Shown here: positions 1 through 62,668 of the stretch, in pieces | How positions within the stretch are numbered: the first letter of the stretch is position 1 | Layout: each line of letters begins with the position of its first letter | Virus record (IMG/VR): IMGVR_UViG_3300036940_000176 | Coordinates: 1-62,668 of that record | DNA: 62,668 nucleotides | Direction: 5' to 3' (one strand) | Source of the DNA: a virus | Made by a program: the position numbers and the translations under genes | Notes under the pieces: model-generated | What the model was told of the DNA's origin: nothing | Database searches by the model: none | What the model saw: only the letters and a program-made list of their open reading frames with translations

Positions 1-123
1 ACGTAACAGGTTCACTTGCTGATTTACCAGCATTAACTTATCTTTTAGATTTATATAATTGCACAAACATAACAGGTTCACTTGCTGATTTACCAGCATT
101 AACTTATTATTTAAGGTTAGTTA
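1..123. repeat. Terminal overlap of the contig. Bases 1-123 are identical to 62546-62668, so the sequence closes into a 62,545-bp circle or circularly permuted unit.
   Basis: Direct comparison of both window ends. The overlap lies inside an ORF and preserves its reading frame. Confidence 0.9.
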
Positions 124-359
124 ATTGCACAAACATAACAGGTGTATTACCAACAACCGTTACAACAAGTCTAATTTATTTAAACAATACAGGATTATCA
201 TCAAGTGATGTTGATAGTACTATTGCCAATATTGTTACAGTAGGAAAATCAAACGGAACACTTGAATTAACAGGCTTAACAAGAACAGCGTCAAGTAGTG
301 CAAATATCACAACTTTAATTAGTCGTGGTTGGTCTATTGCTGATGCAACGATAGTGTAG
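3..359 (+). CDS. 3' end of the LRR tail-fibre gene that starts at 59998 and wraps across the window junction (full gene 2,907 nt, 968 aa)
   Basis: Frame 3 is open from the window edge and the NCTNITGSLADLPALTY repeats continue. Stop TAG at 357-359. The frame agrees with the 59998 ORF through the 123-bp overlap. Confidence 0.85.
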   Translation, partial: VTGSLADLPALTYLLDLYNCTNITGSLADLPALTYYLRLVNCTNITGVLPTTVTTSLIYLNNTGLSSSDVDSTIANIVTVGKSNGTLELTGLTRTASSSANITTLISRGWSIADATIV

Positions 360-369
360 GAGGTGCAAA

Positions 370-537
370 ATGAAAATATATGTATTAGAAAATAGTTATT
401 ATATTGGCGATAATCCGCCACAATATGTATTAGACAATGCACAAATTAAAACGGTTGAAGTTCCAGAAGGAAAACAAATTAAGATTGAAAATTGGGAAGT
501 TAAGTTTGTGGAAGAAGGTAATTTATATGAAATTTAA
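370..537 (+). CDS. Small hypothetical protein (55 aa, MKIYVLENSYYIGDNPPQYV...). Not in the ORF track.
   Basis: ATG 370 preceded by TAGGAGGTG. The stop overlaps the start of the next gene (ATGAAATTTAA). Confidence 0.55.
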   Translation: MKIYVLENSYYIGDNPPQYVLDNAQIKTVEVPEGKQIKIENWEVKFVEEGNLYEI

Positions 538-1150
538 AGTTAAAGCGTTAGATGTAAACAATAAAGTTGTTTGGATAAAACTAGATGATGACCATAACAT
601 TTATCAATCTATAAACTTTGATGATGTAAGTCAATACGTTCAACCGCATTATGATGATTTACGATTTAGCGCAACAACATTAAAGCAAGGCGCAACATCT
701 AAACCTGACTTTGATTATACAAACATTGGGTTATTATTTCCACAAAACGATACAAGCGAAGCAATATATATAGTTGCACAAATGCCACATAGTTGGAAAG
801 AGGGAACAAACATATTCCCACACGTACACGCTCGATTAAGTGGTTCTGGGCAACCTGTTATGAAAATGGATTATAAGTGGTACAATCCAAGCGAAGCAAC
901 GATACCGAGTTCATTTACAACATACACATTGGACACAAACACTGCGACTTGGAGTACAGGCACAATCTCAACTATGATTATGAACTCAACACCGATTGAT
1001 GGAACAGGCAAAACTGCTTCAAGTATAATTATTATCAAGTTATATCGAGATGATAATGTATACAGTGGTGATTTATTGGTTGATGAGTTTGACATTCATT
1101 ATTTAGTTGATGATATTGGTGATGATGCTGATGATTATGATTTCGAATGA
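527..1150 (+). CDS. Hypothetical virion/tail-fibre-associated protein (207 aa, acidic C-terminus)
   Basis: Track ORF 437-1150. The internal ATG 527 (MKFKVKALD) follows GGAAGAAGG and is translationally coupled to the upstream small ORF. Lies immediately after the tail fibre. Confidence 0.6.
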   Translation: MKFKVKALDVNNKVVWIKLDDDHNIYQSINFDDVSQYVQPHYDDLRFSATTLKQGATSKPDFDYTNIGLLFPQNDTSEAIYIVAQMPHSWKEGTNIFPHVHARLSGSGQPVMKMDYKWYNPSEATIPSSFTTYTLDTNTATWSTGTISTMIMNSTPIDGTGKTASSIIIIKLYRDDNVYSGDLLVDEFDIHYLVDDIGDDADDYDFE

Positions 1151-1198
1151 GGTGATTAGATGTTTGTAGGCATTAAAAATAAGAGTGAGGAGTAAACT

Positions 1199-1291
1199 AT
1201 GAGTAATCGTAAAAAGAAATATAATAGTATGTTATATAAAAGTGGGTTTAACCACTCACTTTTATATATTACAAAAAAAGAGGTGAATTAA
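1199..1291 (+). CDS. Tiny basic hypothetical protein (30 aa)
   Basis: ATG 1199 is 8 nt after GAGGAG. Stop abuts the GTG start of the next ORF. Confidence 0.35.
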   Translation: MSNRKKKYNSMLYKSGFNHSLLYITKKEVN

Positions 1292-1513
1292 GTGAATGTA
1301 GATGAAAATATTTTTGCTTACACAATGTTTAAAGTTGATTTATTAACAAATTCTTTACCACCTAAAGTTTACAATGTGTTTTTTGTAAATAATAAAAAAG
1401 GAAAACGTTTAAAAGAACTTGATGATTGGCGTAAAGAATATATCAAAAAGGAAACCAACAAGGTTCCTAAAGAAATTAGAGTTTACAAAAAAGAGGTGAG
1501 TAGAGATGAATAA
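1292..1513 (+). CDS. Hypothetical protein (73 aa, GTG start)
   Basis: Track ORF. AAGAGGTGA lies upstream of GTG 1292. Confidence 0.5.
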   Translation: MNVDENIFAYTMFKVDLLTNSLPPKVYNVFFVNNKKGKRLKELDDWRKEYIKKETNKVPKEIRVYKKEVSRDE

Positions 1514-2159
1514 AGATAGTAAAATAATGAAATTTATAATAAGAAATGCTGTTTTAATTTCTTCTTTATTGATTATTTTAGTTTTGATTTCATTAATTTT
1601 AAACGGACTAATTGTTTATAATGAAGAAACACAAGTTGCAACATTAATGTTTGCTAATTATGAAATAAATATTTCACCGCAACTTTATTCAACAATTCAA
1701 ATTTTATCAGCATTGCCTCTTGCAAGTGTAATTGTTGTATCAGTTTCTATTCTAGGTTTATATGTAAAAGTTAATGTTGAAAACAAAAAATCTAAACGTG
1801 ATTTAGATAAGTTTATGTTAATCAGCGCTAATAAATATGCCATTGATTTGTATATTGATAAAATTATTATTGATAATTCTTTTTCAATTAGTGAAATAGA
1901 AAAGGCAAATAAAAAACAAGAAATTAATAATATTATTTCAGAAATTAATGCTTTTAAATTAGAAACTGAAGATACAGCAAACCTTTCAGATGAAGAATTA
2001 CTTGCTGTAAAACAAGAAACATTAAACCAATACAATAGATTAAAAAATTATTTTGAAAGTATTGGAGATACAATTCAATTAAAAAGAATTTTACCAGCGA
2101 TTTCAGCAATTGCTTTAGAAGTTGAAGAACTACTCAAAAAGACAGGCGTAAGTGAATAA
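1506..2159 (+). CDS. Membrane protein with two N-terminal TM helices and a coiled-coil tail (possible lysis or exclusion factor)
   Basis: Hydrophobic runs AVLISSLLIILVLISLILNGLIV and ILSALPLASVIVVSVSILGLYV. Located at the end of the late operon. Confidence 0.6.
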   Translation: MNKDSKIMKFIIRNAVLISSLLIILVLISLILNGLIVYNEETQVATLMFANYEINISPQLYSTIQILSALPLASVIVVSVSILGLYVKVNVENKKSKRDLDKFMLISANKYAIDLYIDKIIIDNSFSISEIEKANKKQEINNIISEINAFKLETEDTANLSDEELLAVKQETLNQYNRLKNYFESIGDTIQLKRILPAISAIALEVEELLKKTGVSE

Positions 2160-2161
2160 TT

Positions 2162-2647
2162 ATGTTGAATACAATTCAACAATTTGTTTTAGGATTGTTG
2201 AAAGCGAGTTCTAAACAAATAAAAGAATTATGTTATTTCGCTTTGGCTGTCGGATTAAGATTTCCTTCATTATTTATTGTATTTTATTTTGTGTTTGTTT
2301 ATGGAATGGAAGATAAAATTTTTAGATTTGGAAGTTTAACTGTCAATGTAAAAGAAGTCCATATTTTGATTGTATTAGGTTTTGCTTCGTTTATGTTCAT
2401 TTATATTAGCAAGTTATTAAAAACGAAATTTAAGGCAAAAGATTATGGCACAGGACAAATAATGGTTAGATTTCTACATAAAATAAGATACATTTTAATA
2501 TTTGGCGGAATTGTAAACCTTTTAATGTTAAAATTTACTTTAACAAAAATAAATACATATATAGGAATAGTTTTAATTTGTTTCTTAGTTAGTTTTTGGT
2601 TTGAAGCAAAATATTACGATAGTTCAAAAATAGAATGGAGCGATTAG
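2162..2647 (+). CDS. Multi-pass (about 4 TM) small membrane protein, holin-like candidate
   Basis: Four hydrophobic segments in 161 aa. Position after the tail fibre genes. Confidence 0.5.
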   Translation: MLNTIQQFVLGLLKASSKQIKELCYFALAVGLRFPSLFIVFYFVFVYGMEDKIFRFGSLTVNVKEVHILIVLGFASFMFIYISKLLKTKFKAKDYGTGQIMVRFLHKIRYILIFGGIVNLLMLKFTLTKINTYIGIVLICFLVSFWFEAKYYDSSKIEWSD

Positions 2648-3250
2648 ATGGATAAAAAAAGTCCTTTTATTAATATTATGAAAAATAATAAAGAAGTAGA
2701 AGAAGAAGTTACTACAGATAACGAAAAAACAAAAAATTTAAAAGAAAAAACATCTGATTTTTTAAGTAAAAAAGCCCAAAATATTAAGGAAGTTTCAAAA
2801 ATTGAAAAAGATGAAGATTATAAAGAGGTAAAAGAAGAGGTAAAAACTTCGACACATTCAAATGTCATATTTTTGCTTCTTGGTCCAATCATTGGGTTTG
2901 TAACTGGTCCTGCCTTATTCTTGTTTGCGATAGATATAGAGGAAGAACAATTTGCAATTATGAAAATAGCATTATTAGGAAATGCTATTGGTTTATTTTT
3001 AACCATGATTATTGCTTATACAGTTTTCAAAGATGGTATTAGAAAAACCACGTTAAGCGTATTTAGGCATTTCTTCACAAAAGGCAAGATTTCAGATATT
3101 AAACATGAACAATTAGTAGAAAAAAATGAAGAACTAAAAATCAAAAACGAAGAACTAACATCTGAAGTTAAAAGATTAAATGAAGATTTATATGAATATA
3201 ACATAGAAAAAGAAATTAAAAAAAGAGCAAATAAAAAAGAGGCTGATTAA
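2648..3250 (+). CDS. Membrane protein with central TM helices flanked by charged/coiled-coil regions
   Basis: VIFLLLGPIIGFVTGPALFLFAI and IALLGNAIGLFLTMIIAYTVF segments. Last gene before the convergent terminator. Confidence 0.55.
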   Translation: MDKKSPFINIMKNNKEVEEEVTTDNEKTKNLKEKTSDFLSKKAQNIKEVSKIEKDEDYKEVKEEVKTSTHSNVIFLLLGPIIGFVTGPALFLFAIDIEEEQFAIMKIALLGNAIGLFLTMIIAYTVFKDGIRKTTLSVFRHFFTKGKISDIKHEQLVEKNEELKIKNEELTSEVKRLNEDLYEYNIEKEIKKRANKKEAD

Positions 3251-3262
3251 GCCTCTTTTATT
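3233..3262. terminator. Bidirectional intrinsic terminator between convergent operons
   Basis: AAAAAAGAGGCT-gatta-AGCCTCTTTTATT. A 7-bp GC-rich stem (3238-3256) has an A-run on one side and a T-run on the other. Confidence 0.75.
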
Positions 3263-6200
3263 ATAATCTATAGTTGCTATCTTTAGGGATATATCCAATC
3301 TCAAATATAAATGAAAATCCAGCGATTAGCAAATACGTATCTTGCTTATGTTTTAAAACTAATTTAAATCCCATTGCTTCTGTGCTATCCATAATTTCAA
3401 AATATCTAAATGTTTGAGCAAAGAAACCTAATCTATTTTCACCTAAAATAAAATCATTTAATTTGATAGGTTTATCACCTAGTGCGTTTGGTATTTGATT
3501 ATCTAAATCATTTTCAATTCTTGAATATCCAGTAATTGTATCACCGTTATCAGAAAACTCTAACTCTCCATCAGTCGTTCCTAATATTGGTACGTTATCT
3601 GTTAATACATTTATATATAATTCCAATTGTTCATCAACCAATGAATTAAAATCTATGCTAAATTCATATAATTTTTTAAGATACTCTTCATATTCAAACG
3701 ATAAATATTTGGTTTCTATTTCGACTTCAAAAACTTCGTCAACATCTTTAAAATAGCCTTGATTACTTATAGATAATTCATCTAATTGGTCAACGGTACT
3801 ATTAATTATTCTTTGATGTTCGTATAATTTGTTTTCAATAGTTCTATTGTCTATCGCATATAATATATCATCAAACTTGTAAAAACGAGAAAATACCAAT
3901 TCTGAACTTTCATCCATTGTAAATACATTATTATAAGTGAAGTGAAATTTCAAAATTCTTGTTTGATTTGGGAAACAAATATAGTATTTGTTATTGTAAA
4001 TAATTGCTGTTGCTTCTTCATCTCTAACAACAAGATTATCAACAGGTTCATCAATTTTATAAGTCTTTGCGTATTCAGAACTTAAATCAATATTTTCAGT
4101 TACATGCAACCCTTCTTCAGCAAGAAATATTAATCTACCATCATTAGTTTTAACAACACTATCTGGTGCATAAGCCCCTATATTACTTTCTAGTGTAATA
4201 AATTTGAAGAAAGGTTCGTATGGATAACCAGAGACTTCAATGTCGTCACCTTTACCAATTAGAGCAACAATAGAGTTTTTTGTAAATCCTAATAAAGCAT
4301 TATCTAAAGGAATTATTTTTCTAACAAATTCTTGCCTTAAAGCGTTTAGCGGTATTACACCACTTACTGAAAACCAAGTATCTTTACCACTAAATGATTT
4401 GTAAATATTTCTTGTTCCATTATCATAAAGAATTATTTTGTTATAATATTGTATAATTCTTTTGCATGAATTTATTTCTCCACTTGTTGAAGTAATATCT
4501 ATGTCTTTGTTTTTATCAACGTTACTTACTTCATAACCATACATAAAACCATATTTGTAAAGTGATGTGTCTCCGTTATCTTTATTTCTCATTGTTACCC
4601 TGATATTGTATTTTCCTGGTTCTGCAAAGTTAATAATTGTTTTTCTTCCAGTTTCTCCATTTATAAAATCTTCTGATATTTCTATATCAAAAACACTTAA
4701 ATCATCAGTTGTTTCTTTTTGCGCTTCAAATTTAAAATCATAGTCTTCAATAGTTTTTCCAAATAAAATAGTACAAAATGCTTTTATTATATTATCTACA
4801 TTTGAAATACCAAATTTATCCTTAGTTCTTACTAAATCAACTTGGTATGTCGCACCATTTTCAAAATCATTAACGCTTTCAAAGGGGTCTTCTAAAATAA
4901 GATTTAAACCACCAATTGCTACTTCTTGTGTGTTTGGTTCATATGCAATCTTGTCTACTTCTTGTGCTAGTAAAACAACTCTGTAGTATTCGTTAAGAAC
5001 ATATCTTAAACATAATACTTTAGAGCCAGTAGCAATATAACAATTATTTCCTAAAATAGTATATTCGATTAAATCATCTGTTTGAAAATTTGTTAAAGAA
5101 TGCTCTGCATCAACATTATTTATTTCGTCCATAGGATATACTAAACTTCCAATACTTTGCGTATCATATCCACCATCATTATCATATTCTAAAACAAAAT
5201 TTTTTGTAGACAATTCAATTGGACTAGAATTTGGGTCAAAATAAAACGAAACAGTAAAATCAGGTTCATATAATGTAGGCAAATCTAAGTCTTCCCATAC
5301 TTTAACTCCACCAATTTCAAACTTATCACTTTCATAATCTAAAATAATTGTATCTGTATCTGTATCATATATTTTAATATCTATTGCATCATTTAGTTTA
5401 TCATAAGCAAGTTCAATAGACCTGTTTACTTCTCCTCTTGGATTAGAAGGAGTTGCTTCAATTTCATCAATTAAAATATTTCCATCTGTTAAATCTAGAG
5501 TTTCATAACTTTCTAATGTTTCATTCCATTTTTCTAAAGTTAATCTTAAATAAATATTTTGAACTTCATCTGTTGAATTGTAAACGTATGATATTTTCAT
5601 TTCAACAAGAACATAATGGTAGTCGTAATCGTATCCAAGTATTTTATATTTTTCTATTAAATCTTCTAAATCATTTCTTGTTGTTCCATCTTCCAAATAA
5701 TAATATCGTTTATAATCCATTTTAAAAACTAAGTCTCTAATAGAAGTGTCGTAAGATGAATAGGCATCTTTTTTGTAAATTAAAATATTTGTGTTAGTAG
5801 TTGCTGATGATTTAGAAACCCATTCTCCTAATTCATTATTAAAAGTTTCAAAACTTCCATCTTCACTTGTTAAAAATTCTTGTTGCCAATTTCTTTTTAC
5901 AGGATTAAAATTAAAAGATGGTCTATAATCATATGAAATGGCCGTGTCTAAATCTACAAGATATATTTTACCGTCAATTGCAATTAATTTAGAGTTAATT
6001 GCTAAATCCGTTTCTTTTGGGGATGTATGATTTTGAAATTGAAATTGTTGAGAAACTTCGTCAATTGAATAAGGTCTTGCCGAAAAATCAATATAAGCCT
6101 GAACCTTTCCGTCAGGTACTAGGTCTGGCATTATATCTTTGTATCCTAACCTACGAACCAAAGAACCTCTCCTATTTAAATCAACATTTTTCATTAAAGG

Positions 6201-6299
6201 AAACTGTTTATCGCTAAGACTTCTGTTACCATAATTAGATACAAGACCTTTTGAAAAATCTTGTATTGTTGCCTTTTTAAATCTGCTGTTTTCAGCCAT
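3261..6299 (-). CDS. Large tail protein, podovirus nozzle / tail-tubular-B-like candidate (1,012 aa)
   Basis: N-terminus FSKGLVSN..R.L.D.Q....N.DL...GSLVRRLGY resembles the T7 gp12/P22 gp10-type N-terminal motif. Repeated beta-strand-rich blocks suggest a propeller. ATG 6299 sits after GGGGG. Confidence 0.45.
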   Translation of the reverse strand: MAENSRFKKATIQDFSKGLVSNYGNRSLSDKQFPLMKNVDLNRRGSLVRRLGYKDIMPDLVPDGKVQAYIDFSARPYSIDEVSQQFQFQNHTSPKETDLAINSKLIAIDGKIYLVDLDTAISYDYRPSFNFNPVKRNWQQEFLTSEDGSFETFNNELGEWVSKSSATTNTNILIYKKDAYSSYDTSIRDLVFKMDYKRYYYLEDGTTRNDLEDLIEKYKILGYDYDYHYVLVEMKISYVYNSTDEVQNIYLRLTLEKWNETLESYETLDLTDGNILIDEIEATPSNPRGEVNRSIELAYDKLNDAIDIKIYDTDTDTIILDYESDKFEIGGVKVWEDLDLPTLYEPDFTVSFYFDPNSSPIELSTKNFVLEYDNDGGYDTQSIGSLVYPMDEINNVDAEHSLTNFQTDDLIEYTILGNNCYIATGSKVLCLRYVLNEYYRVVLLAQEVDKIAYEPNTQEVAIGGLNLILEDPFESVNDFENGATYQVDLVRTKDKFGISNVDNIIKAFCTILFGKTIEDYDFKFEAQKETTDDLSVFDIEISEDFINGETGRKTIINFAEPGKYNIRVTMRNKDNGDTSLYKYGFMYGYEVSNVDKNKDIDITSTSGEINSCKRIIQYYNKIILYDNGTRNIYKSFSGKDTWFSVSGVIPLNALRQEFVRKIIPLDNALLGFTKNSIVALIGKGDDIEVSGYPYEPFFKFITLESNIGAYAPDSVVKTNDGRLIFLAEEGLHVTENIDLSSEYAKTYKIDEPVDNLVVRDEEATAIIYNNKYYICFPNQTRILKFHFTYNNVFTMDESSELVFSRFYKFDDILYAIDNRTIENKLYEHQRIINSTVDQLDELSISNQGYFKDVDEVFEVEIETKYLSFEYEEYLKKLYEFSIDFNSLVDEQLELYINVLTDNVPILGTTDGELEFSDNGDTITGYSRIENDLDNQIPNALGDKPIKLNDFILGENRLGFFAQTFRYFEIMDSTEAMGFKLVLKHKQDTYLLIAGFSFIFEIGYIPKDSNYRL

Positions 6300-6301
6300 G
6301 A

Positions 6302-7909
6302 TTATAACCCCCAACTTTTAGTAACTGTGTGTTGAGTTCTTTGATTTCTTAGATATTTATCAGAAATAAATTGAGCATATTGATTTTTCATATCAATAAA
6401 TTTATTCAAATATAAGTTTGATGTATCGTAATCCTTCCACCCTTCGTTATATTTGTGGATTACATAATAATTAATTAAATTATAAAACTTTTTATCTAGT
6501 GGAATTTCTAAACTATCAAGTTCAGTTTCGTCGGCATCCAATGTATATGTAGGCAAATCTTTATAATAATAAATTTTAATTTCACAATTATTTTCAAGTA
6601 AATAAGATTTTACATTTAATATTGTATCGTTATTACTTAAATAATAAATATGTTGTTTTTGATGATATGTCGTGTTATTTTGATTTGGCAAATAATTTGA
6701 ACTTACAACTTCATCGTTACTTTGACTTCTTTCTTGAACAGTGTAAATTTCACTTCCATAGATTATTTCTACTTTAATAATTTCTTGAAAATTTTCAGGC
6801 AATTTAATAGCGTTGTTTTGAATATAAATCTTATCTTCTATTTCATCACTATCTTCAAGTGGCTTAATTTGGTCAACCGTGTTTAAATACGTTTCAAGAG
6901 TTATTGGGTCCGTTCTTAAAGCAACTTCATCATAATTAACTATTTCACCGTTACTATAAGGTTCTTCAATGTTTTCTGTTGTTTTGATAACTGTTCTTAC
7001 GGTTTCTTCTTCTAGTGCTTCTAAAATTTCAATTGCAGTAGATAGGTCAAAATCGGTGTTATCAATCGCTAACAACATAACACCATATAATCCATCAATG
7101 TATAATTTAGGAACTCCTGAAGTTGCTCCTGGTTCTATCGTATACCTAATTCCAAAATTGACCACACCACTATAATTCATTTCAAATTTCTCATAAATTT
7201 CATACCATTTATCACTTTCAACGGTTGTTGGTGTGACATCGATTAAGTCTGTATTTGTTGGTGATGCACCTGTTTCATCGGCACCATAATCAATCACAAC
7301 CTCTATTTTCATTCCAGAATAAGATGTGCTATCTTGTGGTACTTTAAATCTAAAATTAAAAAATACGTTATCTCCGCTTTCTACTGTGGCTTGAGAAGGA
7401 TTGTAAATTTCGACGTACTCAACAGGGTCTCCTGTGACTTCTACTTTACCAATATTATTTACAGCAGAAAAAGTTACGTCTGTATCTCTTGAGAACCAAA
7501 CATATTCATCTCTTACAACTTCTTCAAATGCACCATTTATAACCATATTATTTGTTTCTGAAAATTTAGCGATTGTTAAAATTGTTTTGTCTTCGTCGTA
7601 AATATATTGACTAATAACATGCTCATCTTCCCAATCCTTAGAAATTGTTTCTCCATCTTCTACGTAAACATCATAAGTATCAACAGTTGTTAAACGATAA
7701 TCTTTATAAAGTTTGTGCAATCCGTTTTTAAAAAGTACATACAAATAATAATCGTTATCCAATGGGGCTTTAATAGGTTCTGTTTCGATTTTAGCAACTT
7801 CACTCAATTGTTCTATTGCTTCGTTAGTCCAAAGTAAAAAATCTTCAGCGGATATACTTTTTCTTATTGTTTTTTCCGCTCTTTTTTTAATTTGAGATAG
7901 TGTTATCAT
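6302..7909 (-). CDS. Tail/adaptor-like structural protein with a central CBM-like beta-sandwich insertion (535 aa)
   Basis: Immediately upstream of the nozzle candidate. The NGAFEE...W...VEVTGDPVEYVEIY pattern resembles carbohydrate-binding jelly rolls. Confidence 0.35.
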   Translation of the reverse strand: MITLSQIKKRAEKTIRKSISAEDFLLWTNEAIEQLSEVAKIETEPIKAPLDNDYYLYVLFKNGLHKLYKDYRLTTVDTYDVYVEDGETISKDWEDEHVISQYIYDEDKTILTIAKFSETNNMVINGAFEEVVRDEYVWFSRDTDVTFSAVNNIGKVEVTGDPVEYVEIYNPSQATVESGDNVFFNFRFKVPQDSTSYSGMKIEVVIDYGADETGASPTNTDLIDVTPTTVESDKWYEIYEKFEMNYSGVVNFGIRYTIEPGATSGVPKLYIDGLYGVMLLAIDNTDFDLSTAIEILEALEEETVRTVIKTTENIEEPYSNGEIVNYDEVALRTDPITLETYLNTVDQIKPLEDSDEIEDKIYIQNNAIKLPENFQEIIKVEIIYGSEIYTVQERSQSNDEVVSSNYLPNQNNTTYHQKQHIYYLSNNDTILNVKSYLLENNCEIKIYYYKDLPTYTLDADETELDSLEIPLDKKFYNLINYYVIHKYNEGWKDYDTSNLYLNKFIDMKNQYAQFISDKYLRNQRTQHTVTKSWGL

Positions 7910-7923
7910 ATTTTATCACCTTT

Positions 7924-8358
7924 CTAATAAACATCAAAAGTTCCGTTTAAATATTCTACAACTTTGTCCGATGCTTTTTTCATTTTTATTCTATCTACTT
8001 TATCATTCCAATCATCAAGTCTACTATTGTAATCGTCCACTCTTTTTAAAATTAATTCTCCATGTTTTGAAAAGTCATTAGCATATATTTTGTCAATGAC
8101 ACTTGTGTCTAATTTTTTACCTAAAGTCATTTGATATGTCGTCCAATTGGATATTCCTGGATAAAAACTTTTTAAATCGTGCAATTCAAATTTTTCATTT
8201 TTAGAATTGTAAACAACAAATAGTGTTTTTGAATAAGTTTTTATTAACTCTGGTATTTTATAGGTGCTTGTGAAAATTGGGGTTAAAAACTTATTGTGCA
8301 TCAAAACATTATAAATTTTTTGTTTTTCTTTCAAATTATACTTTAACAAACGAACCAC
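7924..8358 (-). CDS. Hypothetical protein, first gene of the minus-strand tail operon
   Basis: Track ORF. The real start may be TTG 8349, 5 nt after GAGGTGG. Confidence 0.5.
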   Translation of the reverse strand: MVRLLKYNLKEKQKIYNVLMHNKFLTPIFTSTYKIPELIKTYSKTLFVVYNSKNEKFELHDLKSFYPGISNWTTYQMTLGKKLDTSVIDKIYANDFSKHGELILKRVDDYNSRLDDWNDKVDRIKMKKASDKVVEYLNGTFDVY

Positions 8359-8506
8359 CTCATGTTAATTATACAATAAATTATATTATTTGTATATAAT
8401 AAAAAGCATCATCACATAATGTAACGATACTTTCTTTTAAAAATATGACATATTTCCTCCTTTTACCTCATTTACACTTGTACTCGGTGTAACGTGGGTA
8501 TAATTA

Positions 8507-8535
8507 ATTATATAATATTTGTCACTTAATGTCAA
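8507..8535 (-). promoter_or_regulatory. Consensus sigma-A type promoter of the tail operon
   Basis: Minus strand reads TTGACA (8535-8530), a 17-nt spacer, then TATAAT (8512-8507). CACGTTAC motif at 8496-8489 just downstream. Confidence 0.75.
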
Positions 8536-8570
8536 AAAAATGCAATAAGCACTACAAATTGTAGTGCTTA
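8534..8570 (-). terminator. Second (back-up) hairpin terminator candidate
   Basis: 10-bp perfect stem TAAGCACTAC/GTAGTGCTTA (8546-8570), followed on the minus strand by ttgca then T7. Confidence 0.4.
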
Positions 8571-8642
8571 TCTAGGAAATTAGAACAAAAAACAGAACGT
8601 GTGCACGCACATTTTTATTATACACTAAAAAAAATATAAAAC

Positions 8643-8688
8643 AAATAAAAAAGCCAAACCAACGGCTACGGGTTCGTTGATTTGGCTT
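8643..8688 (-). terminator. Strong intrinsic terminator ending the ncRNA unit
   Basis: 14-bp stem AAGCCAAAUCAACG/CGUUGGUUUGGCUU. It has one U-G wobble on the minus strand that would be an A-C mismatch on the plus strand. Followed by TTTTATTTG. Confidence 0.8.
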
Positions 8689-9063
8689 AGTGTGTTTCGC
8701 TTGTTTCATTCCCAAGAATGAGTGACAAGCCTTTATATATATTTTACATCAGAGTGTGAACTGCAAGTTTTCCATCTTGCAACATTTAATCACTATAACT
8801 GATGGGTTTAACAGTAAGAGGGCTGTCTCCAACCCTCTAAGGAAGGGGATGTGTGAATAAAAATTATTCACCATGCTATGTTTGTACTCGTTCTCCACAA
8901 GTACAGACGTAAGGGATAAGTTGCGACAATGTCGCTGGCACTGAATGAGTAGTTTATAGATACAGTACTTGTCGAGAGTTCGTATCACTCATTCAGCATC
9001 AGCGACACCCACTAATTAAAGTGGAATGTCTTTAACTATAGAAAGGAAGTGACACTCAATCAC
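8689..9063 (-). ncRNA. Candidate large structured ncRNA (about 420 nt including the terminator), class unknown
   Basis: Own promoter and terminator, with no SD-preceded ORF. Local GC is well above the flanks. Nested helices include CTGAATGAGT(8941-8950)/ACTCATTCAG(8986-8995), GTCGCTG(8931-8937)/CAGCGAC(9000-9006), AGAGGG/CCCTCT(8817-8838) and GTGAATAA/TTATTCAC(8853-8871). Confidence 0.6.
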
Positions 9064-9069
9064 AGTTAT

Positions 9070-9098
9070 ATTATATGACATTTATATAACTTTTGCAA
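9070..9098 (-). promoter_or_regulatory. Near-consensus promoter of the ncRNA unit
   Basis: Minus strand reads TTGCAA (9098-9093), a 17-nt spacer, then TATAAT (9075-9070). Starts 6 nt after the groEL stop. Confidence 0.65.
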
Positions 9099-9103
9099 TA
9101 ATT

Positions 9104-10813
9104 TTATTGTTTATTTTGTGAATTTAATATTGAACCATTTGTTCTAATTGTCATTATTGTGTTTGTCACCGCATGTTTTAGCGCATAAACGATTGAATTA
9201 GTTGCGTCTATAATACCCCTATCAATTAAATCAACAACTTCCCAATTTGAAACGTCAATTCCGTATTGATAACTTTGATATTCATCAAAATTATTAAAAA
9301 ATTCAAATGGTGTTTCTATGCCTGCATTTTCACAAATTTGCATAAATGGTTTAATTAAAACTTCCAACAAAACTTTTTTACCATATAAAAATGATTTATT
9401 AATTTTTTCTATATCTTCTAAGTTTTCTATTTCATCATCTAAATTCAAATTTTCTTTAAAGTAATAATATGCGGATTTAAGAGTGTTTCCACCGCCAGGT
9501 ATAATTCCACCTTCTTGTGCTGTTCTAACGGTTCTTAGGGCGTCATCTGTTTTTTCCATCAAATCTTGATATTCAATTTCTGTTGCTCCAAAAATTCTCA
9601 ACACAGCAACTCCGCCACTTAATTTAGAAATCCTTTTTCTAATTTCATCTTCTTTCATTTTTGATTTTGTAATATCTTTATTTCCCAATAATTCTTTCAA
9701 TAATTCAATTCTATCTTCTACTGATTTTCTGACTTTTTCATTGTTTAAACCTTTTAATATTGTCGCTTCAATTCTAACGGCAACTTCATCTAAATGTCCT
9801 AACAGTTTTTCAAAATTATCAATACCGTTTTTAACCAAAGGTTCAGTCAAAGTCATCGTCCCTAATGTAACACTCTCTATATCGCCTAAAATTTGCTCGC
9901 TGTCGGTATTTGTACCACCAGGTGATAATATAGCCTGGAAATCACCAATAAACTCAAAATACTTATCACTGCGCTTTGTAGATGCCATTAAATCAAGAAC
10001 ACTTTCAGAATATTCTTTAGCAATTATCAATAAAGAAATTTTCTCTTTATTCTCTTTATAGTGTTTTTTCGCTATCGTATGAAAACTATTTAAAATCGAA
10101 CTTGCATCTTGAGCGTGTATTAATTTATCTTTTAATATTAATACTTTAACATTTTTCATTTCAGAAAATTGTTTTTTTATGTCTTCTTTTTTTAATAATT
10201 GTGGAGATAACAAGCCATATTCTAAGACCATACCTTTAATAATTTCTAAATAACTTTCATTTTTATAACTGCGCATTCTTTGAATAATTCCGTGTTCTCC
10301 GATTGCATCAATTGCATCAACGATTAATCGTGAAAGATGTTCTTCTCTTGAAGCGATGTAACTAGCATTAAACAATTCTTCATTTGTTTCAACTGGTTTT
10401 GAAATTGAAAATAAGTAATCAATAACCTCTTTTACCATTTCTTTTAATCCGTTAGCAAAAGAAATTGGATTTAATTCGTGCATTTCAATTAAATTATAAC
10501 TTTTATCAACTAAATTAGTCATTAAATTACATGTTAAACTTGTACTATCACCAGCCATTCTTGCTGTTCTATCCATTGCGCTAATAACAAGTCTTGCTCC
10601 AATATTTTCTTTGTTGTCTTCTAGTTCGATTTGTCTAGCAATATTGATACCATCATTAATAATCAATGGTGAACCATCCATCATTTCAATCATTGCATAT
10701 CTTCCTAAAGCACCCATTGTTGGTGAAACTAAACTATCAACCTTTTTCATTCCTGAAATAAGATGTTCTAATGTTTCTTTTTTGTTCTGAACTATCATTT
10801 TATCTCTTTTCAT
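9104..10813 (-). CDS. groL: GroEL-family (Cpn60) chaperonin, divergent phage homologue (569 aa)
   Basis: Alignable blocks: IINDGINIARQIELEDNKENIGARLV vs GroEL [26 protein letters not shown], and GGVAVLRIFGATEIE...DDALRTVRTAQEGGIIPGGG vs GGVAVIKVGAATEVE...[26 protein letters not shown] is changed to GDSTSL. No GGM tail. Confidence 0.85.
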   Translation of the reverse strand: MKRDKMIVQNKKETLEHLISGMKKVDSLVSPTMGALGRYAMIEMMDGSPLIINDGINIARQIELEDNKENIGARLVISAMDRTARMAGDSTSLTCNLMTNLVDKSYNLIEMHELNPISFANGLKEMVKEVIDYLFSISKPVETNEELFNASYIASREEHLSRLIVDAIDAIGEHGIIQRMRSYKNESYLEIIKGMVLEYGLLSPQLLKKEDIKKQFSEMKNVKVLILKDKLIHAQDASSILNSFHTIAKKHYKENKEKISLLIIAKEYSESVLDLMASTKRSDKYFEFIGDFQAILSPGGTNTDSEQILGDIESVTLGTMTLTEPLVKNGIDNFEKLLGHLDEVAVRIEATILKGLNNEKVRKSVEDRIELLKELLGNKDITKSKMKEDEIRKRISKLSGGVAVLRIFGATEIEYQDLMEKTDDALRTVRTAQEGGIIPGGGNTLKSAYYYFKENLNLDDEIENLEDIEKINKSFLYGKKVLLEVLIKPFMQICENAGIETPFEFFNNFDEYQSYQYGIDVSNWEVVDLIDRGIIDATNSIVYALKHAVTNTIMTIRTNGSILNSQNKQ

Positions 10814-10817
10814 GTAA

Positions 10818-11087
10818 TTACTCCTTTACTTTTGCTCCGACATGATTATAATTTATTAAAATCAATTTATCTTCTTCAGAAGGTATTTCGTTACCTAAAT
10901 ATTCAGTTATTGCATACTTATTAAAAAGTTCCATATATTCAGGCACTCTACTACCTTTACTAATTAATACACCAATTTTTATTTTTGCATATTTTTCGTT
11001 AGCATTTGCTACACCTATTTCATTGTACGCTCTTTCTTCTTTTGGTATTTTTATTAAAACATTTTCACCAAGTGCTTCATACTTCAT
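10818..11087 (-). CDS. groS: GroES-like (Cpn10) co-chaperonin candidate (89 aa)
   Basis: Size, position directly upstream of groEL, and N-terminal ALGENVLIKIPKEE resembling GroES PLxDRVLIK. Confidence 0.6.
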   Translation of the reverse strand: MKYEALGENVLIKIPKEERAYNEIGVANANEKYAKIKIGVLISKGSRVPEYMELFNKYAITEYLGNEIPSEEDKLILINYNHVGAKVKE

Positions 11088-11347
11088 TAAATCACCTCAA
11101 TCCCATCTGAAGGGAAACACCAAAATGTTCCACCATATTCTTCTTCTCCTTCATTTTCAAAAACATCAACATCGTAAAATACTTTTCCAAACGAACTAAT
11201 TTGAAATGGGTTCTTATCATATTGTTCAACATCAATGGTGTGTCTTAAATCTTTTTTTTCGCATAACTTATCGATTGCGCTTCCAACTTTATCCGTTTTA
11301 AAAATTTCTTTATTATCCAGCACACTTACAAATATCAATAAATACAT
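11087..11347 (-). CDS. Hypothetical protein (86 aa)
   Basis: Track ORF, coupled to the groES start (ATGA-type overlap). Confidence 0.55.
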   Translation of the reverse strand: MYLLIFVSVLDNKEIFKTDKVGSAIDKLCEKKDLRHTIDVEQYDKNPFQISSFGKVFYDVDVFENEGEEEYGGTFWCFPSDGIEVI

Positions 11348-11369
11348 ATTGTTTTTCCTCCTTTATTTA

Positions 11370-11801
11370 TTATTCCTTTGGCATTTGGTAAACTGATGTT
11401 TCCTTGTATTTATATTCACCTAATTGTCCTTGTATACCGTTAAAATATTCATACCTAATTGTATCGTTTTCTTGTGAGGCTTTCTCTATTTCATCTAATA
11501 CTTCTAATGCACGTTCTTTTGATTTGTATGTGCCAAGAGTATAGTTATTTAATTCTAAAATTGTTTTTTTGTTTGCATTTCTCGTTATATTTGAAATTTT
11601 ATTGTCTATTTCATTTAAATAATCTTTTTTAGGTCTTATTAACTCAAAACTATTAGTGTTGATTATTTCTTGCCTTTCCAATTCTAATTTAGTTATTTTA
11701 TCCAATACTTCTTTATTGCTACAATCATCTAAAACAATAACTTCTATTACATTATTATACGGCACTAAAGCCATTCTATCTTGTGTTCTTATACTCAACA
11801 T
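11370..11801 (-). CDS. Hypothetical protein (143 aa)
   Basis: Track ORF with SD. Confidence 0.55.
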   Translation of the reverse strand: MLSIRTQDRMALVPYNNVIEVIVLDDCSNKEVLDKITKLELERQEIINTNSFELIRPKKDYLNEIDNKISNITRNANKKTILELNNYTLGTYKSKERALEVLDEIEKASQENDTIRYEYFNGIQGQLGEYKYKETSVYQMPKE

Positions 11802-11805
11802 TTAA

Positions 11806-12009
11806 TCACTCCTTATATTCTTTTATAACCCAATGATACTTATCCCAATCAGTAATTATTTTTTCAGCATAATATTTATTATCTAAATTTATTTTTTCAT
11901 TACTAAAATCACCATTTATAATAATTTGTTGCTGTTGACATTCTAAACAGTATTTAAACTCATTTGTCAAAATCAATCTCTTACCACATTTTTTACAATA
12001 ATCACTCAT
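11806..12009 (-). CDS. Zinc-ribbon protein (67 aa; CKKCG...CLEC)
   Basis: Track ORF. Contains two CxxC pairs. Confidence 0.55.
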   Translation of the reverse strand: MSDYCKKCGKRLILTNEFKYCLECQQQQIIINGDFSNEKINLDNKYYAEKIITDWDKYHWVIKEYKE

Positions 12010-12013
12010 CTAA

Positions 12014-12136
12014 TCACTCCTTATTTTTTTCTTCACAACCATTAGGGCAACGTGTTTCAAACATTGGTGGATAATAACTTATGTAATACACTTCTAATTG
12101 TGTTCCACAATATTTACATTTTTCTTTACATTCCAT
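12014..12136 (-). CDS. Cys-rich mini-protein (40 aa, MECKEKCKYCG...CPNGC). Not in the ORF track.
   Basis: ATG 12136 preceded by GGAGTGATTAG. Stop TGA lies inside the next SD. Confidence 0.5.
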   Translation of the reverse strand: MECKEKCKYCGTQLEVYYISYYPPMFETRCPNGCEEKNKE

Positions 12137-12316
12137 CTAATCACTCCATAACTCAAATTTTTTTAACATATCATCTAATTGTTTTTCAGTAACACCATAC
12201 ATTCTTTCGCCATACATATCTTCATATGCGTAAATTGATTTTCTTTTGTGTTTACCAATAATTGTTATGCAATAATCTTCGTGACACCAAGTTTGTCCTT
12301 TTTTATATTTTTTCAT
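12137..12316 (-). CDS. Hypothetical protein (59 aa). Not in the ORF track.
   Basis: ATG 12316 preceded by AAGGAGTGATTAA. Ends exactly at the next gene start. Confidence 0.5.
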   Translation of the reverse strand: MKKYKKGQTWCHEDYCITIIGKHKRKSIYAYEDMYGERMYGVTEKQLDDMLKKFELWSD

Positions 12317-12320
12317 TTAA

Positions 12321-12497
12321 TCACTCCTTAATTTCAATATGTTCAACTGATAAACTTTCACATAAACAATCTTGTGAACAAAATATATTATCTTCATCAC
12401 AGTCAAAATATTTTACAAGTAAATAGTTATCTAAAACTTTATAATATTCGTTTTCAATGTAGCAACCACAATTCGCACATTTTAAGTTTTTATTCAT
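12321..12497 (-). CDS. FCS/TRASH-like zinc-finger mini-protein (58 aa, CANCG...FCSQDC). Not in the ORF track.
   Basis: ATG 12497 preceded by AAGGAGTGATTAA. Confidence 0.5.
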   Translation of the reverse strand: MNKNLKCANCGCYIENEYYKVLDNYLLVKYFDCDEDNIFCSQDCLCESLSVEHIEIKE

Positions 12498-12501
12498 TTA
12501 A

Positions 12502-13017
12502 TCACTCCTTAACACAAATCCAAGTACGGCTTTGTGGTGGTTTTGTAAGTGGCACATCACACATAGCAATGTTTGATTTTTTGTAACTAACAAACTCTGT
12601 AACATCTTTTGGTTCAATTGCTTGTACTTGGTCGAGTTCTAATGCGTATTTTTGTGACCAGTTATAACCTTGTGCAATAGCAGTTACGCTTGATATACCT
12701 AAACTACTTCTTACATCACGAACATGTTGACAATGTTCAATATTTATTGTACGCTTCACAACTGTCTTTACTACTACTTTTCCATTAAGTTTTTTCTCAC
12801 CAACAAAATCAAAACCACCTAAATTATAGTTTTCTTTATAATTATTTATAATTAAATTAGGCTTTGCTTTAGTACAATAAAAATAAATAACCGTTCCTAC
12901 TGGCACTTTCCAATTTCTAAACTCAAATTTCTTTGTTCCATCTAAAATCATTTTCAACCATTTAGGTTTAATTGCTACCATTAATGCTTTCTCATATTTA
13001 TTCATTTTGTGCCTCAT
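12502..13017 (-). CDS. ASCH (PUA-like) domain protein
   Basis: N-terminal IKPKWLKMILDGTKKFEFRNW matches the ASCH signature. Start is ATG 13017 or ATG 13005. Confidence 0.5.
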   Translation of the reverse strand: MRHKMNKYEKALMVAIKPKWLKMILDGTKKFEFRNWKVPVGTVIYFYCTKAKPNLIINNYKENYNLGGFDFVGEKKLNGKVVVKTVVKRTINIEHCQHVRDVRSSLGISSVTAIAQGYNWSQKYALELDQVQAIEPKDVTEFVSYKKSNIAMCDVPLTKPPQSRTWICVKE

Positions 13018-13250
13018 TATTCCCAATTAACTTGAATTGCAAATTTATTATTTCCTAAAAATGTTATACCAACAAAATTACATTCTTCATCATCAATTTC
13101 AACTGTTGTATCTTTGCTAAACGAAATAGACAAATCACTTTCAAATACATACACATCAGATGTTACAAATGCACCACCGTATACTTCGCCATCAATTATA
13201 ATTGAAACATTACGTTCTAATTCTAATTTAATTTTATTTTCGTTATTCAT
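13017..13250 (-). CDS. Hypothetical protein (77 aa)
   Basis: Track ORF with SD AAGGAGA. Confidence 0.55.
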   Translation of the reverse strand: MNNENKIKLELERNVSIIIDGEVYGGAFVTSDVYVFESDLSISFSKDTTVEIDDEECNFVGITFLGNNKFAIQVNWE

Positions 13251-13322
13251 TTTATAATCTCCTTATAATTTTTTATTATGTCATATTTTGACATATGCAA
13301 ATATTTTTGAGTTGTCGTTAAT

Positions 13323-13910
13323 TTAGTATGTCCTAACAAATTCTTCTTTCTCAAAATCCCACTCATATTTATGTGTTTTAATATCCACTAAAGGCATTTT
13401 AATTTGTGAGTTATGATATTCTCTTAACTTATGCAATTCATCAAAATATTTTTTAACACTTGGGTGTTCATCATCTAAAGTTCTATTACAATCTAATGGT
13501 GGATATTTTTCCCAAACATCATCACTATTAATAAATTCAACAATATAGTTATATGTATATCCAACAAGTTTCCCATCTTTATCCAAACTTCTAAACAAAC
13601 TAGGCATTCTTTTGTTTTGTTGAGTTAGAAAACCATCGCCATAATCATCAATACAATTATCCCATTCATCTTCTTCACCTGTAATTGGTGTTAAAGGTTT
13701 TCCATCAACCAATTTATCAAATATATGTTTTGTTAAATTTGCACTCATTCCTGAATGCTCTTGTTCACAAAATGTCTTAAACAATTCTAAAGCACTATCA
13801 TAAACACTTTCAATATAATCGTTCATAACATCTTCTTTATTATTATCAAGTTCAACTAATTTTGCTTTTTCTCCTTCAAATTTAAAATGGTAAATCATCT
13901 TCATTAACAT
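13323..13910 (-). CDS. Hypothetical protein (about 190 aa, start uncertain among three ATGs)
   Basis: Track ORF overlapping the ssb 3' end. Confidence 0.5.
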   Translation of the reverse strand: MLMKMIYHFKFEGEKAKLVELDNNKEDVMNDYIESVYDSALELFKTFCEQEHSGMSANLTKHIFDKLVDGKPLTPITGEEDEWDNCIDDYGDGFLTQQNKRMPSLFRSLDKDGKLVGYTYNYIVEFINSDDVWEKYPPLDCNRTLDDEHPSVKKYFDELHKLREYHNSQIKMPLVDIKTHKYEWDFEKEEFVRTY

Positions 13911-14325
13911 TGACTTCGTTTTCTTTTATTTTTTCTTCCGCTTCTTTTTTATCCATTTTAGAACGCACTTCATTATTTTTTGGTTTTAAATCTTTTTCTA
14001 AATCTTCATCATTAATTGCTTTTGGAAATAAATGAATTTTATTTATTGCTAAATGATTTAAAATCATTTTAGTACCATTAAATTCAGCGTTTTCACTTCT
14101 CAATTCACCTTTAAAACCAATCAAATCACCTTTCTTAACAAACTTTTTAATTGTATTAATTCTTTTACCACTAATCTTACAATTAATAAAATCAGAGTGA
14201 TATTTTCCATTTGTTTTGTAACTTCTTCTAACACCTAATAACAAATTACAAACCTCTCCACCATCTTCATACGTATGGAATTTTATGTTTGTAACATAAC
14301 CTACTTCTGTAACTGAATTAATCAT
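13882..14325 (-). CDS. ssb: Single-stranded DNA-binding protein
   Basis: OB-fold pattern (VTEVGYVTN...LLLGVRR...KGDLIGFKGELRS) and canonical acidic tail EDDLPF. Confidence 0.8.
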   Translation of the reverse strand: MINSVTEVGYVTNIKFHTYEDGGEVCNLLLGVRRSYKTNGKYHSDFINCKISGKRINTIKKFVKKGDLIGFKGELRSENAEFNGTKMILNHLAINKIHLFPKAINDEDLEKDLKPKNNEVRSKMDKKEAEEKIKENEVNVNEDDLPF

Positions 14326-14579
14326 TTGATTTTCTCCTTTGCAAAACGTTTTTCTTGTCTTTTTACCTTGAAATCAAGTTGGTCATAAACTTCATCTTCG
14401 TTATCATAAACGACCATTAATTGAAATATCATAATAAGATTATCTGCCATTTCAGTAGAAACGTGTGATTTAATATTTTCATCTATTGCGTCAATTAATT
14501 CCTGTGCTTCTTCTTGTGCTTTTTCACGGACAACTTGCATGCCGTTAATTTGCGCTAATTTTTTAATTCTATCTAACAT
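14322..14579 (-). CDS. Small MazG-like all-alpha NTP pyrophosphohydrolase candidate
   Basis: EExxE...E..D spacing (AQEEAQELIDA...EMADNLIMIF) in an 85-aa helical protein. Confidence 0.4.
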   Translation of the reverse strand: MLDRIKKLAQINGMQVVREKAQEEAQELIDAIDENIKSHVSTEMADNLIMIFQLMVVYDNEDEVYDQLDFKVKRQEKRFAKEKIK

Positions 14580-14800
14580 TGTTCGTTACTCCTTTCAGTA
14601 TACTTTATTTCATAACCTTTAACTTTTCCGTAACTTCGCAACACTTTATACAAATACTTTTCATTACATCCTATAAAATCGCTCGCTTCTTTAATATTGC
14701 TTGCAACGTGGCAAATTAATCCGTTTTTGTATATTGCTAAATCATAATCACTTGGGCTAAATATAGGCTTTCTCTTCTGCATTTTTAATTTATTAATCAT
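14573..14800 (-). CDS. Hypothetical small DNA-binding-like protein (75 aa)
   Basis: Track ORF. The segment IKEASDFIGCNEKYLYKVLR looks HTH-like. Confidence 0.4.
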   Translation of the reverse strand: MINKLKMQKRKPIFSPSDYDLAIYKNGLICHVASNIKEASDFIGCNEKYLYKVLRSYGKVKGYEIKYTERSNEQC

Positions 14801-15494
14801 CCCATTCTATCTTCTTGTCTAAATTTTCTTTGTTGTTTTTTAAATCATCGCTAATTGACTTCACTATAGTTCCTTCAAAATCGCTAATAGGAAATTTCAT
14901 TTGATTATCCAAGTTTAAATCTTCAGCACCGATTTTAAATTCATCGATAGCGGATTGCATTTTAATTTTTTTTATGTGCATATAATGTTTTGCTTCACCG
15001 ATTGTTTCCACCATATAATAACCATTAACATCACCAATTATTTTTCTTTTAAATGTCGCTCCATTTTTTAATGTATATCCACGATTATTTATTTTTCTAA
15101 CAATTCCTCTAGTTTTTCTTTCACTAATGTTAAATTGCCTAGAAAGTTCTTCCATTGAAATCGCATTTGCTTTTCCTACATGATTATATTTCATTCTATT
15201 ATAAATTTCATAAACAATGGTAGGGCATTGTTTTATTGCGTGCGTTTTTTTAAAGTTAGAAAAGTCATACAACAGCGTTATATAAGTCCCTCTATTGTCT
15301 GATTTGCGTGCGATTTTTCCTTCGCTTTCCAGTTTTTCAATTGCTCTTCTGACCATAAACTTATCACAATCATATCCCCTTTTGTTTAAAACGTTAGAAA
15401 TCTTTTGAAATGACGCTCTAATTTCATTTGTCACCGTTTCTTTTAATAAATCAAATACAAGTGCTTTGAAACCATACCCTTCTAATTTATTCAT
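14793..15494 (-). CDS. Winged-helix/HTH DNA-binding protein (233 aa), possible regulator or initiator accessory
   Basis: Two wHTH-like segments (FMVRRAIEKLESEGKI; ISMEELSRQFNISERKTRGIVRKIN). Confidence 0.4.
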   Translation of the reverse strand: MNKLEGYGFKALVFDLLKETVTNEIRASFQKISNVLNKRGYDCDKFMVRRAIEKLESEGKIARKSDNRGTYITLLYDFSNFKKTHAIKQCPTIVYEIYNRMKYNHVGKANAISMEELSRQFNISERKTRGIVRKINNRGYTLKNGATFKRKIIGDVNGYYMVETIGEAKHYMHIKKIKMQSAIDEFKIGAEDLNLDNQMKFPISDFEGTIVKSISDDLKNNKENLDKKIEWDD

Positions 15495-15508
15495 GTTTCC
15501 TCCCTTTT

Positions 15509-15817
15509 CTAATAATTCTTTTTGAAATATGAATGACTTTTAACAACAAATTCTTTTGGCTCTAACTTGTCATTTGTATTAAATATTTTTTTATAGTATT
15601 TATTTTCGTGATTTAATTTAATAAAATTAACAACTTGAGCCGTGTTTCTCCATCTTTCTTTTTCCCCACCGCCACAAGACATAATTCCTATAACGTTTTT
15701 TGGGTTTTTATTTAAAGACATAAACATGTTTTTTAATGTATAAAATAATACTGACGTTCGTTTTACTTTCATTTCATCTTCTAAAAATGTTTCTACTTTT
15801 AATTCTTCTCCAGTCAT
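15509..15817 (-). CDS. Hypothetical protein (102 aa)
   Basis: Track ORF. Confidence 0.5.
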   Translation of the reverse strand: MTGEELKVETFLEDEMKVKRTSVLFYTLKNMFMSLNKNPKNVIGIMSCGGGEKERWRNTAQVVNFIKLNHENKYYKKIFNTNDKLEPKEFVVKSHSYFKKNY

Positions 15818-15830
15818 TTTCTTCTCCTTT

Positions 15831-16607
15831 TTAAAATGGTATTTCTTTTTTATTTATTGTGTAAGTTGTAACATTATGTGGTGGTAATTGTTTGGTATTC
15901 TTCGTTGTTGCGTTCTCAATCTTTTTATAAAAATTACTATGCCCATTTTTAACGCTTACATGACACAATGTAATCTGTTTGCACATCGATAATTTAAAAG
16001 TATCTAAAATTTTAATAGTTTTTTGAACACTTAAATGGCCAGTGTCTAACATCATATTTCGCATCATATGAGTTTTTAAATAATCGTTTTCATCAAAATT
16101 CGCTTCATCAAAATCGTTTTCATCAAAATTCGCTTCAATTAAAATGTATGTCGGTTTAATATTTTTAACACTAAATTTTAATTGACCAGTATCTGTTATA
16201 TAAAACATATATTCTCCTATTTTGTTTTTCAAAACAAAGTTAAGAGGTTCTCTTGCATCGTGTTTAACTTCAAATGGAACAATTTTAAAATCATTAGTTT
16301 TGAACATTTTCCCACTTTTAATAACAAAAATATCTTCTTGTTTTTTGGTATGTTCTAAAGTTCCATCAGAAGCGTATATTTTCATATATTCTTTTAAGTA
16401 ATTAATGCCACGCATATGGTCATTATGTTCGTGTGTTATAATCAAACTTTTTATTTGTATTAATGAAACATTTGCTTCAAACAATTTTTTCATAAGTTTC
16501 TTTTTCGACAGGCCACAATCTAGCATAATATAAGATTGACCATCATCTTGTGAAATCAAATGGCAATTCCCATGACTTCCACTACTTAAACTAATGTGTT
16601 TAAACAT
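15831..16607 (-). CDS. Metallo-beta-lactamase-fold hydrolase/nuclease (258 aa)
   Basis: HxHxDH motif (ITHEHNDHMRG). ATG 16607 follows GGAGG. Internal 24-nt tandem duplication (16085-16132) encodes ANFDENDF/ANFDENDY. Confidence 0.7.
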   Translation of the reverse strand: MFKHISLSSGSHGNCHLISQDDGQSYIMLDCGLSKKKLMKKLFEANVSLIQIKSLIITHEHNDHMRGINYLKEYMKIYASDGTLEHTKKQEDIFVIKSGKMFKTNDFKIVPFEVKHDAREPLNFVLKNKIGEYMFYITDTGQLKFSVKNIKPTYILIEANFDENDFDEANFDENDYLKTHMMRNMMLDTGHLSVQKTIKILDTFKLSMCKQITLCHVSVKNGHSNFYKKIENATTKNTKQLPPHNVTTYTINKKEIPF

Positions 16608-16629
16608 ATTTACCTCCAAAACAAATTAA

Positions 16630-16652
16630 AAGGGGTTGGGTGTCAACCCCTT
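16630..16652 (-). terminator. GC-rich hairpin between recT and the MBL gene (terminator/attenuator candidate)
   Basis: AAGGGGTTG-ggtgt-CAACCCCTT 9-bp stem, followed on the minus strand by TTTTAATTT. Confidence 0.5.
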
Positions 16653-16662
16653 TATTTAACTT

Positions 16663-17577
16663 TTAAAAATCACCAAATTCATCATCAGGTTCATCGAAGA
16701 AACTTGTTTGTCCTTCTTCAATTTCCCCAGTTTCTCTATTGTGTTTTGGCAAACTATTTGCTTTTTCTCCGTCTTCTTCTTTTTCTTCAAAATCTTTTTC
16801 ACCTAATTCTACATCTTGCGGAACAACATTACTTTTTTCAAAATCATAGTGTTTATTTTCATTCTCTCTTGCGACATCTAATAATTCACTATCAATATTA
16901 GAAGTTTCAGCAAACCATTTTGTAAGACGGTTATATACACTTCTACGAGCAAATTCTTCTTCAAACTTATCTTTGTTTTGCGCTGATTTAAAAGTCGCTT
17001 GAGACCAAGCATCTTTAATTTGAGCCATCGTCATAATTTCAGCACGAACAAATTTGTCATCTTTAATAGTCTTAGCAACTGCGTAAGCACCGACAATTTT
17101 TTTGCTATTAATATTGGTATAAGATTGTTTATGACTAATGTTTTGGTAAACACCATCAATGATTTCATAAGTAAAATCATCGTCTTCGTAAATTGGTTGT
17201 GCCGACATTTTAATACCTAAAGCACGATTTACAGTATACATTTTACCAGTGTATTTTTGGAACCACGTCATTTTATTTCCATAAACAATAAAATAACCAT
17301 GTTTATCAGGGTATTGACCCAATGTAACCATATCAAGCAACGCTTCTGCTTTACTTTCTTTCGATGCTTTGTCAAAATCTTTTGCGTTTTGCATTGCAAT
17401 ATATCCTTTGGCAAGTGCGTTCCCTACCGCATAATCGTTAGGAATAACAAATCTTCCCATTTCACTCTTTTGCATCAAAGAATTTAATACTTTGTCACCA
17501 ATGTTTCTAGGCACTACCAAATCATTTTTCTCAGCAATTTTTGCCAACTCTTGTTTTGTCAATTCTTTTTCTTTCAT
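16663..17577 (-). CDS. recT: RecT-family single-strand annealing recombinase
   Basis: Family-typical blocks (ALLDMVTLGQYPDKHGYFIVYGNKMTWFQKYTGKMYTVNRA; GAYAVAK...MTMAQIKDAW; FARRSVYNRLTKW) and an acidic C-tail. Confidence 0.8.
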   Translation of the reverse strand: MKEKELTKQELAKIAEKNDLVVPRNIGDKVLNSLMQKSEMGRFVIPNDYAVGNALAKGYIAMQNAKDFDKASKESKAEALLDMVTLGQYPDKHGYFIVYGNKMTWFQKYTGKMYTVNRALGIKMSAQPIYEDDDFTYEIIDGVYQNISHKQSYTNINSKKIVGAYAVAKTIKDDKFVRAEIMTMAQIKDAWSQATFKSAQNKDKFEEEFARRSVYNRLTKWFAETSNIDSELLDVARENENKHYDFEKSNVVPQDVELGEKDFEEKEEDGEKANSLPKHNRETGEIEEGQTSFFDEPDDEFGDF

Positions 17578-17828
17578 TATTTTTCTCCTTTTTTATCTTT
17601 GTTTTTTTCTTTTGCTTTATTAATCATTTCAAGTGTGTTTAAAATAGTAACAATCATCAATTTGCTTTCTTTATTGCTACCTTTAAATAAAATTTGTGAT
17701 ACAACAGATAACGCTTGTAATTTAACGTCAACATTTAGTGTTTCACTTTTAACTTCTTTTTCTTTTTTAACTTTATCCAACTTTAATCGCCTCTTTCGTT
17801 TAAATTCTCTCTTGCCCAATCTTGACAA
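17577..17828 (-). CDS. Small basic hypothetical protein (83 aa)
   Basis: Track ORF, coupled to the recT start. Confidence 0.45.
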   Translation of the reverse strand: MSRLGKREFKRKRRLKLDKVKKEKEVKSETLNVDVKLQALSVVSQILFKGSNKESKLMIVTILNTLEMINKAKEKNKDKKGEK

Positions 17829-18034
17829 TAATCTCTTCGCTCTTCAAGCCATTCATCAGTCATTATGTCACCGCTAAATGATGTTGTGACTGTATAGTAA
17901 CATTGATTATACAATGTCCGATATGGCTCGGTTGCCTTTTGCCAAATAAGGTATGAGGCTATGACAACCAACACCACGATTAGTATTCTATTAATTTTCT
18001 TTTGGGTAATATTAAGCATCTTTAATTTCTCCAA
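17783..18034 (-). CDS. Small membrane-anchored protein (83 aa)
   Basis: N-terminal TM segment ILIVVLVVIASYLIW. Confidence 0.45.
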   Translation of the reverse strand: MEKLKMLNITQKKINRILIVVLVVIASYLIWQKATEPYRTLYNQCYYTVTTSFSGDIMTDEWLEERRDYCQDWARENLNERGD

Positions 18035-18197
18035 TATCTTCTAGTGCTTTTTTAGCATCTTCTTTGGAGACGCCTTCCTTCAACATTGTCATTGAATATT
18101 CGGAAACAAGTGATATTTGCTGTTCTCTTGTCTTGTTTTTAAAATCTCTCATTTGTTTATTTAATTCTTTATTTTTAGTTTCGTACACATTATTCAC
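18012..18197 (-). CDS. Hypothetical protein (61 aa)
   Basis: Track ORF. Confidence 0.45.
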   Translation of the reverse strand: MNNVYETKNKELNKQMRDFKNKTREQQISLVSEYSMTMLKEGVSKEDAKKALEDIGEIKDA

Positions 18198-20280
18198 CTC
18201 TTTCTTCTATAATTAATTTGTCATCATTTGTAACAACACAAGCAAACACTTGCGCTTTTGTTTTTGGAATTGCATCACTCATAGATGTTTTTTCATCGAC
18301 TAGAATTGGTACATAAATTTTATAGAAGTTTTGGAAAAATCTAACAAATTCAATTCCAGTTCTTATTTTAGTTCCAGTATTAACGTTTGTTGTTAAATCA
18401 ATACCGTTGACTAAAATTCTAAAAACATTTTTAGGCGTTCCATCGTTTGTAAAATCTAATAATTTAAACTTGATTTCATCGCTGAAATGTTCTTCTAATT
18501 GTTTTGATAAAATCTTATTTTTAATTTTTAAATATTCATTATACAAAGCGACTTTTTCCTCTTGTTTTTTTAATGCTTTAATTTTGAGTTTTTTGTCCTT
18601 CAATAAAACCTTACGTCTATCAAGATGTTTTTTGTAATCGTCAGCAACCGATAATTGACCATTTAATCTTTCTAACATTTCTTCTTGTTTCTCTAAATCT
18701 TCATATGTAATTCCTTGTTCATCTTCTCCAAATTCTTTTAACTGTTTGACCAACTCATCTTTTTTATCGTAAAGTTCATTTTTGTCTTCCTTGTTAGGTT
18801 GACCTTCTCGGTATTCTTTTAAATCTTTTTCAAACTCTTTAATACGATGGGTTGCATCTTCAATTTTTTGTTTGACCGATTTCCCACTTTTGATTATTTG
18901 GTTTTCTTCTTCTCGATAGAATTCAGTTCTTTCCTCAACTAACTTTTCGATTTTAGGTAATGTTTTAACTTTTAAATCAAAACGTTGTTTTAGGTCTTCT
19001 AATTCAGATTTAAGTCTTTGTTTTAAATCAGTAATTGCATTTTGAATATTATTTTCTTTGTTTTTAATTTGTTCTTCTTTTGAAAGCAAACTATCCTTAG
19101 GTAAGTCTTGACCACAAAGACTACAAACATTTTCGATTTCTTCGTCTTGAACATTAATTAACTCATCTTGTTTGTTTTTAATTTTATTATTATAACGTTC
19201 TTTTATTTGCTCTTTATCGGTTTTATAACGGTCTTCATAAGCACTAATCTCTTTTTGATGTTGTTCTTCGACTTCAGAAGCGACATTTTCAATTTTATTT
19301 CTAATAATTTTGATTTTATCAATCAATCCAAGTCGTTTTTCTTTCAATTCTTCGACATTTTTTCTTTCACGATTGATATAATATTCTTTTTCATCAATCA
19401 TTTCATTTTTGTGTCTTTGAAAATCATCATAAAAATTCTCAATTTCAAGTTCTACCCTGTTGATTTGTTTTTGAATTTTATTCTTTTCTTCAACATTTTT
19501 GTTTCTAAGAGAAATGATTTCACGATATTTATTTATTTTTTCTTTAACAGTGTTTCGTTTTTCTTCCAATTCGTTAAAATCTACTTCTTTATTAAAATCA
19601 TAACTTTCAATCGTTGTTCCATTTTCTTTGATGTAATTTTTGACTTCTTCTACTTCTTTTTTGATGTTATTTCGCTTTGTTTTCACATCGGAAAATCCTT
19701 TTTCAAAAGGAATATCTTCTAGTTCATCAAGCATTTCAAAGCGTTCATCAATATCACACATTTTTTGATGGTTGATAGGGTCGATTAAATCCATTACAAT
19801 TTCACGCTGTTCATTTTCGCTTAAGTTATTTGTAAAATGATTAATGTTTGATAATAGTTTATACATACCATCATCACCAAAAATGTCACTTACAAACTTA
19901 TCAAATTCACTTTTTTTATAAGAAATTCCATTAATGAAATATTCTCTTTTACTTGAGTTTTTATATTTTACATATTTCTTTTGGAAAACATATTCTTTTG
20001 CTTTTCCATCAGTTTCTACATTTACACTTAGTGTTATTGTAGGTTTTGTGTCATCAATATGTTTACCATCTTTATCAACTGGTAAAACTTCAAAATATTT
20101 ATCACTGACATCATTTAAATTTTTACCAGTCAAACACCAAGTAATTGCGTTTAAAACAGTTGTTTTTCCAACCCCATTTTTTGCTTTGAATAAAGTAACT
20201 CCATCTTTAAATTCGTGCGTAAAGTTTCTCAATTTCATAAAATCAATAATTTCGATGCTTTTAAATTTAATTTCTTTCAT
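18190..20280 (-). CDS. SbcC/Rad50-like SMC-type ATPase (696 aa)
   Basis: Walker A KNGVGKTT, a long coiled coil with a central CxxC hook (CSLCGQ), and C-terminal Walker B ILVDE. ATG 20280 follows AAGGAGAGG. Confidence 0.75.
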   Translation of the reverse strand: MKEIKFKSIEIIDFMKLRNFTHEFKDGVTLFKAKNGVGKTTVLNAITWCLTGKNLNDVSDKYFEVLPVDKDGKHIDDTKPTITLSVNVETDGKAKEYVFQKKYVKYKNSSKREYFINGISYKKSEFDKFVSDIFGDDGMYKLLSNINHFTNNLSENEQREIVMDLIDPINHQKMCDIDERFEMLDELEDIPFEKGFSDVKTKRNNIKKEVEEVKNYIKENGTTIESYDFNKEVDFNELEEKRNTVKEKINKYREIISLRNKNVEEKNKIQKQINRVELEIENFYDDFQRHKNEMIDEKEYYINRERKNVEELKEKRLGLIDKIKIIRNKIENVASEVEEQHQKEISAYEDRYKTDKEQIKERYNNKIKNKQDELINVQDEEIENVCSLCGQDLPKDSLLSKEEQIKNKENNIQNAITDLKQRLKSELEDLKQRFDLKVKTLPKIEKLVEERTEFYREEENQIIKSGKSVKQKIEDATHRIKEFEKDLKEYREGQPNKEDKNELYDKKDELVKQLKEFGEDEQGITYEDLEKQEEMLERLNGQLSVADDYKKHLDRRKVLLKDKKLKIKALKKQEEKVALYNEYLKIKNKILSKQLEEHFSDEIKFKLLDFTNDGTPKNVFRILVNGIDLTTNVNTGTKIRTGIEFVRFFQNFYKIYVPILVDEKTSMSDAIPKTKAQVFACVVTNDDKLIIEERGE

Positions 20281-20315
20281 TTTCCTCTCCTTTTTCGTTT
20301 TCAACCTTCAATAAT

Positions 20316-20344
20316 ATTGTATCACAGAATATAACGGTTGTCGT
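20316..20344 (-). promoter_or_regulatory. Candidate extended -10 promoter upstream of the SbcC-like gene
   Basis: Minus strand reads ACGACA, a 17-nt spacer, then TGaTACAAT. A TAACG-n5-CGTTA palindrome overlaps the -35. Confidence 0.4.
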
Positions 20345-20355
20345 TAAAAAAATAT

Positions 20356-20550
20356 TTATTGAACAGCATTTATCCAAGACCTATTTTTTTCTCTCTTCAT
20401 TTCTTTTTCCCTAAGTTTTTTATACTCTTCTTTGGTTATTAACCGCCAATCTCCATCAGTTTCAAAAACGACCCTATAATCACACTTTACTTTCTTACAC
20501 GTTGAATAGTGGGGACAGTGTTCGCATTCGTATTTAGGTGGCTTATTCAT
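20356..20550 (-). CDS. Cys-rich small protein (64 aa)
   Basis: CEHCPHYSTCKKVKC motif. Track ORF. Confidence 0.5.
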   Translation of the reverse strand: MNKPPKYECEHCPHYSTCKKVKCDYRVVFETDGDWRLITKEEYKKLREKEMKREKNRSWINAVQ

Positions 20551-20735
20551 CTATTTAACTCCTCTTTAATTTGCTGTAGTATTCCTAGATATTGTTTGCC
20601 TGTTAAATATACTACATCTACAATTTCAACCATCTCACGAATACGTTGTTCTCGTGCTTCTAATTCTTTAATGCGTTGTTGATACTCTAGTTCTATTATA
20701 TCAATTAATTCCAACACTTCTAATTCTTTACTCAT
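20547..20735 (-). CDS. Small coiled-coil protein (62 aa)
   Basis: Track ORF. Confidence 0.45.
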   Translation of the reverse strand: MSKELEVLELIDIIELEYQQRIKELEAREQRIREMVEIVDVVYLTGKQYLGILQQIKEELNR

Positions 20736-21199
20736 CTCAATCGTATCTCCTTTTTGGTAAGATAGTCGTATATCAGTTTTTGACGTTCTCTTTCGATGCC
20801 CTTTGCCATGTTCATCATAAACATAAATCTTGTTTTATCATCCAACTCACGATATTGCGAATGTTTTGCAATTCGGTTAGATGGATACACAATCAATCCA
20901 ATGTCGGTATCCTTGATGTGTTCCTTGACATAATCTTTCAATTCAAGTGGCACAACATAGTAATTTTTGTTGCCCACAAAGTTATGTCCGTTTTTGCTAT
21001 TGAAATCAGTCTTGCTTATCTTAATCTCATAGCAAGTAAACTCGTCATTGTAGCGATTGTACCGCATAATATCGACATTTCGAGTTCGGCTGCCATCTAT
21101 TGTGAAATTCACTGCGGTTTCAGGGCAAAGTAACACACCCTGTTTCCGTTGATACAATATTTGTTTCTCAATTTGACGGGTCAATTCACTTTTTCCCAT
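20732..21199 (-). CDS. PD-(D/E)xK nuclease-fold protein (MmcB-like)
   Basis: VDIM...CYEIKISKTDF gives a D...ExK arrangement. 155 aa. Confidence 0.45.
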   Translation of the reverse strand: MGKSELTRQIEKQILYQRKQGVLLCPETAVNFTIDGSRTRNVDIMRYNRYNDEFTCYEIKISKTDFNSKNGHNFVGNKNYYVVPLELKDYVKEHIKDTDIGLIVYPSNRIAKHSQYRELDDKTRFMFMMNMAKGIERERQKLIYDYLTKKEIRLR

Positions 21200-21239
21200 C
21201 TAATTGTCACCTCCTTTATTTGATGACCTTTAAACATTT

Positions 21240-21575
21240 TCATAATAACCCACTTTCTTTAATTTTATCCAATTGCTCTTGAGTTAGTTCAATAGTTACT
21301 TTCTTTTTAAGTCTATTTTCAATAATTACTCCTTTACTATTTTCCCAATAAATCATATTACCTTGCTCATCATATTCTCGTTTTTCCCAATAACCATTGC
21401 TATTTTCCCCATAAATCAAATTACCTTTTTCATCATATTCAATTTTAGACCAATCTCCATCACTATTTTCATAATAAACCCTATTACCCTTTTCATCAAA
21501 AACTTTAAACCAATCATCTTTAATAACCAACTTATAACTACCTTTTAATTCTATTTGACCTTTGAATAATTTCAT
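21240..21575 (-). CDS. YD(Rhs-type)-repeat-like small protein, paralog 3 (111 aa)
   Basis: 21-aa repeats YxENSxGxWxKxEYDxxGNxI. N-terminus MKLFKGQIELKG is shared with the neighbours. Confidence 0.6.
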   Translation of the reverse strand: MKLFKGQIELKGSYKLVIKDDWFKVFDEKGNRVYYENSDGDWSKIEYDEKGNLIYGENSNGYWEKREYDEQGNMIYWENSKGVIIENRLKKKVTIELTQEQLDKIKESGLL

Positions 21576-22246
21576 AATAACCCACTTTCTTTAGTCTGGT
21601 GCGGTCTTTTATCAACAAATACTCCATCATTATTTTCCCAATAAACCTCATTCCCTTTTTTATCATATTCTCTTTTAATCCAATAACCATTACTATTTTC
21701 CCAATAAACCTCATTCCCTTTTTTATCATATTCTCTTTTAATCCAATAACCATTACTATTTTTCCAATAAACCTCATTCCCTTTTTTATCATATTCTCTT
21801 TTAATCCAATAACCATTACTATTTTCCCAATAAACCTCATTCCCTTTTTTATCATATTCTCTTTTACTCCAACATCCTTTGCTATTTTCATAATAAATCA
21901 TATTGCCTTTTTCATCATATTTATACTTATGCCAATCTCCATCACTATTTTCCCAATAAATCACATTACCTTTTTCATCATATTCTTTTTTAGACCAATA
22001 ACCATTACTATTTTTATAATAAATCATATTGCCTTTTTCATCATATTTATACTTATGCCAATCTCCATCACTATTTTCCCGATAAATCACATTACCTTTT
22101 TCATCATATTCAATTGTAGACCAATCTCCATCACTATTTTCATAATAAACCCTATTACCCTTTTCATCAAAAACTTTAAACCAATCATCTTCAACATCTA
22201 ACTTATAATTACCTTTTAATTCAATTTTACCTTTAAATAATTTCAT
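21572..22246 (-). CDS. YD(Rhs-type)-repeat-like protein, expanded paralog 2 (224 aa, about 9 repeats)
   Basis: Same repeat. Includes near-perfect 63-nt tandem copies. Confidence 0.6.
   Translation of the reverse strand: MKLFKGKIELKGNYKLDVEDDWFKVFDEKGNRVYYENSDGDWSTIEYDEKGNVIYRENSDGDWHKYKYDEKGNMIYYKNSNGYWSKKEYDEKGNVIYWENSDGDWHKYKYDEKGNMIYYENSKGCWSKREYDKKGNEVYWENSNGYWIKREYDKKGNEVYWKNSNGYWIKREYDKKGNEVYWENSNGYWIKREYDKKGNEVYWENNDGVFVDKRPHQTKESGLL
21600..22200. repeat. 63-nt (21-aa) tandem repeat array inside the 224-aa YD-like gene
   Basis: Units start at 21637, 21700, 21763 and 21826 and are almost identical. More diverged copies extend to about 22200. Confidence 0.85.
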
Positions 22247-22247
22247 T

Positions 22248-22583
22248 CTATTTAACCACCTTTATTTGATAACCTAATAGTTTCTCAATTTCAGCAATGG
22301 TTAATTCTTTGGCATTCGGTCTTTTGTCAATAATTACTCCATCACTATTTTCATAGTAAACCTCATTCTCTTGCTCATCATATTCTCTTTTATTCCAATA
22401 ACCATCACTATTTACCCAATAAATCCTATTACCTTGCTCATCAAATTTTCGTTTTTCCCAATAACCATTGCTATTTTCCCCATAAATCAAATTACCTTTT
22501 TCATCTAAAACTTCAAACCAATAATCTTTAATAACCAACTTATAACTACCTCTTAATTCAATTTTACCTTTAAACATTTTCAT
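22248..22583 (-). CDS. YD(Rhs-type)-repeat-like small protein, paralog 1 (111 aa)
   Basis: Same N-terminus and repeats. Confidence 0.6.
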   Translation of the reverse strand: MKMFKGKIELRGSYKLVIKDYWFEVLDEKGNLIYGENSNGYWEKRKFDEQGNRIYWVNSDGYWNKREYDEQENEVYYENSDGVIIDKRPNAKELTIAEIEKLLGYQIKVVK

Positions 22584-22589
22584 TATCTT

Positions 22590-22940
22590 TCATCTCCTTT
22601 CATAAAATAATACAATCATTTTTATAATGTATGGTGGCAAGGAACATTCGAATTGTATTTCGATTTCGTCATTAGTTTTATCAATATCTTTGTACAAATA
22701 AGATATTGCAATATTATCAATATGGAAGACCTCTTCTTCATCATCATATTGCACATCTTCTTTAAACCATTCACTAAATGCTTCACATACTTCTTCGGCT
22801 GTTGGTGGTGTTGCTTGTTTTACTAATTCTTGTAATATCATTTTATATCTAAATATATTATCGCTATCCATATCATTAATTGAATTGATTAAATGTGATA
22901 TGTTTTCATAATCATTTTTATAATGTCCATACTTATTCAT
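22590..22940 (-). CDS. Hypothetical protein (116 aa)
   Basis: Track ORF trimmed to ATG 22940, which follows AAGGAGGGTG. Confidence 0.5.
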   Translation of the reverse strand: MNKYGHYKNDYENISHLINSINDMDSDNIFRYKMILQELVKQATPPTAEEVCEAFSEWFKEDVQYDDEEEVFHIDNIAISYLYKDIDKTNDEIEIQFECSLPPYIIKMIVLFYERR

Positions 22941-23106
22941 AAACACCCTCCTTATACTCGTTATCAAACACCTTATCAACTGTTATAGTATCTTCATAAT
23001 TATCCCAAGCATCACCAGTGTAAAGTTCAAATGCTTCTTCTTCGCTTTCGGCTTCTACGTCTTCATACCATACTGCTTCAATTTTTAATCTATAAATTTT
23101 ACCCAT
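22933..23106 (-). CDS. Acidic mini-protein (57 aa). Not in the ORF track.
   Basis: ATG 23106 overlaps the upstream stop (TGATG). SD GGAGGAAT. Confidence 0.45.
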   Translation of the reverse strand: MGKIYRLKIEAVWYEDVEAESEEEAFELYTGDAWDNYEDTITVDKVFDNEYKEGVYE

Positions 23107-23861
23107 CACTTTATTCCTCCTTTTCTAAAATTAATTCCTTTTATCTCATACTTATCATAAATTTCATTACCATCTATTCTACTAATCGTTGGTGCCACTT
23201 GCTTTGCTGTGTCAATTTTTTCAGACCTTGAATATCTATTTAGCAATTCGTTTGGAACACTATAATTACTTGTAATAATCGTCATTTTTTCATTTTCTAA
23301 ACGGTAATCAATAATTGGAAAAAGTATTCCTGACATTGAAAAATTAGTGATATTTTCATTGCCCAAATCATCAATAACTAGCACATCAATATTTTCTAAG
23401 TGTTTAACAAATGACTTTTCATTTTCATAATCAATTGCTCCAAAATAATCATTTAAAATCGTATTCATTTTGCCATAATATACCCTTGCACCTCTTTTAA
23501 AATATTTTTTAGCAAGGTATTTTGCAACGTGACTTTTTCCCACACCAACTCTCCCCCACAAATACAAAGACCTTTTATTTTTAACACTATTCATAATCTC
23601 GTTGATTTGTTTCACTTCAGTGGTGTCAAATTTCTCTTTTAAGACATTTTCATCGTTTATGCTACCAATTATTTTATCACACCTCAAAAAAGCAATGCGA
23701 TATGTTTTAAACGTTTTATCTTGAATGATTGTTGGATAATGTCCTTTGTGAACTTGTTTACAATTTTTAAGACCAGGACAATTTTTGCATAATTCAATCC
23801 CATTGTCATAAATAAGTTTATCGATTTTTGCAAGTTCTTCATAACCTTTTGGTTTATTCAT
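23106..23861 (-). CDS. DnaC/IstB-like AAA+ helicase loader
   Basis: Walker A GRVGVGKS, Walker B VLVIDDLG, and an N-terminal Cys-rich segment. Confidence 0.75.
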   Translation of the reverse strand: MNKPKGYEELAKIDKLIYDNGIELCKNCPGLKNCKQVHKGHYPTIIQDKTFKTYRIAFLRCDKIIGSINDENVLKEKFDTTEVKQINEIMNSVKNKRSLYLWGRVGVGKSHVAKYLAKKYFKRGARVYYGKMNTILNDYFGAIDYENEKSFVKHLENIDVLVIDDLGNENITNFSMSGILFPIIDYRLENEKMTIITSNYSVPNELLNRYSRSEKIDTAKQVAPTISRIDGNEIYDKYEIKGINFRKGGIK

Positions 23862-23862
23862 T

Positions 23863-24051
23863 TTATTTCTCCTTTATAATTATCCATAAGAACGTTAATA
23901 CGATGAAATATCCAACTATTATTGAAACATAAAGAATTATGAAATCGAACCAACCTTTATATAAACAAACTGGTACAACAATAAGCAAACCTGCGTATGA
24001 TGAGATTAATATCCAACCTAATATTTTGTCAATTTTATTCATTGTTGTCAC
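23863..24051 (-). CDS. Two-TM small membrane protein (62 aa)
   Basis: Hydrophobic segments ILGWILISSYAGLLIVVPV and ILYVSIIVGYFIVLTFLWIII. Confidence 0.5.
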   Translation of the reverse strand: MTTMNKIDKILGWILISSYAGLLIVVPVCLYKGWFDFIILYVSIIVGYFIVLTFLWIIIKEK

Positions 24052-24553
24052 CTAGTATGGATTTGATTTTATGAAGTGCATTTTCTTTGAGTATTTTATA
24101 TTCTTTTATAATTATTTGTTGTTGAAATGCTGAAACCTTTTTTGGATTTCCAGAAGGAACTACCAATATATCTTTGTTCATTTTAAAATATTCATCAAGT
24201 TCATTAAAAATTTCACTAATTGCATTGAGTTTGTTTTGTAATTTAGGAACTTTACTACTTTGTACTGAACCAACACTTAACGCATACTTTTTATACGCTT
24301 CCAATTCCTTAATACGTTGTGTTTGTGATTGTAATGCTTGTTTGATATTATATAACGCTTCTTGTGCAAATATATCTTCATTATGTATTGCGCTACCTTT
24401 TAAATACTCTAATGATGCTTCTACATTTTGTGGTAATGGTTGTTCTTCACAAATAGTGTTTATAGCATCCATATAATGTCTTTTTGATACATTGGTTGTT
24501 TTACATACTCTAATCAAATAATCTCGTGCGTTTTCTTTTTCTTTATTAACCAT
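24035..24553 (-). CDS. Hypothetical protein (172 aa)
   Basis: Track ORF. Confidence 0.5.
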   Translation of the reverse strand: MVNKEKENARDYLIRVCKTTNVSKRHYMDAINTICEEQPLPQNVEASLEYLKGSAIHNEDIFAQEALYNIKQALQSQTQRIKELEAYKKYALSVGSVQSSKVPKLQNKLNAISEIFNELDEYFKMNKDILVVPSGNPKKVSAFQQQIIIKEYKILKENALHKIKSILGDNNE

Positions 24554-25126
24554 TTAATCACTCCTATATATTTTTTTCATTTTGCTTGGTAAATAATTTT
24601 TACCACTGTTATTGTGTTCTAAATGTTCAAATAATAAATCTCTTGGCAAAATGTTTCTACAAAAATAACTATTATTAAAACTTGCAGTGTTACCATCAAA
24701 CGATACTTTCTTATCAACTATCAGTAATTGTAAATCACTTTTTCTATTGACAAAAAACTCTCCTATTTCTTGATAATTCAATATTGGCAATCCCAATATC
24801 ATAGCAAATGGTTTACCTAAAAAATACAGTCTTTGTAATACTTCTTTTTTTCTTGTAAACGGCGGATTACTAATAATATAATCATAATTTTCTTTTGGTT
24901 CATATTTAAAGAAATCTTGTCCTAACCAAATATGTGAATATATCACGTTGTGTCCTGCTTTTTCTAACTCTATTACAAACTCACTATCTTTTGTATCAAA
25001 AGGGCACCATATTGTACTATTAGGTTTTAAATATTTCAAAATTGGTTTGACTAATATTTTTGGAGTGTAATATTCATCTTTTTCATTAAATTGTGTTTGT
25101 TTTAACCAATTAGACATTTGTTTCAT
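24554..25126 (-). CDS. Orphan DNA N6-adenine (NPPF-type) methyltransferase
   Basis: Catalytic motif IISNPPF and N-terminal EYYTP...IWCPFD block. No cognate endonuclease nearby. Confidence 0.7.
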   Translation of the reverse strand: MKQMSNWLKQTQFNEKDEYYTPKILVKPILKYLKPNSTIWCPFDTKDSEFVIELEKAGHNVIYSHIWLGQDFFKYEPKENYDYIISNPPFTRKKEVLQRLYFLGKPFAMILGLPILNYQEIGEFFVNRKSDLQLLIVDKKVSFDGNTASFNNSYFCRNILPRDLLFEHLEHNNSGKNYLPSKMKKIYRSD

Positions 25127-25566
25127 TTAATCACTCCAATCTCTTTTAAATCTTTAATCATTTGTAGTACTTTTTCTTTACTTGATAAATAGACTGTCAT
25201 AGGTTTTTTAAATGTTAGAACCATATCAAAATCCCAATTTTGTGATAGTTCAGTGCAATCAACAGAATATTTAAACTGTTTACTATTTTCCCAATCTGGT
25301 TCAAAATATTTATCATATGTATCTTTCCATAACATCATATGTAAGAATATTACCCAATCCTTTTGCATTTTTGAGTTGTTAAGCCAAACGAATTCTCCAC
25401 AAGTACCCCATTCACTAAACATTGCATAAAAACCAGCATCTTTACTTAACATTCTCTCTTCTACTACATCTTTAAAACTTGGTTCTTTCACTGCATTAAC
25501 TAATTCGTTATAACTTTCTTCACTAATATTTACTACTTTGCCATTTTCTAATGTGATTTTTTTCAT
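25123..25566 (-). CDS. Hypothetical protein (147 aa)
   Basis: Track ORF. Confidence 0.5.
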   Translation of the reverse strand: MKKITLENGKVVNISEESYNELVNAVKEPSFKDVVEERMLSKDAGFYAMFSEWGTCGEFVWLNNSKMQKDWVIFLHMMLWKDTYDKYFEPDWENSKQFKYSVDCTELSQNWDFDMVLTFKKPMTVYLSSKEKVLQMIKDLKEIGVIK

Positions 25567-25567
25567 A

Positions 25568-25891
25568 TTATTCCTCCTCCAAATCTTTAATTAAACTTTC
25601 TACCGTTTCAAGTGAAATTTCTTGCCTATCTTCATGGTATACCCATTTATAGTTACCTATGCTAAAAGTATTGTCGTAATAAACTAAATCAACATGATTA
25701 CCAAAATCAATATATTTTATATTATTTTCTTCTTCATCTTCAAATTTCTCTAATAACTTATCTAATCTTGTTTGGTATTTTTTTATATGAGTTTTGCAAT
25801 CCATACAAACGTGTTGTGGCACGTAACCATTTTTAACTTTTAATACAAGTATATCACAAATTCTTTCACTCCCACATTTAGGACATTTCAT
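25568..25891 (-). CDS. Zinc-ribbon protein (107 aa; CPKCGS...CMDCKTH)
   Basis: Track ORF with two CxxC pairs. Confidence 0.5.
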   Translation of the reverse strand: MKCPKCGSERICDILVLKVKNGYVPQHVCMDCKTHIKKYQTRLDKLLEKFEDEEENNIKYIDFGNHVDLVYYDNTFSIGNYKWVYHEDRQEISLETVESLIKDLEEE

Positions 25892-25906
25892 TTTATTCCT
25901 CCTTAT

Positions 25907-26689
25907 TTAAAATTCATCTATACTAACGTCGCTTTTTCCACTTTGCATTTTTTCATACCCATCACCATTTACTCTATTCTCAAAACTACCATTAAATAAT
26001 GTCGATGGTCTTAGATATGTTAAATCTCCGCCTTGTAACATTCTAAATGAATATGCGTTATCAATACATTTGAAAAAGTCATCTTTTCTAAAACCTTCAT
26101 TCCATCGTGCTCTGATTAATTTTCTTGTACTTTTAGTTGTATGTCTATAAGATTTCTTTGTTTTTAAATTCAAGTAATCGATAATTTCTTTGTAAGGTAT
26201 CGTTTCTTTCTCGTCTTTTTCTTCATTTTCCTCGACAAAAGTATTTATCTTTTTCTTACTCTTACTCTTACTCTTACTCTTATCGGACATTGTCTTTTTT
26301 TGTCCTTCGGATGTCTCAATTGCTTTTTGCTTTTCACGATAAATTCTTTTCTTTTTAGCCCAATCAGTTTCACTACCAATCATATTATTTACCTCATTTA
26401 AATAAATTGTACCATCATCTAAAATCTCCATCATATTTAATTCAGTAAACAATTTAATAGCGCTTCTTACAATATCAATATTTGTGTTTGTGATACTTGA
26501 TAACATTTTATCATTGTAAGGCACTGTATCACTAAACCTTAAATGTCCCTCGTGTGAAAGACTTTCAACTAACAGTTTTAAATAAAATAAAACATAATCT
26601 TTACCGTTATCCATATCTTCAATAACTTTAACGTCGTGTCTCTTGAAAAAATCTTTATGTAATTTTAACCAAAAATATTTCTTAACCAT
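25907..26689 (-). CDS. Phage replisome organizer / DnaD-like replication initiation protein
   Basis: N-terminal FWLKLHKDFFKRHDVKVIE...YVLFYLKLL block and C-terminal DnaD-like IPYKEIIDYLN...IRARWNEGF block. KSKSKSKSKK linker encoded by a (CTTACT)n microsatellite at about 26253-26283. Confidence 0.7.
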   Translation of the reverse strand: MVKKYFWLKLHKDFFKRHDVKVIEDMDNGKDYVLFYLKLLVESLSHEGHLRFSDTVPYNDKMLSSITNTNIDIVRSAIKLFTELNMMEILDDGTIYLNEVNNMIGSETDWAKKKRIYREKQKAIETSEGQKKTMSDKSKSKSKSKKKINTFVEENEEKDEKETIPYKEIIDYLNLKTKKSYRHTTKSTRKLIRARWNEGFRKDDFFKCIDNAYSFRMLQGGDLTYLRPSTLFNGSFENRVNGDGYEKMQSGKSDVSIDEF

Positions 26690-26972
26690 TATCTAATCCC
26701 CAATCGTATTCTTTATAACTTTTTACAAACAGTCTATCACCCATATATCTTTCCCAGAGCACATCTTTTTCGTTTTCACTTAATTCGATTTCATCATACA
26801 AAAACCTTTTTTTCATATTAAGTGTTAATTTTTTATTTTCAAACACTTTTACAATTTGTTCAAAAACATCTTTGTTTTTATCTAACTCTTTTGATAAGTT
26901 TTGTCTATCAAAATAAAACAATTCAATACAAGAACGTGTCAATTTTTCATTATGTTTTGGACGTCTACCCAT
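26682..26972 (-). CDS. Hypothetical protein (96 aa)
   Basis: Track ORF with SD AAAGGAGGA. Confidence 0.5.
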   Translation of the reverse strand: MGRRPKHNEKLTRSCIELFYFDRQNLSKELDKNKDVFEQIVKVFENKKLTLNMKKRFLYDEIELSENEKDVLWERYMGDRLFVKSYKEYDWGLDNG

Positions 26973-27031
26973 AAATCCTCCTTTTTTCAGTTTTTAACAT
27001 ACATTGTTAATATTATATATAATTATAATTA

Positions 27032-27286
27032 TTAAATAGATTTATTGATTTTCGCACTTTGTATAAATTTTAACTTAGTCCGTCTAATTTCAAACCTATT
27101 TTTTGGATTAGTATTTAGTAATAAATCAACATCTTCAAGTAACTCTTTATCACTGATATTTTCAAAATAATCTTTGAATAAAAATAAGTTTCTAATTTCT
27201 CCAACATAATAATAATAAGCATACTCCGCTAATTGTTTTTTTAATTGTTCATAAGTTTTAGGTTTTTTAAATATTTTATTATTCAT
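27032..27286 (-). CDS. Hypothetical protein (84 aa)
   Basis: Track ORF. ATG 27286 preferred over TTG 27289. Confidence 0.5.
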   Translation of the reverse strand: MNNKIFKKPKTYEQLKKQLAEYAYYYYVGEIRNLFLFKDYFENISDKELLEDVDLLLNTNPKNRFEIRRTKLKFIQSAKINKSI

Positions 27287-27446
27287 CAATTTCCCCCTTT
27301 TTAACCAATTCTTTTGATGAATTAGTTGGAAAATACTTTCTTGTTATTTCTTTAAAATCTTTTTCAGTTATAACACCATACATAATGATACAAAATGTTA
27401 AATCGTTAATATATGAATTTATAATACTTTTGTGCTCCATTCTCAT
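27279..27446 (-). CDS. Hypothetical mini-protein (55 aa). Not in the ORF track.
   Basis: ATG 27446 after AAGGAGGCTGAATA. TAATG overlap with the upstream ORF. Confidence 0.45.
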   Translation of the reverse strand: MRMEHKSIINSYINDLTFCIIMYGVITEKDFKEITRKYFPTNSSKELVKKGEIDE

Positions 27447-27580
27447 TATTCAGCCTCCTTTATACTCGCTAACTTATACTCGTTAATCAAACTAATCAAG
27501 TCTAACAGTTCCATATTGTCTACATCATAGCCATCTTGTTTTAATTGCGCTTTCCATGTTTCAAACTCACTTGCTTTCAT
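27446..27580 (-). CDS. Hypothetical mini-protein (44 aa). Not in the ORF track.
   Basis: ATG 27580 after GGGAGGCTGACA. Confidence 0.4.
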   Translation of the reverse strand: MKASEFETWKAQLKQDGYDVDNMELLDLISLINEYKLASIKEAE

Positions 27581-27890
27581 TGTCAGCCTCCCATTGTTTA
27601 ATATAATTTCCTTCTAAATCTTTTGTTAAAATTTCTTCTAATTTTTGATATTGTGCCCTTTTTGGTTTGTTTTTATATACAAAAAGTTTTTTAAAATCTA
27701 TCAAATCTTCTTTATCGTTAATAAAATAATATCTACCCCTATTTTTATATAAATCACCAACTTGCACTAATCCTTGTGGTGTGTTTGCTACCGAAATGAT
27801 TTTTGCGTTTTCATATGGTATTGCAACATATCCAAATTGTGCAATCAATCCAAAATTCCACCTTGCCCATTGTCCTACTTTAACTCTCAT
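27567..27890 (-). CDS. Hypothetical protein (107 aa)
   Basis: Track ORF. Confidence 0.5.
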   Translation of the reverse strand: MRVKVGQWARWNFGLIAQFGYVAIPYENAKIISVANTPQGLVQVGDLYKNRGRYYFINDKEDLIDFKKLFVYKNKPKRAQYQKLEEILTKDLEGNYIKQWEADNESK

Positions 27891-28123
27891 TTCAATACCT
27901 CCGACAATTCTTTATATATTTCTTCAGTCATTTTTAACGCTTTCAATGCTCCACCACTAATATAAGTTACATCATTTTTAAACGAAATTTCCTTGTCATA
28001 CATTGTAATAATGTAAACATTACCGCTGATGAGTTCCTTTTTTAATTTAATAGGATAACCTTTTTCTTTGCAATAATTAATGATTTGTTTATCACTCTTG
28101 CTTAATTCCCATTTATGTTTCAT
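27887..28123 (-). CDS. Hypothetical protein (78 aa)
   Basis: Track ORF with SD AAGGGGGGC. Confidence 0.5.
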   Translation of the reverse strand: MKHKWELSKSDKQIINYCKEKGYPIKLKKELISGNVYIITMYDKEISFKNDVTYISGGALKALKMTEEIYKELSEVLK

Positions 28124-28136
28124 TTTGCCCCCCTTT

Positions 28137-28295
28137 TTAATATTGTGTTTTACCGCTTTTTAAATCTTCTAACTGTTCTATCAATTCTTTTTTAGTTCTT
28201 AGTTCAGTCATACGATAAGCACCAATACTAGAGACGTACGTACCGTTTTTAATTTGTATCTTTTTGATTTGTCTTGCAATATCTAACTTTTTCAT
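28137..28295 (-). CDS. Hypothetical basic mini-protein (52 aa). Not in the ORF track.
   Basis: ATG 28295 after TTGGAGGCAACACA. Confidence 0.45.
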   Translation of the reverse strand: MKKLDIARQIKKIQIKNGTYVSSIGAYRMTELRTKKELIEQLEDLKSGKTQY

Positions 28296-28486
28296 TGTGT
28301 TGCCTCCAATTTATTAATAAATTTAATTGCATCTTTTAATTTGTCAAACCCTTTAACATCATACCAACTATCAAACTTTTCATAATCAACTAATGATTTA
28401 ATAACCATAAATTCTTGCGCTTGTCGTGGAAAATCTTCCCAAGTAACAATCCTATAAATGTATTCGCCTATTTCTTTTTCGTACAT
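28292..28486 (-). CDS. Hypothetical protein (64 aa)
   Basis: Track ORF with SD AAGGAAGGA. Confidence 0.5.
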   Translation of the reverse strand: MYEKEIGEYIYRIVTWEDFPRQAQEFMVIKSLVDYEKFDSWYDVKGFDKLKDAIKFINKLEATQ

Positions 28487-28611
28487 AATATCCTTCCTTT
28501 TTTATCACTACAACCATAGTTTAAATCTAATTTTTTGATGTGCCATTTAAAATAACAGTCAAAGCGCTGTTAAACTATGTTTAAAGAGTAAAACAACGCT
28601 CCAACATACTA

Positions 28612-28640
28612 ATTATACGTTATGTAACGTGATATGTCAA
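28612..28640 (-). promoter_or_regulatory. Consensus promoter with a palindromic operator in its spacer
   Basis: Minus strand reads TTGACA (28640-28635), a 17-nt spacer, then TATAAT (28617-28612). The spacer contains ACGTTA-ca-TAACGT (28617-28630). Confidence 0.7.
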
Positions 28641-29089
28641 TCGTTATCTTTGTTGTTTTGCTCCCATTTGTCTTCGTAACGCTCTTTTTCCATTTTGAAA
28701 AAATTAATGTAAACTTCTTCAACTGTGTTATACCAATCAGTGACTGGTGTTAATTCATCACATTCACCCAAAGCAAAACCGTGCATCGATTTTAAAACTG
28801 GTTGTTCATATTCACTTCCATCTCTAGATAATTTAATTGTGTCGATAACCTCTACAAACGTATGTTTTCCATCATTTTTTTGACCAATTTTTCTTTTTTC
28901 GATATTTTCAATTGCTTGAATAAAATCACAAAGAAATTGATATAAGTTTGTTTGACCATTTTCAATTCCTTTTTCTTCGTGTTCATCTAGTTTGTACTCC
29001 ATAACCGATTTATGAATGTCTAAAACTTCTCTAAAATTTTCTAAATTCCAACCCATACGCTTCATTTCTTCAAAAATTTGTTTTCTCAT
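28637..29089 (-). CDS. Hypothetical protein (150 aa)
   Basis: Track ORF. Confidence 0.5.
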   Translation of the reverse strand: MRKQIFEEMKRMGWNLENFREVLDIHKSVMEYKLDEHEEKGIENGQTNLYQFLCDFIQAIENIEKRKIGQKNDGKHTFVEVIDTIKLSRDGSEYEQPVLKSMHGFALGECDELTPVTDWYNTVEEVYINFFKMEKERYEDKWEQNNKDND

Positions 29090-29113
29090 TTTAACTCTCC
29101 TTTTTTTTGGTTT

Positions 29114-29401
29114 TCACCATTCGTACAATCTACTTTCACTTTTTCCATTTTCAATAATGCTTATTAAAACAAAATCTTCACAATTAATAATATTGCCAAA
29201 CGCATCTTGTAAATGCCCTTCAACGACTTCTTCTATTGGATAAGACCAAAAAGAAGTGTTGTGATTAGCATCAAATTTAGAAATAAAATCATCAATATCA
29301 TCGTGTGTTTTAAAGTTAAAATCACATCCAAACTTACTTTCAAATTCGCTTACTGCATCGTTTTGTGTTACTTTTCCGTCAATAATAACTATTGTTTTCA
29401 T
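29114..29401 (-). CDS. Hypothetical acidic protein (95 aa)
   Basis: Track ORF. Confidence 0.5.
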   Translation of the reverse strand: MKTIVIIDGKVTQNDAVSEFESKFGCDFNFKTHDDIDDFISKFDANHNTSFWSYPIEEVVEGHLQDAFGNIINCEDFVLISIIENGKSESRLYEW

Positions 29402-29413
29402 TATTTTTCCTCC

Positions 29414-29716
29414 TTAAGGTAACACTATTTCTTGCATTACCATCATTAGTAATTCCCTAGTTTTTAATTTCTTTAAATCTTCAATGGTGTATTTATTAAA
29501 TAATTTAACTAACCCATCAATAATCCACGCTATATCTACCGCTGTTTCATCTTCAAGCCATAAATCATATGTAAGGTCATTCATATCTTCCATTTCTTCG
29601 TTGGTTATTTCTCCTTCAACAAAGTGATTTTCAAGACAATCATAGATATGTAATCTAATCATTTCAATGTTTCTCAATTCAATTCTTTTCAATCTCAAAT
29701 ATTTTTCATATTTCAT
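29414..29716 (-). CDS. Hypothetical protein (100 aa)
   Basis: Track ORF trimmed to ATG 29716, which follows TTGGAGGAAG. ATGA overlap with the upstream gene. Confidence 0.5.
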   Translation of the reverse strand: MKYEKYLRLKRIELRNIEMIRLHIYDCLENHFVEGEITNEEMEDMNDLTYDLWLEDETAVDIAWIIDGLVKLFNKYTIEDLKKLKTRELLMMVMQEIVLP

Positions 29717-30237
29717 TTTACTTCCTCCAATAGTTTCTTTGTTTTTCGTTCCGCCCATTCAATAAACGGTTCAAAACGTCCTTCTTTTAACTTTTTGCAT
29801 TCTTTTTCAGTTAAACCAATAACAATGTAGTCGTGTCCCATAGGGACATTGTGGCTGTGTTTTTTGAATAAATATGTTTTACGGCCTTTGGTTTGTGCTT
29901 GAAAATACATTGATACATCATAATTAAAAACAAAAGCATCTAAAATGTTTCCGATAATTTTAAAGCCAGTTCGCTTACCCCACGCACCGTTTTTGCTAAC
30001 TACAAGGTAATAAGGATATTTTTTGATGTTTGCATTTAAATAATCATATAAAACTTCTTCATAATATTCAAAATACAAATTGTTTCTAAAGTGTTTGACC
30101 GCATCATAAGGCACTCCGTGATTATTTTCAACGTATTCATTTTTGTCGATTTCGTTTTGATATTCTTCAGTTAAATCTTCCCAGTCTACGCCATAAACAT
30201 AATGACCAATATTCATAATGTTAACATCTTTTTTCAT
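29713..30237 (-). CDS. Hypothetical protein (174 aa) immediately downstream of the ArdC-like gene
   Basis: Track ORF with SD AAGGGGGA. Confidence 0.5.
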   Translation of the reverse strand: MKKDVNIMNIGHYVYGVDWEDLTEEYQNEIDKNEYVENNHGVPYDAVKHFRNNLYFEYYEEVLYDYLNANIKKYPYYLVVSKNGAWGKRTGFKIIGNILDAFVFNYDVSMYFQAQTKGRKTYLFKKHSHNVPMGHDYIVIGLTEKECKKLKEGRFEPFIEWAERKTKKLLEEVK

Positions 30238-30250
30238 TTCAATTTCCCCC

Positions 30251-31735
30251 TTAATATTTTGTTAGATATTCAGCAAAATCTTCTTTTGGAGTTTCGCTAA
30301 ATTTAAGACGATTTTTACAAACACACAAATAATTATTAAAATGTTTTGTTTTTTTAGTAATGTAATGAATTTCGCCACATTTTTCACAAACCGCTTTGTA
30401 TTTACTGACAACTGGATTAGCACTTTTGTGCGTTGCTTTCCCATCGCTTCCCAATTGTCTTGCAAGTCTACGCCACTCTTTTCCGTGTGGTTTGATTTCT
30501 CTATTCCGTGTTTTCTTTCCCAATAAAGCGTGTGCTACTTCGTGTGCTAATGTATCCAACATTTTTTCAACTGGATTGTATGCTAAAAATACAAGGCTTA
30601 TAGATATAATTTTTTTTACATAATATGCACGGCCATAACTTGATTTTGATTTATCAAACACTAAATCGTACTCTTTCAACTTCTTCGGATACATTTTTTT
30701 GTACTCTTCCCACTTGTTTTTAATGATTTCTTGTTCCAAAAGCCATTGTTTTTCACTTTTATGTTTAGTATCAGTTGTTTTCACGGTTGTATTTTCAGTT
30801 TGAGTGCCCTTAATTTCTTCTCTCTTGATTTTTTCTTCTTTTTTGGTATCAGACTTAGCCATAGAGTTTAAAATCAATTCTACGGCTTTTTCAGCCTTTG
30901 TAAATGCACTGACTAATTTTTGTGCACTCTCTTCTTCAAAGTACTTAATCCAAGAGTTAATGTATGCTTGTGAGTTATCAAAGTTTATATTATCGACACC
31001 TAGAAAAGCACTTGCTAGCATTGTTGCGCCACTTTCAGCGATTAATTCTTCATATGAATAAATTCTTGAACCAAAGGATGCCCCTTTAAGTCTATTTAAT
31101 CGTGATGTGTGCCCAGTGCTGTGGATGATTTCGTGTGCTTTGGTTTTTAAAAATACAACGTTGTTTTTAAAAGCACCTTGCTGTGGCAACGTGATGCTGT
31201 CACTCATTGGACTGTAAAACGCTCTATTTCCACCAAAGTTAAGTGTAATATTATATTTATTTAAGTAATTATTCATAATATTTTCAAGGTCTTTTTCTTT
31301 TTGATTTAACTCTTCAACAGTCAATGGTTCTTTTGGTTTATTAAACTTTGGTTCTAGGTCAGTGTCTTCGATGTGGAACACACGATAATATCTCAATAAA
31401 AATGATGTTCTTTCTTTTTCTTCTTCTTCACCATTCTCATTGATTTCAGTCGTTGTATATTTTCCGATTTTCCAATAAACAACAACTTCACTTTTAGACC
31501 CTTTTTTCAATTTTGCTTTTAATTTTTTGATTTGATTGAATGTTACGTATTCACCAGGAGCCAAAAGCATTTGATTTAAACCGTTATAATATTTTCCAGT
31601 AACATAACTAACGGCACCGACATTACTGTTCACATCAGTATCGATTAACCATTCTCTTTTCCAAACTAAATGCCCTTTGCTTAATTGGTTTAAAAGTCTT
31701 TCTTTCACAATTTCAAATACGTTTGTTTTACTCAT
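30251..31735 (-). CDS. ardC: ArdC-like antirestriction fusion: ssDNA-binding N-domain plus zincin metallopeptidase plus a second SprT-like Zn-protease/zinc ribbon (494 aa)
   Basis: N-domain TGKYYNGLNQMLL...YVTFNQIKKL...VVVYWK. First HExxH KAHEIIHSTGHTSRLNR. Second HExxH LAHEVAHALL...HGKEWRRLARQLG. C-terminal CxxC...CxC ribbon. ATG 31735 is 8 nt after GGAAAGAGAG. Confidence 0.7.
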   Translation of the reverse strand: MSKTNVFEIVKERLLNQLSKGHLVWKREWLIDTDVNSNVGAVSYVTGKYYNGLNQMLLAPGEYVTFNQIKKLKAKLKKGSKSEVVVYWKIGKYTTTEINENGEEEEKERTSFLLRYYRVFHIEDTDLEPKFNKPKEPLTVEELNQKEKDLENIMNNYLNKYNITLNFGGNRAFYSPMSDSITLPQQGAFKNNVVFLKTKAHEIIHSTGHTSRLNRLKGASFGSRIYSYEELIAESGATMLASAFLGVDNINFDNSQAYINSWIKYFEEESAQKLVSAFTKAEKAVELILNSMAKSDTKKEEKIKREEIKGTQTENTTVKTTDTKHKSEKQWLLEQEIIKNKWEEYKKMYPKKLKEYDLVFDKSKSSYGRAYYVKKIISISLVFLAYNPVEKMLDTLAHEVAHALLGKKTRNREIKPHGKEWRRLARQLGSDGKATHKSANPVVSKYKAVCEKCGEIHYITKKTKHFNNYLCVCKNRLKFSETPKEDFAEYLTKY

Positions 31736-31776
31736 AATTTTCACTCTCTTTCCGTTTTTCAGTCTTATAACGTGAC
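31726..31776 (-). promoter_or_regulatory. Copy A of a conserved 51-nt leader/start element
   Basis: 47 of 51 nt identical to 34819-34869. Spans GTCACGT..AAGAC..AAAAACGGAAAGAGAGTGAAAATTATGAGTAAAA. Confidence 0.6.
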
Positions 31777-31789
31777 TTTTAATAGTATT

Positions 31790-31824
31790 TAAATAATTAA
31801 AGACCTATAAATAATTATAGGCCT
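31790..31824 (-). terminator. Hairpin terminator candidate after the 81-aa gene
   Basis: AGGCCUAUAA/UUAUAGGUCU stem. Its G-U wobble is valid only on the minus strand. A T-rich tract follows. Confidence 0.45.
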
Positions 31825-32060
31825 CTACTCCACTCTTTGTACTCATCCATCCAATCAAACTTATTGATGATGGTTACCATTTCATTGATGCGTATTTCAC
31901 AATCATTGATACGTTTTTTATTGATTTTATAGTTGCTATTTTTCACTTTTTTCAAAATTGCATCTAGATTTAAAAATCTTAAAAAGATATGTTCTTTCAC
32001 TTCATCAAGTTCATTCAGTTTTTCTTTTGTTTCATTTTCTTTCATTTCATTTTCTTTCAT
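31815..32060 (-). CDS. Hypothetical protein (81 aa)
   Basis: Track ORF trimmed to ATG 32060. Confidence 0.45.
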   Translation of the reverse strand: MKENEMKENETKEKLNELDEVKEHIFLRFLNLDAILKKVKNSNYKINKKRINDCEIRINEMVTIINKFDWMDEYKEWSRGL

Positions 32061-32062
32061 TT

Positions 32063-32278
32063 TTAACACCACTCACTTTCCGTTAACCAATTGATAAAAT
32101 CTTTCAATGTTTTATCCGTTACAACTAAAAACGAAGCGTTAAAATCATCACTATACCAAAGCCAATATAAATATATTGTGCTTAAATCAAAGTATAAACT
32201 ATGATTATTAAGACAATACTGTCTTACTGTTTCTAACTCTTTTAAGTCTTCTTTCAAATAGTCTCTTATACACTTCAT
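32063..32278 (-). CDS. Hypothetical protein (71 aa)
   Basis: Track ORF. Confidence 0.5.
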   Translation of the reverse strand: MKCIRDYLKEDLKELETVRQYCLNNHSLYFDLSTIYLYWLWYSDDFNASFLVVTDKTLKDFINWLTESEWC

Positions 32279-32279
32279 T

Positions 32280-32447
32280 TTATACCTCTTCTATTTCTTG
32301 TTTCAATAGTCTTAATTTCTCTTGTAATGTTTCTATTTCATTAAGAGCCATTTCATTATTGTGGATAGTAAGTAAACTGTCTTGCAAGTTATGATTAAAT
32401 GAATTAATCTCTTCTAATAGTTTCATAATTTTTAAATCAGTTTTCAT
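32280..32447 (-). CDS. Coiled-coil mini-protein (55 aa). Not in the ORF track.
   Basis: ATG 32447 is 6 nt after GGAAAGAGAGGT. Confidence 0.45.
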   Translation of the reverse strand: MKTDLKIMKLLEEINSFNHNLQDSLLTIHNNEMALNEIETLQEKLRLLKQEIEEV

Positions 32448-32448
32448 C

Positions 32449-32610
32449 TTATAACCTCTCTTTCCCTAAATATTCTAACAATTCATCATCAGACATATAC
32501 GTATCCTTAACGCCTTCTTCTACAAAGTCACCGTCTAAATCAAATACTTCATAATGACCAGTCATTTCATCAATTTCAATGTGTCCGTCGTCCAATAAGA
32601 TTTCTTTCAT
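32449..32610 (-). CDS. Acidic mini-protein (53 aa). Not in the ORF track.
   Basis: ATG 32610 overlaps the upstream stop. Preceded by an AGAGGACG SD-like sequence. Confidence 0.4.
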   Translation of the reverse strand: MKEILLDDGHIEIDEMTGHYEVFDLDGDFVEEGVKDTYMSDDELLEYLGKERL

Positions 32611-33230
32611 TTTTTAACGTCCTCTCTTATTTTTAAAATAATGCCCATCGCTAAATTATAAACTTCTTTAAACACTTTGTTATGCTGTACGATGCGCTCT
32701 TTTGTATTGACTTTTCCATCAAACAAGTTAATTCTTTCCATCGCTTCATCGGTATAGCCGAACGCTAATGCTTTTACATCGTGCGTTGATTTTGCACACT
32801 CTTCTAAATCTTTGATGCTATTATTTGCATCTACTACATCACGCAATTGTTTAGTTAAATTATTCAATTCATTTAACACATAAATTAAACTTCTTACATT
32901 TAAACTATTTTCACCATTATTTTTAATAATTACATCATTTAAATACTTATCTACTTTAATATTAAATAATTGTTTATATAACAGTGTGGTCTCAACATCA
33001 TAAGCATCCATTTGGTGGATACAATCAAAACCAATTTTTTCACTATTTGAAAACGTGATGCCACCGTGCACATCTAAATCAGTTAGATAGATGCCGTATT
33101 TAGCGCAATCTTTAGTGGAAAAATAAACATATCCACAACGATGACCATAAATAAATTCTACGCTTACCTTAAACCCATTCATTATACCGTCAAATTCTAC
33201 AATTGCATTAGTATATTTACGTTTATACAT
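32607..33230 (-). CDS. Hypothetical protein (207 aa)
   Basis: Track ORF trimmed to ATG 33230 (MYKRKYTN), which follows AAGGGGTGGAAATAAG. Confidence 0.5.
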   Translation of the reverse strand: MYKRKYTNAIVEFDGIMNGFKVSVEFIYGHRCGYVYFSTKDCAKYGIYLTDLDVHGGITFSNSEKIGFDCIHQMDAYDVETTLLYKQLFNIKVDKYLNDVIIKNNGENSLNVRSLIYVLNELNNLTKQLRDVVDANNSIKDLEECAKSTHDVKALAFGYTDEAMERINLFDGKVNTKERIVQHNKVFKEVYNLAMGIILKIREDVKK

Positions 33231-33231
33231 C

Positions 33232-33447
33232 TTATTTCCACCCCTTAAAGTGTTCTCCGTGCTTTTCCCAGTCATATCCACCAATGTTTGGTGATACGTG
33301 ACTAATTTCATATAACTCATTCTTTTGTAAATGTGCATCCATTTTTTTGATAACTGTTTTCAATGTCCCTTCTAAAACCTTCGTTTTTTGCTCACCTTTT
33401 TTATTGAAGTATTGATACTGTACTCTTACAAACATCTCTTTTTTCAT
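33232..33447 (-). CDS. Hypothetical protein (71 aa)
   Basis: Track ORF with SD TAGGAGGAAA. Confidence 0.5.
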   Translation of the reverse strand: MKKEMFVRVQYQYFNKKGEQKTKVLEGTLKTVIKKMDAHLQKNELYEISHVSPNIGGYDWEKHGEHFKGWK

Positions 33448-33510
33448 TTTTTTCCTCCTATAATTTTTTATTTATTATTAATATTAATATTCTTACTATT
33501 AATTATATTA

Positions 33511-33743
33511 TTAATAACTTAACCCACTATTCTTAATTATACTATTAATAGTATTATACGTTTCTCTTTCTTCTCTCTCTTTTAAAAATGTACTTCTATT
33601 CACTCCGTATCTTTTTTCAAATAGATGCTCTTCATAATCCACCATCACCGTTTCAATCCCTTGCTCTTCATAGATTATTCTTTGTGCTTTTTTTGCCCTT
33701 CTAACACTGCAATGCTTTCATTGAATTCTTTTTCTTTAGTCAT
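33511..33743 (-). CDS. Small gene interrupted at an A AAA AAG heptamer. The frame-0 product is 22 aa and the -1 frame product about 77 aa. This is either a frameshift site or an indel.
   Basis: ATG 33743 after GGAGGAATAAAAGAAA. Frame 0 stops at 33675. The -1 frame stays open from the A7G run (33687-33694) to TAA 33511. Confidence 0.35.
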
Positions 33744-33764
33744 TTTCTTTTATTCCTCCATTTC

Positions 33765-34106
33765 TTAAAATACTGTCACTAAATCTATATGATACTTATA
33801 ATCGTTTTTAGCACCAAATACGTGCGGTATCACTTTGAAATAGTAAAACGTATTGTCGTTTGATTTAATGGTATACTTGATTGCTTCTAAATGTGTTATT
33901 CTTTCAATGGCGTAAATGTCCCACTCACCGCCGATTTTTTTGACCATTTTTTTAGCAACGGCTTTTTTGATTTTTGTTTGCAATCCTTTTGTGTAGTCGA
34001 TTTTGTCTTCAGAATGATAAATCAATTCCAATCTTTTTTCTACCAACTTTTTTAATTTGTTTAAATTGCTATGACCATAACTTGCTGTCACTCTTGCGAT
34101 ACCCAT
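33765..34106 (-). CDS. Hypothetical protein (113 aa)
   Basis: Track ORF. Confidence 0.5.
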   Translation of the reverse strand: MGIARVTASYGHSNLNKLKKLVEKRLELIYHSEDKIDYTKGLQTKIKKAVAKKMVKKIGGEWDIYAIERITHLEAIKYTIKSNDNTFYYFKVIPHVFGAKNDYKYHIDLVTVF

Positions 34107-34348
34107 TTTATGCCCTTTTCTTTCATTACATTTTCACAAAATTCTAAATAATCTTCGTCGGTAAATAGTTCCAACGCACTTATAAATGCTAACATCTTAT
34201 TATAGTATTTTTGAGTTAATTTTCTATCGTGTTCTTTAATTTTATCTAATGGACTATTTAAAACCTTGTTGCGGTAGTGAATATAAGTGTTTCGTGTGCT
34301 TTCTACTCTATACTCTAATACTTTTTTTATTCTTTCTTCTTTAGTCAT
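34088..34348 (-). CDS. Hypothetical protein (86 aa)
   Basis: Track ORF with SD TTGGAGGGTA. Confidence 0.5.
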   Translation of the reverse strand: MTKEERIKKVLEYRVESTRNTYIHYRNKVLNSPLDKIKEHDRKLTQKYYNKMLAFISALELFTDEDYLEFCENVMKEKGIKWVSQE

Positions 34349-34420
34349 TTTATACCCTCCAATTATTATTATTCTTTATGTACTTGAGTTATATTAGTAA
34401 TAATTAATAGTTAATAGACC

Positions 34421-34446
34421 AAAATAAAGGGCTATATTGCAAGCCC
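34421..34446 (-). terminator. Intrinsic terminator/attenuator after the first early-left gene
   Basis: GGGCT-tgcaatat-AGCCC hairpin (34429-34446), followed on the minus strand by TTTATTTT. Confidence 0.5.
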
Positions 34447-34477
34447 ATATATTGACCATTTTTTTTAATACTTCTTA

Positions 34478-34828
34478 CTACTCTTCGGATTTTTTCAAAA
34501 TAACAAGGTGACTTTCTTTATTTAAGCGCTCTAGCCACTCATTTAAACCGTCTTTATTTTCCCAGTAAGCGATAACTTGTTCACGATAAATATCGTTTGA
34601 CCCAGTGTAGACCTTGAATTGACCTTGATATTCTCTTAAGTGACCAACACAAGCCCACGATTGTCTCAAAGCGTGCGCTTTAATCGGTAAAACGTACCCA
34701 TTTTTAAATGTTACTCTTGCATTCAAGTCATATCCAACGCCTATAGTAACGCCATAAACCTTAACAATTGAACAGTCTACAGTCTCAACATTTTCTAAAA
34801 TCTTTTCTCTCAATTCTTTTTTACTCAT
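34478..34828 (-). CDS. Hypothetical protein, first ORF of the early-left operon (116 aa)
   Basis: Track ORF trimmed to ATG 34828 (MSKKEL), 8 nt after GGAAAGAGAG. Confidence 0.55.
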   Translation of the reverse strand: MSKKELREKILENVETVDCSIVKVYGVTIGVGYDLNARVTFKNGYVLPIKAHALRQSWACVGHLREYQGQFKVYTGSNDIYREQVIAYWENKDGLNEWLERLNKESHLVILKKSEE

Positions 34829-34869
34829 AATTTTCACTCTCTTTCCGTTTTTAGGTCTTTTTACGTGAC
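34819..34869 (-). promoter_or_regulatory. Copy B of the conserved 51-nt leader/start element
   Basis: See copy A (31726-31776). Confidence 0.6.
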
Positions 34870-34902
34870 CATAGTTTAGTTTTTTTTGAGTGCTTATTCA
34901 CT

Positions 34903-35394
34903 CTATAAAACGCACTTCAAAGAGTGCGCTCTAACAATGAATAAACGGCTTTTGATTGAAGCCTAAAATCTTGCCTACATTTCAGTAGCGAAGCAAGTCG
35001 CTTTTTAGGGTCAAAATTGCATCGTTTTCATCGCATCCCATCGCATTGTTCACGCTTGAACCGACCCAATAAACGTTGATATAAATGAGATTTTTAACCT
35101 TTCTATATTTTTGGTCAAATATACCTTGTTTAAAGTTATCAGTAAACGCCCTAACTACTAACGATTAAGACCCTTAACCACCTATTGAGCGGTAGCGAAC
35201 CGCTGTTCAGTGACCTATGCTTATTTGATACATAGTAACTTGATTGTGCTTTGGTTCAAGTTTGAAGACCAGTACATCAGATGTATTTAGATGCTATTCA
35301 ATTGTCAAATACCGCGTAGCCTCTTTTTGTCCTATTAGACCATAAGACTAGGCGACTACCGACCCAAGAACCGATTTGCGGTTGATTTGCTTGC
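34903..35394 (-). ncRNA. Candidate long structured leader or ncRNA (about 490 nt), GC-enriched and ORF-free
   Basis: Many short GC-rich hairpins: AGCGG/CCGCT 35189-35205, AGCGA/TCGCT 34987-35003, GGCTT/AAGCC 34946-34963, AACCG/CGGTT 35370-35384, CTATG/CATAG 35214-35235. The 10-mer TTGGGTCGGT occurs twice. Ends at a CGCACT/AGTGCG hairpin plus TTTTA (34903-34929). The only ORF (35298-35549) has no SD. Confidence 0.45.
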
Positions 35395-35400
35395 AACCCT

Positions 35401-35429
35401 ATAGTCTCACACTTTCTAACGATTGTCAA
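35401..35429 (-). promoter_or_regulatory. Candidate early-left promoter
   Basis: Minus strand reads TTGACA (35429-35424), a 17-nt spacer, then TGaGACTAT. The -35 is consensus and the -10 is weak but of the extended type. Confidence 0.35.
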
Positions 35430-35790
35430 ATGTTTTTTCAAATTTCTTTTTTTGGTGCGTTTGTTTGTTTCTTTGCTTATAAGATATTTTAAAGGCTGTT
35501 GACCAGTTAAAATGAATTGGTCAAATATAGGTTGGTTGGTTTGGTTCATTTGCGGATAAAATTATGGTGAATAATCCACATAAAATGGATGCAAAAACAA
35601 GTCGATTTTAGGCGCTTGCTTATTGATGGATTTTAGGCGCTGTTTAAATGGTTTATGGGTATATGGTAGAAAGACCCACCCCCCTATCGTAAAAACTGAA
35701 ATATAACGGATAAATAGGCGGTCAAGTGGGTACTTCGCTTCTCGTATATATTATTATTAGCACTCCCCCTATTTTTTAAAAATATCCAAC

Positions 35791-35819
35791 TTGACAAAGT
35801 GACACTTATGACATATAAT
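35791..35819 (+). promoter_or_regulatory. Consensus early-right promoter
   Basis: TTGACA (35791-35796), a 17-nt spacer, then TATAAT (35814-35819). Confidence 0.75.
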
Positions 35820-35891
35820 ATAACTATAAGCCCCCCTAACATAAGAGAAAGGAGAGAGATTAAATGAGTATATGGATAAGGAGGAATTATA

Positions 35892-36053
35892 ATGAAAAAA
35901 GTATGGTTAGCAATATGTTTATTATTTGTAATAGTGTTTATATTGGCTTATGCCGATTATAAAGATGACAAAATGCAAGAATGCGTAATGGAAAATATGG
36001 GTATATTAGATTATGAGGGCGCATTAGATTACTGCAAAAATAGTCGAGATTAG
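35892..36053 (+). CDS. Small signal-anchored/secreted protein (53 aa), paralog A. Not in the ORF track.
   Basis: SD AGGAGGAA. N-terminal TM followed by YADYKDDKMQEC...C. Confidence 0.55.
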   Translation: MKKVWLAICLLFVIVFILAYADYKDDKMQECVMENMGILDYEGALDYCKNSRD

Positions 36054-36066
36054 AGAGGTAGATAGA

Positions 36067-36240
36067 ATGAAACAAAAAACAAGTAAATTAGGGTTAGCAA
36101 CATTATTGTTATTTATTATATTAGCAATTTTTATGTATACAGATTATAAAGATGACCAGATGCAAGATTGTATGATAGAATATACTGACAGATTTAGTTA
36201 TGTACAATCAAAGGCATTTTGTGAAGAAGAATTGGATTAA
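36067..36240 (+). CDS. Small signal-anchored/secreted protein (57 aa), paralog B. Not in the ORF track.
   Basis: SD AGAGAGGTAG. N-terminal TM followed by YTDYKDDQMQDC...C. Confidence 0.55.
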   Translation: MKQKTSKLGLATLLLFIILAIFMYTDYKDDQMQDCMIEYTDRFSYVQSKAFCEEELD

Positions 36241-36252
36241 GGAGATAATTAG

Positions 36253-36411
36253 ATGAAATTAGCAATGTTTATATTATTTTTATGGAATTTGACTATTGCA
36301 ATTCAAGAATATCAAGAAGGGATTAAAACATTTTGGTTTAGTATTGTTTTAGCAATTATATGTTTTATAATTGTTTTAGATGAATTTAATAAGGATAAAT
36401 TAAATGAATAA
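36253..36411 (+). CDS. Two-TM mini membrane protein (52 aa). Not in the ORF track.
   Basis: SD AAGGAGA. Hydrophobic segments AMFILFLWNLTIAI and FWFSIVLAIICFIIVL. Confidence 0.5.
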   Translation: MKLAMFILFLWNLTIAIQEYQEGIKTFWFSIVLAIICFIIVLDEFNKDKLNE

Positions 36412-36457
36412 TACATTTTTGCCAGTTAAGGAAATATAAAGCAGAAAGAAGAGTAAA

Positions 36458-36745
36458 ATGAAGATAAGAGGTATAGAATATAAATTTCAAGATTTAATTA
36501 ATGAAGAAAACCAAACATATTATCATAATTTAGCAAGGCGAACAACGAAAACTAACGAAATGATTATGAGTATAATATATTATGTAAAATTATATCCAGA
36601 AGAAATAGTTGTATTGTATGGGAAACACTTTTTTGACGATATTGATAGGGTTTGTAAAAGATTAAATAAAGATTGGTTTTTCTATGTAACGGATTATAAA
36701 AAATCAAATAGAGAAATTTCTATTGGAAGGTTAAGTATATGGTAG
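36458..36745 (+). CDS. Hypothetical protein (95 aa)
   Basis: Track ORF. Confidence 0.5.
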   Translation: MKIRGIEYKFQDLINEENQTYYHNLARRTTKTNEMIMSIIYYVKLYPEEIVVLYGKHFFDDIDRVCKRLNKDWFFYVTDYKKSNREISIGRLSIW

Positions 36746-36972
36746 AAAGAATAAATAAAAAAAGTAATAACATAGCAGTAATATTAATGAGAGGATTTAA
36801 TAGTCTTGATATTATTGTAAAAGAAATGGGTTTAAATATTAGAAAATTTAATAAAAATAATAATACATTAAAAAGTGATAGTGGCATTGTTTATTATTTT
36901 TATAGTAATTTCGATGGAAAATTAGAACAACGTATGTCTGGAATGGAATTTAGAAAGGTGATTGGAAAATGA
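36739..36972 (+). CDS. Hypothetical protein (77 aa)
   Basis: Track ORF. Confidence 0.45.
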   Translation: MVERINKKSNNIAVILMRGFNSLDIIVKEMGLNIRKFNKNNNTLKSDSGIVYYFYSNFDGKLEQRMSGMEFRKVIGK

Positions 36973-37361
36973 AAAAAATATTAGTATTATTAATAGTTGT
37001 ATTGGTATTAAGTTTAAGTGGGTGCGATATTCTTGAAATAGAAATATTTGATGAACCTACCTGTAACCAGGAAGATGAGAACTGTTTACAAGTTGGATTT
37101 GTTGAAGTCGATAAAAATGAAATAAGTGCTTATGTAGATTTGCAAGATTATTACACTAAAGAAGAAGTAGATGATATGTTTGATGAGTTGTATGATGATT
37201 TGAATGAATGGGAAACCGTTGTTGTAACAACTGAAGATGATTATATTTTATTTACAAGAGAAACGTGGGAAGATTTCATAATTGAGTATAGTAATACTAT
37301 TCATAATGAGTATCAAACACAAATTGATGAATTAGAACAACGTATTGAAGATTTAGAATAA
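36969..37361 (+). CDS. Lipoprotein (130 aa)
   Basis: Signal peptide with lipobox LSLSGC. Confidence 0.65.
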   Translation: MKKILVLLIVVLVLSLSGCDILEIEIFDEPTCNQEDENCLQVGFVEVDKNEISAYVDLQDYYTKEEVDDMFDELYDDLNEWETVVVTTEDDYILFTRETWEDFIIEYSNTIHNEYQTQIDELEQRIEDLE

Positions 37362-37378
37362 CTGAAAGAAGGAATAAG

Positions 37379-37780
37379 ATGCGAAGACATTTTAAAGGTT
37401 TGAGGAAGTTTATTTACGAGAACCGTATAAATACTGTGACAATTGGTGGTGAGATTGTTTTTAGAGACATGGAGATAAGAAAAGGGTATCCTGGATATGG
37501 ACCTAATCATCCATGTATTAAGTTTGAAATAGAAGATTTTCCAAAAAACAGAATTAATGTTTTACTGTTCAATGAAAATGCAGTTGATTTTTACAATAAT
37601 TTTAAAGCAGGTGATTATATTGTTGTAACAGGTAAAGTTAGTCAATCTAAAGTAAGAAAAGATGATTTTAACATCATAGGTGAACATATTTCTTTACCTA
37701 CAAAATATCATAATGATTATCTAGAAAAACAAAAAGAATTAACAACAGATGCAGATATTGAAGACTTGATGAAGTACTGA
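37379..37780 (+). CDS. OB-fold (SSB-like) protein candidate (133 aa)
   Basis: Pattern VTIGGEIVF...INVLLFNENAVDFYNNFKAGDYIVVTGKV. Confidence 0.35.
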   Translation: MRRHFKGLRKFIYENRINTVTIGGEIVFRDMEIRKGYPGYGPNHPCIKFEIEDFPKNRINVLLFNENAVDFYNNFKAGDYIVVTGKVSQSKVRKDDFNIIGEHISLPTKYHNDYLEKQKELTTDADIEDLMKY

Positions 37781-37789
37781 GGAGAGAAT

Positions 37790-37900
37790 ATGACTAAATA
37801 TAAATGTGAGAAGTGTGGAGCAGTTTGGTATACATCAAACACAAATAATAAAAAAACATGCGAAAAATGTAACGGAAAACTGAAAAAGGAGAAAAAATAA
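37790..37900 (+). CDS. Zinc-ribbon mini-protein (36 aa, CEKCG...CEKCNG). Not in the ORF track.
   Basis: SD GGAGAGAA. Two CxxC pairs. Confidence 0.45.
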   Translation: MTKYKCEKCGAVWYTSNTNNKKTCEKCNGKLKKEKK

Positions 37901-38815
37901 ATGAAAAAATTGTTAAGTTTAGTTTCAGTGTTTTTATTAATTTTGGCATTGTCTGGTTGTATGCCTGAAAATTATGATTATTCAGATGAATTAGAAGGTA
38001 TTAGAGAAGATATTCAAACAATTGAAATTATTGAAGTACCTACAGTTGTAACAGAAACTGAAATTCAAATTGTAGAAGTACCAACAATCATTACTGAAAC
38101 AGAGGTTGTAGAAATAGAAGTGCCAGTGGAAATTGAAACAGAGGTTTATCAAGAAAATGTAACGACATTTGTTTCTGGAGATGGAGAAACAGTTATTATA
38201 AATGGGACTTATGGATACGATACATATATTTTTGAAATAATTTACAAAGACCCTACAATTGGAAAACCGTATATGGAACTTGTTCAATTAGAATATCAAT
38301 ATATGGGAACAGTTATAAATAGTTACTTTTTTGAAGATGTTTATGAAGAAGAGACGCAATATAAATATGAATTAGAAAACATGGATGAATTTTTAACATT
38401 AGTGCAAGAATTAACATTACTTAGTTTTGATGAACTAGAAACAATGTATTCAAATATGGGAGATGTAGTTTCAAATGTTACTTTGGAAGTAGATGAAGTT
38501 ATCGAGTTAGGAGAAGAATATACTGTCACATTAGATTTAGATGAAAACTATACTTATGTATTTCAATTAGATGTTGAAAATTACTTAGATGTCATTATTG
38601 ATGTAACAACTTCAAACGAATTTGATATTAACATTTATAATAATACATTAGTTGCTAATGATTATGAATATTGGTTAGATATTGCAAGTGGAACAACAAC
38701 GCAAAGTTATAGTGTTGCTTATCGTGGAACATATTATTTTGAATTAGAAAATTATCATGATGCACAAAATTTAGAAATAACTATTACATTTAGCATTGAC
38801 GACCAAACAGCGTAG
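37901..38815 (+). CDS. Lipoprotein with VPT/ETE-rich repeats and a C-terminal beta-rich domain (304 aa)
   Basis: Lipobox ALSGC. Repeats of the form IEVPTVVTETEIQIVEVPTIITETEVVEIEVPVEIETEV. Confidence 0.65.
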   Translation: MKKLLSLVSVFLLILALSGCMPENYDYSDELEGIREDIQTIEIIEVPTVVTETEIQIVEVPTIITETEVVEIEVPVEIETEVYQENVTTFVSGDGETVIINGTYGYDTYIFEIIYKDPTIGKPYMELVQLEYQYMGTVINSYFFEDVYEEETQYKYELENMDEFLTLVQELTLLSFDELETMYSNMGDVVSNVTLEVDEVIELGEEYTVTLDLDENYTYVFQLDVENYLDVIIDVTTSNEFDINIYNNTLVANDYEYWLDIASGTTTQSYSVAYRGTYYFELENYHDAQNLEITITFSIDDQTA

Positions 38816-38824
38816 GTGATTTAG

Positions 38825-39028
38825 ATGAAAACATTTTATTATATTTTGTTAGCACCTGGTATACAGAAGAAAACAATTATTGCTGGAAAAGAATATGATG
38901 TTGATTGGAAATCTCCATATCGTTCTAAAATAAAAAAACTACTAGCACCTGATGAAGATGTTGCTAGGTATGAATTAAGACAAAAATTAAAAGGTCGTTG
39001 GACTGGGTTTAGATTAGTTAGACCATAA
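38825..39028 (+). CDS. Hypothetical protein (67 aa)
   Basis: Track ORF. Confidence 0.45.
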   Translation: MKTFYYILLAPGIQKKTIIAGKEYDVDWKSPYRSKIKKLLAPDEDVARYELRQKLKGRWTGFRLVRP

Positions 39029-39040
39029 AGGAGTTAAATA

Positions 39041-39274
39041 ATGCTTGAAAAAACAAATAAAACTTTAAAAATTAGTGATGAAATGACTTTGAAAGAAAAA
39101 GCGAATTTATTGTTAAGTTGTGATGGTATTGAAAATGTTGATTTAGTAAATAAAACAATCGATTTAGATGCTGAATTTCAGTTGTCTCATACAGATACTT
39201 TGCAATTATTAATGAATGATTGTGATAATTTTGAAGAATTGATAGATAAATTAATTGACTTTTTAAATGAATAA
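39041..39274 (+). CDS. Hypothetical acidic protein (77 aa)
   Basis: Track ORF with SD AAGGAG. Confidence 0.5.
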   Translation: MLEKTNKTLKISDEMTLKEKANLLLSCDGIENVDLVNKTIDLDAEFQLSHTDTLQLLMNDCDNFEELIDKLIDFLNE

Positions 39275-39285
39275 GAGGTGATTTT

Positions 39286-39534
39286 ATGAAACCTAAAAAT
39301 ACATTGCTAAAAATTGCTAGACGCAAAAGTGGAATGAAACAACAAACATTTGCTAAAAAAATTAATGTAAGTAATCGTACTTTAATAAGATATGAACAAT
39401 ATGATACAATACCACATCCACAAAAAATGAAAAATATATGTGAAATTTTAGATTTGGATATAAATGAGTTAATCGAAGACATCGAAAAATACAAAGGTGG
39501 TTTACATGCGAAAAAAAACAAAAACAATAATTGA
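39286..39534 (+). CDS. XRE/Cro-C1-type HTH transcriptional regulator (82 aa)
   Basis: LLKIARRKSGMKQQTFAKKINVSNRTLIRYEQ matches the HTH_3 signature. Confidence 0.7.
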   Translation: MKPKNTLLKIARRKSGMKQQTFAKKINVSNRTLIRYEQYDTIPHPQKMKNICEILDLDINELIEDIEKYKGGLHAKKNKNNN

Positions 39535-39799
39535 TGCTCACCAAAAAGAAGAGTTTATTAATGAAATGATTGAAGAGGGTTCAAATGATGATTGGTTTGA
39601 TGTTGGTAATATAAGCAACGGAACATTTACCTTTGATGAAATATCTCATTTTATAATAATGAAAGGATTAGAAAAAGAGTTTAAAGAATATCTAGAATTA
39701 GAAAAGACCAAAATTAGAGATGAGTTGTTTGCAACAAATGTATTAAAGAAAGAATTAAATGATATGGATAAAGAAGATTTACCTTTTTCCGATTTATAG
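39506..39799 (+). CDS. Hypothetical acidic protein (97 aa)
   Basis: Track ORF trimmed to ATG 39506, which follows AAAGGTGG. Confidence 0.45.
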   Translation: MRKKTKTIIDAHQKEEFINEMIEEGSNDDWFDVGNISNGTFTFDEISHFIIMKGLEKEFKEYLELEKTKIRDELFATNVLKKELNDMDKEDLPFSDL

Positions 39800-39828
39800 T
39801 TGACAAAGTTATATAATAGTTATATAAT
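39800..39828 (+). promoter_or_regulatory. Consensus promoter of the sRNA unit
   Basis: TTGACA (39800-39805), a 17-nt spacer, then TATAAT (39823-39828). Confidence 0.7.
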
Positions 39829-39834
39829 TAAGTT

Positions 39835-39910
39835 AGGTTGATAGCCGTGTTTCATGTACCTCTCTTTCCTTTGTTATAAGTACACCTAATCAAATAGGTG
39901 TACTTTTTTT
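39835..39910 (+). ncRNA. Candidate sRNA of about 75 nt (or terminated leader) with an exposed CU-rich box
   Basis: Consensus promoter, then no SD or ORF, then a 9-bp hairpin AGTACACCT/AGGTGTACT (39879-39904) followed by T7. The box ACCTCTCTTTCC lies at 39858-39869. Confidence 0.55.
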
Positions 39911-39911
39911 A

Positions 39912-39940
39912 TTGTAATTTAAATAATATGATGATATAAT
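39912..39940 (+). promoter_or_regulatory. Promoter of the RHH/structural-arm transcript
   Basis: TTGTAA (39912-39917), a 17-nt spacer, then TATAAT (39935-39940). Confidence 0.6.
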
Positions 39941-39961
39941 TCTTATATAGGAGTGATTAGA

Positions 39962-40195
39962 ATGAAAAATAAAATGAAACCATTAGTTATTTCTATTTCT
40001 GATGAGTTGAAAGAAGATTTATTATTAATGATGCAAAAAGAAGGTGAAAGTTCTTACGCTTCAATGATTAGAAAGTTGATTGTAGAGCACAGAGATAAAA
40101 ACACAAACGATTTAGTAACAAATGAAATGATATATGATAAGATGCAAGATTTGGGTATTAAAATTGATTTATTAGGAGAAAAAATTGGCATCTAA
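39962..40195 (+). CDS. Ribbon-helix-helix (CopG/Arc-like) DNA-binding protein (77 aa)
   Basis: KPLVISISDELKEDLLLMMQKEGESSYASMIRKLI fits a beta-strand plus two-helix pattern. ATG 39962 follows GGAG. Confidence 0.5.
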   Translation: MKNKMKPLVISISDELKEDLLLMMQKEGESSYASMIRKLIVEHRDKNTNDLVTNEMIYDKMQDLGIKIDLLGEKIGI

Positions 40196-40667
40196 AATTC
40201 ATAGAAATGAAGAAAAATCTATTAATCAACTAATTATGAGTGGAAGAATTGTCAGTGAAATATTTTACAATAAAGAAATAGAACTTATTGACGATAAGAA
40301 AAAATCAAAATTAGAAGCAATTTTTGTTTTATTAGTTGTAGATGAAAGAAATGATAAAAAAATGCCTTTTAGAGTTATTGTTAAAAATAGCACTGAAATA
40401 TATTATCTAAAAAAATTAGCAACAAAAGGATGTAGAATTGTTTTTAACGGTCATATTGAAAGTAGAAAAAGAGTTAAATCTAAAATGAAAAAATATTTTG
40501 TAACAAGATATTCTACTGATATTTTATTAGATAATATTGTAAATATTTTTGATACATTAAAAGAACAAACAGAACGTGACAAAATGATGATTAAAAAAGG
40601 TGAATATATTGCTCGGTCTGAATTTGAGGAATATCCTGAATTAAGTGATTTTGATAGTCAATATTAA
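40185..40667 (+). CDS. OB-fold (SSB-like) protein candidate (160 aa, TTG start)
   Basis: NQLIMSGRIVSE...FVLLVVDER...FRVIVKNSTE..LKKLATKGCRIVFNGHIESRK. Confidence 0.35.
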   Translation: MASKIHRNEEKSINQLIMSGRIVSEIFYNKEIELIDDKKKSKLEAIFVLLVVDERNDKKMPFRVIVKNSTEIYYLKKLATKGCRIVFNGHIESRKRVKSKMKKYFVTRYSTDILLDNIVNIFDTLKEQTERDKMMIKKGEYIARSEFEEYPELSDFDSQY

Positions 40668-40684
40668 AAAGAGAGGTAGATACT

Positions 40685-43600
40685 ATGGATTATGATATTG
40701 GTAGAATGTATGAAAATTATTTAAAAATGGCCAGAGAAAAATATCCATCATTAAATTACAAAACCAATATTTTTCAAAATTCAGATAAAATATCTGAATA
40801 TTATGGAACAAGACAACAAGTAACAAATCAGTTTTCAGAACAGTTAAAATTATCAGAAGAAGAAATGGCAAATCTTGAACAGACATCTGTTGAGGATTAT
40901 TTGGGTAACCAAAATGCTATTTCTTTTTTAACAAATAATATTCAATATTTTAAAAATGTGGATACTCAAAGTTCTTATTATAAAGATATTGATAGAAGTG
41001 TTAATGTTTTACAAAATCTAAATGTTGATGATAAAAAAGAGTATTTTAATAACAAGTTGTCAAATTTACAAAAACAATCTTTATCTTTGTTGGGCGTTAA
41101 GGATGAAGATGATTTTAGCAACACATTAGAGATGTTAAAAGTTGGTAGCACTGCTGAAACTGGTGTTATGACAGAGACACTAACTGATGCAGATGGTAAT
41201 ACCAAAGAGGTTGATGTTACTTTATCTGAAATTTTAAAAGGTGCTGGAGCAGGCGCTTTGGCTGGAGCAGGCGTTGGGACTTTATTTGGTGGTCCATTAA
41301 TCGGAACATCAATAGGTGCATTAGTTGGTGGTATTACAGAGGTTGCTGATTTATTAAGTGAAAACGACATTGTTGAAAGTGTTAATAACGCAAGGAGAAA
41401 TTTTGTATCAGCAATGTATGGTTCTACAATAGGTATGATTGGGAATGCTTCTGGTGGTATTGGAAATGCCATAAATACACTTTTGACAAATGTAAGTGAT
41501 AAAGAGGTTGAAGAATTACAAACATATAATCCTTTGAGTGTTATTGAAGGTGTAACAGATGGGATTGATACATTTTTAATTAATCAACAAAAAGATGAAT
41601 ACTCTAATTTTTCTAAGTTTTTAATTCAAGATTTACCAAGTGTAATGGGTTCTCTTGCTGGTTTTGCTGTTTTAGGTAAAGGACTTGGTAAAGTTGCAGG
41701 AACTAAATCAGTAACAATTAATAATAAACCTTTAAACTTTTTCTTTGGCGGAGAAGTCAGTGAATTAGCATTAAGAGGAACGGTTGCTCTTGGCGCAATG
41801 GATGAAACCTTTGATAACCTTAGAGCAAGAGGAATTTCAAATGAAAAAGCATTTACCAGTTCTCTTTTAACTGGTGGTTTAAACTGGGGTGTTCTTGCCT
41901 TTACTGAAGCGGGAATTGGTAAACGTGTCGAAAGAAGTTTAAGTGATAAATTTGGAAAGTTTGCAGTCAAAGATATTCTTAAAAACATACCTGTTGAAAT
42001 GGCTAAAGAAGGAGCGGAAGAGATTGGAGAATTAATGTCTCAAGAACTTGGTCAATCTTTAGGACTTGGTAAAGCAGAATTTTCATCATTAAAAGATTAT
42101 ATATATACTGGTTTCTTAGGTGCAGTTGGTGGAGTATTTGGTGCTGGTGTTGGATATGTAAATCACAGAAGTGCTATCGAAAAATCATATAGTGAACTTG
42201 AAAAAATAAATGGTTCAATTGGAGATAAATCCTTAATAAAAACTGTAAAAGATAATATTGAGAGAGAATATAAAACAAGAGATGAAACAATATCTGAATT
42301 AGAATTAAAAGATAAAGCAATTGCAGAGATGCAGAAAAAAGGCGTAAATGGAATACCTGATATTATTCTAAAACATGTCCTTTTAGATATGAGTGAACGT
42401 TTTAAAATTTCATTAGAAGATACAACAAAATATTACAAAGAGACACTAGAACCACAAGCAATTGATTTTCTTCAGAAACAAACGGATTTAGATGCAACTA
42501 AAGAAAATATTTCTAAAGTATCTTTCCTTTTAAATGAAATCAATACAAATCCTAGTAAAGAAGTACAAAAAGAATTAGATGAAAATTTAGATTTATATTC
42601 TAAATTAGAAAATACAGACCATTATAATCAAATTGCATCTTTGAGTAAAAAACAAAAAATAGAACTTAAAAAATTATCATCTACACAACTTAATAAGCGT
42701 GTTTATGAAATGGTTGAAAAAGGTGCTAATGACTTTTATGTAGAATTAGATGAAAATGTCAAATCTAAAAAAGGCAAATCTCTTGATTTATTAAGAAAAT
42801 GGAATATGTCTAAAGAAGACATTGATACAATGTATTCTAATCAATTAATTGACCAAGACACTTACAATAATTTTAACAATAAGTATAATAAAGAAATGGC
42901 TTCAATTAAACATATATTCGATAAATTTATGTCTAATCCAAGTATTGAAAATCAAAAAAATGTTTCTGAAAAATTTGCAAACAAACAAGAATTGTTTAAT
43001 TTTATCGAAGAAAATTATTCTGGAAATGTAGACGAATATATTAGGTTGTTAGATGATTTTAATTTAACAAATTATGATAAATCGTACAAAAAAATTGTTA
43101 GCATTGGAAAAGATGTTGGCGGTGTTTTGAGTTATAATATTGATGGCAAAAGTCAACAATCAAACGCTGAACAATTACAAAAAATTAAAACATTAAAATC
43201 AGAATTGAAATCAGAATATGGCCGTTTAAATAAAGTTCCTTTTGAACTAATAAACAAATTAAATGATAATGATATTTCATTGGAAAAATTAAATGAACTT
43301 GAAAAAGAATTATCTCAATCTTTAAAAGAACAAAAGAAAGAAACTAAAAAGAAAATAGAAACCAAACCTTTAAAACTTATTAAGAAAAAAGGTGTTTTGT
43401 CGTACCAAAGTTTAAACGAATATTATAAAGATAATATAAGCGAATTAGACAGGGTTAATGATAAATTAAGACATTCGTATTTGCAAAATATAGCAAGTGA
43501 AGTAGGCTCTTTTAAATCATTACCTTCAAAAATTAAAGAAAAATACAATATTAAAGATTTTAATGATATTGTATTTCAAAATGTTTTAGATGAATATAAA

Positions 43601-46447
43601 ATTAAAGAGAATAGAAAAAAAATATTCCCTGAAACGAAAGTCGTTGATAGTGACGGAAATCCATTAACCGTTTATCATGGAACTGTTAAAGATTTTGATG
43701 TATTTAAAAAAACAAAATTAGGAAGTAGAACAGATGCTTCTGATGCGGAATTAGGATTTCATTTTAGCAACAATAAACATGTAATGAAATTTTTTGGAGA
43801 ACATTATAAAAAATATATTTTAGATATTAAAAAACCAGTTGATTTTTCTTTTAACACAGTAATTACAAAAGAAAGTATTGAATATGAAGAAATGATGTTT
43901 AGTGATTTAAATGAAATATTTAAAGAAGAATTTAATGGATTTGATGAATACGATTACGATGTCATCAATATTTTAAGTCGTGAAAATGCTAGTGTTCTTA
44001 AAAACATAATCACAAAAAATCCAAACATTTTAGAAAAATTAAAGAAAAAAGGTTATGACGGATTTATTTTCGAACTACAAATGATAGACCAAGCATATAT
44101 AAGTAACTTATCTTTTAATAGTGATGGAAAAGAATATATTGTTCTTTATAACGACCAAATACATCAAGTCTTAGAAACTAAAGGTGAAAATCAAGAACCT
44201 TATACAGTTAATAGAAAAAATCAAAAACTTGAAGATAGTGTCAATATGGATTTATTTTATGTCAATAAATTATTAATGACAGATAATATTAATTTAGCAA
44301 CAACAGATGAATTTGAGTTTAAAAAATTAATAAGGTTAGCAAAAAGCATTGCTGAAGAAGGTATAACTGAACCGATTATTTTAGGTTATGATAATTCAGA
44401 AGGAAGAGTTGGGATTATAGATGGTCAAAAAAGATTGCAAATTGCAAACATTCTTGGTTTGAAAGATATACCAATTAGAGTTATTGTAAATCCTATGAAC
44501 CAAGATTTAAACGGTTCACTTACTACTGAAAAAAGAATATTTGAAGACCCTGAATTAAACAAAATTTTAGACAGAGAAAAAGAAATTAAACGTGTATTAG
44601 ATACGCTTGTTTTGTCTGGATATAATGGTGATAAATTTGCATATGAATTAGTAGATGAACTTCAAGTTCCAATTGTTAGAAAAGAAAGATACAAAGAGAT
44701 TTCAGATGCTATTAAAGAATTTAGAGTTACAAAACCTAAAGGATACAAAACAAAAGAAGAAATTAAATTAACAAAAGAAATGTCAAAAAATATTTTCAAA
44801 AACACTGTAGAATTTGGCGGTTCTACACATGGTATGAAATATGTTTCAGATTTTAAATCAAGCGGATATGCAATAGCAACAGAGGGAAATGAAGTTAAAA
44901 TAAAAAGTTCAGATTTTAAATCAAATGATATTTTAGATTATGTTTATTCACATGAAAATATATTAAAATCAAATGATAATTATAATATTGGAACATGGCA
45001 AAATCAAGAAGATGGTTATACATATTTAGATATATCGGAAGTATATCCTTCTGATATGAACATTGCAGAAGTATTAAAAATTGCCAAAGAAAGAAAACAA
45101 TTAGCGGTGTTTAATTTAGAAACATTTGAAGAAATTAGAGTAGAAAAAGATGAAATTTATTCTGATGGTCAAATTGAACAAACTAAAGAAAATGGAACTA
45201 AAATTGGTGACACATCTGAATTTAAACCTAATTATACAGTAGGTAGAAGCAATCCTAAAATAAAAGAATATACAAATGTTTCTGTTGATATTTTAAGTCA
45301 AATTCAAGACGTTGATAGAATTGGTCAATATGGTGCCTATAATAGTGATATAGGAATAAATGAAACTATTGAACTTGCTAAAGATATTGCTGAAAACGGA
45401 TTTAAAAGTTTTGTTTATATTGAATATAATCCTGAAACAGGTAATATTGTTTTAGGAGAAGGAAATCACAGATTACAAATCGCTCAAATATTAGGATTAA
45501 AAGATATTCCTGCAAGAGTTGGAATAGGCACAGGCAAAAATGCAAATTTTGAAACTCTAAATATAGGCAAAAATTTAGTTGAAGGTGGATATGGAAGATT
45601 TTGGGATAATGGCCCTGAATTTGAAACTATAATTAAAGCATTGGCAAAATCAGAGGAAAGAACTGAACCAATGACTTTTACAAAATCTAGTCTTAAGAAA
45701 ATTAGAAACAATAAATTAAATACCCAAATAAATAACGCTATTTCAGATTTGAAAAAAGAAGTCATAAAACAATACGAAGAAGAAAAGGATTATTTGGTAG
45801 AGTTAGAAAATGATTATAGTGAAAAAGAAGTAAATGATGATGACATTGTTGAATATATGATTTATGATGATTTGGGATTAGAAACAAAAGATTATGACTT
45901 AGAAAAAATCGATAATGTTAGAGAAAATATAAAAGATTTAGAAGAAAAACTTAATATGTTGGAAGAATATGAAGGAAATCCATTATTTTATTATAAAACA
46001 GAAGAAAATTTTATTGATGATTTAATTGAAATTCAAAATAAATATGGTTTTTACGAAAAAGATTGGATTTTAAATTTAGACAGTATTGTTGAAAAAATTA
46101 ATAGCGATTATGAAATTGATTATCAACGTTTTTCAAAAAACGAAGGTAAAAAAACTGAAATCATTGAAGCAATTCAAGAATTTAAAATTGATAAAAGTAC
46201 ATCTGAAGAAGTTTCTATTCAAAGAGATATGGTGGATGTTAAAAATGCAATTAATGGTTTAGATGTAATTGGTGTTGGAATTGATTATATTAACGGAGTA
46301 AGACAAAAACCTATTGTTTATTACGAAGGTGACACTATTTCTGAACACACATTTTATTATGACAAAAATCAAATCGCAAAAGAAATTTATAAAAGAAACT
46401 TTATTGGAGAAACTATCGATGAAGAAGGTAATGAGGTAATTTGTTAG
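40685..46447 (+). CDS. Giant polyvalent virion/ejection protein (1,920 aa): Gly-zipper TM segments, an ART-PolyVal-like domain and two ParB/Srx-like domains
   Basis: GAGAGALAGAGVGTLFGGPLIGTSIGALVGG (about 41230-41340). DGNPLTVYHGTVKDFDVF...LGFHFS (about 43640-43790). ITEPIILGY..GRVGIIDGQKRLQIANILGLKDIPIRV (about 44360-44480). FVYIEYNPETGNIVLGEGNHRLQIAQILGLKDIPARV (about 45400-45520). Confidence 0.65.
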   Translation: MDYDIGRMYENYLKMAREKYPSLNYKTNIFQNSDKISEYYGTRQQVTNQFSEQLKLSEEEMANLEQTSVEDYLGNQNAISFLTNNIQYFKNVDTQSSYYKDIDRSVNVLQNLNVDDKKEYFNNKLSNLQKQSLSLLGVKDEDDFSNTLEMLKVGSTAETGVMTETLTDADGNTKEVDVTLSEILKGAGAGALAGAGVGTLFGGPLIGTSIGALVGGITEVADLLSENDIVESVNNARRNFVSAMYGSTIGMIGNASGGIGNAINTLLTNVSDKEVEELQTYNPLSVIEGVTDGIDTFLINQQKDEYSNFSKFLIQDLPSVMGSLAGFAVLGKGLGKVAGTKSVTINNKPLNFFFGGEVSELALRGTVALGAMDETFDNLRARGISNEKAFTSSLLTGGLNWGVLAFTEAGIGKRVERSLSDKFGKFAVKDILKNIPVEMAKEGAEEIGELMSQELGQSLGLGKAEFSSLKDYIYTGFLGAVGGVFGAGVGYVNHRSAIEKSYSELEKINGSIGDKSLIKTVKDNIEREYKTRDETISELELKDKAIAEMQKKGVNGIPDIILKHVLLDMSERFKISLEDTTKYYKETLEPQAIDFLQKQTDLDATKENISKVSFLLNEINTNPSKEVQKELDENLDLYSKLENTDHYNQIASLSKKQKIELKKLSSTQLNKRVYEMVEKGANDFYVELDENVKSKKGKSLDLLRKWNMSKEDIDTMYSNQLIDQDTYNNFNNKYNKEMASIKHIFDKFMSNPSIENQKNVSEKFANKQELFNFIEENYSGNVDEYIRLLDDFNLTNYDKSYKKIVSIGKDVGGVLSYNIDGKSQQSNAEQLQKIKTLKSELKSEYGRLNKVPFELINKLNDNDISLEKLNELEKELSQSLKEQKKETKKKIETKPLKLIKKKGVLSYQSLNEYYKDNISELDRVNDKLRHSYLQNIASEVGSFKSLPSKIKEKYNIKDFNDIVFQNVLDEYKIKENRKKIFPETKVVDSDGNPLTVYHGTVKDFDVFKKTKLGSRTDASDAELGFHFSNNKHVMKFFGEHYKKYILDIKKPVDFSFNTVITKESIEYEEMMFSDLNEIFKEEFNGFDEYDYDVINILSRENASVLKNIITKNPNILEKLKKKGYDGFIFELQMIDQAYISNLSFNSDGKEYIVLYNDQIHQVLETKGENQEPYTVNRKNQKLEDSVNMDLFYVNKLLMTDNINLATTDEFEFKKLIRLAKSIAEEGITEPIILGYDNSEGRVGIIDGQKRLQIANILGLKDIPIRVIVNPMNQDLNGSLTTEKRIFEDPELNKILDREKEIKRVLDTLVLSGYNGDKFAYELVDELQVPIVRKERYKEISDAIKEFRVTKPKGYKTKEEIKLTKEMSKNIFKNTVEFGGSTHGMKYVSDFKSSGYAIATEGNEVKIKSSDFKSNDILDYVYSHENILKSNDNYNIGTWQNQEDGYTYLDISEVYPSDMNIAEVLKIAKERKQLAVFNLETFEEIRVEKDEIYSDGQIEQTKENGTKIGDTSEFKPNYTVGRSNPKIKEYTNVSVDILSQIQDVDRIGQYGAYNSDIGINETIELAKDIAENGFKSFVYIEYNPETGNIVLGEGNHRLQIAQILGLKDIPARVGIGTGKNANFETLNIGKNLVEGGYGRFWDNGPEFETIIKALAKSEERTEPMTFTKSSLKKIRNNKLNTQINNAISDLKKEVIKQYEEEKDYLVELENDYSEKEVNDDDIVEYMIYDDLGLETKDYDLEKIDNVRENIKDLEEKLNMLEEYEGNPLFYYKTEENFIDDLIEIQNKYGFYEKDWILNLDSIVEKINSDYEIDYQRFSKNEGKKTEIIEAIQEFKIDKSTSEEVSIQRDMVDVKNAINGLDVIGVGIDYINGVRQKPIVYYEGDTISEHTFYYDKNQIAKEIYKRNFIGETIDEEGNEVIC

Positions 46448-46457
46448 AGGTGATTAA

Positions 46458-46934
46458 ATGAGATGGAAATATCCTAACGACCCACAAAAGAAATGGCAAC
46501 CATCTTCTGTTCAAGTGGAAAAAGAAGTTAAAAGTAAAAAAGATGGATTGCAAAATTATTATGATACTGACAAAGTTTTATATGATGGTCACAAATTTGA
46601 CAGTGCTTTAGAAAAAAGATTTTATATATCACTTAGAGATATGAAAAAAAATAATCTAATTAAAGATTTTAAATGTCAAGTATCTTACGAAATTATACCG
46701 ACAACTAAGTTAGAAGGTATGAAAAGAGCGAATAGAAAAACTACTTACACAACTGATTTTGTTGTTGAAATGGAAGATGGAAGAGAATTTATTATCGATA
46801 GCAAAGGGTATTCAACAGATGTTTTTAAGTTAAAGAAAAAAATCTTTGAACATAAACATCAACAAAGAATTTATGTATTGAAAAATTTGAACGAATTAGA
46901 CAATTTAATATTAGGCGGTGAAAATAATGGCTGA
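46458..46934 (+). CDS. DUF1064-like PD-(D/E)xK nuclease (158 aa)
   Basis: FDSALEKRFYISL...TYTTDFVVEMEDGREFIIDSKGY...FKLKKKIF matches the DUF1064 layout (D...D-x-K). Confidence 0.5.
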   Translation: MRWKYPNDPQKKWQPSSVQVEKEVKSKKDGLQNYYDTDKVLYDGHKFDSALEKRFYISLRDMKKNNLIKDFKCQVSYEIIPTTKLEGMKRANRKTTYTTDFVVEMEDGREFIIDSKGYSTDVFKLKKKIFEHKHQQRIYVLKNLNELDNLILGGENNG

Positions 46935-49900
46935 TACATGTAGTGGCAAAAAAATGGTTGAACACATAGAAAAAACTACTCCTGATGTAAAAGTAACTAC
47001 TGGTGAAAGACTTGTTAAAAGAATAGATGATGCTATTAATAATAGTGGTAAGGCTATTCAAAAACTTATTAATAAAATTTCTCCAAAAACAAAAAAGGAA
47101 TATAAAAGTCAATTATCAACACAAAATGAAGTTACAAAAGGTTTAGAAAAGATAATTGAAAAAAGACAAGACACAACAGGTGAGGTTGAACAAAAAGGTA
47201 TTGTTAGGAGCATTGTTGACAGTATTAAAAACATGTTTAGAGCATTTAAAGATGTAGACAATTATGAAATACAACAAGCCTTAATTACACAACAACAAAG
47301 TGGTGCTATGGCTGAAGATGCTATCCAAAAGCAATTAACATATATGCTAAAAGATGCTTCTGTTGATGAACTTAGACATTTACAAAAAATTATATTAACT
47401 GGCAGTATGGTTGACAATCATTTAGAAGATATGAGAGTTCCTATGCAAGATAGTATTATTGATGAAATTAAAAATAATCCAAATCTTGATTATGAACAAG
47501 TGCTAGAAGAAATTAAAAATAGTCCTGAAATAAAAGAGTTTGTAAATGGTAAAAAGGAAACAATTAAAAGGCTTAAGAAACAAAATAGTAAAAATAACGA
47601 AATTTTTAAAGAGTTAGAAAAAGAAAAAAAATATTATAATAAGCGTAAACAAGAAGTTAAAGAAAAATTGAAAAATGAAACGGACGAAAAAATAATTACT
47701 AATTTGAAACAAGAAATTTCTTATATTGAAAATCAAGTAAAAACAATTGCCAACAAGCAAAGTGTTCATAATGAAAATACAAAAATGAATAATTCTGAAA
47801 TTAAAAAAATAACAAACAATCTTGAAAGCGATAAATACATGAAAAAAATGTATGAAAATCAAATTCATTTAAACTCCGTTATTGAAATAAGAGAAGAATA
47901 TTTTGGCAAAGATTATGTTAAAAGAGAAATGATGCAAGATGAAACTTTATCACTTAAAGATGTTGACCCAAACTCTATACTTGGTCAAAATGAAAAATTA
48001 TTAAATGTTTTTAAAGCAAGAAAAAAAATGTATAATGATGTTAAAAATGAGTTTGTAAATAGAGCCAAAGAAGTTTTGAGCCCTAAACAAACAAGACAAA
48101 TAATGGATAGTTTGCAACGTTTTGACCGCTATTATAAAAACATTGTTAGAGATGTAGAAATTTCTGTTGCTAATTTTAAAAATGGTAAATCGTTAGCGGA
48201 TTTTGCAACAAGCCTTAATAATAAAAATGTTGGTCAATTTATTCAACGTATGGGAACTAATAAAGATATTGACAATAACTTTTTATATGTTGACCAGATT
48301 GCTTTAGGACAACTTTATCAACAACGTATTCAATTAGATATGATTGAAACATTACAAAAGTATGATTTAAACAAGCAAGTTTTAAAAGATTATCAAAATG
48401 CTATACAAAATGAATTAAATGGTTTTGTTCAAAGACTTGAAAATGACGAAATGACTAAGCAAGATAAAAAAGTATTTGATAAACTTAAAAAAATTACCAA
48501 AAAAGTAAGAATTTTATTAGAAAACAATTTTAATGTTGATAGACAACTCATCCAAATTTTAGAAGATATGGAAAGTGATGAATTTGTTGGTGAAGTAAAT
48601 GGCGAACAAATGAATGTTTTTGATAGATTTGATTATGTTTTCAAAGAAGCAACTCAATATATTGATGACAAATTTAAAAGTGAAGTTGATAATAATGTAA
48701 TGACAAATTTTTATAATACACATCCAGAGTTTAAAAACGTGATTGAATATTTAATTGGCCAAAACATTGAAACACCAAATTTGGCGGAATATAAACATTT
48801 TTTACAAGTGTTTGCATCTACAAATTTCAAAGGTAGTTCAACAGCAAATGAATTGTTAAGTATTTTAAATCAAAGAAACCAATATAAAAAATCTATTGAA
48901 CAAACAATGGATAGTCAATACAAAGATTTTTTACCAAAAGATTATTTAAAAACTCACATGATTACAACTTCTAATGGTAATCCTTTATCTTACTATGTTG
49001 GTAATAAAAAAATTAATCAAATTAGATTAACTGGTTTAGTAGATATTCAATATGATAACCCTGAAGTACTTTCAACGGAAGTTATGAACCAATTATTAGT
49101 TGCTATGGATGATACATATTTAGATGTACTATTACAAAATCAAGAAGTAATGATTATTCCAAAAAATATTGGTAACGGTTTAATTGAGAGTATGACACCA
49201 CCTAGAGATTTAGGTATAGCAACAAGATTGTTTAATAAATGGTTGCGTCCATTAATGATTTTATCACCTGAACGCATTTTAAAGTTTAATTTAAATACCG
49301 CTTTTATGAGTGATGTTTATAGAATGGCACAAACAAATCCTATGGCATTAAGAAACGTTAAAGAAAGTATTAAAATTATTGGTGAATATTACAAAACTGG
49401 TAAAGTGGTCAATAAATTTGACCCAAAAGATAGTACTTACGATAACAAAGAAAAAATATTTTATGAGTTTAGAAAATTATTTGGTGGTCAATTTGATAGA
49501 GAAATGCAAGTTATTAATCAAAAAATATCGAATAATCAATGGGATAAACTTGAAAAAGAAATAGAAGAAATAAGTAATAGTAAGCGTAGTGAAACAAATA
49601 AAGCAAAACGAATGCTTAAAAAATATCTTGATATCGTTGGTACAGCAACAAATTTTAGAGAAATGATTTTACGACTGTCTTATGGTTTAGAAACGGCAAG
49701 AGAAATTGATAGTGGAAAAGAAATTCATTATGGTGCTTCTAAAAAAGGACAATTAAAACAATTGTTAGATAATGGAGAAAACTTTAAATTTGTTAGTGGT
49801 GTCGCAAATCAAAACTTTATTGCTTATAAAGAAGCAGGTAGAATGGCAAAATTTGTAAACCGTTCATTTATGCCTTTCTTCTTATTCCCAGAAGGTAATG

Positions 49901-50961
49901 TGAAATGGCATTACAGACTATACCAAAACTACATTTCAGAAATATTTGATAACAATATATCGTATAGAAGAAAATTGGAAAATACAGGTAAAATTGGTGT
50001 TTCACTAACTCTACAATTAGGTATTGCTCAAGCGGTATGGAACTTGTTGCAAAGAAGTATGTTTGGAGCACCTGAAGATGAAGAAATACCAGAATATCTC
50101 AAAGGAGAAGAAATGCCACTTGATGATTTACTTTCAAGTGTTGGAATTGAAACGAACAACTATTTACAATTGGGACCACTTGTTGCAAACAAATTTAATT
50201 TAGCACAAGATGTTATGAGTTTTGTTCCAGAAGTTAATGAAGATGAATGGCTCTTAAAATATGGTAAAAGTTTTATGGGTAGAGTTACACCGTTGTTAAA
50301 AGCACCTTATGAAATATTTATGGGTGGTGATTACTATTCAGACGGAAACATGTATCCAGTTAATGACAAATATACTTTCGGAGATAATGTAGCAAGAAAA
50401 ACTGCTAGTTTATTTGGTGTTTCTAAATCTTTTGATTATTGGTATGATTATATTAATAATTATCCAGATGAATATAATTTAAGTAGTGATAACGTATTAC
50501 AAGGCACTGTTGGATATGCTCAAATGATGGCTGAATATCAAGGTAACTTTGTTACACAAAATAACAATGAAGCACACCAACAAGTGAAATCTATGTTATA
50601 TAATTATATGGAAGAACTTGGGAAACCTTACAATCCTAATCCTGGTTATGCAACAGATAAAGACAGATTAAAAAATGCAATAAAATTAGGAATTAATTAT
50701 AATGACCAAGAATACATTGATAAAATGGTTGCTGAATATTACGATTATTTATTAACCCAAGAAGGCAAAACATTTAATGAAGCAAAATCGCAAATTGAAA
50801 GTTTATTTAAAGGTCAATCTTTGCTTCATATGGGTAACTTAAATAAATTAGAAAGAACTCAATTTATAAAAAGTTTGTCAGTTAGTGAATATGAATTATT
50901 TAGAAAAGCAATGCAATATGAAAAAACAATGTTTGGTAAATATTATGGATTTTTAATGTAA
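46927..50961 (+). CDS. Second giant virion protein (1,344 aa), internal/ejection protein candidate
   Basis: Coiled-coil-rich N-terminal half. Sits between the polyvalent protein and terminase. ATG 46927 follows AGGCGGTG. No catalytic motif recognised. Confidence 0.4.
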   Translation: MADTCSGKKMVEHIEKTTPDVKVTTGERLVKRIDDAINNSGKAIQKLINKISPKTKKEYKSQLSTQNEVTKGLEKIIEKRQDTTGEVEQKGIVRSIVDSIKNMFRAFKDVDNYEIQQALITQQQSGAMAEDAIQKQLTYMLKDASVDELRHLQKIILTGSMVDNHLEDMRVPMQDSIIDEIKNNPNLDYEQVLEEIKNSPEIKEFVNGKKETIKRLKKQNSKNNEIFKELEKEKKYYNKRKQEVKEKLKNETDEKIITNLKQEISYIENQVKTIANKQSVHNENTKMNNSEIKKITNNLESDKYMKKMYENQIHLNSVIEIREEYFGKDYVKREMMQDETLSLKDVDPNSILGQNEKLLNVFKARKKMYNDVKNEFVNRAKEVLSPKQTRQIMDSLQRFDRYYKNIVRDVEISVANFKNGKSLADFATSLNNKNVGQFIQRMGTNKDIDNNFLYVDQIALGQLYQQRIQLDMIETLQKYDLNKQVLKDYQNAIQNELNGFVQRLENDEMTKQDKKVFDKLKKITKKVRILLENNFNVDRQLIQILEDMESDEFVGEVNGEQMNVFDRFDYVFKEATQYIDDKFKSEVDNNVMTNFYNTHPEFKNVIEYLIGQNIETPNLAEYKHFLQVFASTNFKGSSTANELLSILNQRNQYKKSIEQTMDSQYKDFLPKDYLKTHMITTSNGNPLSYYVGNKKINQIRLTGLVDIQYDNPEVLSTEVMNQLLVAMDDTYLDVLLQNQEVMIIPKNIGNGLIESMTPPRDLGIATRLFNKWLRPLMILSPERILKFNLNTAFMSDVYRMAQTNPMALRNVKESIKIIGEYYKTGKVVNKFDPKDSTYDNKEKIFYEFRKLFGGQFDREMQVINQKISNNQWDKLEKEIEEISNSKRSETNKAKRMLKKYLDIVGTATNFREMILRLSYGLETAREIDSGKEIHYGASKKGQLKQLLDNGENFKFVSGVANQNFIAYKEAGRMAKFVNRSFMPFFLFPEGNVKWHYRLYQNYISEIFDNNISYRRKLENTGKIGVSLTLQLGIAQAVWNLLQRSMFGAPEDEEIPEYLKGEEMPLDDLLSSVGIETNNYLQLGPLVANKFNLAQDVMSFVPEVNEDEWLLKYGKSFMGRVTPLLKAPYEIFMGGDYYSDGNMYPVNDKYTFGDNVARKTASLFGVSKSFDYWYDYINNYPDEYNLSSDNVLQGTVGYAQMMAEYQGNFVTQNNNEAHQQVKSMLYNYMEELGKPYNPNPGYATDKDRLKNAIKLGINYNDQEYIDKMVAEYYDYLLTQEGKTFNEAKSQIESLFKGQSLLHMGNLNKLERTQFIKSLSVSEYELFRKAMQYEKTMFGKYYGFLM

Positions 50962-50973
50962 GGTTGTGATTTA

Positions 50974-52446
50974 ATGGAAAAATTTCAAATACAAATAGAA
51001 CCTACTGAAAAGCAAAAACAATTACTACAAAGCGTTCTTTTATACACAAGAACGTTTTATGGTGGTTCTGCTGGTGGTGGTAAAAGTTATGGAGCAATGT
51101 GGGTAGCAGGTATATTATTAGATTTATTTCCAGGTGTTGTTATAAGAGCAATACGTGAAACATTTTCTGCTGTTGAACAAAACTTAGTTGCTAAATTTCT
51201 TGAAATATATCCTGAAAAAACAAAATCAGGAGAACGTATTTATCAGTATAATAAAGGTGACAACATTATAACTTGGCACAATGGCTCTAAATTGATTTTT
51301 GATTATTCACAGAGTTTAAGAGATGCAATGTCTAAACAAGGTTTAGAACAAGATATTTTAATGATTGATGAGGTTGTAAGTCATCAAGTAGATGAAATAA
51401 AGTATTTAATAAATCGTACACGTTCAAATATACCTGAAATTGGTGGTTTTGGTAAAATTATTTTTACTGGAAACCCAATTGGACCATCTTTAAATTATGT
51501 AAGAAAAGAGTTTGTTGAAAGTACTGAATATGGTAAATATTATGCGCTTAAAAAAGTTCGTTCAAGAGTTGACCCATCTATAGTTTATGAAATTAAACTT
51601 GCGTTTATTGAAGCAAAATTAATACATAATAAATATTTGATGGAAACTGGTTACGAAGCAAATATACTTGAATTATCTGAAAACCTACAAAAAGTTTATC
51701 TTGATGGAGATTGGTATGTATCACTTGGTGCGCATTTTGATTTTGAAGAAAAATATCATACGTACAAAAAAGGTGAAGTTGAAATCAAAGATGAATGGCG
51801 CAAAGCAATTTCTATGGACTGGGGTATTAATGATAAATGTTCTATTCATTGGTATGCTATTGATGAAGATGGTGTAAGATATGTTTATAGAGAATATTAT
51901 CAAAACAATAAACATATAGAAGATGTTGGAGCAGAAATTCTTGCTTTAACAGAAGAAGAAATAGAATATATGATTTTACCTCATGACCTTTATAGAAAAC
52001 AAGTCACTGCAATTAGAAATGAAGACGGTATTGTTGTCGGAGATACACCTGCTGAAGTTTTAGAAGGCATTGTTCCATTTACAACAATAAGAGCAGATAG
52101 TTCAAAAGGTAGTAGAAAACGTGGTTGGAGAGCATGTCATAGAATGTTATATTTAGAAAGAGATGATGACGGATACAAAAAAACACGTATAAGAATTAGT
52201 GAAGAATGTCCTAATTTAATTTCACAATTGAAAACAATTGAAAGTAAAATTGAAGACCCAGAAGAAATAAAAGACAATCAAGAAGACCACGCTGTTGATG
52301 ATTTTAGATATTATTGTGACACCTCTTTCACCAATGAACACACGCCACCTAAAGAGCCAAAAGATATTCCTGGAACTCCTGGATATTGGAAAGAAAAACT
52401 TTTTAAAAAAAAATTAAATAAACATAAACCAGAATTGTATTATTAA
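50974..52446 (+). CDS. terL: Terminase large subunit
   Basis: Walker A GGSAGGGKS and Walker B ILMIDEV. C-terminal RNaseH-like nuclease acidic residues (MDWG..D; DHAVDDFRY). Confidence 0.85.
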   Translation: MEKFQIQIEPTEKQKQLLQSVLLYTRTFYGGSAGGGKSYGAMWVAGILLDLFPGVVIRAIRETFSAVEQNLVAKFLEIYPEKTKSGERIYQYNKGDNIITWHNGSKLIFDYSQSLRDAMSKQGLEQDILMIDEVVSHQVDEIKYLINRTRSNIPEIGGFGKIIFTGNPIGPSLNYVRKEFVESTEYGKYYALKKVRSRVDPSIVYEIKLAFIEAKLIHNKYLMETGYEANILELSENLQKVYLDGDWYVSLGAHFDFEEKYHTYKKGEVEIKDEWRKAISMDWGINDKCSIHWYAIDEDGVRYVYREYYQNNKHIEDVGAEILALTEEEIEYMILPHDLYRKQVTAIRNEDGIVVGDTPAEVLEGIVPFTTIRADSSKGSRKRGWRACHRMLYLERDDDGYKKTRIRISEECPNLISQLKTIESKIEDPEEIKDNQEDHAVDDFRYYCDTSFTNEHTPPKEPKDIPGTPGYWKEKLFKKKLNKHKPELYY

Positions 52447-52462
52447 ATGAAAGGAGAAAAAA

Positions 52463-52807
52463 ATGAAAAAAATATTTTTAATGTTGATTTTGATTTTATT
52501 CTTTTTAACATCCTGTTCCGAAAAACCTTATGATACTTGTTCAAACGAATGGGATAGTCATATGGAAGAAAAAGCATTATTGGTTGTTAGTTATACTACT
52601 TATTGGCTTGATTTTGAAGAAGGTAGTGTTCAGGTTGCTAAAAAAATTTATGAAAACGCATTAAATGGAGATTATAGCGAAGTTTGTATTACTGTATACC
52701 CTGATGATTTACCAACATTTAAAGGTGCTATTTTATTAGATGGTACACCGTTAGACCAAAATATTGTAGAAGAGTTACAAGAACAAATAAAAACAGATGA
52801 AGAATAG
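52463..52807 (+). CDS. Lipoprotein (114 aa)
   Basis: Signal peptide with lipobox FLTSC. Confidence 0.6.
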   Translation: MKKIFLMLILILFFLTSCSEKPYDTCSNEWDSHMEEKALLVVSYTTYWLDFEEGSVQVAKKIYENALNGDYSEVCITVYPDDLPTFKGAILLDGTPLDQNIVEELQEQIKTDEE

Positions 52808-52815
52808 GAGAAAAT

Positions 52816-53250
52816 ATGGGAAAATATACTATAACTAAAACAGAAAGACCTGGATATTGTGAATTAAGTGGAAATGAAAGAAAAAAAGCCAATCTTGTTA
52901 TTAAAAATAAAAACTCAAGATTTGGCATTGGTTCATTTTTTGTTAACGATGAAACTTTTTATGATGCAATTAAAAACGCAGACAAAGATATTCAAGAAAA
53001 AATATTATCTATTTTAAATCCTATAAATGATACAAAAGTGGATAAAGTTATAAATAAAAAAATTGTTTTATCTGAAAAAGAAAAAGAACTTTTGAATTAT
53101 GATTTGCGTAAAATTAAAGATGATGAAAAGAAAGAAAGATTTTTAACTGCACTAACTAAACTTGCTGATAAGTATAAAATAGATTATAATAGCATTAAAG
53201 AGGACGATTATAAAAAACTTAGAGATTTATTAATTGAAAAATTAGTATGA
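52816..53250 (+). CDS. Hypothetical protein (144 aa)
   Basis: Track ORF. Confidence 0.5.
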   Translation: MGKYTITKTERPGYCELSGNERKKANLVIKNKNSRFGIGSFFVNDETFYDAIKNADKDIQEKILSILNPINDTKVDKVINKKIVLSEKEKELLNYDLRKIKDDEKKERFLTALTKLADKYKIDYNSIKEDDYKKLRDLLIEKLV

Positions 53251-53262
53251 TAGGAGATTAGA

Positions 53263-53613
53263 ATGAATATTGAATTAATTGGATTTATTATTTTATTTGT
53301 ATTGTTTTTAGTTTATATTATTTTTACTGAAATTAGAATTATAAAAATTGACAAAGACCACAGAAAAGAACGGTCGTATTTATTAAAGTCTGTTTTAGAT
53401 GAAGCAGATATTAGAAAACAAAGAGAAGAAATGGATAAAGACAGAAATGCTTATTTAAAATTAGAACGTGACAAAATGATGATAAGTGGAGATATGAAAG
53501 AACTTAAACCGAAAGAATTTTATGAAGATGAATATATTGAAGACAACATGGTCGGAGATTACGAAAAAGCAGTTCAACAAACGAATGAGGCTATTAAGAA
53601 AAGTCAAAAATAA
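53263..53613 (+). CDS. N-terminally anchored coiled-coil protein (116 aa)
   Basis: TM segment LIGFIILFVLFLVYIIF. Confidence 0.5.
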   Translation: MNIELIGFIILFVLFLVYIIFTEIRIIKIDKDHRKERSYLLKSVLDEADIRKQREEMDKDRNAYLKLERDKMMISGDMKELKPKEFYEDEYIEDNMVGDYEKAVQQTNEAIKKSQK

Positions 53614-53634
53614 TAACGTTAGGAGTTGTTAAAT

Positions 53635-55650
53635 ATGCCAAATTTTGATTTTGGAAAAAAGTTAGATAAATCAATTACTGAAGAAAATCAAATTGTAGGT
53701 GCTATAAAAGAATTATATGATAGCAACATAAATCAATTAAGACCACTTTATCAAAGTTTGTTATTAAACATGTCTTATATATCAGGAGACCAATATAAAT
53801 TTATTGACCCTGATACAAAAAAACTTAAAGATTTTTATAGAATAGGTGGTTACGAAGAAAGAGAAGTTTATAACTTAATGCGTAATATGAAAACAACATT
53901 TAAAGCACGCATTACTCAAAAAAAACCATATCCTTTTGCAACTCCTATTACGACAAAAGAAAAAGATAAACGAATAGCCAGTATAACAAACGCTGTAATT
54001 GATGATGAATGGGAAAAACAAAACATAGAAGACAAGATAGATATAATTGGTGAATATCTTGCAACCTTTGGTTCTGCTTTTTTAAAAGTTATTTGGAACA
54101 ACGAACTTGGTGACAGGATTTTTCCTGACATAGAAAATATTATTAATCAAGTAGAAAATACAAATTATTTAAATCCAGATATGAAAGAAACGTTATTAAA
54201 TAATTTATATCGAAAAAAAGATATTTATGAAGGTGATGTTCAAGTTGATGTTTTAACACCTTTTGAATTTCAAGTTGATAGTATTTCAAGAAGAAACTTA
54301 GAAGAAGCACAGTACTGTATTCATTCAAGAATTTATCATAAAGATGTATTAAAACTTTTATATAACCTTAAAGATGATGATTTACCTGATGAAGAAATAA
54401 ATGCTGTGACAATGCAAGAAGGTAGTGTTTCAAATGGTTTGGGATATGTTTATAATAATAACGGTTTTTCAACATCAAGATTAAAAGACCATAATATTTT
54501 ACACGAATATTATGAAAGACCAAGTTTAGAATATCCGAACGGAAGGCTAATTATAAGTGTTGGTAAAAAAATAGTTTATTATAAAGAAAAAATTCCTTAC
54601 AACGTTGGAAGAGATAATAAACCAGATTTTCCATTTATTAGAATTGTTGCAAGTGAAGAAATTGGAAACTTTTATGGGGCAACTCCAATATCAGATTTAA
54701 GACCTATTCAAAGAAAATATAATAGTGTTCAAAATAGAAAAATGGAAGCATTGTCTAGAATTGCAATTGGTCAATGGAAAGTTGCTGAAGGAAGTTTAAG
54801 TCAGTCAACAGAACTTAACAATACGCCTGGTAATATTATTGGTTACAGAAATGGAAGAAAACCTCCAGAAAAAGTTGTTGACCAAACAAATTTAACAGAA
54901 TTTAGAAATGAAATTGAAAGTTTAAATAGTCTATTTGTTAAAGTTCCAGGTTTTTCTGCATATGACGTTACACAAATTAATAGTGCAGTGAGAAGCGCTA
55001 CACAAATGTCTATGCTTATGGAACAAGAGGATTTAAGAATGATAACTCCTGTTTTGCAAATCGCAAGAGGAATTAAATATTGGGCCAAATTCACAATTAG
55101 ACTTTTACAACAATATACAGTTGGTCAGCGTTTTGTCAAATATCAAGAAAAATATGATAATGACTTGGGTTGGAACAAAGATTTAATTAATGACAATATT
55201 CATATTAAAAATAAAAATGCATTAGTTAAGTCTCCAGCACAACAACAACAAATGTTGATGGATTTAATGGGTATGGGAATATTTGACGAACAAAATAGAT
55301 ATGGATACGACAATACTATGTTAGCATTAGAAAGTTTTGGAATGGGTAGTTTTAAAGCGGATGTAAATATACCACACAAAAAGGATATTGAAAAAGCAAA
55401 GAGAGAAAACAAAAGAGCGGTCAGACAAATGTTAATTGATGTAGACAAAGTTGTAGACAATCATATGGTACATATTAAGGAACATTCTGATTTCTTAAAA
55501 TCTGAAGAATACGAAGAAATTATGATTGGTCTAGACCCACAAATTGCAATTGAAGTAGATAAAATGTTGCATGACCACATTGAAAAACATCAAATGATTT
55601 TACAAATTAAAGCAACAAATATCGCTTTAGCGCAACAAAGAGCAAGATAA
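53635..55650 (+). CDS. Portal protein (671 aa)
   Basis: Size and position between terminase and scaffold/capsid. ATG 53635 is 9 nt after GGAG. Confidence 0.65.
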   Translation: MPNFDFGKKLDKSITEENQIVGAIKELYDSNINQLRPLYQSLLLNMSYISGDQYKFIDPDTKKLKDFYRIGGYEEREVYNLMRNMKTTFKARITQKKPYPFATPITTKEKDKRIASITNAVIDDEWEKQNIEDKIDIIGEYLATFGSAFLKVIWNNELGDRIFPDIENIINQVENTNYLNPDMKETLLNNLYRKKDIYEGDVQVDVLTPFEFQVDSISRRNLEEAQYCIHSRIYHKDVLKLLYNLKDDDLPDEEINAVTMQEGSVSNGLGYVYNNNGFSTSRLKDHNILHEYYERPSLEYPNGRLIISVGKKIVYYKEKIPYNVGRDNKPDFPFIRIVASEEIGNFYGATPISDLRPIQRKYNSVQNRKMEALSRIAIGQWKVAEGSLSQSTELNNTPGNIIGYRNGRKPPEKVVDQTNLTEFRNEIESLNSLFVKVPGFSAYDVTQINSAVRSATQMSMLMEQEDLRMITPVLQIARGIKYWAKFTIRLLQQYTVGQRFVKYQEKYDNDLGWNKDLINDNIHIKNKNALVKSPAQQQQMLMDLMGMGIFDEQNRYGYDNTMLALESFGMGSFKADVNIPHKKDIEKAKRENKRAVRQMLIDVDKVVDNHMVHIKEHSDFLKSEEYEEIMIGLDPQIAIEVDKMLHDHIEKHQMILQIKATNIALAQQRAR

Positions 55651-55677
55651 GTCAATTACAAAGATTAAAAAAACATT

Positions 55678-55706
55678 TTGACAACAATTACTATTAGTTA
55701 TATAAT
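55678..55706 (+). promoter_or_regulatory. Consensus promoter upstream of scaffold/capsid genes
   Basis: TTGACA (55678-55683), a 17-nt spacer, then TATAAT (55701-55706). Confidence 0.7.
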
Positions 55707-55787
55707 AAAACTATAAAAGAATAACCTTTTGATGGAGCAGTTTACTGTAACCCTGATAAAGAGTTCTAAAAAAGGAGAAATTAAAAA

Positions 55788-56552
55788 ATGAATTATTTCG
55801 ATTTATTAAACACCGTTTATTACTCGCCTGGTGATGATGCTGGTACAACTGGTGATGCTGATACTGGTCAAGGTGGAGACGTTGGAGCAGATGAACAAGA
55901 AACTGTAACCCAAAGTTTCAAAATAGGCAACCTCGAAGTTGACCCAACAACAAAAGAAGGTCAACAAAAAATTCTTGAAGCGTATGGAAATCTTCAAAAA
56001 GCACATACAAAATCAACTCAAGAATTGAGTAAAATTAAAAAAACTCAACCGAAAAAAACTGAAACAGACAACAAGAGTAACACTGACAAAATTGATGAAA
56101 GATTTAATTACATCTATGAAAAGCAAATTAATCAAGATTTAAAAGAAATGAAATCTAATGCTATTGAAGATTTTAAATCTCAATACCCAGAAGATATTGT
56201 TAAAAAAGCAGAAGGAATTTTGAAAAAAGATTTAGATAGTTTGGATAAATTAGATGTAACAAAAAAAGAACATTTAATCAAAAGCCAAAACCTTTCTTTC
56301 TTATTCAATAAGGCTATTGCTGAAAGTATGAAGAAATCTAATAATACAAAAAATGACCCTAAAAAAGATATTAATAATTTTAAACCCCAAGAAGACCTTC
56401 CACCTAATCCAGGAAAAAGTGACGGAAACAACATTCCTGGAGAAGAAAATCCTGCTGATTTATACAAAAATGATGACAGTTTTAAAAGGGCTGGAGAAAT
56501 GGCTAAGAAAGCAAGACGACTTCGTTCAGGAGAAGGTGTAAGAAACCAATAA
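55788..56552 (+). CDS. Scaffolding protein candidate (254 aa)
   Basis: Acidic N-terminus, helical/charged body and basic C-terminus. Directly upstream of the capsid gene. Confidence 0.55.
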   Translation: MNYFDLLNTVYYSPGDDAGTTGDADTGQGGDVGADEQETVTQSFKIGNLEVDPTTKEGQQKILEAYGNLQKAHTKSTQELSKIKKTQPKKTETDNKSNTDKIDERFNYIYEKQINQDLKEMKSNAIEDFKSQYPEDIVKKAEGILKKDLDSLDKLDVTKKEHLIKSQNLSFLFNKAIAESMKKSNNTKNDPKKDINNFKPQEDLPPNPGKSDGNNIPGEENPADLYKNDDSFKRAGEMAKKARRLRSGEGVRNQ

Positions 56553-56569
56553 AATAAGGAGTGAATTAA

Positions 56570-57820
56570 ATGCCAAATACAGGTGCAAGATTTAATGCTA
56601 CTGAAATTCAAAATAGTTTATTTGAATTTTATTTACCAAGTTTTAGACAAAATATTAAAGACCCTGACAAACACTATTTCATGAACCAAATGGAGCAAAA
56701 CAATTACCAATCAATGAGTGGTAAATATGCTGTTTACGGATTGAAAAAAGGTGTTCAAGGTGGTGCAGGTTCAATTAGCGATATTGCTGATTACAAAAAT
56801 CCATCTACTGCTGGTGTTGCTCAACAAAAAGTATACACACGCAACTTGACAGCATCTTGTTTAATTGATTTAAAAACAATTGCTCAAGGTGATAATCGTG
56901 GTGCATTTGAAGATTTATTAAGTTCTGAAATGGCGGATATGCTAATCAGTGCTAAAAACGATAAAGCACGTCAAATGTTTACATCACAAACTGGTGTAAT
57001 TACAACAGTTGCTACTGCTTTAACAGATGAAGATTTCACTGCATCAGGTGGAGTAGATGTGGTTGTTGATAATGTTCAACGTTTCTCAATTGGTATGAGA
57101 GTTGATATTTTAGATGTATCTGGTAGTTATGCAGTTTTAGCAGATGAATTAGAAGTTGTTAATATTGATAAAACAAATAAGAAAATATACCTTCAATCAA
57201 CTGATTATACTGCCAAAACAGTTACTTTAATCAGTGTTGCTGAAGATGATGTAATTGTCAATGCCGATGCTTACAATGTTGAAATTAGCGGTTTAGAAGA
57301 TGCTTTAACTACTGGAAATACTTATCATGGTATTAATAGAACAACAAATCATTGGTACAATCCTCAAGTAAATTCTATTTCTACTTATTTATCTGAACAA
57401 CATCTTCGCGAAGCAAAAGATGAAGTTGATATTAACGGTATGGGTATTGTAAATCTTGTTGTCGCAAGACACCAAGTTGTTCGTGGTTATGAAAGTGAAT
57501 TAACTGCTCTTAAACGTTTTGGAGAAGTAGGAAACTCTAAAACTATTGCTGGTGGTTATAAAGCGTTATTACATGATGAAGACCCATTTGTTAAAGATTA
57601 TTATTCAACAGCATCAGTTGTTTACGGAATTAATAAACCTACTTGGGATAAACTTGTTTCAAAAGAATGGGATTTCGATGATTTTGATGGAAACTTATTT
57701 AAACAAACAAGCGGACCTCGTTACAAACTTAATATGATTGAGTTTAGTAATATCACTACTCACAATCCAAGAAGTAACTTCATTATTAGTGGAGTAACAG
57801 AAGGATGGAACGCATCTTAA
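56570..57820 (+). CDS. Major capsid protein (HK97-fold type, 416 aa)
   Basis: Position after portal/scaffold and size. Followed by the strongest plus-strand terminator. Confidence 0.7.
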   Translation: MPNTGARFNATEIQNSLFEFYLPSFRQNIKDPDKHYFMNQMEQNNYQSMSGKYAVYGLKKGVQGGAGSISDIADYKNPSTAGVAQQKVYTRNLTASCLIDLKTIAQGDNRGAFEDLLSSEMADMLISAKNDKARQMFTSQTGVITTVATALTDEDFTASGGVDVVVDNVQRFSIGMRVDILDVSGSYAVLADELEVVNIDKTNKKIYLQSTDYTAKTVTLISVAEDDVIVNADAYNVEISGLEDALTTGNTYHGINRTTNHWYNPQVNSISTYLSEQHLREAKDEVDINGMGIVNLVVARHQVVRGYESELTALKRFGEVGNSKTIAGGYKALLHDEDPFVKDYYSTASVVYGINKPTWDKLVSKEWDFDDFDGNLFKQTSGPRYKLNMIEFSNITTHNPRSNFIISGVTEGWNAS

Positions 57821-57834
57821 TAATTAATAATTAA

Positions 57835-57861
57835 ACCGACTATTTTTTAGTCGGTTTTTTT
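57835..57861 (+). terminator. Intrinsic terminator after the capsid gene
   Basis: ACCGACTA-ttttt-TAGTCGGT stem followed by T6. Confidence 0.8.
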
Positions 57862-57865
57862 GTTG

Positions 57866-57894
57866 TTGAAATAAACTATTAATTATTATATAAT
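57866..57894 (+). promoter_or_regulatory. Near-consensus promoter
   Basis: TTGAAA (57866-57871), a 17-nt spacer, then TATAAT (57889-57894). Confidence 0.6.
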
Positions 57895-57930
57895 TAAAAT
57901 ATAAGAGCATATAATAAGAAGGTGGTTTAT

Positions 57931-58188
57931 TTGAGTTATAAAAAAGAAGATATATTATATCATTTAGAAAAAATATCTGTTGACCCAAGTCATATTAACG
58001 ATATACAAGATATGGAAATGTTTAATTTAATATCTACTTCATTAGAAAATGGAGAGTTAGCAGATGTTCAAAAAAAAGAAAATACCAAACAAAAAAATGC
58101 TATGGCCCAAACAAAATATCAAGAACATTTTAAACAATTTGATGATAATACAAAAGTGCATAACAACCAATATAAAAATAAAAGGTAG
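57931..58188 (+). CDS. Hypothetical protein (85 aa, probable TTG start)
   Basis: Track ORF 57922-58188. TTG 57931 lies 5 nt after GAAGGTGG. Confidence 0.45.
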   Translation: MSYKKEDILYHLEKISVDPSHINDIQDMEMFNLISTSLENGELADVQKKENTKQKNAMAQTKYQEHFKQFDDNTKVHNNQYKNKR

Positions 58189-58196
58189 GTGAAATT

Positions 58197-59246
58197 ATGA
58201 TAAGAAATGATGAACTAGCAAGATTTGATGATGGTGACATAACACCTAACGAAGGCGACACAAGAGAAAGTGATGGATATATTTATTATAACGGAGAATG
58301 GATACCACCACAAGAATATCAAGATATAATGTCAAGAACTGATACAGAAGAAGGTAGACCTGATTGGGTTGAAAGTTTAATTGCTGGTGGTGGATTAAGT
58401 GGAACTCAAACAACACCAGGAGAAACTATAACCATTGAAGAATTTAAAAATATGATTGGTAATATGACAACTGAAAGAGGCGCAACTTTATCTCAAAAAG
58501 AAGTTATGAAATTGTTTGAAGAAAATTTTAATGTAGATTTAAATGAAATGATTGAAGTACCAGATAGTTCATCTATGTACGGTTATAGAGAAACTTATGC
58601 AAATCAAGATTTAAGAAAAGAATTTTCAGAAATATGGCAAGATTATTATTCAACAACTGAACCTTTGGTTGAAAGTGAACAGTTACTTACAGAAGAAGAT
58701 TACGAAAAGCAACAAGAAGAACAAGAATTACAAGAAGATTATAGTAAAAATTTATCTGAATATGGACTTGAAAGTTTTAAAGATGATACAACCGATACAA
58801 CTGATACAACTGATACAACTGTGACCGAAAGTGAAAGCATTTTTGAATTAGATGAAGGATATGCTAAAGAACAAGCGGAAATGTATACAACATTACGTGA
58901 ACAAGATATATTAAATCAAATATTACAAGGTCAAAAAGGTGCTGTTGTTGGTCAACTTGGATTAGAAGAAATGCAAGACAAATATGGCATAAGTGGCGGA
59001 TTAGCATTGTCTCAAGAAATGCAAAGACAAGCGCAAGTTTCATCTCAACTTCAACCTTTGCAATCAGAACTTTCTGGATTGCCTTACGAACAACAATTGT
59101 TGGAAGATGAAATTAAATCTACACAAGCCCAAAGACAAAGTAATGCGCAATTAAGTAATTTAGAATTACAAAAAATGCAACTTGAAATTCAAGGGTTATT
59201 AGACCAACAAGCATATATGGATTTGCTTACTGGTGGAGATGAATAA
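58197..59246 (+). CDS. Acidic, Q-rich virion-module protein (349 aa) with a TTDTTDTTDTT repeat
   Basis: Track ORF. 9-nt repeat at about 58789-58815. Confidence 0.5.
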   Translation: MIRNDELARFDDGDITPNEGDTRESDGYIYYNGEWIPPQEYQDIMSRTDTEEGRPDWVESLIAGGGLSGTQTTPGETITIEEFKNMIGNMTTERGATLSQKEVMKLFEENFNVDLNEMIEVPDSSSMYGYRETYANQDLRKEFSEIWQDYYSTTEPLVESEQLLTEEDYEKQQEEQELQEDYSKNLSEYGLESFKDDTTDTTDTTDTTVTESESIFELDEGYAKEQAEMYTTLREQDILNQILQGQKGAVVGQLGLEEMQDKYGISGGLALSQEMQRQAQVSSQLQPLQSELSGLPYEQQLLEDEIKSTQAQRQSNAQLSNLELQKMQLEIQGLLDQQAYMDLLTGGDE

Positions 59247-59248
59247 TA

Positions 59249-59989
59249 ATGAACATTTGTACTGGTAAAATTAATGGAGTCAAATGTAAATATTTTGATG
59301 AAGAATTTAAACAATGTGACAATTCAAATCGTTCACACAAAATTGCAAAAGATTTAAAATCTTGTAAATATTACAAACAATCAAATGGCGTTAAAGTTAA
59401 TGAAACACTAGAAATTGTACCATCCATAACTGATGATTTAATAAAAAGTATTAACGAAGATAGTGCGCAAGTTGAAACATTTCAAAACTTTTTATCATTA
59501 AAACAAGACGAACAAAAATTTGTATTTTATGTAATGGTTCACAATTTAGACCCACAAGATGCTGTTAAAAAAGTTTTTGAAATTGAAGATGATAAAGAGG
59601 AAATAAAAACAAGAAATAAAAAGTATTATTTACTTAATAAACCACAAGTAGTTAAAGCAATGAAAGAATTTGCTAATACAGTATTTCAAGATGTTTTAGA
59701 AATTCAAGGTCTTAAAATTGCAAAAAAATTAACAGAAGCAAGTGATGTTGCAGTTGGTAATATGATACAAGATTACATAGATAAAAAAACCGATGCAGAT
59801 GGTAATCCAATTGTAAGACACAGTGATATTTTAATGGCAAATAAAATTCACGCAGATACACAAGCAAAATATAAAAAACAATTAGATTTATCATCAAGTG
59901 GTGGTGTTATTACATTTGGTAATGGCCAGCAATTAATGGATATAATTGGAGAATTAAAAGAATTACCTGCTAAAGAAGTAGGAGAATAG
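59249..59989 (+). CDS. Terminase small subunit-like protein with an N-terminal Cys cluster (246 aa)
   Basis: LKQDEQKFVFYVMVHNLDPQDAVKKVF...LLNKPQVVKAMKEF resembles the TerS HTH region. Separated from terL. Confidence 0.4.
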   Translation: MNICTGKINGVKCKYFDEEFKQCDNSNRSHKIAKDLKSCKYYKQSNGVKVNETLEIVPSITDDLIKSINEDSAQVETFQNFLSLKQDEQKFVFYVMVHNLDPQDAVKKVFEIEDDKEEIKTRNKKYYLLNKPQVVKAMKEFANTVFQDVLEIQGLKIAKKLTEASDVAVGNMIQDYIDKKTDADGNPIVRHSDILMANKIHADTQAKYKKQLDLSSSGGVITFGNGQQLMDIIGELKELPAKEVGE

Positions 59990-59997
59990 GTGATAAT

Positions 59998-62668
59998 ATG
60001 GCTGTAAAAAGAATATCAGACAATGCACTTGTGGATTGGTTGACAAAAGAAAACAATCAAAGCAACATTAGATTTCGTGATATAAACCAAATGCAAGATA
60101 CTTTAAAAAAAGGTATTAATAAAAATTTTGTAGATATTTTTGGATTAAAGAATGGAAAAATAAATGCTGGAAATGCTTCAAAACTTGGTGGTGCAAGTTT
60201 ATATAAAACAACTGATGAAGATTATACAACAAACGAAATACCAAATACAGACACAGATATACTATCTTCTAAGGCTTTGCTAAATTATATTATCAATACA
60301 TATTATAATATAGATGATATTGACGGCTTTTTAGATAATTATTTATTGCTATCTGGTGGAATAATGACAGGTGATATTGATTTAAATAATAACAATGTTA
60401 TTAACATTGGTAAAATATCATTCGGCACAGCCAGTGTTTTTGAAAATCCTGGAGACACAAGATGGAATAGTGATTTATTATGTTTGGAAACTCTTGTAAG
60501 TGGAACAGGAAGTAATCAGGTTATTATTCAACACTCAAGAGAAAATCATAAACAACTTAAAAACGATACTGGTAGCAATCAACCAAATGGTAAAGTTGCT
60601 TATATTAGTGGTGCTCCAGGTGCAAGTTCTAATGCCCAATTCAAATTAGCAACAAATACTGATGATGATATTGCAATGAGAACAATAGGTTTATTAACCG
60701 AACCAATAGATAGTGCCCAAAAAGGTATTGTCGCAACAAATGGCGAAGTAAAAGATATTAGCACATCATTATTATCTGGTACAGCAGAAGTTGGAAAACG
60801 TGTTTATCTAGCAACAAATGGAAATATGACAATGACTAAACCAACAGGAAATATTGTATGTGTATGTTTAGGTGTCGTTACACAAACTGGTTCAAGTACT
60901 TTTAATGTATTAGTTACTGTTAATGCTTTTCCTAAATTAGAACAATTAAGTGGTGTAGAAGGCACATTTGAAACTGGTTCTATATTAGTTAAACAATCAG
61001 ACGGAACATATGCCCCTGTTATTTTTCAAGATGAGTTAGATAATTATCAATTGATAAGTGAAAAAGGAGAGGCAAATGGATATGCGCCTTTAAATAGTTC
61101 AACTAAAATTGACGCAATTTATTTACCTTCTTATGTTGATGATGTTATTGAATATAATACAAAGGCTGATTTACCTTTAACTGGTGAAAGTGGTAAATTA
61201 TATGTTGTGCTTGCAGATGAAACAAGCGATAACAATACAAGTACTTATCGTTGGGCAACAACAGTATATGTAAAAGTCACTGATACATTAAGCGCAAGTG
61301 AAGTTAAAATTCTATATGAAAGCAATTTAAATACAAACGCATTTACTGATGCTTATAAAAGCAAACTAGATGAAATAGATGATTTGTTTGACGCAAAAAT
61401 ATCTATTGATTTGAGTTATCCAAACAAAGTTACATCTGATGATGATGATAAAATTTTCATTACTGATAGTGGGAATTTACATGCACCAAGATATATTACT
61501 CGTAAACAATTTATTGATAGCATTATTATAGATGGTGATATTTTCAATGGTGCTACTGATTATTCTCCAGAGGGACTAGGCGCATATTCAAGCGCAGTCA
61601 GTACAATCCATACAGGTATTGCTGATACAAACGCCGACTTTTACGTAGATATTACAACGTTATCAAGCGGTGATGTTTATCGTGTGACAGTACCAACATT
61701 AACCGATAACACCCAAGTTGCAAGATTTAGCGGTGATGGTGCTTTAGCAAGTGGCGCTACGTATTATAATGTTAAACTTAATGATATGTTTGTCAAGGGT
61801 AGTGATATTGAGGGGCAAGATATTGAATTGAAATTTGATGGTAGCATTGTTGAATTAATTGAGTTTGTTGATGATACCGAAGTTTCTTATGTCGAGCGTA
61901 ATGAATTGTATAATTGGAAACGCAATCACAAAGTATTCCCAATTCAAGTAACAGCAGGCGCATTTGATTTTAGCGTAAACACAGGAAATCCAACTTGGTA
62001 TTTTGATGAAGTACCTGCCGAAATAGGCGCAAGTTATTCAACATCATTACGACCAACTTGTACATTGACTAAATCACAAATTGTATATTTAGTAGTTGAT
62101 AATTTTAGCGCTTCAAGTATTGAATTAAAAGATAATGGAACTGATGCTCGATATGTTGGAGATTTACAAGATTTACCAGCATTAACTTATCTTTTAGATT
62201 TATATAATTGCACAAACATAACAGGTTCACTTGCTGATTTACCAGCATTAACTTATTTTTTAGATTTATATAATTGTACAAATGTAACAGGTTCACTTGC
62301 TGATTTACCAGCATTAACTTATTATTTGAGTTTAACTAATTGCACAAACGTAACAGGTTCACTTGCTGATTTACCAGCATTAACTTATCTTTTAGATTTA
62401 TATAATTGCACAAACATAACAGGTTCACTTGCTGATTTACCAGCATTAACTTATCTTTTAGATTTAACTAATTGCACAAACGTAACAGGTTCACTTACTG
62501 ATTTACCAGCATTAACTTATTATTTAAGGTTAGTTAATTGCACAAACGTAACAGGTTCACTTGCTGATTTACCAGCATTAACTTATCTTTTAGATTTATA
62601 TAATTGCACAAACATAACAGGTTCACTTGCTGATTTACCAGCATTAACTTATTATTTAAGGTTAGTTA
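59998..62668 (+). CDS. Tail fibre / receptor-binding protein with a C-terminal leucine-rich-repeat array. The ORF runs off the window end and continues at 3-359.
   Basis: ATG 59998 after TAGGTGATAAT. No stop found in this frame when read codon by codon to 62668. Contains the phage-fibre motif GYAPLNSSTKIDAIYLPSYVDDV and about eight 24-aa LRR units. Absent from the ORF track because no stop occurs in the window. Confidence 0.85.
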   Translation, partial: MAVKRISDNALVDWLTKENNQSNIRFRDINQMQDTLKKGINKNFVDIFGLKNGKINAGNASKLGGASLYKTTDEDYTTNEIPNTDTDILSSKALLNYIINTYYNIDDIDGFLDNYLLLSGGIMTGDIDLNNNNVINIGKISFGTASVFENPGDTRWNSDLLCLETLVSGTGSNQVIIQHSRENHKQLKNDTGSNQPNGKVAYISGAPGASSNAQFKLATNTDDDIAMRTIGLLTEPIDSAQKGIVATNGEVKDISTSLLSGTAEVGKRVYLATNGNMTMTKPTGNIVCVCLGVVTQTGSSTFNVLVTVNAFPKLEQLSGVEGTFETGSILVKQSDGTYAPVIFQDELDNYQLISEKGEANGYAPLNSSTKIDAIYLPSYVDDVIEYNTKADLPLTGESGKLYVVLADETSDNNTSTYRWATTVYVKVTDTLSASEVKILYESNLNTNAFTDAYKSKLDEIDDLFDAKISIDLSYPNKVTSDDDDKIFITDSGNLHAPRYITRKQFIDSIIIDGDIFNGATDYSPEGLGAYSSAVSTIHTGIADTNADFYVDITTLSSGDVYRVTVPTLTDNTQVARFSGDGALASGATYYNVKLNDMFVKGSDIEGQDIELKFDGSIVELIEFVDDTEVSYVERNELYNWKRNHKVFPIQVTAGAFDFSVNTGNPTWYFDEVPAEIGASYSTSLRPTCTLTKSQIVYLVVDNFSASSIELKDNGTDARYVGDLQDLPALTYLLDLYNCTNITGSLADLPALTYFLDLYNCTNVTGSLADLPALTYYLSLTNCTNVTGSLADLPALTYLLDLYNCTNITGSLADLPALTYLLDLTNCTNVTGSLTDLPALTYYLRLVNCTNVTGSLADLPALTYLLDLYNCTNITGSLADLPALTYYLRLV
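62161..62668 (+). repeat. 72-nt (24-aa) tandem repeat array encoding LRR units. It continues at 1-143 after the junction.
   Basis: Units DLPALTY(L/Y/F)L(D/S/R)L(Y/T/V)NCTN(I/V)TGSL(A/T). Neighbouring copies are more than 90 percent identical. Confidence 0.9.

Follow-up and report, generated by a model that had tools for sequence, protein, structure and literature searches.

Between the groEL gene and the late operon, the window (the whole 62,668-nt stretch of viral DNA analyzed here) contains a stretch without recognizable genes, which raises the question of what this DNA encodes. A sequence-only reading had proposed a large structured RNA of the GOLLD or ROOL kind, possibly linked to the chaperonin operon. 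Our analysis demonstrates that the stretch is a real non-coding RNA gene, and that its conserved part is a small RNA of about 90 nt. We rate the chances as about even that the element represents the long form of a phage- and episome-borne family of trans-acting sRNAs, not described before, with C-rich seeds like those of RsaE/RoxS, a mechanism that we infer.

The transcription unit downstream of groEL

The unit lies on the minus strand (9098-8643) and consists of a sigma-70-type promoter, about 420 nt without a credible ORF, and an intrinsic terminator. The promoter, TTGCAA-17-TATAAT (9098-9070), agrees with the consensus at 10/12 positions in a promoter scan and begins 5 nt beyond the groEL stop codon (TAA, 9106-9104), confirming its earlier identification just past this stop. 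Its -10/start block, ATGNCATATAATATAACT, has an exact second copy only at the consensus promoter 35791-35825, the head of a rightward operon. The start site is expected at about 9063 on the minus strand, so that the whole predicted transcript, the long form of the sRNA family, would span 9063-8643 (~421 nt). The terminator at 8688-8643, likewise recognized before as a strong one with a 14-bp stem (8688-8651), contains one U.G pair and a 10-nt loop, and its U-run, extending to 8643, is present on the minus strand only. It is the first terminator downstream of groEL, which has none of its own here, so transcripts of the groESL operon should also continue into the element.

Gene callers left the stretch empty in the independent assemblies L003, L004, L019 and L020. 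The only ORF, ORF79 (8749-8988), starts with GTG and, as had been pointed out, has no SD. Its GC3 is 0.525 as compared with 0.168 in real genes, and its codon log-odds score is -0.96 per codon, whereas no in-frame window of the real genes falls below +0.05. No true homologue was found among 1.84 billion protein representatives, and ORF79 belongs to no Pfam or PHROG family. Its two protein matches turned out to be translated tandem repeats whose scores add up over 6-13 copies (single units, 10.8 and 14.8 bits). ORF79 was therefore rejected as a protein on account of its non-coding codon usage and the lack of both an SD and homologues. The 47-aa ORF at 8572-8715, considered as a type I toxin, was also discarded, since it extends across the terminator and owes its hydrophobic stretch to the translation of U-rich sequence. 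The promoter and terminator of its own, together with the non-coding ORF79, support the self-contained, structured minus-strand RNA gene that had been proposed.

The G+C content of the element is 39.4%, as compared with 28.6% in the window, and the earlier counts of G/C, 28 in 8881-8940 vs 11 in 9101-9160, were reproduced exactly. The element is the strongest folding outlier of the 62.7-kb genome: its MFE is -134.3 kcal/mol vs -93.2 ± 5.8 in dinucleotide shuffles (z = -7.1), and in a genome-wide scan of 445 overlapping 420-nt segments the six most extreme all overlap the element, the next unrelated one being at z = -2.9. The plus strand folds comparably (z = -6.6) and the G.U pairs number 10 vs 11 between the strands, which makes both folding energy and G.U asymmetry uninformative for the strand call. 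The strand was assigned from the promoter, the terminator and the homologues.

A small core shared by phages and episomes

The core, composed in order of hairpin H3, linker AUCCCUUACAUAG, hairpin H5, linker CCCCUUCCUU and hairpin H6 with a GAGA loop, was found in at least five phages or episomes, i.e. the window, L017, L022, L030 and L050. L017 is a distant relative with conserved downstream synteny, and its copy lies at the syntenic position, upstream of the 141-aa gene. L022 and L030 are two unrelated IMG/VR phages; the former was matched by two independent patterns, and the latter by two other patterns as well as by nhmmer (E = 5.6e-8). L050 is the 93-kb episome of MO-XQ, a cultured bacterium related to Mollicutes, and its copy lies at about 14989-15078 of CP017949.1; it was matched by blastn (E = 1e-24) and scores 87.3 bits against the covariance model R1, built without L050; the window scores 73.4 bits against R1 but sits in its seed alignment. 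In the window, positions 8936-8817 carry all core elements in order, on the strand of the promoter and terminator, with one 29-nt insertion (H4).

Compensatory changes in the aligned sequences show support for the three core hairpins (H3, H5 and H6). In the five-sequence alignment, whose register was set manually, whose non-homologous parts were masked and which includes two close relatives (L030 and L050), 97.5% of the pair cells are canonical, vs 30-46% with the partners slid by 1-3 columns. Fourteen of the 26 core pairs change on both sides, and none of 500 shuffles reaches the observed value on any measure. RNAalifold independently predicts the three core helices. All cells of H6 (100%) are paired, with double changes in 8/9 pairs, including G.U pairs, and H5 has double changes in 6/11 pairs once L050 is included. 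A single replacement could account for the altered H5 of L050, so the cell counts overstate how many times covariation arose independently. The sequence-only reading had named compensatory substitutions or codon-like conservation among homologues as the deciding patterns, and the outcome favors it: the former were seen rather than the latter.

Across the five members, 2/18 stem columns of H6 are invariant, and the linkers are invariant at 10/10 columns (linker 2) and 15/18 columns (linker 1). Both near-invariant C/U-rich linkers are predicted to be single-stranded, with P(unpaired) of 0.85-0.99 in 4/5 members and lower values (0.44-0.66) in L022. The linkers AUCCCUUACAUAG and CCCCUUCCUU(A) resemble two copies of one motif, YCCCUUNCNUAG, and each copy precedes a hairpin.

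The core comes in two formats. As a stand-alone sRNA of 90-125 nt it occurs in three members, with H6 as the terminator (H6 with its U-run was called as such in L030 and L050), and these short forms are the most conserved copies. In the window and L022, the core is embedded in 420-520-nt transcripts behind a 25-30-bp helix. A sigma-70-like promoter lies upstream at the equivalent place in all five members, and promoter and one-directional U-run terminator frame every copy. The short stand-alone and long embedded forms represent a natural experiment on sRNA gene packaging and processing.

The neighbors differ among the members: the copy in L017 follows an HNH-like ORF, those in L030 and L050 follow two serine recombinases, and that in L022 is near an SSB gene. 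The RNAs of L030 and L050 are 89.7% identical, as compared with 66-70% for the flanking DNA and 43-58% for the recombinases at the protein level. In these two elements no co-oriented gene lies downstream of the RNA, which favors a trans-acting role. In the window the element sits at a synteny breakpoint, and the two nearest groEL relatives (L001 and L002) lack it behind groEL, which a terminator follows at once. This absence, together with the occurrence of other members without groEL, argues against the functional link to the chaperonin operon that had been suggested.

Its own promoter and terminator, deviant composition, presence or absence among relatives and differing neighborhoods are those of a moron, and the gene may be a mobile 'moron' that landed at the synteny breakpoint here, next to the integrases of temperate elements, and at other sites in the remaining phages. 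Phages and prophages are known to carry moron sRNAs such as DicF and IpeX. The element resembles these as an independent promoter-to-terminator unit with a composition unlike its surroundings, located between phage genes or beside an integrase and absent from the same site in relatives. DicF and IpeX, however, are enterobacterial and Hfq-dependent, whereas the present family belongs to low-GC phages and episomes of Mollicutes-related or Firmicute-like hosts. Its carriers include temperate elements as well as ones whose examined DNA has no integrase. Supported by covariation, this new family extends the short list of phage regulatory RNAs outside enterobacteria. One ~90-nt module travels among unrelated phages and an episome of the cultured, poorly studied MO-XQ, which provides an experimental entry point.

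The RNA had been assigned to no known class, and no class in Rfam 15 fits: the whole window gave 0 matches at gathering thresholds, with GOLLD, ROOL, OLE, raiA, HEARO, 6S, RNase P, group I/II introns and T-box among the models, and a permissive scan of 8480-9120 yielded sub-threshold noise (best, U5 with 25.4 bits vs 40). ARAGORN found 0 tRNA/tmRNA genes in the window. There was no DNA similarity to the whole region among GenBank phages and plasmids, the 95-nt core matched nothing among GenBank phages, and IMG/VR held no match for an exact 29-mer or a two-block pattern. Six GTDB matches to the two-block pattern (L005-L010), six matches in JGI metagenomes to an 18-mer that included window-specific H6 stem bases (L011-L016), and the loci L023-L029, L031-L048 and L049 from later pattern scans were dismissed as chance matches. 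With groEL as the anchor, no relative was found in IMG/VR, and the two distant relatives from a large protein collection have no such element after groEL; the 535-aa neighbor, used in the same way, had no homologues at all. No second copy was found in the window (including the GC-rich 34.8-35.8 kb), L001, L002 or L018, and a literature search with the linker sequences retrieved unrelated primers only.

Architecture of the long form

Nine hairpins are predicted in the element, of which at least six local ones had been anticipated. On the minus strand, the RNA begins with a window-specific segment (9063-9043) composed of hairpin H0 (9063-9049) and an anti-SD-like CUUCCUU (9049-9043). Over 53 kb of gene blocks, the heptamer C[CT]TCCTT is found on the sense strand only twice, each time within the element RNA. 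Hairpin H1 of the predicted fold (9024-9009, CCACU/AGUGG) is preceded by GACAUU; at the same relative place, L022 has GACAUU and then CCAAUC/GAUUGG.

The long helix H2 (9008-8929) comprises 30 bp with small interruptions and is a candidate RNase III processing site. Its arms, in which GTCGCTG..CTGAATGAGT pairs with ACTCATTCAG..CAGCGAC and GATAC/GTATC lies inside, are the nested long-range helices that had been read from the letters, now recovered as 30 pairs of the MFE fold. The counterpart in L022 is a 25-bp continuous helix at the same place, and the nine basal pairs of the two are identical save one G-C to A-U double change. The 5' domain of H1 and H2 is common to the window and L022 only.

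The core follows with hairpin H3 (8936-8922, GCGAC-AUU-GUCGC), which is present in L030, L050 and L022. H2 and H3 are alternative pairings, because the base of H2 and the 5' arm of H3 overlap. Linker 1, or putative seed 1, ACUUAUCCCUUAC (8921-8909, P(unpaired) = 0.85), is separated from AUAGC by the window-specific 29-nt insertion (8908-8880), which forms stem-loop H4 (8905-8883, loop GGAGA) and is missing in the other four members. AUAGC and the core hairpin H5 (AUGGUGAAUAA-UUU-UUAUUCAC-A-CAU, 11 pairs) occupy 8879-8849, followed by linker 2, or putative seed 2, CCCCUUCCUU (8848-8839, P(unpaired) = 0.93). The core hairpin H6 (8838-8817, AGAGGGUUG-GAGA-CAGCCCUCU) has an invariant GAGA tetraloop; the short forms use this hairpin as the terminator, but in the window no U-run comes after it.

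The window-specific 3' domain (8816-8699) contains H7 (8783-8760, loop AUGGAAAA) and H8 (8730-8699, loop UUGG). For this domain (~170 nt, H7 and H8) no homologue was found, and it has no similarity to the 3' domain of L022. The window-specific 5' and 3' domains (~300 nt, very stable) are unexplained by simple seed pairing.

Possible action of the RNA and alternative explanations

We propose that the core would act as an antisense regulator in trans, its exposed C/U-rich tracts binding G-rich mRNA sequences, typically the SD (AAGGAGG/AAGGGG). The two linker tracts probably pair with the ribosome-binding sites of target mRNAs, the candidate pairing tracts being CCCCUUCCUU and UCCCUUAC. The pairing might block ribosome binding and/or create RNase III substrates, as with RsaE/RoxS and the UCCC-motif sRNAs of Firmicutes. 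The pairing energies of the linkers are -7.3/-7.7 kcal/mol with ribosome-binding regions vs -5.9/-5.5 kcal/mol with intragenic ones, and the SDs of the MO-XQ episome are of the AGGAGG type. Among phage targets, the best duplex with a ribosome-binding site is at about -13 kcal/mol, no site recurs across the member loci, and none stands out. A host transcript would be a more likely target than a transcript of the phage. Where the core is embedded (window and L022), it is probably released from, or active within, the longer transcript; H2, with 25-30 bp just 5' of the core, may be conjectured to be a plausible RNase III entry site. The invariant linkers lead to a concrete testable prediction, i.e. 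SD-directed antisense regulation.

RsaE/RoxS contain two repeated ~10-nt C-rich motifs, one unpaired between hairpins, which bind SD or other G-rich sites, and the resulting duplexes are cut by RNase III (PMC6158497, PMC5419742). The core and RsaE/RoxS (RF01820, Bacillales) are alike in their length of ~100 nt, in hairpins parted by unpaired C-rich tracts, and in a duplicated C-rich motif (CCCCU...), the second copy of which directly precedes the terminator hairpin. This second motif opens with AUCCCCUU, which we take to be the same as in RsaE. The core, however, is not a detectable homologue: L030 scores 14.1 bits (E = 3) vs a gathering score of 79 for RF01820, which the window, L017 and L050 do not match at E <= 10. 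Its carriers are phages and episomes instead of a chromosome, its motif continues as UCCUUAG/UACAUAG rather than UUGUUU, and it has the invariant GAGA terminator loop and the 420-520-nt long forms.

RNAIII is a long (~500 nt) multi-hairpin RNA. The element and the UCCC-motif sRNAs of Staphylococcus aureus have unpaired C-rich tracts in common, although the seeds of RNAIII are in hairpin loops and those of the element in linkers, and there is no sequence or covariance-model similarity. In the S. aureus sRNAs of this type (RNAIII, RsaA/G/H and others), unpaired UCCC/CCCC tracts serve as the anti-SD seeds (PMC6158497).

As a tentative extension, which we consider rather unlikely, the module could be a portable mimic of a host RoxS/RsaE-type riboregulator or of the anti-SD tail that reprograms the host. 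It would come either as a 90-nt stand-alone sRNA or as a 420-520-nt precursor, the 25-30-bp helix of which is cut by RNase III to free the core. Temperate and apparently lytic phages might use it to alter host translation or central metabolism in lysogeny or infection, and its carriers would be phages and episomes of Mollicutes-related or low-GC sediment bacteria.

Among the alternatives to antisense pairing, a decoy or sponge for a protein or the ribosome is the most probable, although we hold it to be unlikely. The YCCCUUNCNUAG-hairpin modules would bind a dimeric RNA-binding protein of phage or host, or mimic the pyrimidine-rich 16S 3' tail and sequester whatever recognizes that tail, without pairing to mRNA. 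The two linkers being seeming copies of one motif, each before a hairpin, is in line with such binding, and invariant single-stranded tracts of 10-13 nt beside an invariant GAGA loop fit protein recognition equally well; the lack of an mRNA target among the phage and member loci points the same way. The tract GUCACUUCCUUUCUA agrees at 13/16 positions with what we presume to be the Firmicute-type 16S 3' tail. This tract, however, occurs in the window only, and no candidate binding protein is co-conserved beside the RNA, the neighbors being different in every member. A CsrB/RsmZ-type sponge of CsrA was rejected because GGA is not conserved in the short forms (none in L030 and L050, one in L017); the window RNA has four GGA, all in hairpin loops.

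The absence of a groEL terminator here, unlike in L001 and L002, means that groESL transcripts must run through the element to 8688-8643. The 420 nt could mainly be a structured 3' UTR, terminator or processing region of the groES-groEL operon that shields the mRNA from 3' exonucleases or separates groESL from the late operon, with the sRNA core as a passenger. RNase III sites occur between phage operons, and H2 resembles them. We nevertheless judge such a cis role to be very unlikely. The element is equipped with a promoter that falls into one class with the strong one at 35791, and the core is present in four other elements without groEL, also as a stand-alone promoter-to-terminator unit. 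Moreover, selection on the unpaired linkers would be needless for a stability element.

The large ornate RNA suggested at first would require that the 420-520-nt long form functions as a whole, folded into a complex tertiary structure, and that the short forms are degenerate. Both long forms are indeed strong folding outliers (z = -7.1 in the window and -5.4 in L022) with a common 5' architecture of GACAUU-H1-H2, the GNRA loop is conserved, and the element shares with GOLLD/ROOL its phage-borne, GC-enriched, ORF-free and highly structured nature. Against this, the conserved part is only ~90 nt, the additional domains are not kept across members, and the 3' domains of the window and L022 are dissimilar. 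Ornate RNAs typically have short irregular helices and conserved junctions, whereas the helices here are long and perfect. Three of the five members, the most conserved copies, are 90-125 nt long with their own promoter and terminator, and neither GOLLD, ROOL, OLE, raiA, HEARO nor any other Rfam model matches. An RNA of this type is very improbable, and the initial proposal is to be corrected: GC-rich, strongly folded intergenic DNA of a phage need not mean a giant ornate RNA.

The trans-acting sRNA reading also fares better than one at the DNA level, in which the element would serve as a site of recombination (such as attP) or as a palindromic origin or packaging signal. The RNA adjoins two large serine recombinases in L030 and L050, the window has a synteny (inversion) breakpoint here, and both strands fold equally well. 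However, the compensatory changes keep RNA-type pairing, and on the opposite strand the G.U pairs of H6 would not match. Every copy is bounded by a promoter and by a terminator with its U-run in one direction only, three members have no recombinase nearby, and neither repeats nor further copies of the element occur in the rest of the genome. The att sites of serine integrases are ~50 bp, and the 90-nt conserved module exceeds what such a site needs. We consider a DNA site to be highly improbable.

Finally, a small-protein gene (ORF79 at 8749-8988, or ORFs of 41 or 47 aa) or a cis leader or riboswitch of the 141-aa gene is scarcely credible: a 79-codon ORF does exist and the element lies upstream of the late operon, but the ORF, apart from its non-coding features given above, is not kept in the other members of 90-125 nt, L030 and L050 have no co-oriented downstream gene to lead, and two terminators and a separate consensus promoter (8535-8507) stand between the element and the 141-aa gene.

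The transcription unit behind groEL

The RNA gene directly 3' of the phage groEL gene (minus strand, 9063-8643, ~420 nt) is framed by the signals that a sequence-only reading had described, as a check of both strands shows. The TTGCAA-17-TATAAT promoter lies at 9098-9070 on the minus strand, beginning 5 nt past the groEL stop codon, and the 14-bp terminator stem at 8688-8651, which contains one U.G pair, leads into a U-run ending at 8643. The G+C counts of that reading were reproduced (28 versus 11 in the two 60-nt stretches it had named), its nested long helix was found, and nine hairpins are predicted in the element, whose GC content is 39.4% versus 28.6% for the window. The promoter call gains support from its -10/start block, ATGNCATATAATATAACT, which recurs mismatch-free only at a consensus promoter at 35791-35825, the head of a rightward operon.

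The minimum free energy of the element is -134.3 kcal/mol versus -93.2 +/- 5.8 for shuffled sequences (z = -7.1), and in a genome scan of 445 overlapping 420-nt windows, the six most extreme folding windows all overlap the element. The plus strand folds nearly equally (z = -6.6), with G.U counts of 10 versus 11 on the two strands. Because folding and G.U counts are similar on both strands, the strand was assigned by the promoter, the terminator and the homologues.

A 66-nt tandem array is common to the two ends of the 62,668-nt contig, which therefore probably represents a complete genome assembled as a circle; identical copies occur in several JGI and Logan samples. The array, with at least nine copies of 72-96% identity at 21-245 and 62104-62658, could represent iterons, an origin, a packaging region or a repetitive coding segment. 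The phage lineage has almost no known kin: the identity of its GroEL to any GenBank phage GroEL stays below 30%, and only two closer relatives (60% and 45% identity) were found among 5.8 billion proteins. Both relatives carry their own terminator and promoter immediately 3' of groEL, and their next genes correspond to window 57949-61368, on the opposite strand there. The element therefore lies at a synteny breakpoint, replacing the groEL terminator; it would be transcribed by groEL read-through and also from its own promoter. The gene order of the window and the contigs of the two relatives is consistent with one large inversion, with putative breakpoints at the groEL 3' end (~9100) and immediately 5' of the gene at 57949 (~57900). 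The promoters at 8535-8507 and 57863-57897 are alike (77% over 35 nt, inverted).

Five members with a shared core

Early pattern scans for homologues returned nothing or chance matches only. A 1017-aa protein encoded on the other flank of the element has a 46% relative on the contig of a distant phage relative, L017, where the gene order (141-aa gene, adaptor-like gene, large gene) is retained; the 141-aa gene is preceded there by a diverged ~125-nt RNA equipped with a TTGCAA-16-TG-TATAAT promoter of its own. Patterns drawn from the blocks conserved between the window and L017 recovered two further IMG/VR contigs, L022 (81.8 kb, two patterns) and L030 (40.5 kb, two other patterns and nhmmer, E = 5.6e-8); the remaining matches were judged to be chance, and the last pattern scan gave no additional member. 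Permissive blastn with the 95-nt core yielded a fifth copy (E = 1e-24) in CP017949.1 (L050), a 93-kb circular 'plasmid' of Tenericutes bacterium MO-XQ, a cultured, Mollicutes-related organism isolated from subseafloor sediment (PMC6381156). A covariance model from which this copy had been left out gives it 87.3 bits.

All five members have the same core order, namely hairpin H3, linker 1 (A)CUUAUCCCUUACAUAG(C), H5, linker 2 CCCCUUCCUU(A), and H6 with a GAGA loop. The core was aligned over 92 hand-registered columns, with each of the five rows verified as a faithful subsequence and non-homologous insertions masked with N. Canonical pairs occupy 97.5% of the pair cells, versus 30-46% when the partners are slid by 1-3 columns, and both sides have changed in 14 of 26 pairs (8/9 in H6, 6/11 in H5, none in H3), these statistics resting on five sequences, two of them close relatives, in a register set by hand. 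The replacement of H5 in L050 may represent a single event. None of 500 shuffles reached the observed value on any measure, and RNAalifold independently recovers the same three helices. Invariant columns amount to 10/10 in linker 2, 15/18 in linker 1 and 4/4 in the GAGA loop, versus only 2/18 in the H6 stem. For the linkers, the predicted probability of being unpaired is 0.85-0.99 in four members and 0.44-0.66 in L022. The related temperate elements L030 and L050 share 89.7% identity in the RNA, against 66-70% in flanking DNA and 43-58% in the recombinase proteins.

The coexistence of short and long formats is a modestly unusual feature of the family. In L030, L050 and L017 the RNA stands alone (90-125 nt) and ends at H6, which together with its U-run serves as the terminator. 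The window and L022 lack a U-run after H6, and the RNA extends to a distal terminator, so that the core is embedded in transcripts of ~420 and ~520 nt (z = -7.1 and -5.4). Both long forms share a 5' layout of GACAUU, H1 and a 25-30-bp helix H2; the H1 pairs are CCACU/AGUGG versus CCAAUC/GAUUGG, and in the nine basal pairs of H2 the only difference is one G-C to A-U double change. The 3' domains of the two long forms are unrelated, and H4, a 29-nt hairpin inserted into linker 1, is private to the window. The first 15 nt of the window RNA, GUGAUUGAGUGUCAC (9049-9062), resemble L022 4265-4280, UUGAUUGGGUGUCAC, which comprises the H1 3' arm and the start of H2, and also the window's own UUAGUGGGUGUCGC at 9016-9003, which hints at a partial internal duplication at the H1/H2 junction.

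A sigma-70-like promoter precedes every copy (5/5), and the neighbourhoods suggest that the gene behaves as a mobile accessory transcription unit, a 'moron'. The window copy follows groEL, that of L017 an HNH-like ORF, and that of L022 lies between a Phage_VG64-family gene and a small ORF, with an SSB gene close by. Genes for two large serine recombinases in tandem immediately precede the L030 and L050 copies, and a gene resembling an HTH repressor is close by. In L017, the ORF before the RNA (1-496), interrupted by a scaffold N-run, encodes what by eye looks like an HNH-type homing endonuclease (…NHKNGIKTDNRVENLEWIS…), another sign of the site as a mobile-insertion hotspot. The block of repressor-like gene, recombinases and sRNA common to the L050 locus (CP017949.1, 8989-21078) and L030 encodes proteins 42-63% identical, and because it is shared with a phage contig, the MO-XQ 'plasmid' may be a prophage kept as an episome, or a phage-plasmid. 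A ClpB gene is present on it as well, and an IS30 transposase adjoins the sRNA.

Proposed mode of action and alternatives

Stems that vary freely, C/U-rich single-stranded tracts that stay frozen, a motif present in duplicate and a terminator hairpin at the end typify the trans-acting base-pairing sRNAs of low-GC Gram-positives, and the core has the same pattern. Action as a sRNA of this kind is the most likely mechanism. RsaE/RoxS carries a C-rich motif of ~10 nt twice, with one copy unpaired between hairpins; the motifs bind SD or G-rich sites in duplexes cleaved by RNase III (PMC6158497, PMC5419742). The unpaired C/U-rich linkers would similarly pair with SD or G-rich mRNA sites. Three observations are consistent with such pairing: over 53 kb of genes, the sense strand carries the anti-SD-like heptamer C[CT]TCCTT only inside this RNA; the linkers pair better with ribosome-binding regions than with intragenic sequence, and the SDs of the MO-XQ episome are AGGAGG-like. 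No specific linker target was found in any phage locus of the members, which makes a host transcript the likelier target. The long helix H2 lies immediately 5' of the core and could plausibly serve as an RNase III site releasing the core from the long forms.

Although it presumably works like RsaE/RoxS, the RNA is not a member of that family: the best copy, that of L030, scores 14.1 bits against a threshold of 79 with the RsaE covariance model, which is unlisted for the copies in the window, L017 and L050. No Rfam 15 family reached threshold in the whole window, a permissive scan of the element region gave noise only, and ARAGORN found no tRNA or tmRNA in the window. The RNA represents a new family within a known kind, the phage-borne regulatory sRNAs, with a function that we infer; the finding is real and conserved, and a cultured organism makes it testable.

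A decoy that binds a protein or the ribosome instead of mRNA would explain the invariant linkers equally well, but no partner gene is co-conserved. The CsrA-like version fails, the short forms being without GGA. That the element is purely a groESL 3' UTR is contradicted by its own promoter and by four members without groEL nearby; with such varying neighbours it is not tied to groEL, and the proposed link to the chaperonin operon is not supported. Conservation confined to the core contradicts a giant ornate RNA, and the large novel RNA class expected by the sequence-only reading is not borne out. A DNA site, attP or ori, is at odds with RNA-type covariation and the framing promoter and terminator.

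A cis-leader is contradicted by L030 and L050, where no co-oriented gene lies downstream of the RNA, and by the two terminators and the consensus promoter at 8535-8507 that stand between the element and the 141-aa gene; a coding gene is contradicted by the 79-aa ORF itself. Its GC3 is 0.525 versus 0.168 in real genes, and its codon log-odds are -0.96 per codon, whereas in-frame 80-codon windows of real genes never fall below +0.05. It has no SD and no Pfam or PHROG match, and in four assemblies of this phage, made independently, gene callers placed no gene in the stretch. Searched exhaustively with HMMER, 1.84 billion proteins gave two matches only, both translated tandem repeats; these were rejected as homologues, their low E-values being short chance similarity summed over 6-13 copies (10.8 or 14.8 bits for a single unit).

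Other features of the window genome

At 8437-8451 (minus strand), after a consensus promoter TTGACA-17-TATAAT at 8535-8507 and ahead of the 141-aa gene, lies a mini-ORF of four codons preceded by a perfect SD (AAAGGAGGAAAT-ATG TCA TAT TTT TAA, MSYF*). L017 has the same layout at ~741-755 (TTGACA-17-TATTAT, GGAGG..ATG AAT TAT AAA TGA, MNYK*), and the mini-ORF may serve the late operon as a conserved leader peptide or an attenuator. Another stretch that is free of ORFs and enriched in GC (34840-35790, ~950 nt, GC ~0.37) lies in the divergent control region that separates the leftward from the rightward gene block, and is moderately structured (z ~ -2.9), with no Rfam match at E <= 1, consensus terminator or sRNA core copy.

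The region 21311-22586 looks like a small duplicated-gene family, one member of which is internally repetitive: the ORF at 21572-22246 contains seven 63-nt tandem repeats, three 268-nt segments (21311, 21982, 22319) are paralogous, and gene-start regions are repeated at 21224, 21556 and 22564. A 51-nt direct repeat (31726-31776 and 34819-34869, 92% identical) covers the starts of two minus-strand genes 3.1 kb apart. Finally, the 497-aa protein encoded at 30251-31744 combines ArdC N-terminal, PolyVal-type zincin metallopeptidase and SprT-like domains, and is a candidate fusion for anti-restriction or DNA-protein crosslink proteolysis.

Follow-up and report, generated by a model that had tools for sequence, protein, structure and literature searches.

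In coliphage T7, tandem early promoters lie in an untranslated region of ~430 nt ahead of an anti-restriction gene. In the lambda N/nut and HK022 put systems, a promoter, an untranslated leader and a terminator-like hairpin precede the early genes. The origin of Lactococcus phage c2 (Ceduovirus) is located within the 611-bp region that separates the divergent early and late modules (PMC7150918; NC_001706 annotation). It is non-coding and flanked by the early promoters PE1 and PE2, with no open reading frame (ORF) or ribosome-binding site after PE1, and a role in transcription-mediated initiation has been ascribed to the PE1 transcript (PMC7150918). Ceduovirus origin types have no sequence in common with one another, and these origins replicate plasmids without phage proteins (PMC7150918). 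Long GC-rich intergenic regions of AT-rich genomes are, for their part, enriched in templates of structured RNAs (PMC11109978).

Here we analyse a block that can be compared with each of these systems. It occupies positions 34903-35429 of a 62,668-nt stretch of phage DNA, which was analysed as a whole and is called the window below.

A GC-rich, hairpin-dense block between divergent operons

The block is non-coding and has a GC content of 38.9%, against 28.6% for the genome and 28.4% for coding sequence. We counted perfect hairpins (stem of at least 5 bp with at least 3 G-C pairs) in 527-nt windows. The block scored 8, corresponding to 6 distinct hairpins of which two were counted in two registers, while the genome mean is 0.46 per window. 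Only 0.3% of the windows reach the count of the block, all of them at the block itself or at 8.3-9.0 kb, and none of 300 mononucleotide shuffles does. In GC and hairpin density the block is second highest in the genome, the sole comparable region being that at 8.3-9.0 kb. This confirms the GC-rich, hairpin-dense and non-coding character given to the block by the original prediction, and the six stems named there are all present in the sequence, within one base of their positions. The gap between the divergent operons, on the other hand, had been put at about 900 nt and actually measures 1,054 nt. Around 90% of the 62.5-kb phage genome lies inside ORFs of at least 40 aa. The sign of the GC skew switches at ~35400-35500.

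Following the minus strand from 5′ to 3′, the features of the block and of its borders are:

35431-35455, minus strand: A-rich tract CCAAAAAAAGAAATTTGAAAAAACA, UP-element-like, directly upstream of the -35 box; read from the sequence, weak, the genome being AT-rich
35401-35429, minus strand: candidate sigma-70/sigma-A promoter TTGACA-17-TGaGACTAT; weight-matrix score 11.1
35369-35383, minus strand: 5′-proximal hairpin AACCG-CAAAU-CGGUU; fold and hairpin count
35358-35367, minus strand: 10-mer UUGGGUCGGU, copy 1; similarity extends over 35373-35358
35312-35355, minus strand: 15-bp interrupted stem-loop with four G-U pairs; MFE and centroid, in whole-block and local folds
35301-35310, minus strand: ATTTGACAAT, exact copy of the promoter's -35 region; the downstream -10 box TACATC is weak
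35215-35235, minus strand: hairpin CUAUGU-N9-GCAUAG (CTATG/CATAG); folds
35178-35213, minus strand: stem-loop with a T-arm-like tip, AGCGG-UUCGCUA-CCGCU (35204-35188); fold
35143-35176, minus strand: 12-bp stem-loop with five G-U pairs; 106-nt local fold, z -2.9
35111-35120, minus strand: ATTTGACCAA, possible internal promoter TTGACC-17-AAAAAT or protein-binding site; repeats 35526-35517
35060-35069, minus strand: 10-mer UUGGGUCGGU, copy 2
35020-35045, minus strand: three (U)GCGAUG/CGAUG units, ~10 nt apart; read from the sequence, below the Tandem Repeats Finder threshold
34987-35002, minus strand: hairpin AGCGA-CUUGCU-UCGCU; fold and hairpin count
34947-34970, minus strand: GAUUUUAGGC (34970-34961) overlapping hairpin GGCUU-CAAUCAA-AAGCC (34947-34963), then GUUUAUU
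34903-34933, minus strand: terminator-like hairpin UAGAGCGCACU-CUUUGA-AGUGCGUUUUA with a 6-bp G+C-rich core stem, then UUUUAUAG
34888-34903, minus strand: hairpin GAGUG-AAUAAG-CACUC, then A8; fold
34819-34869, minus strand: 51-nt leader/start cassette with a small hairpin, Shine-Dalgarno sequence GGAAAGAGAG (34846-34837) and ATG at 34828

To these is added a CTTGA/TCAAG stem at 35240-35261. Because of their four and five G-U pairs, respectively, the stem-loops at 35312-35355 and 35143-35176 form only on the minus strand. The T-arm-like tip at 35204-35188 carries a C where A58 would be and has no partner acceptor stem, and the match of its stem-loop (35178-35213) to the T-arm of cyano_tmRNA is sub-threshold (8.6 bits, E 5.8). 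Two other copies of GAUUUUAGGC exist in the genome, on the plus strand at 35604 and 35629.

The genome contains exactly two copies of the 10-mer TTGGGTCGGT, both on its minus strand (35069-35060 and 35367-35358). Both copies had been predicted, the second with a coordinate that was off by one. The match between them extends to 14 of 16 bases, and a single such pair in 527 nt is not significant alone, since by our own estimate ~0.3 pairs are expected by chance. Among possible base-pairing targets of the 10-mer, the top matches were within expectation for the best of ~25,000 windows.

The block is non-coding and without detectable homologues

No ORF bearing a ribosome-binding site was found in the block on either strand, and none of its start codons has a Shine-Dalgarno duplex comparable to those of real genes (-7 to -13 kcal/mol). 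The one ORF that could have challenged the original prediction, 35298-35549 (83 aa), has no Shine-Dalgarno sequence (duplex of +2.4 kcal/mol, to be compared with the same range) and no homologue among 1.84 billion representative proteins, where it retrieved only itself and, at E 2e-6, a protein of 819 aa with repetitive sequence. Genetic codes 4 and 15 reveal no hidden or long open frame in the block either; with no such frame and no small ORF led by a Shine-Dalgarno sequence, a hidden coding gene was rejected.

Searches for relatives were equally negative. Positions 34800-35900 gave no blastn match in 50,697 phage records, and nothing similar to the block was found by blastn in plasmid records. 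The pattern formed by the two 10-mers yielded, in IMG/VR and the JGI metagenomes, only chance matches among the matches listed, with nothing shared beyond the pattern, and the 20-mer of the T-arm-like hairpin gave three chance matches in GTDB genomes, in high-GC bacteria. A homologous intergenic region was present in none of the collections searched. All other contigs of the phage, which come from five samples, are 100% identical across the region and, since these are the only other copies found, covariation analysis is impossible. The 116-aa product of the first early-left gene has four distant homologues (~54% identity), and the regions upstream of these are unrelated to the block. The ArdC-like protein has no match above 45% identity, a 243-aa protein matches only itself, and the portal protein is 21% identical to its nearest match among deposited phages. 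Judged from its sequence, this phage is an orphan without known or cultured relatives. Its host is presumably low in GC, with Shine-Dalgarno sequences and promoters of a Firmicutes-like type. A MITE-like mobile element was rejected, self-blast showing no other copy of the block in the genome.

Candidate promoter and terminator-like hairpin at the two ends of the block

The predicted promoter at 35429-35401 is present: it consists of TTGACA (35429-35424), a 17-nt spacer with TG at 35409-35408, and GACTAT (35406-35401). In the weight-matrix scan it is the best minus-strand site of the intergenic region and ranks 22 genome-wide. A stricter promoter scan missed it because its -10 box matches consensus at only 3 of 6 positions; five perfect 12/12 promoters exist elsewhere in the phage. 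Transcription would start at ~G35394 or A35392. A scan for extended -10 boxes gave no useful information in a genome so rich in AT.

At the other end, the closing hairpin foreseen by the original prediction (CGCACU/AGUGCG, then UUUUAU) forms 11 pairs on the minus strand (34933-34906), with a free energy of -17.9 kcal/mol and a z-score of -4.6. Three of the pairs are G-U, which makes the hairpin minus-strand-specific. In the segment 34860-34979 the minus strand reaches z -5.0, compared with -1.7 for the plus strand. With UUUUAUAG, the U-tract is short, and the consensus terminator scan leaves the site out, probably because the stem, when lengthened by G-U pairs, uses up the U-tract. The only alternative partner for UAGAGCGCACU is AGAGUG at 34902-34897, downstream of the U-tract. 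Between the hairpin and the first gene, the sole promoter-like site is weak (GTGAAT-17-TAAACT, 34901-34873, score 6.9, rank ~506).

The 51-nt leader at 34869-34819 had been described as conserved, and a second copy with 92% identity is indeed found at 31776-31726. It lies outside the block and marks its 3′ boundary. At 31.8 kb in the same operon, a hairpin likewise precedes this leader cassette, and further terminator-like hairpins split this early-left operon at 34446-34429 and 31827-31798. The operon carries an ArdC-like anti-restriction gene. The structure model of its 116-aa first product is confident (pLDDT 82); it has no PDB fold match at E < 0.1 and gives no hint of the function of the operon.

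Folding and RNA-family searches

Compared with shuffled sequences, the block as a whole has only a modest folding advantage (minus strand, z -2.5; plus strand, z -2.9), against -7.7 for the RNA at 8.7-9.1 kb of the same phage. In 200-nt windows over 35000-35349, z-scores range from -2.1 to -2.4 on the minus strand versus +0.7 to -1.6 on the plus strand (genome background for 200-nt windows: mean -0.38, sd 1.24). Folding thus favours the minus strand only modestly.

The Rfam covariance-model scan proposed with the original prediction did not bear fruit: Rfam 15 at gathering thresholds gave no family match in the whole window. In scans by E-value, the top-scoring family was DUF805 (17.1 bits), which matched the adjacent leader; within the block it was snoZ165 (16.4 bits), and both scores are far below threshold. 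ARAGORN at default settings found no tRNA or tmRNA, and thresholds of 60-80% gave spurious calls only; no tRNA match is listed in the Rfam E-value scans. A decayed tRNA was rejected, as even the relaxed ARAGORN calls were spurious.

None of the hairpin loops in the block folds is a GNRA or UNCG tetraloop. No upstream segment pairs with UAGAGCGCACU in the folds as an antiterminator would, and the leader holds no sensing element in the form of a small ORF led by a Shine-Dalgarno sequence or of a match to an aptamer family. The block therefore shows neither the parts of a classical attenuator, which is not supported because antiterminator pairing and leader peptide were both missing, nor those of a riboswitch leader. 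Immunity RNAs of the P4 CI or P1 c4 type were likewise not seen: within the intergenic region the minus-strand transcript contains no complement of the 10-mer, and near-matches to this complement occur only at 6913-6904 and ~31378-31350. N4-type hairpin promoters were rejected, the loops of the block being of 5-9 nt and not of 3 nt.

An untranslated leader unit is the preferred reading

In the original prediction, the block could belong to an origin, be a large ncRNA of its own or be a long regulatory 5′ leader. What stands of it is a non-coding stretch, biased to the minus strand and bracketed by a promoter and a terminator-like hairpin; an Rfam match and the parts of an attenuator did not turn up. 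The block is probably transcribed as an untranslated RNA. Beyond this, we tentatively favour, as possible rather than probable, that it is an untranslated leader transcription unit of ~490 nt, closed by a leader terminator that acts as a gate to the early-left genes. Host RNA polymerase would initiate at the promoter at 35429-35401, with a start near 35394, and would make ~490 nt of moderately structured RNA without a ribosome-binding site. It would then meet the intrinsic-terminator-like hairpin at 34933-34906, followed by UUUUAU, ~35 nt before the 51-nt leader with its ribosome-binding site. There being no convincing promoter between this hairpin and the first gene, read-through would be the main route to the early-left genes. 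In such a scheme the block would act in cis, the terminator limiting or timing the entry of polymerase into the ArdC-like operon. Promoter activity, termination at the hairpin and regulation of read-through are all inferred. With a single clonal sequence, our claim stays at the level of anatomy.

The lambda N/nut and HK022 put systems share with this unit the order of promoter, untranslated leader and terminator-like hairpin ahead of early genes. They differ in that no nut- or put-like element, antiterminator pairing or identifiable antiterminator protein was found here. The leader is also much longer here than in either of them. A further likeness is with the large GC-rich ncRNAs recovered by GC-IGR screens, since the intergenic region that holds the block is the longest and most GC-rich of an AT-rich genome; in contrast to these, the block has no family or covariation and its folding signal is modest. 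Such screens would class it as 'unnamed' or as a 'low-ranking candidate'.

A transcription-dependent origin is the main rival

The main rival to the leader unit is that the block is a transcription-dependent origin of the type of phage c2, in which the non-coding transcript of the first early promoter, or its synthesis as such, would be needed in cis for replication to start. We regard this as unlikely. Layout and GC enrichment are common to both loci. As in c2, the block lies between divergent modules, starts at the first early promoter and contains no ORF or ribosome-binding site, and here too the leader of the first early gene comes after the stretch. When computed here, the c2 stretch between PE1 and PE2 likewise proved GC-enriched (40.5% versus 33-36% around it) and free of a thermodynamic signal (z -0.2). 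The two differ in length (~490 nt here and ~330 nt in c2), and the counterpart of PE2 would be the weak site at 34901-34873. Blastn of the phage records found no similarity to any phage origin, including the c2, bIL67 and 923 types; as Ceduovirus origin types share no sequence, however, missing homology is no argument against this reading.

On the cumulative GC skew, the lowest point falls at 34-36 kb and the highest at ~3-4 kb, the convergence point opposite on the circle, as an origin here would have it, but the skew is confounded with gene orientation. The adjacent 35430-35650 contains an AT-rich stretch, a 26-bp palindrome, two 13-bp direct repeats and two near-consensus DnaA boxes, although over the genome DnaA-box-like sites show hardly any enrichment and include no perfect box. 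The phage also has genes for a replisome organizer of the DnaD type (25907-26689) and a loader of the DnaC type (23106-23861), whereas Ceduovirus origins work without phage proteins. Origins of organizer/loader modules usually lie in or beside the organizer gene, here at 26 kb; no iteron cluster was found near that gene, which counts in favour of the block. An origin of the iteron type, for which we required at least three direct repeats of ~17-22 bp beside an AT-rich stretch, is not seen in the block itself: it holds only two-copy repeats of 10-24 nt, and its GCGAUG units are of only 5-7 nt. Tandem repeats or iterons were rejected on this ground. An RCR origin of the ssoA type was rejected for lack of plasmid similarity; one hairpin loop of the block reads TAGCGA on the plus strand, which we take to resemble CS-6.

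Further rival readings: DNA-level control, a separate RNA gene or decayed DNA

It is also conceivable, and in our judgement improbable, that the block is a control region acting as DNA, made of binding sites or tandem weak promoters used by phage regulators and host polymerase, in which the hairpins are incidental and the RNA has no role. Repeated motifs argue for this. Four same-strand copies of ATTTGAC fall within 413 nt (35526, 35431, 35310 and 35120), where ~0.13 copies are expected on the basis of the 19 in the genome. GATTTTAGGC has three exact copies in the genome, all of them in the intergenic region and one of these in the block and inverted. TTGACC-N14-GGTCAA is found three times in the genome (0.02 expected), once 70 nt upstream of the promoter, and the three genome copies of CCCCCTA all flank the rightward promoter. 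The phage encodes an XRE-type HTH protein (39286-39534), for which GATTTTAGGCGCT, ATTTGAC and TTGACC-N14-GGTCAA are candidate sites.

The early region of T7 (promoters A1-A3, gene 0.3) offers a likeness, in that both have several same-strand -35-like boxes, an untranslated region of ~400-500 nt and an anti-restriction operon; this comparison is drawn from general knowledge. However, only two of the four ATTTGAC boxes are followed by a usable -10 box, and the hairpin that closes the block is an 11-bp terminator-like stem and not an RNase III site. Most of the striking repeats fall outside the block, at 35430-35890, and binding sites would leave unexplained both a GC enrichment of 10 points over 500 nt and helices whose G-U pairs exist only on the minus strand.

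Quite unlikely, in our view, is a free-standing gene for a trans-acting ncRNA of ~490 nt, having a promoter and a terminator to itself and a function unrelated to the downstream operon, for example in host takeover or anti-defence. The promoter and terminator-like hairpin that bracket the block would suit such a gene, as would the several helices that need G-U pairs and so form on the minus strand only, and in AT-rich genomes a raised GC content is classically a sign of structured RNA (PMC11109978). The same phage has a unit of this kind at 8.7-9.1 kb, with a promoter at 9098-9070, ~400 nt, z -7.7 and a strong terminator, and probably makes a 75-nt one at 39.8 kb as well. Yet the thermodynamic signal of the block is far weaker (z -2.5) than that of the 8.7-9.1 kb RNA, GNRA or UNCG tetraloops, Rfam match and homologue are all missing, and no good downstream promoter would be left to serve the operon. 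That the block represents a new structured RNA of ~490 nt from a deep-branching uncultured podophage lineage, acting early either in trans or as a replication primer, is an idea we entertain with considerable doubt. If true, the phage would have two or three dedicated ncRNA genes (8.7-9.1, 34.9-35.4 and 39.8 kb).

Highly doubtful, finally, is that the block is decayed or acquired DNA without function, for example the remains of a gene or a tRNA cluster that came from a source richer in GC: the absence of homologues and of a detectable function, a GC content above the genome mean that could reflect foreign origin and one T-arm-like hairpin are consistent with it, but hairpin density is far above that of composition-matched shuffles, ARAGORN gave spurious calls only, the Rfam scans list no tRNA, there is no long open frame, and a genome with ~90% of its length in ORFs of at least 40 aa has little spare DNA.

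Implications

If the block is transcribed and functional, it would add a case in which ~0.8% of a tightly packed phage genome is spent on an untranslated early RNA, which would be either a gate on an anti-restriction operon or a c2-like replication primer. Together with the stronger RNA at 8.7-9.1 kb and the putative 75-nt RNA at 39.8 kb, the block suggests that this phage makes unusually heavy use of RNA.

Phage genome and the divergent gap

The metagenomic contig is 62,668 bp long with a GC content of 28.6%, and its ends share ~123 nt (window 1-123 and 62546-62668), which indicates that the genome is complete and either circular or terminally redundant. Its gene content is that of a tailed phage:

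SU10-type portal and adaptor (phage-identifying genes)
DnaD-like replisome organizer, DnaC-like loader, RecT and SSB (phage-identifying genes)
9104-10813, Cpn60-family chaperonin (phage-identifying gene)
30251-31744, 494-aa ArdC-N/metalloprotease/SprT-like fusion
40685-46447, 1,920-aa polyvalent protein carrying ART and ParB_N domains (phage-identifying gene)

No nucleotide match to the genome was found among 50,697 phage records, and the best match of the portal among deposited phages has only 21% identity. IMG/VR holds no close relatives of two neighbouring proteins, and the ArdC-like and 243-aa neighbours are without close relatives among 5.8 billion proteins. Leftward genes occupy 3261-34837, and rightward genes run from 35892 across the contig junction to 3250. 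The divergent gap that houses the block (34838-35891) measures 1,054 nt, rather than the 900 nt or so first estimated. Elsewhere, a 66-nt (22-aa) tandem repeat of 7.3 copies (62170-62652) reaches the contig junction and probably belongs to a leucine-rich-repeat ORF spanning the contig end; another, with a 63-nt period (~21300-22250), lies within a coding region (minus-strand ORF 21572-22246).

The block is a hairpin-dense, non-coding feature

The block (34903-35429) is a real feature. Its GC content is 38.9%, against 28.4% for coding sequence. Counting perfect hairpins with a stem of 5 bp or more, 3 or more G-C pairs and a loop of 3-10 nt, we found 8 (6 of them distinct), compared with a genome mean of 0.46 per equal-sized window; among windows genome-wide only the 8.3-9.0 kb region equals this count, and 0 of 300 shuffles reached it. 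The original observation of a GC-enriched, hairpin-dense, non-coding block holds, and every stem it named is present. The repeated 10-mer TTGGGTCGGT does have exactly two genome copies, both on the minus strand of the block, but the second lies at 35367-35358, one base from where it had been placed; by our own estimate, a single 10-mer pair within 527 nt carries no significance alone. Hairpin density does not imply good global folding here: the whole block (501 nt) gives z-scores of -2.5 on the minus and -2.9 on the plus strand, against -7.7 for the phage's other non-coding stretch of high GC (minus strand, 9060-8640).

The block is non-coding. At no start codon considered in the gap is there a Shine-Dalgarno (SD) duplex of real-gene strength (-7 to -13 kcal/mol in real genes). 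The 83-aa ORF at 35298-35549 has an SD duplex of +2.4 kcal/mol and runs across the candidate promoter; a search of 1.84 billion representative proteins gave no homologue for it. With TGA or TAG taken as sense codons, there is still no long frame. Separately, the strongest SD of the gap (-13.5 kcal/mol) belongs to a 32-aa plus-strand ORF (35864-35962), which overlaps the first rightward gene (53 aa) at its start; this ORF may represent a small gene missed by annotation or a leader peptide.

A predicted leftward transcript

The genome has five perfect consensus promoters (TTGACA-17-TATAAT), one of them rightward in the gap at 35791-35819; none in the gap is leftward. The minus-strand elements of the block are as follows:

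35429-35401, minus strand, promoter candidate TTGACA-17-TGaGACTAT
35355-35312, minus strand, internal helix with 4 G-U pairs
35176-35143, minus strand, internal helix with 5 G-U pairs
34933-34906, minus strand, closing hairpin of 11 bp with 3 G-U pairs, followed or overlapped by UUUUAU

The promoter candidate, the best leftward site of the gap and 22nd genome-wide in our own scan, has the elements originally described: a -35 box without mismatch, optimal spacing and the TG of an extended -10. Both key bases of its -10 box, A2 and T6, are retained, and an A-rich tract lies upstream of the -35 box. The closing hairpin, likewise present as described, has a free energy of -17.9 kcal/mol (z -4.6), and the 120-nt window around it scores -5.0 on the minus versus -1.7 on the plus strand. 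Windows of 200 nt over 35000-35349 score -2.1 to -2.4 on the minus strand and +0.7 to -1.6 on the plus strand (genome background for such windows: mean -0.38, sd 1.24), and GC skew switches sign at ~35400-35500. Together, the promoter candidate, the terminator-like hairpin, the skew, the strand-specific folding and the G-U helices favour a ~490-nt minus-strand RNA from ~35394 to ~34903, with modest thermodynamic support, and the block is probably transcribed leftward.

A long untranslated leader as the preferred reading

The conserved 51-nt leader expected downstream is indeed there, at 34869-34819, and is duplicated at 31776-31726 with 92% identity. Its small hairpins (34854-34870 and 31761-31777, minus strand) differ by a compensatory change (GGUC/GACC versus AGUC/GACU), and the two copies share the loop start ACGU and the SD that lies downstream. 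The leader also gives a weak, sub-threshold match to the DUF805 motif (17 bits). The layout seen at the block recurs before the ArdC-like gene, at 31.8 kb: a strong hairpin, ~35 A/T-rich nucleotides and the conserved leader with its small hairpin and SD GGAAAGAGAG. A third terminator-like hairpin (34446-34429) follows the first gene, so that the early-left region is split by such hairpins. The interval between the closing hairpin and the first gene contains only a weak promoter-like GTGAAT-17-TAAACT (rank ~506). Unless such weak sites act as promoters, transcription would arrive at the early-left genes by read-through from the block promoter; on this ground we prefer to read the block as a long untranslated leader whose terminator would gate the operon. 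This leader/terminator unit is the likeliest single reading, but a tentative one.

The attenuator proposed originally is not borne out in its classical form, the block having no competing antiterminator helix, leader peptide or aptamer match, so any regulation would be protein-mediated, or the terminator is simply leaky. The covariance-model scan proposed with it returned nothing from Rfam at gathering thresholds and noise alone at E up to 10, and ARAGORN found no tRNA or tmRNA.

Six further contigs, taken from five samples, represent this phage; where they overlap the region, identity is 100%. Four homologues of the first gene (~54% identity) lie on short contigs, and their upstream regions differ from the block. 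One of these contigs (L003) has AT-rich duplicated promoters there; positions 1-510 of another (L005) hold three direct and one inverted copy of a 24-nt unit, AAATTTAAAAGAAGAAGTTTAAAAT, with TAACCAC-rich spacers, an array that looks like iterons in the equivalent position of another uncultured phage. Pattern scans of IMG/VR, JGI metagenomes (among the matches listed) and GTDB genomes gave chance matches only, and a plasmid search with the block gave no match. Comparative evidence for the block is thus absent, which is the main limit of the analysis.

Alternative readings

The strongest rival, in our analysis, would be a replication origin like that of Lactococcus phage c2, although we consider it unlikely. 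The Ceduovirus origin, that of c2 included, sits in a 611-bp region dividing divergent early and late modules (PMC7150918; NC_001706 annotation); it is non-coding, between the first two early promoters, PE1 and PE2, with no ORF or RBS after PE1 (PMC7150918; NC_001706). The PE1 transcript is implicated in transcription-mediated initiation, and Ceduovirus origins fall into three mutually dissimilar types, each supporting plasmid replication (PMC7150918). Like the block, the PE1-PE2 stretch is non-coding and GC-enriched (40.5%, versus 33% across the intergenic region and 36% in the immediate surroundings, as measured here), and it lacks a folding signal (z -0.2); an early transcript that is functional yet non-coding can therefore look just like the block. 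Consistent with an origin here, the cumulative GC skew traces a V that is lowest at 34-36 kb and peaks at the convergence point opposite, although this is confounded with gene orientation. Two inverted 8/9 DnaA-box matches, TTATCCGCA and TAATCCACA, lie 12 nt apart (window 35551-35580) beside an AT-rich stretch, such near-matches being slightly enriched genome-wide (33 observed versus 24 expected). The phage, however, encodes its own organizer and loader, and modules of this kind usually have their origin inside or next to the organizer gene, which counts against an origin at the block; consistent with one, a search near that gene found no repeat cluster.

The block could instead be a DNA-level control region, an equally improbable reading that draws on these repeats:

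Minus strand, ATTTGAC, 4 copies in 413 nt (~0.13 expected)
35604-35641, GATTTTAGGCGCT as a direct repeat 25 nt apart, with an inverted 10-nt copy at 34961-34970, ~640 bp off at the far block end; these give all three exact genome copies of the 10-mer GATTTTAGGC, every one within the gap
35680-35686, 35765-35771 and 35832-35838, CCCCCTA, its only three genome copies, within 160 nt and on both sides of the rightward promoter
35499-35524, 47963-47988 and 55939-55964, palindrome TTGACC-N14-GGTCAA, three genome copies with identical spacing (0.02 expected), the first of which precedes the leftward promoter candidate by 70 nt

The CCCCCTA sites may be operators, and the palindrome is probably bound by a dimeric protein; the phage encodes an XRE-type HTH protein (39286-39534). 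The clustered motifs mark out the entire gap as a control region, but most of them sit right of the block and they leave its GC enrichment unexplained.

That the block is a free-standing ncRNA is less likely again. Of the phage's ncRNA candidates, the RNA at 8.7-9.1 kb is much stronger than the block. That unit (8640-9098, minus strand) has a promoter TTGCAA-17-TATAAT (9098-9070), a highly structured RNA of ~400 nt (z -7.7, MFE -133.6 kcal/mol) and, at ~8700-8655, a strong terminator of 14 bp, after which a perfect promoter (8535) serves the next operon; the unit has no Rfam match above noise and looks like a free-standing ncRNA gene. On the plus strand at 39800-39912, a perfect promoter (39800-39828) and a strong terminator (39878-39905, 11 bp + U7) ~50 nt on predict an RNA of ~75 nt. 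A single-stranded segment of this RNA, CUCUCUUUCC, is the exact complement of the unusual SD GGAAAGAGAG, which three early-left genes have (34846-34837, 32465-32456 and 31753-31744); it pairs with other purine-rich RBS regions too, so any specificity is only putative. Least probable of the readings is that the block has no function.

Significance

A single clonal sequence does not separate a leader terminator acting in cis from an origin transcript, an RNA acting in trans or a set of DNA sites. The structural signal of the block is weak, and a phage so orphaned permits no generalisation. The architecture of the block has clear precedents.
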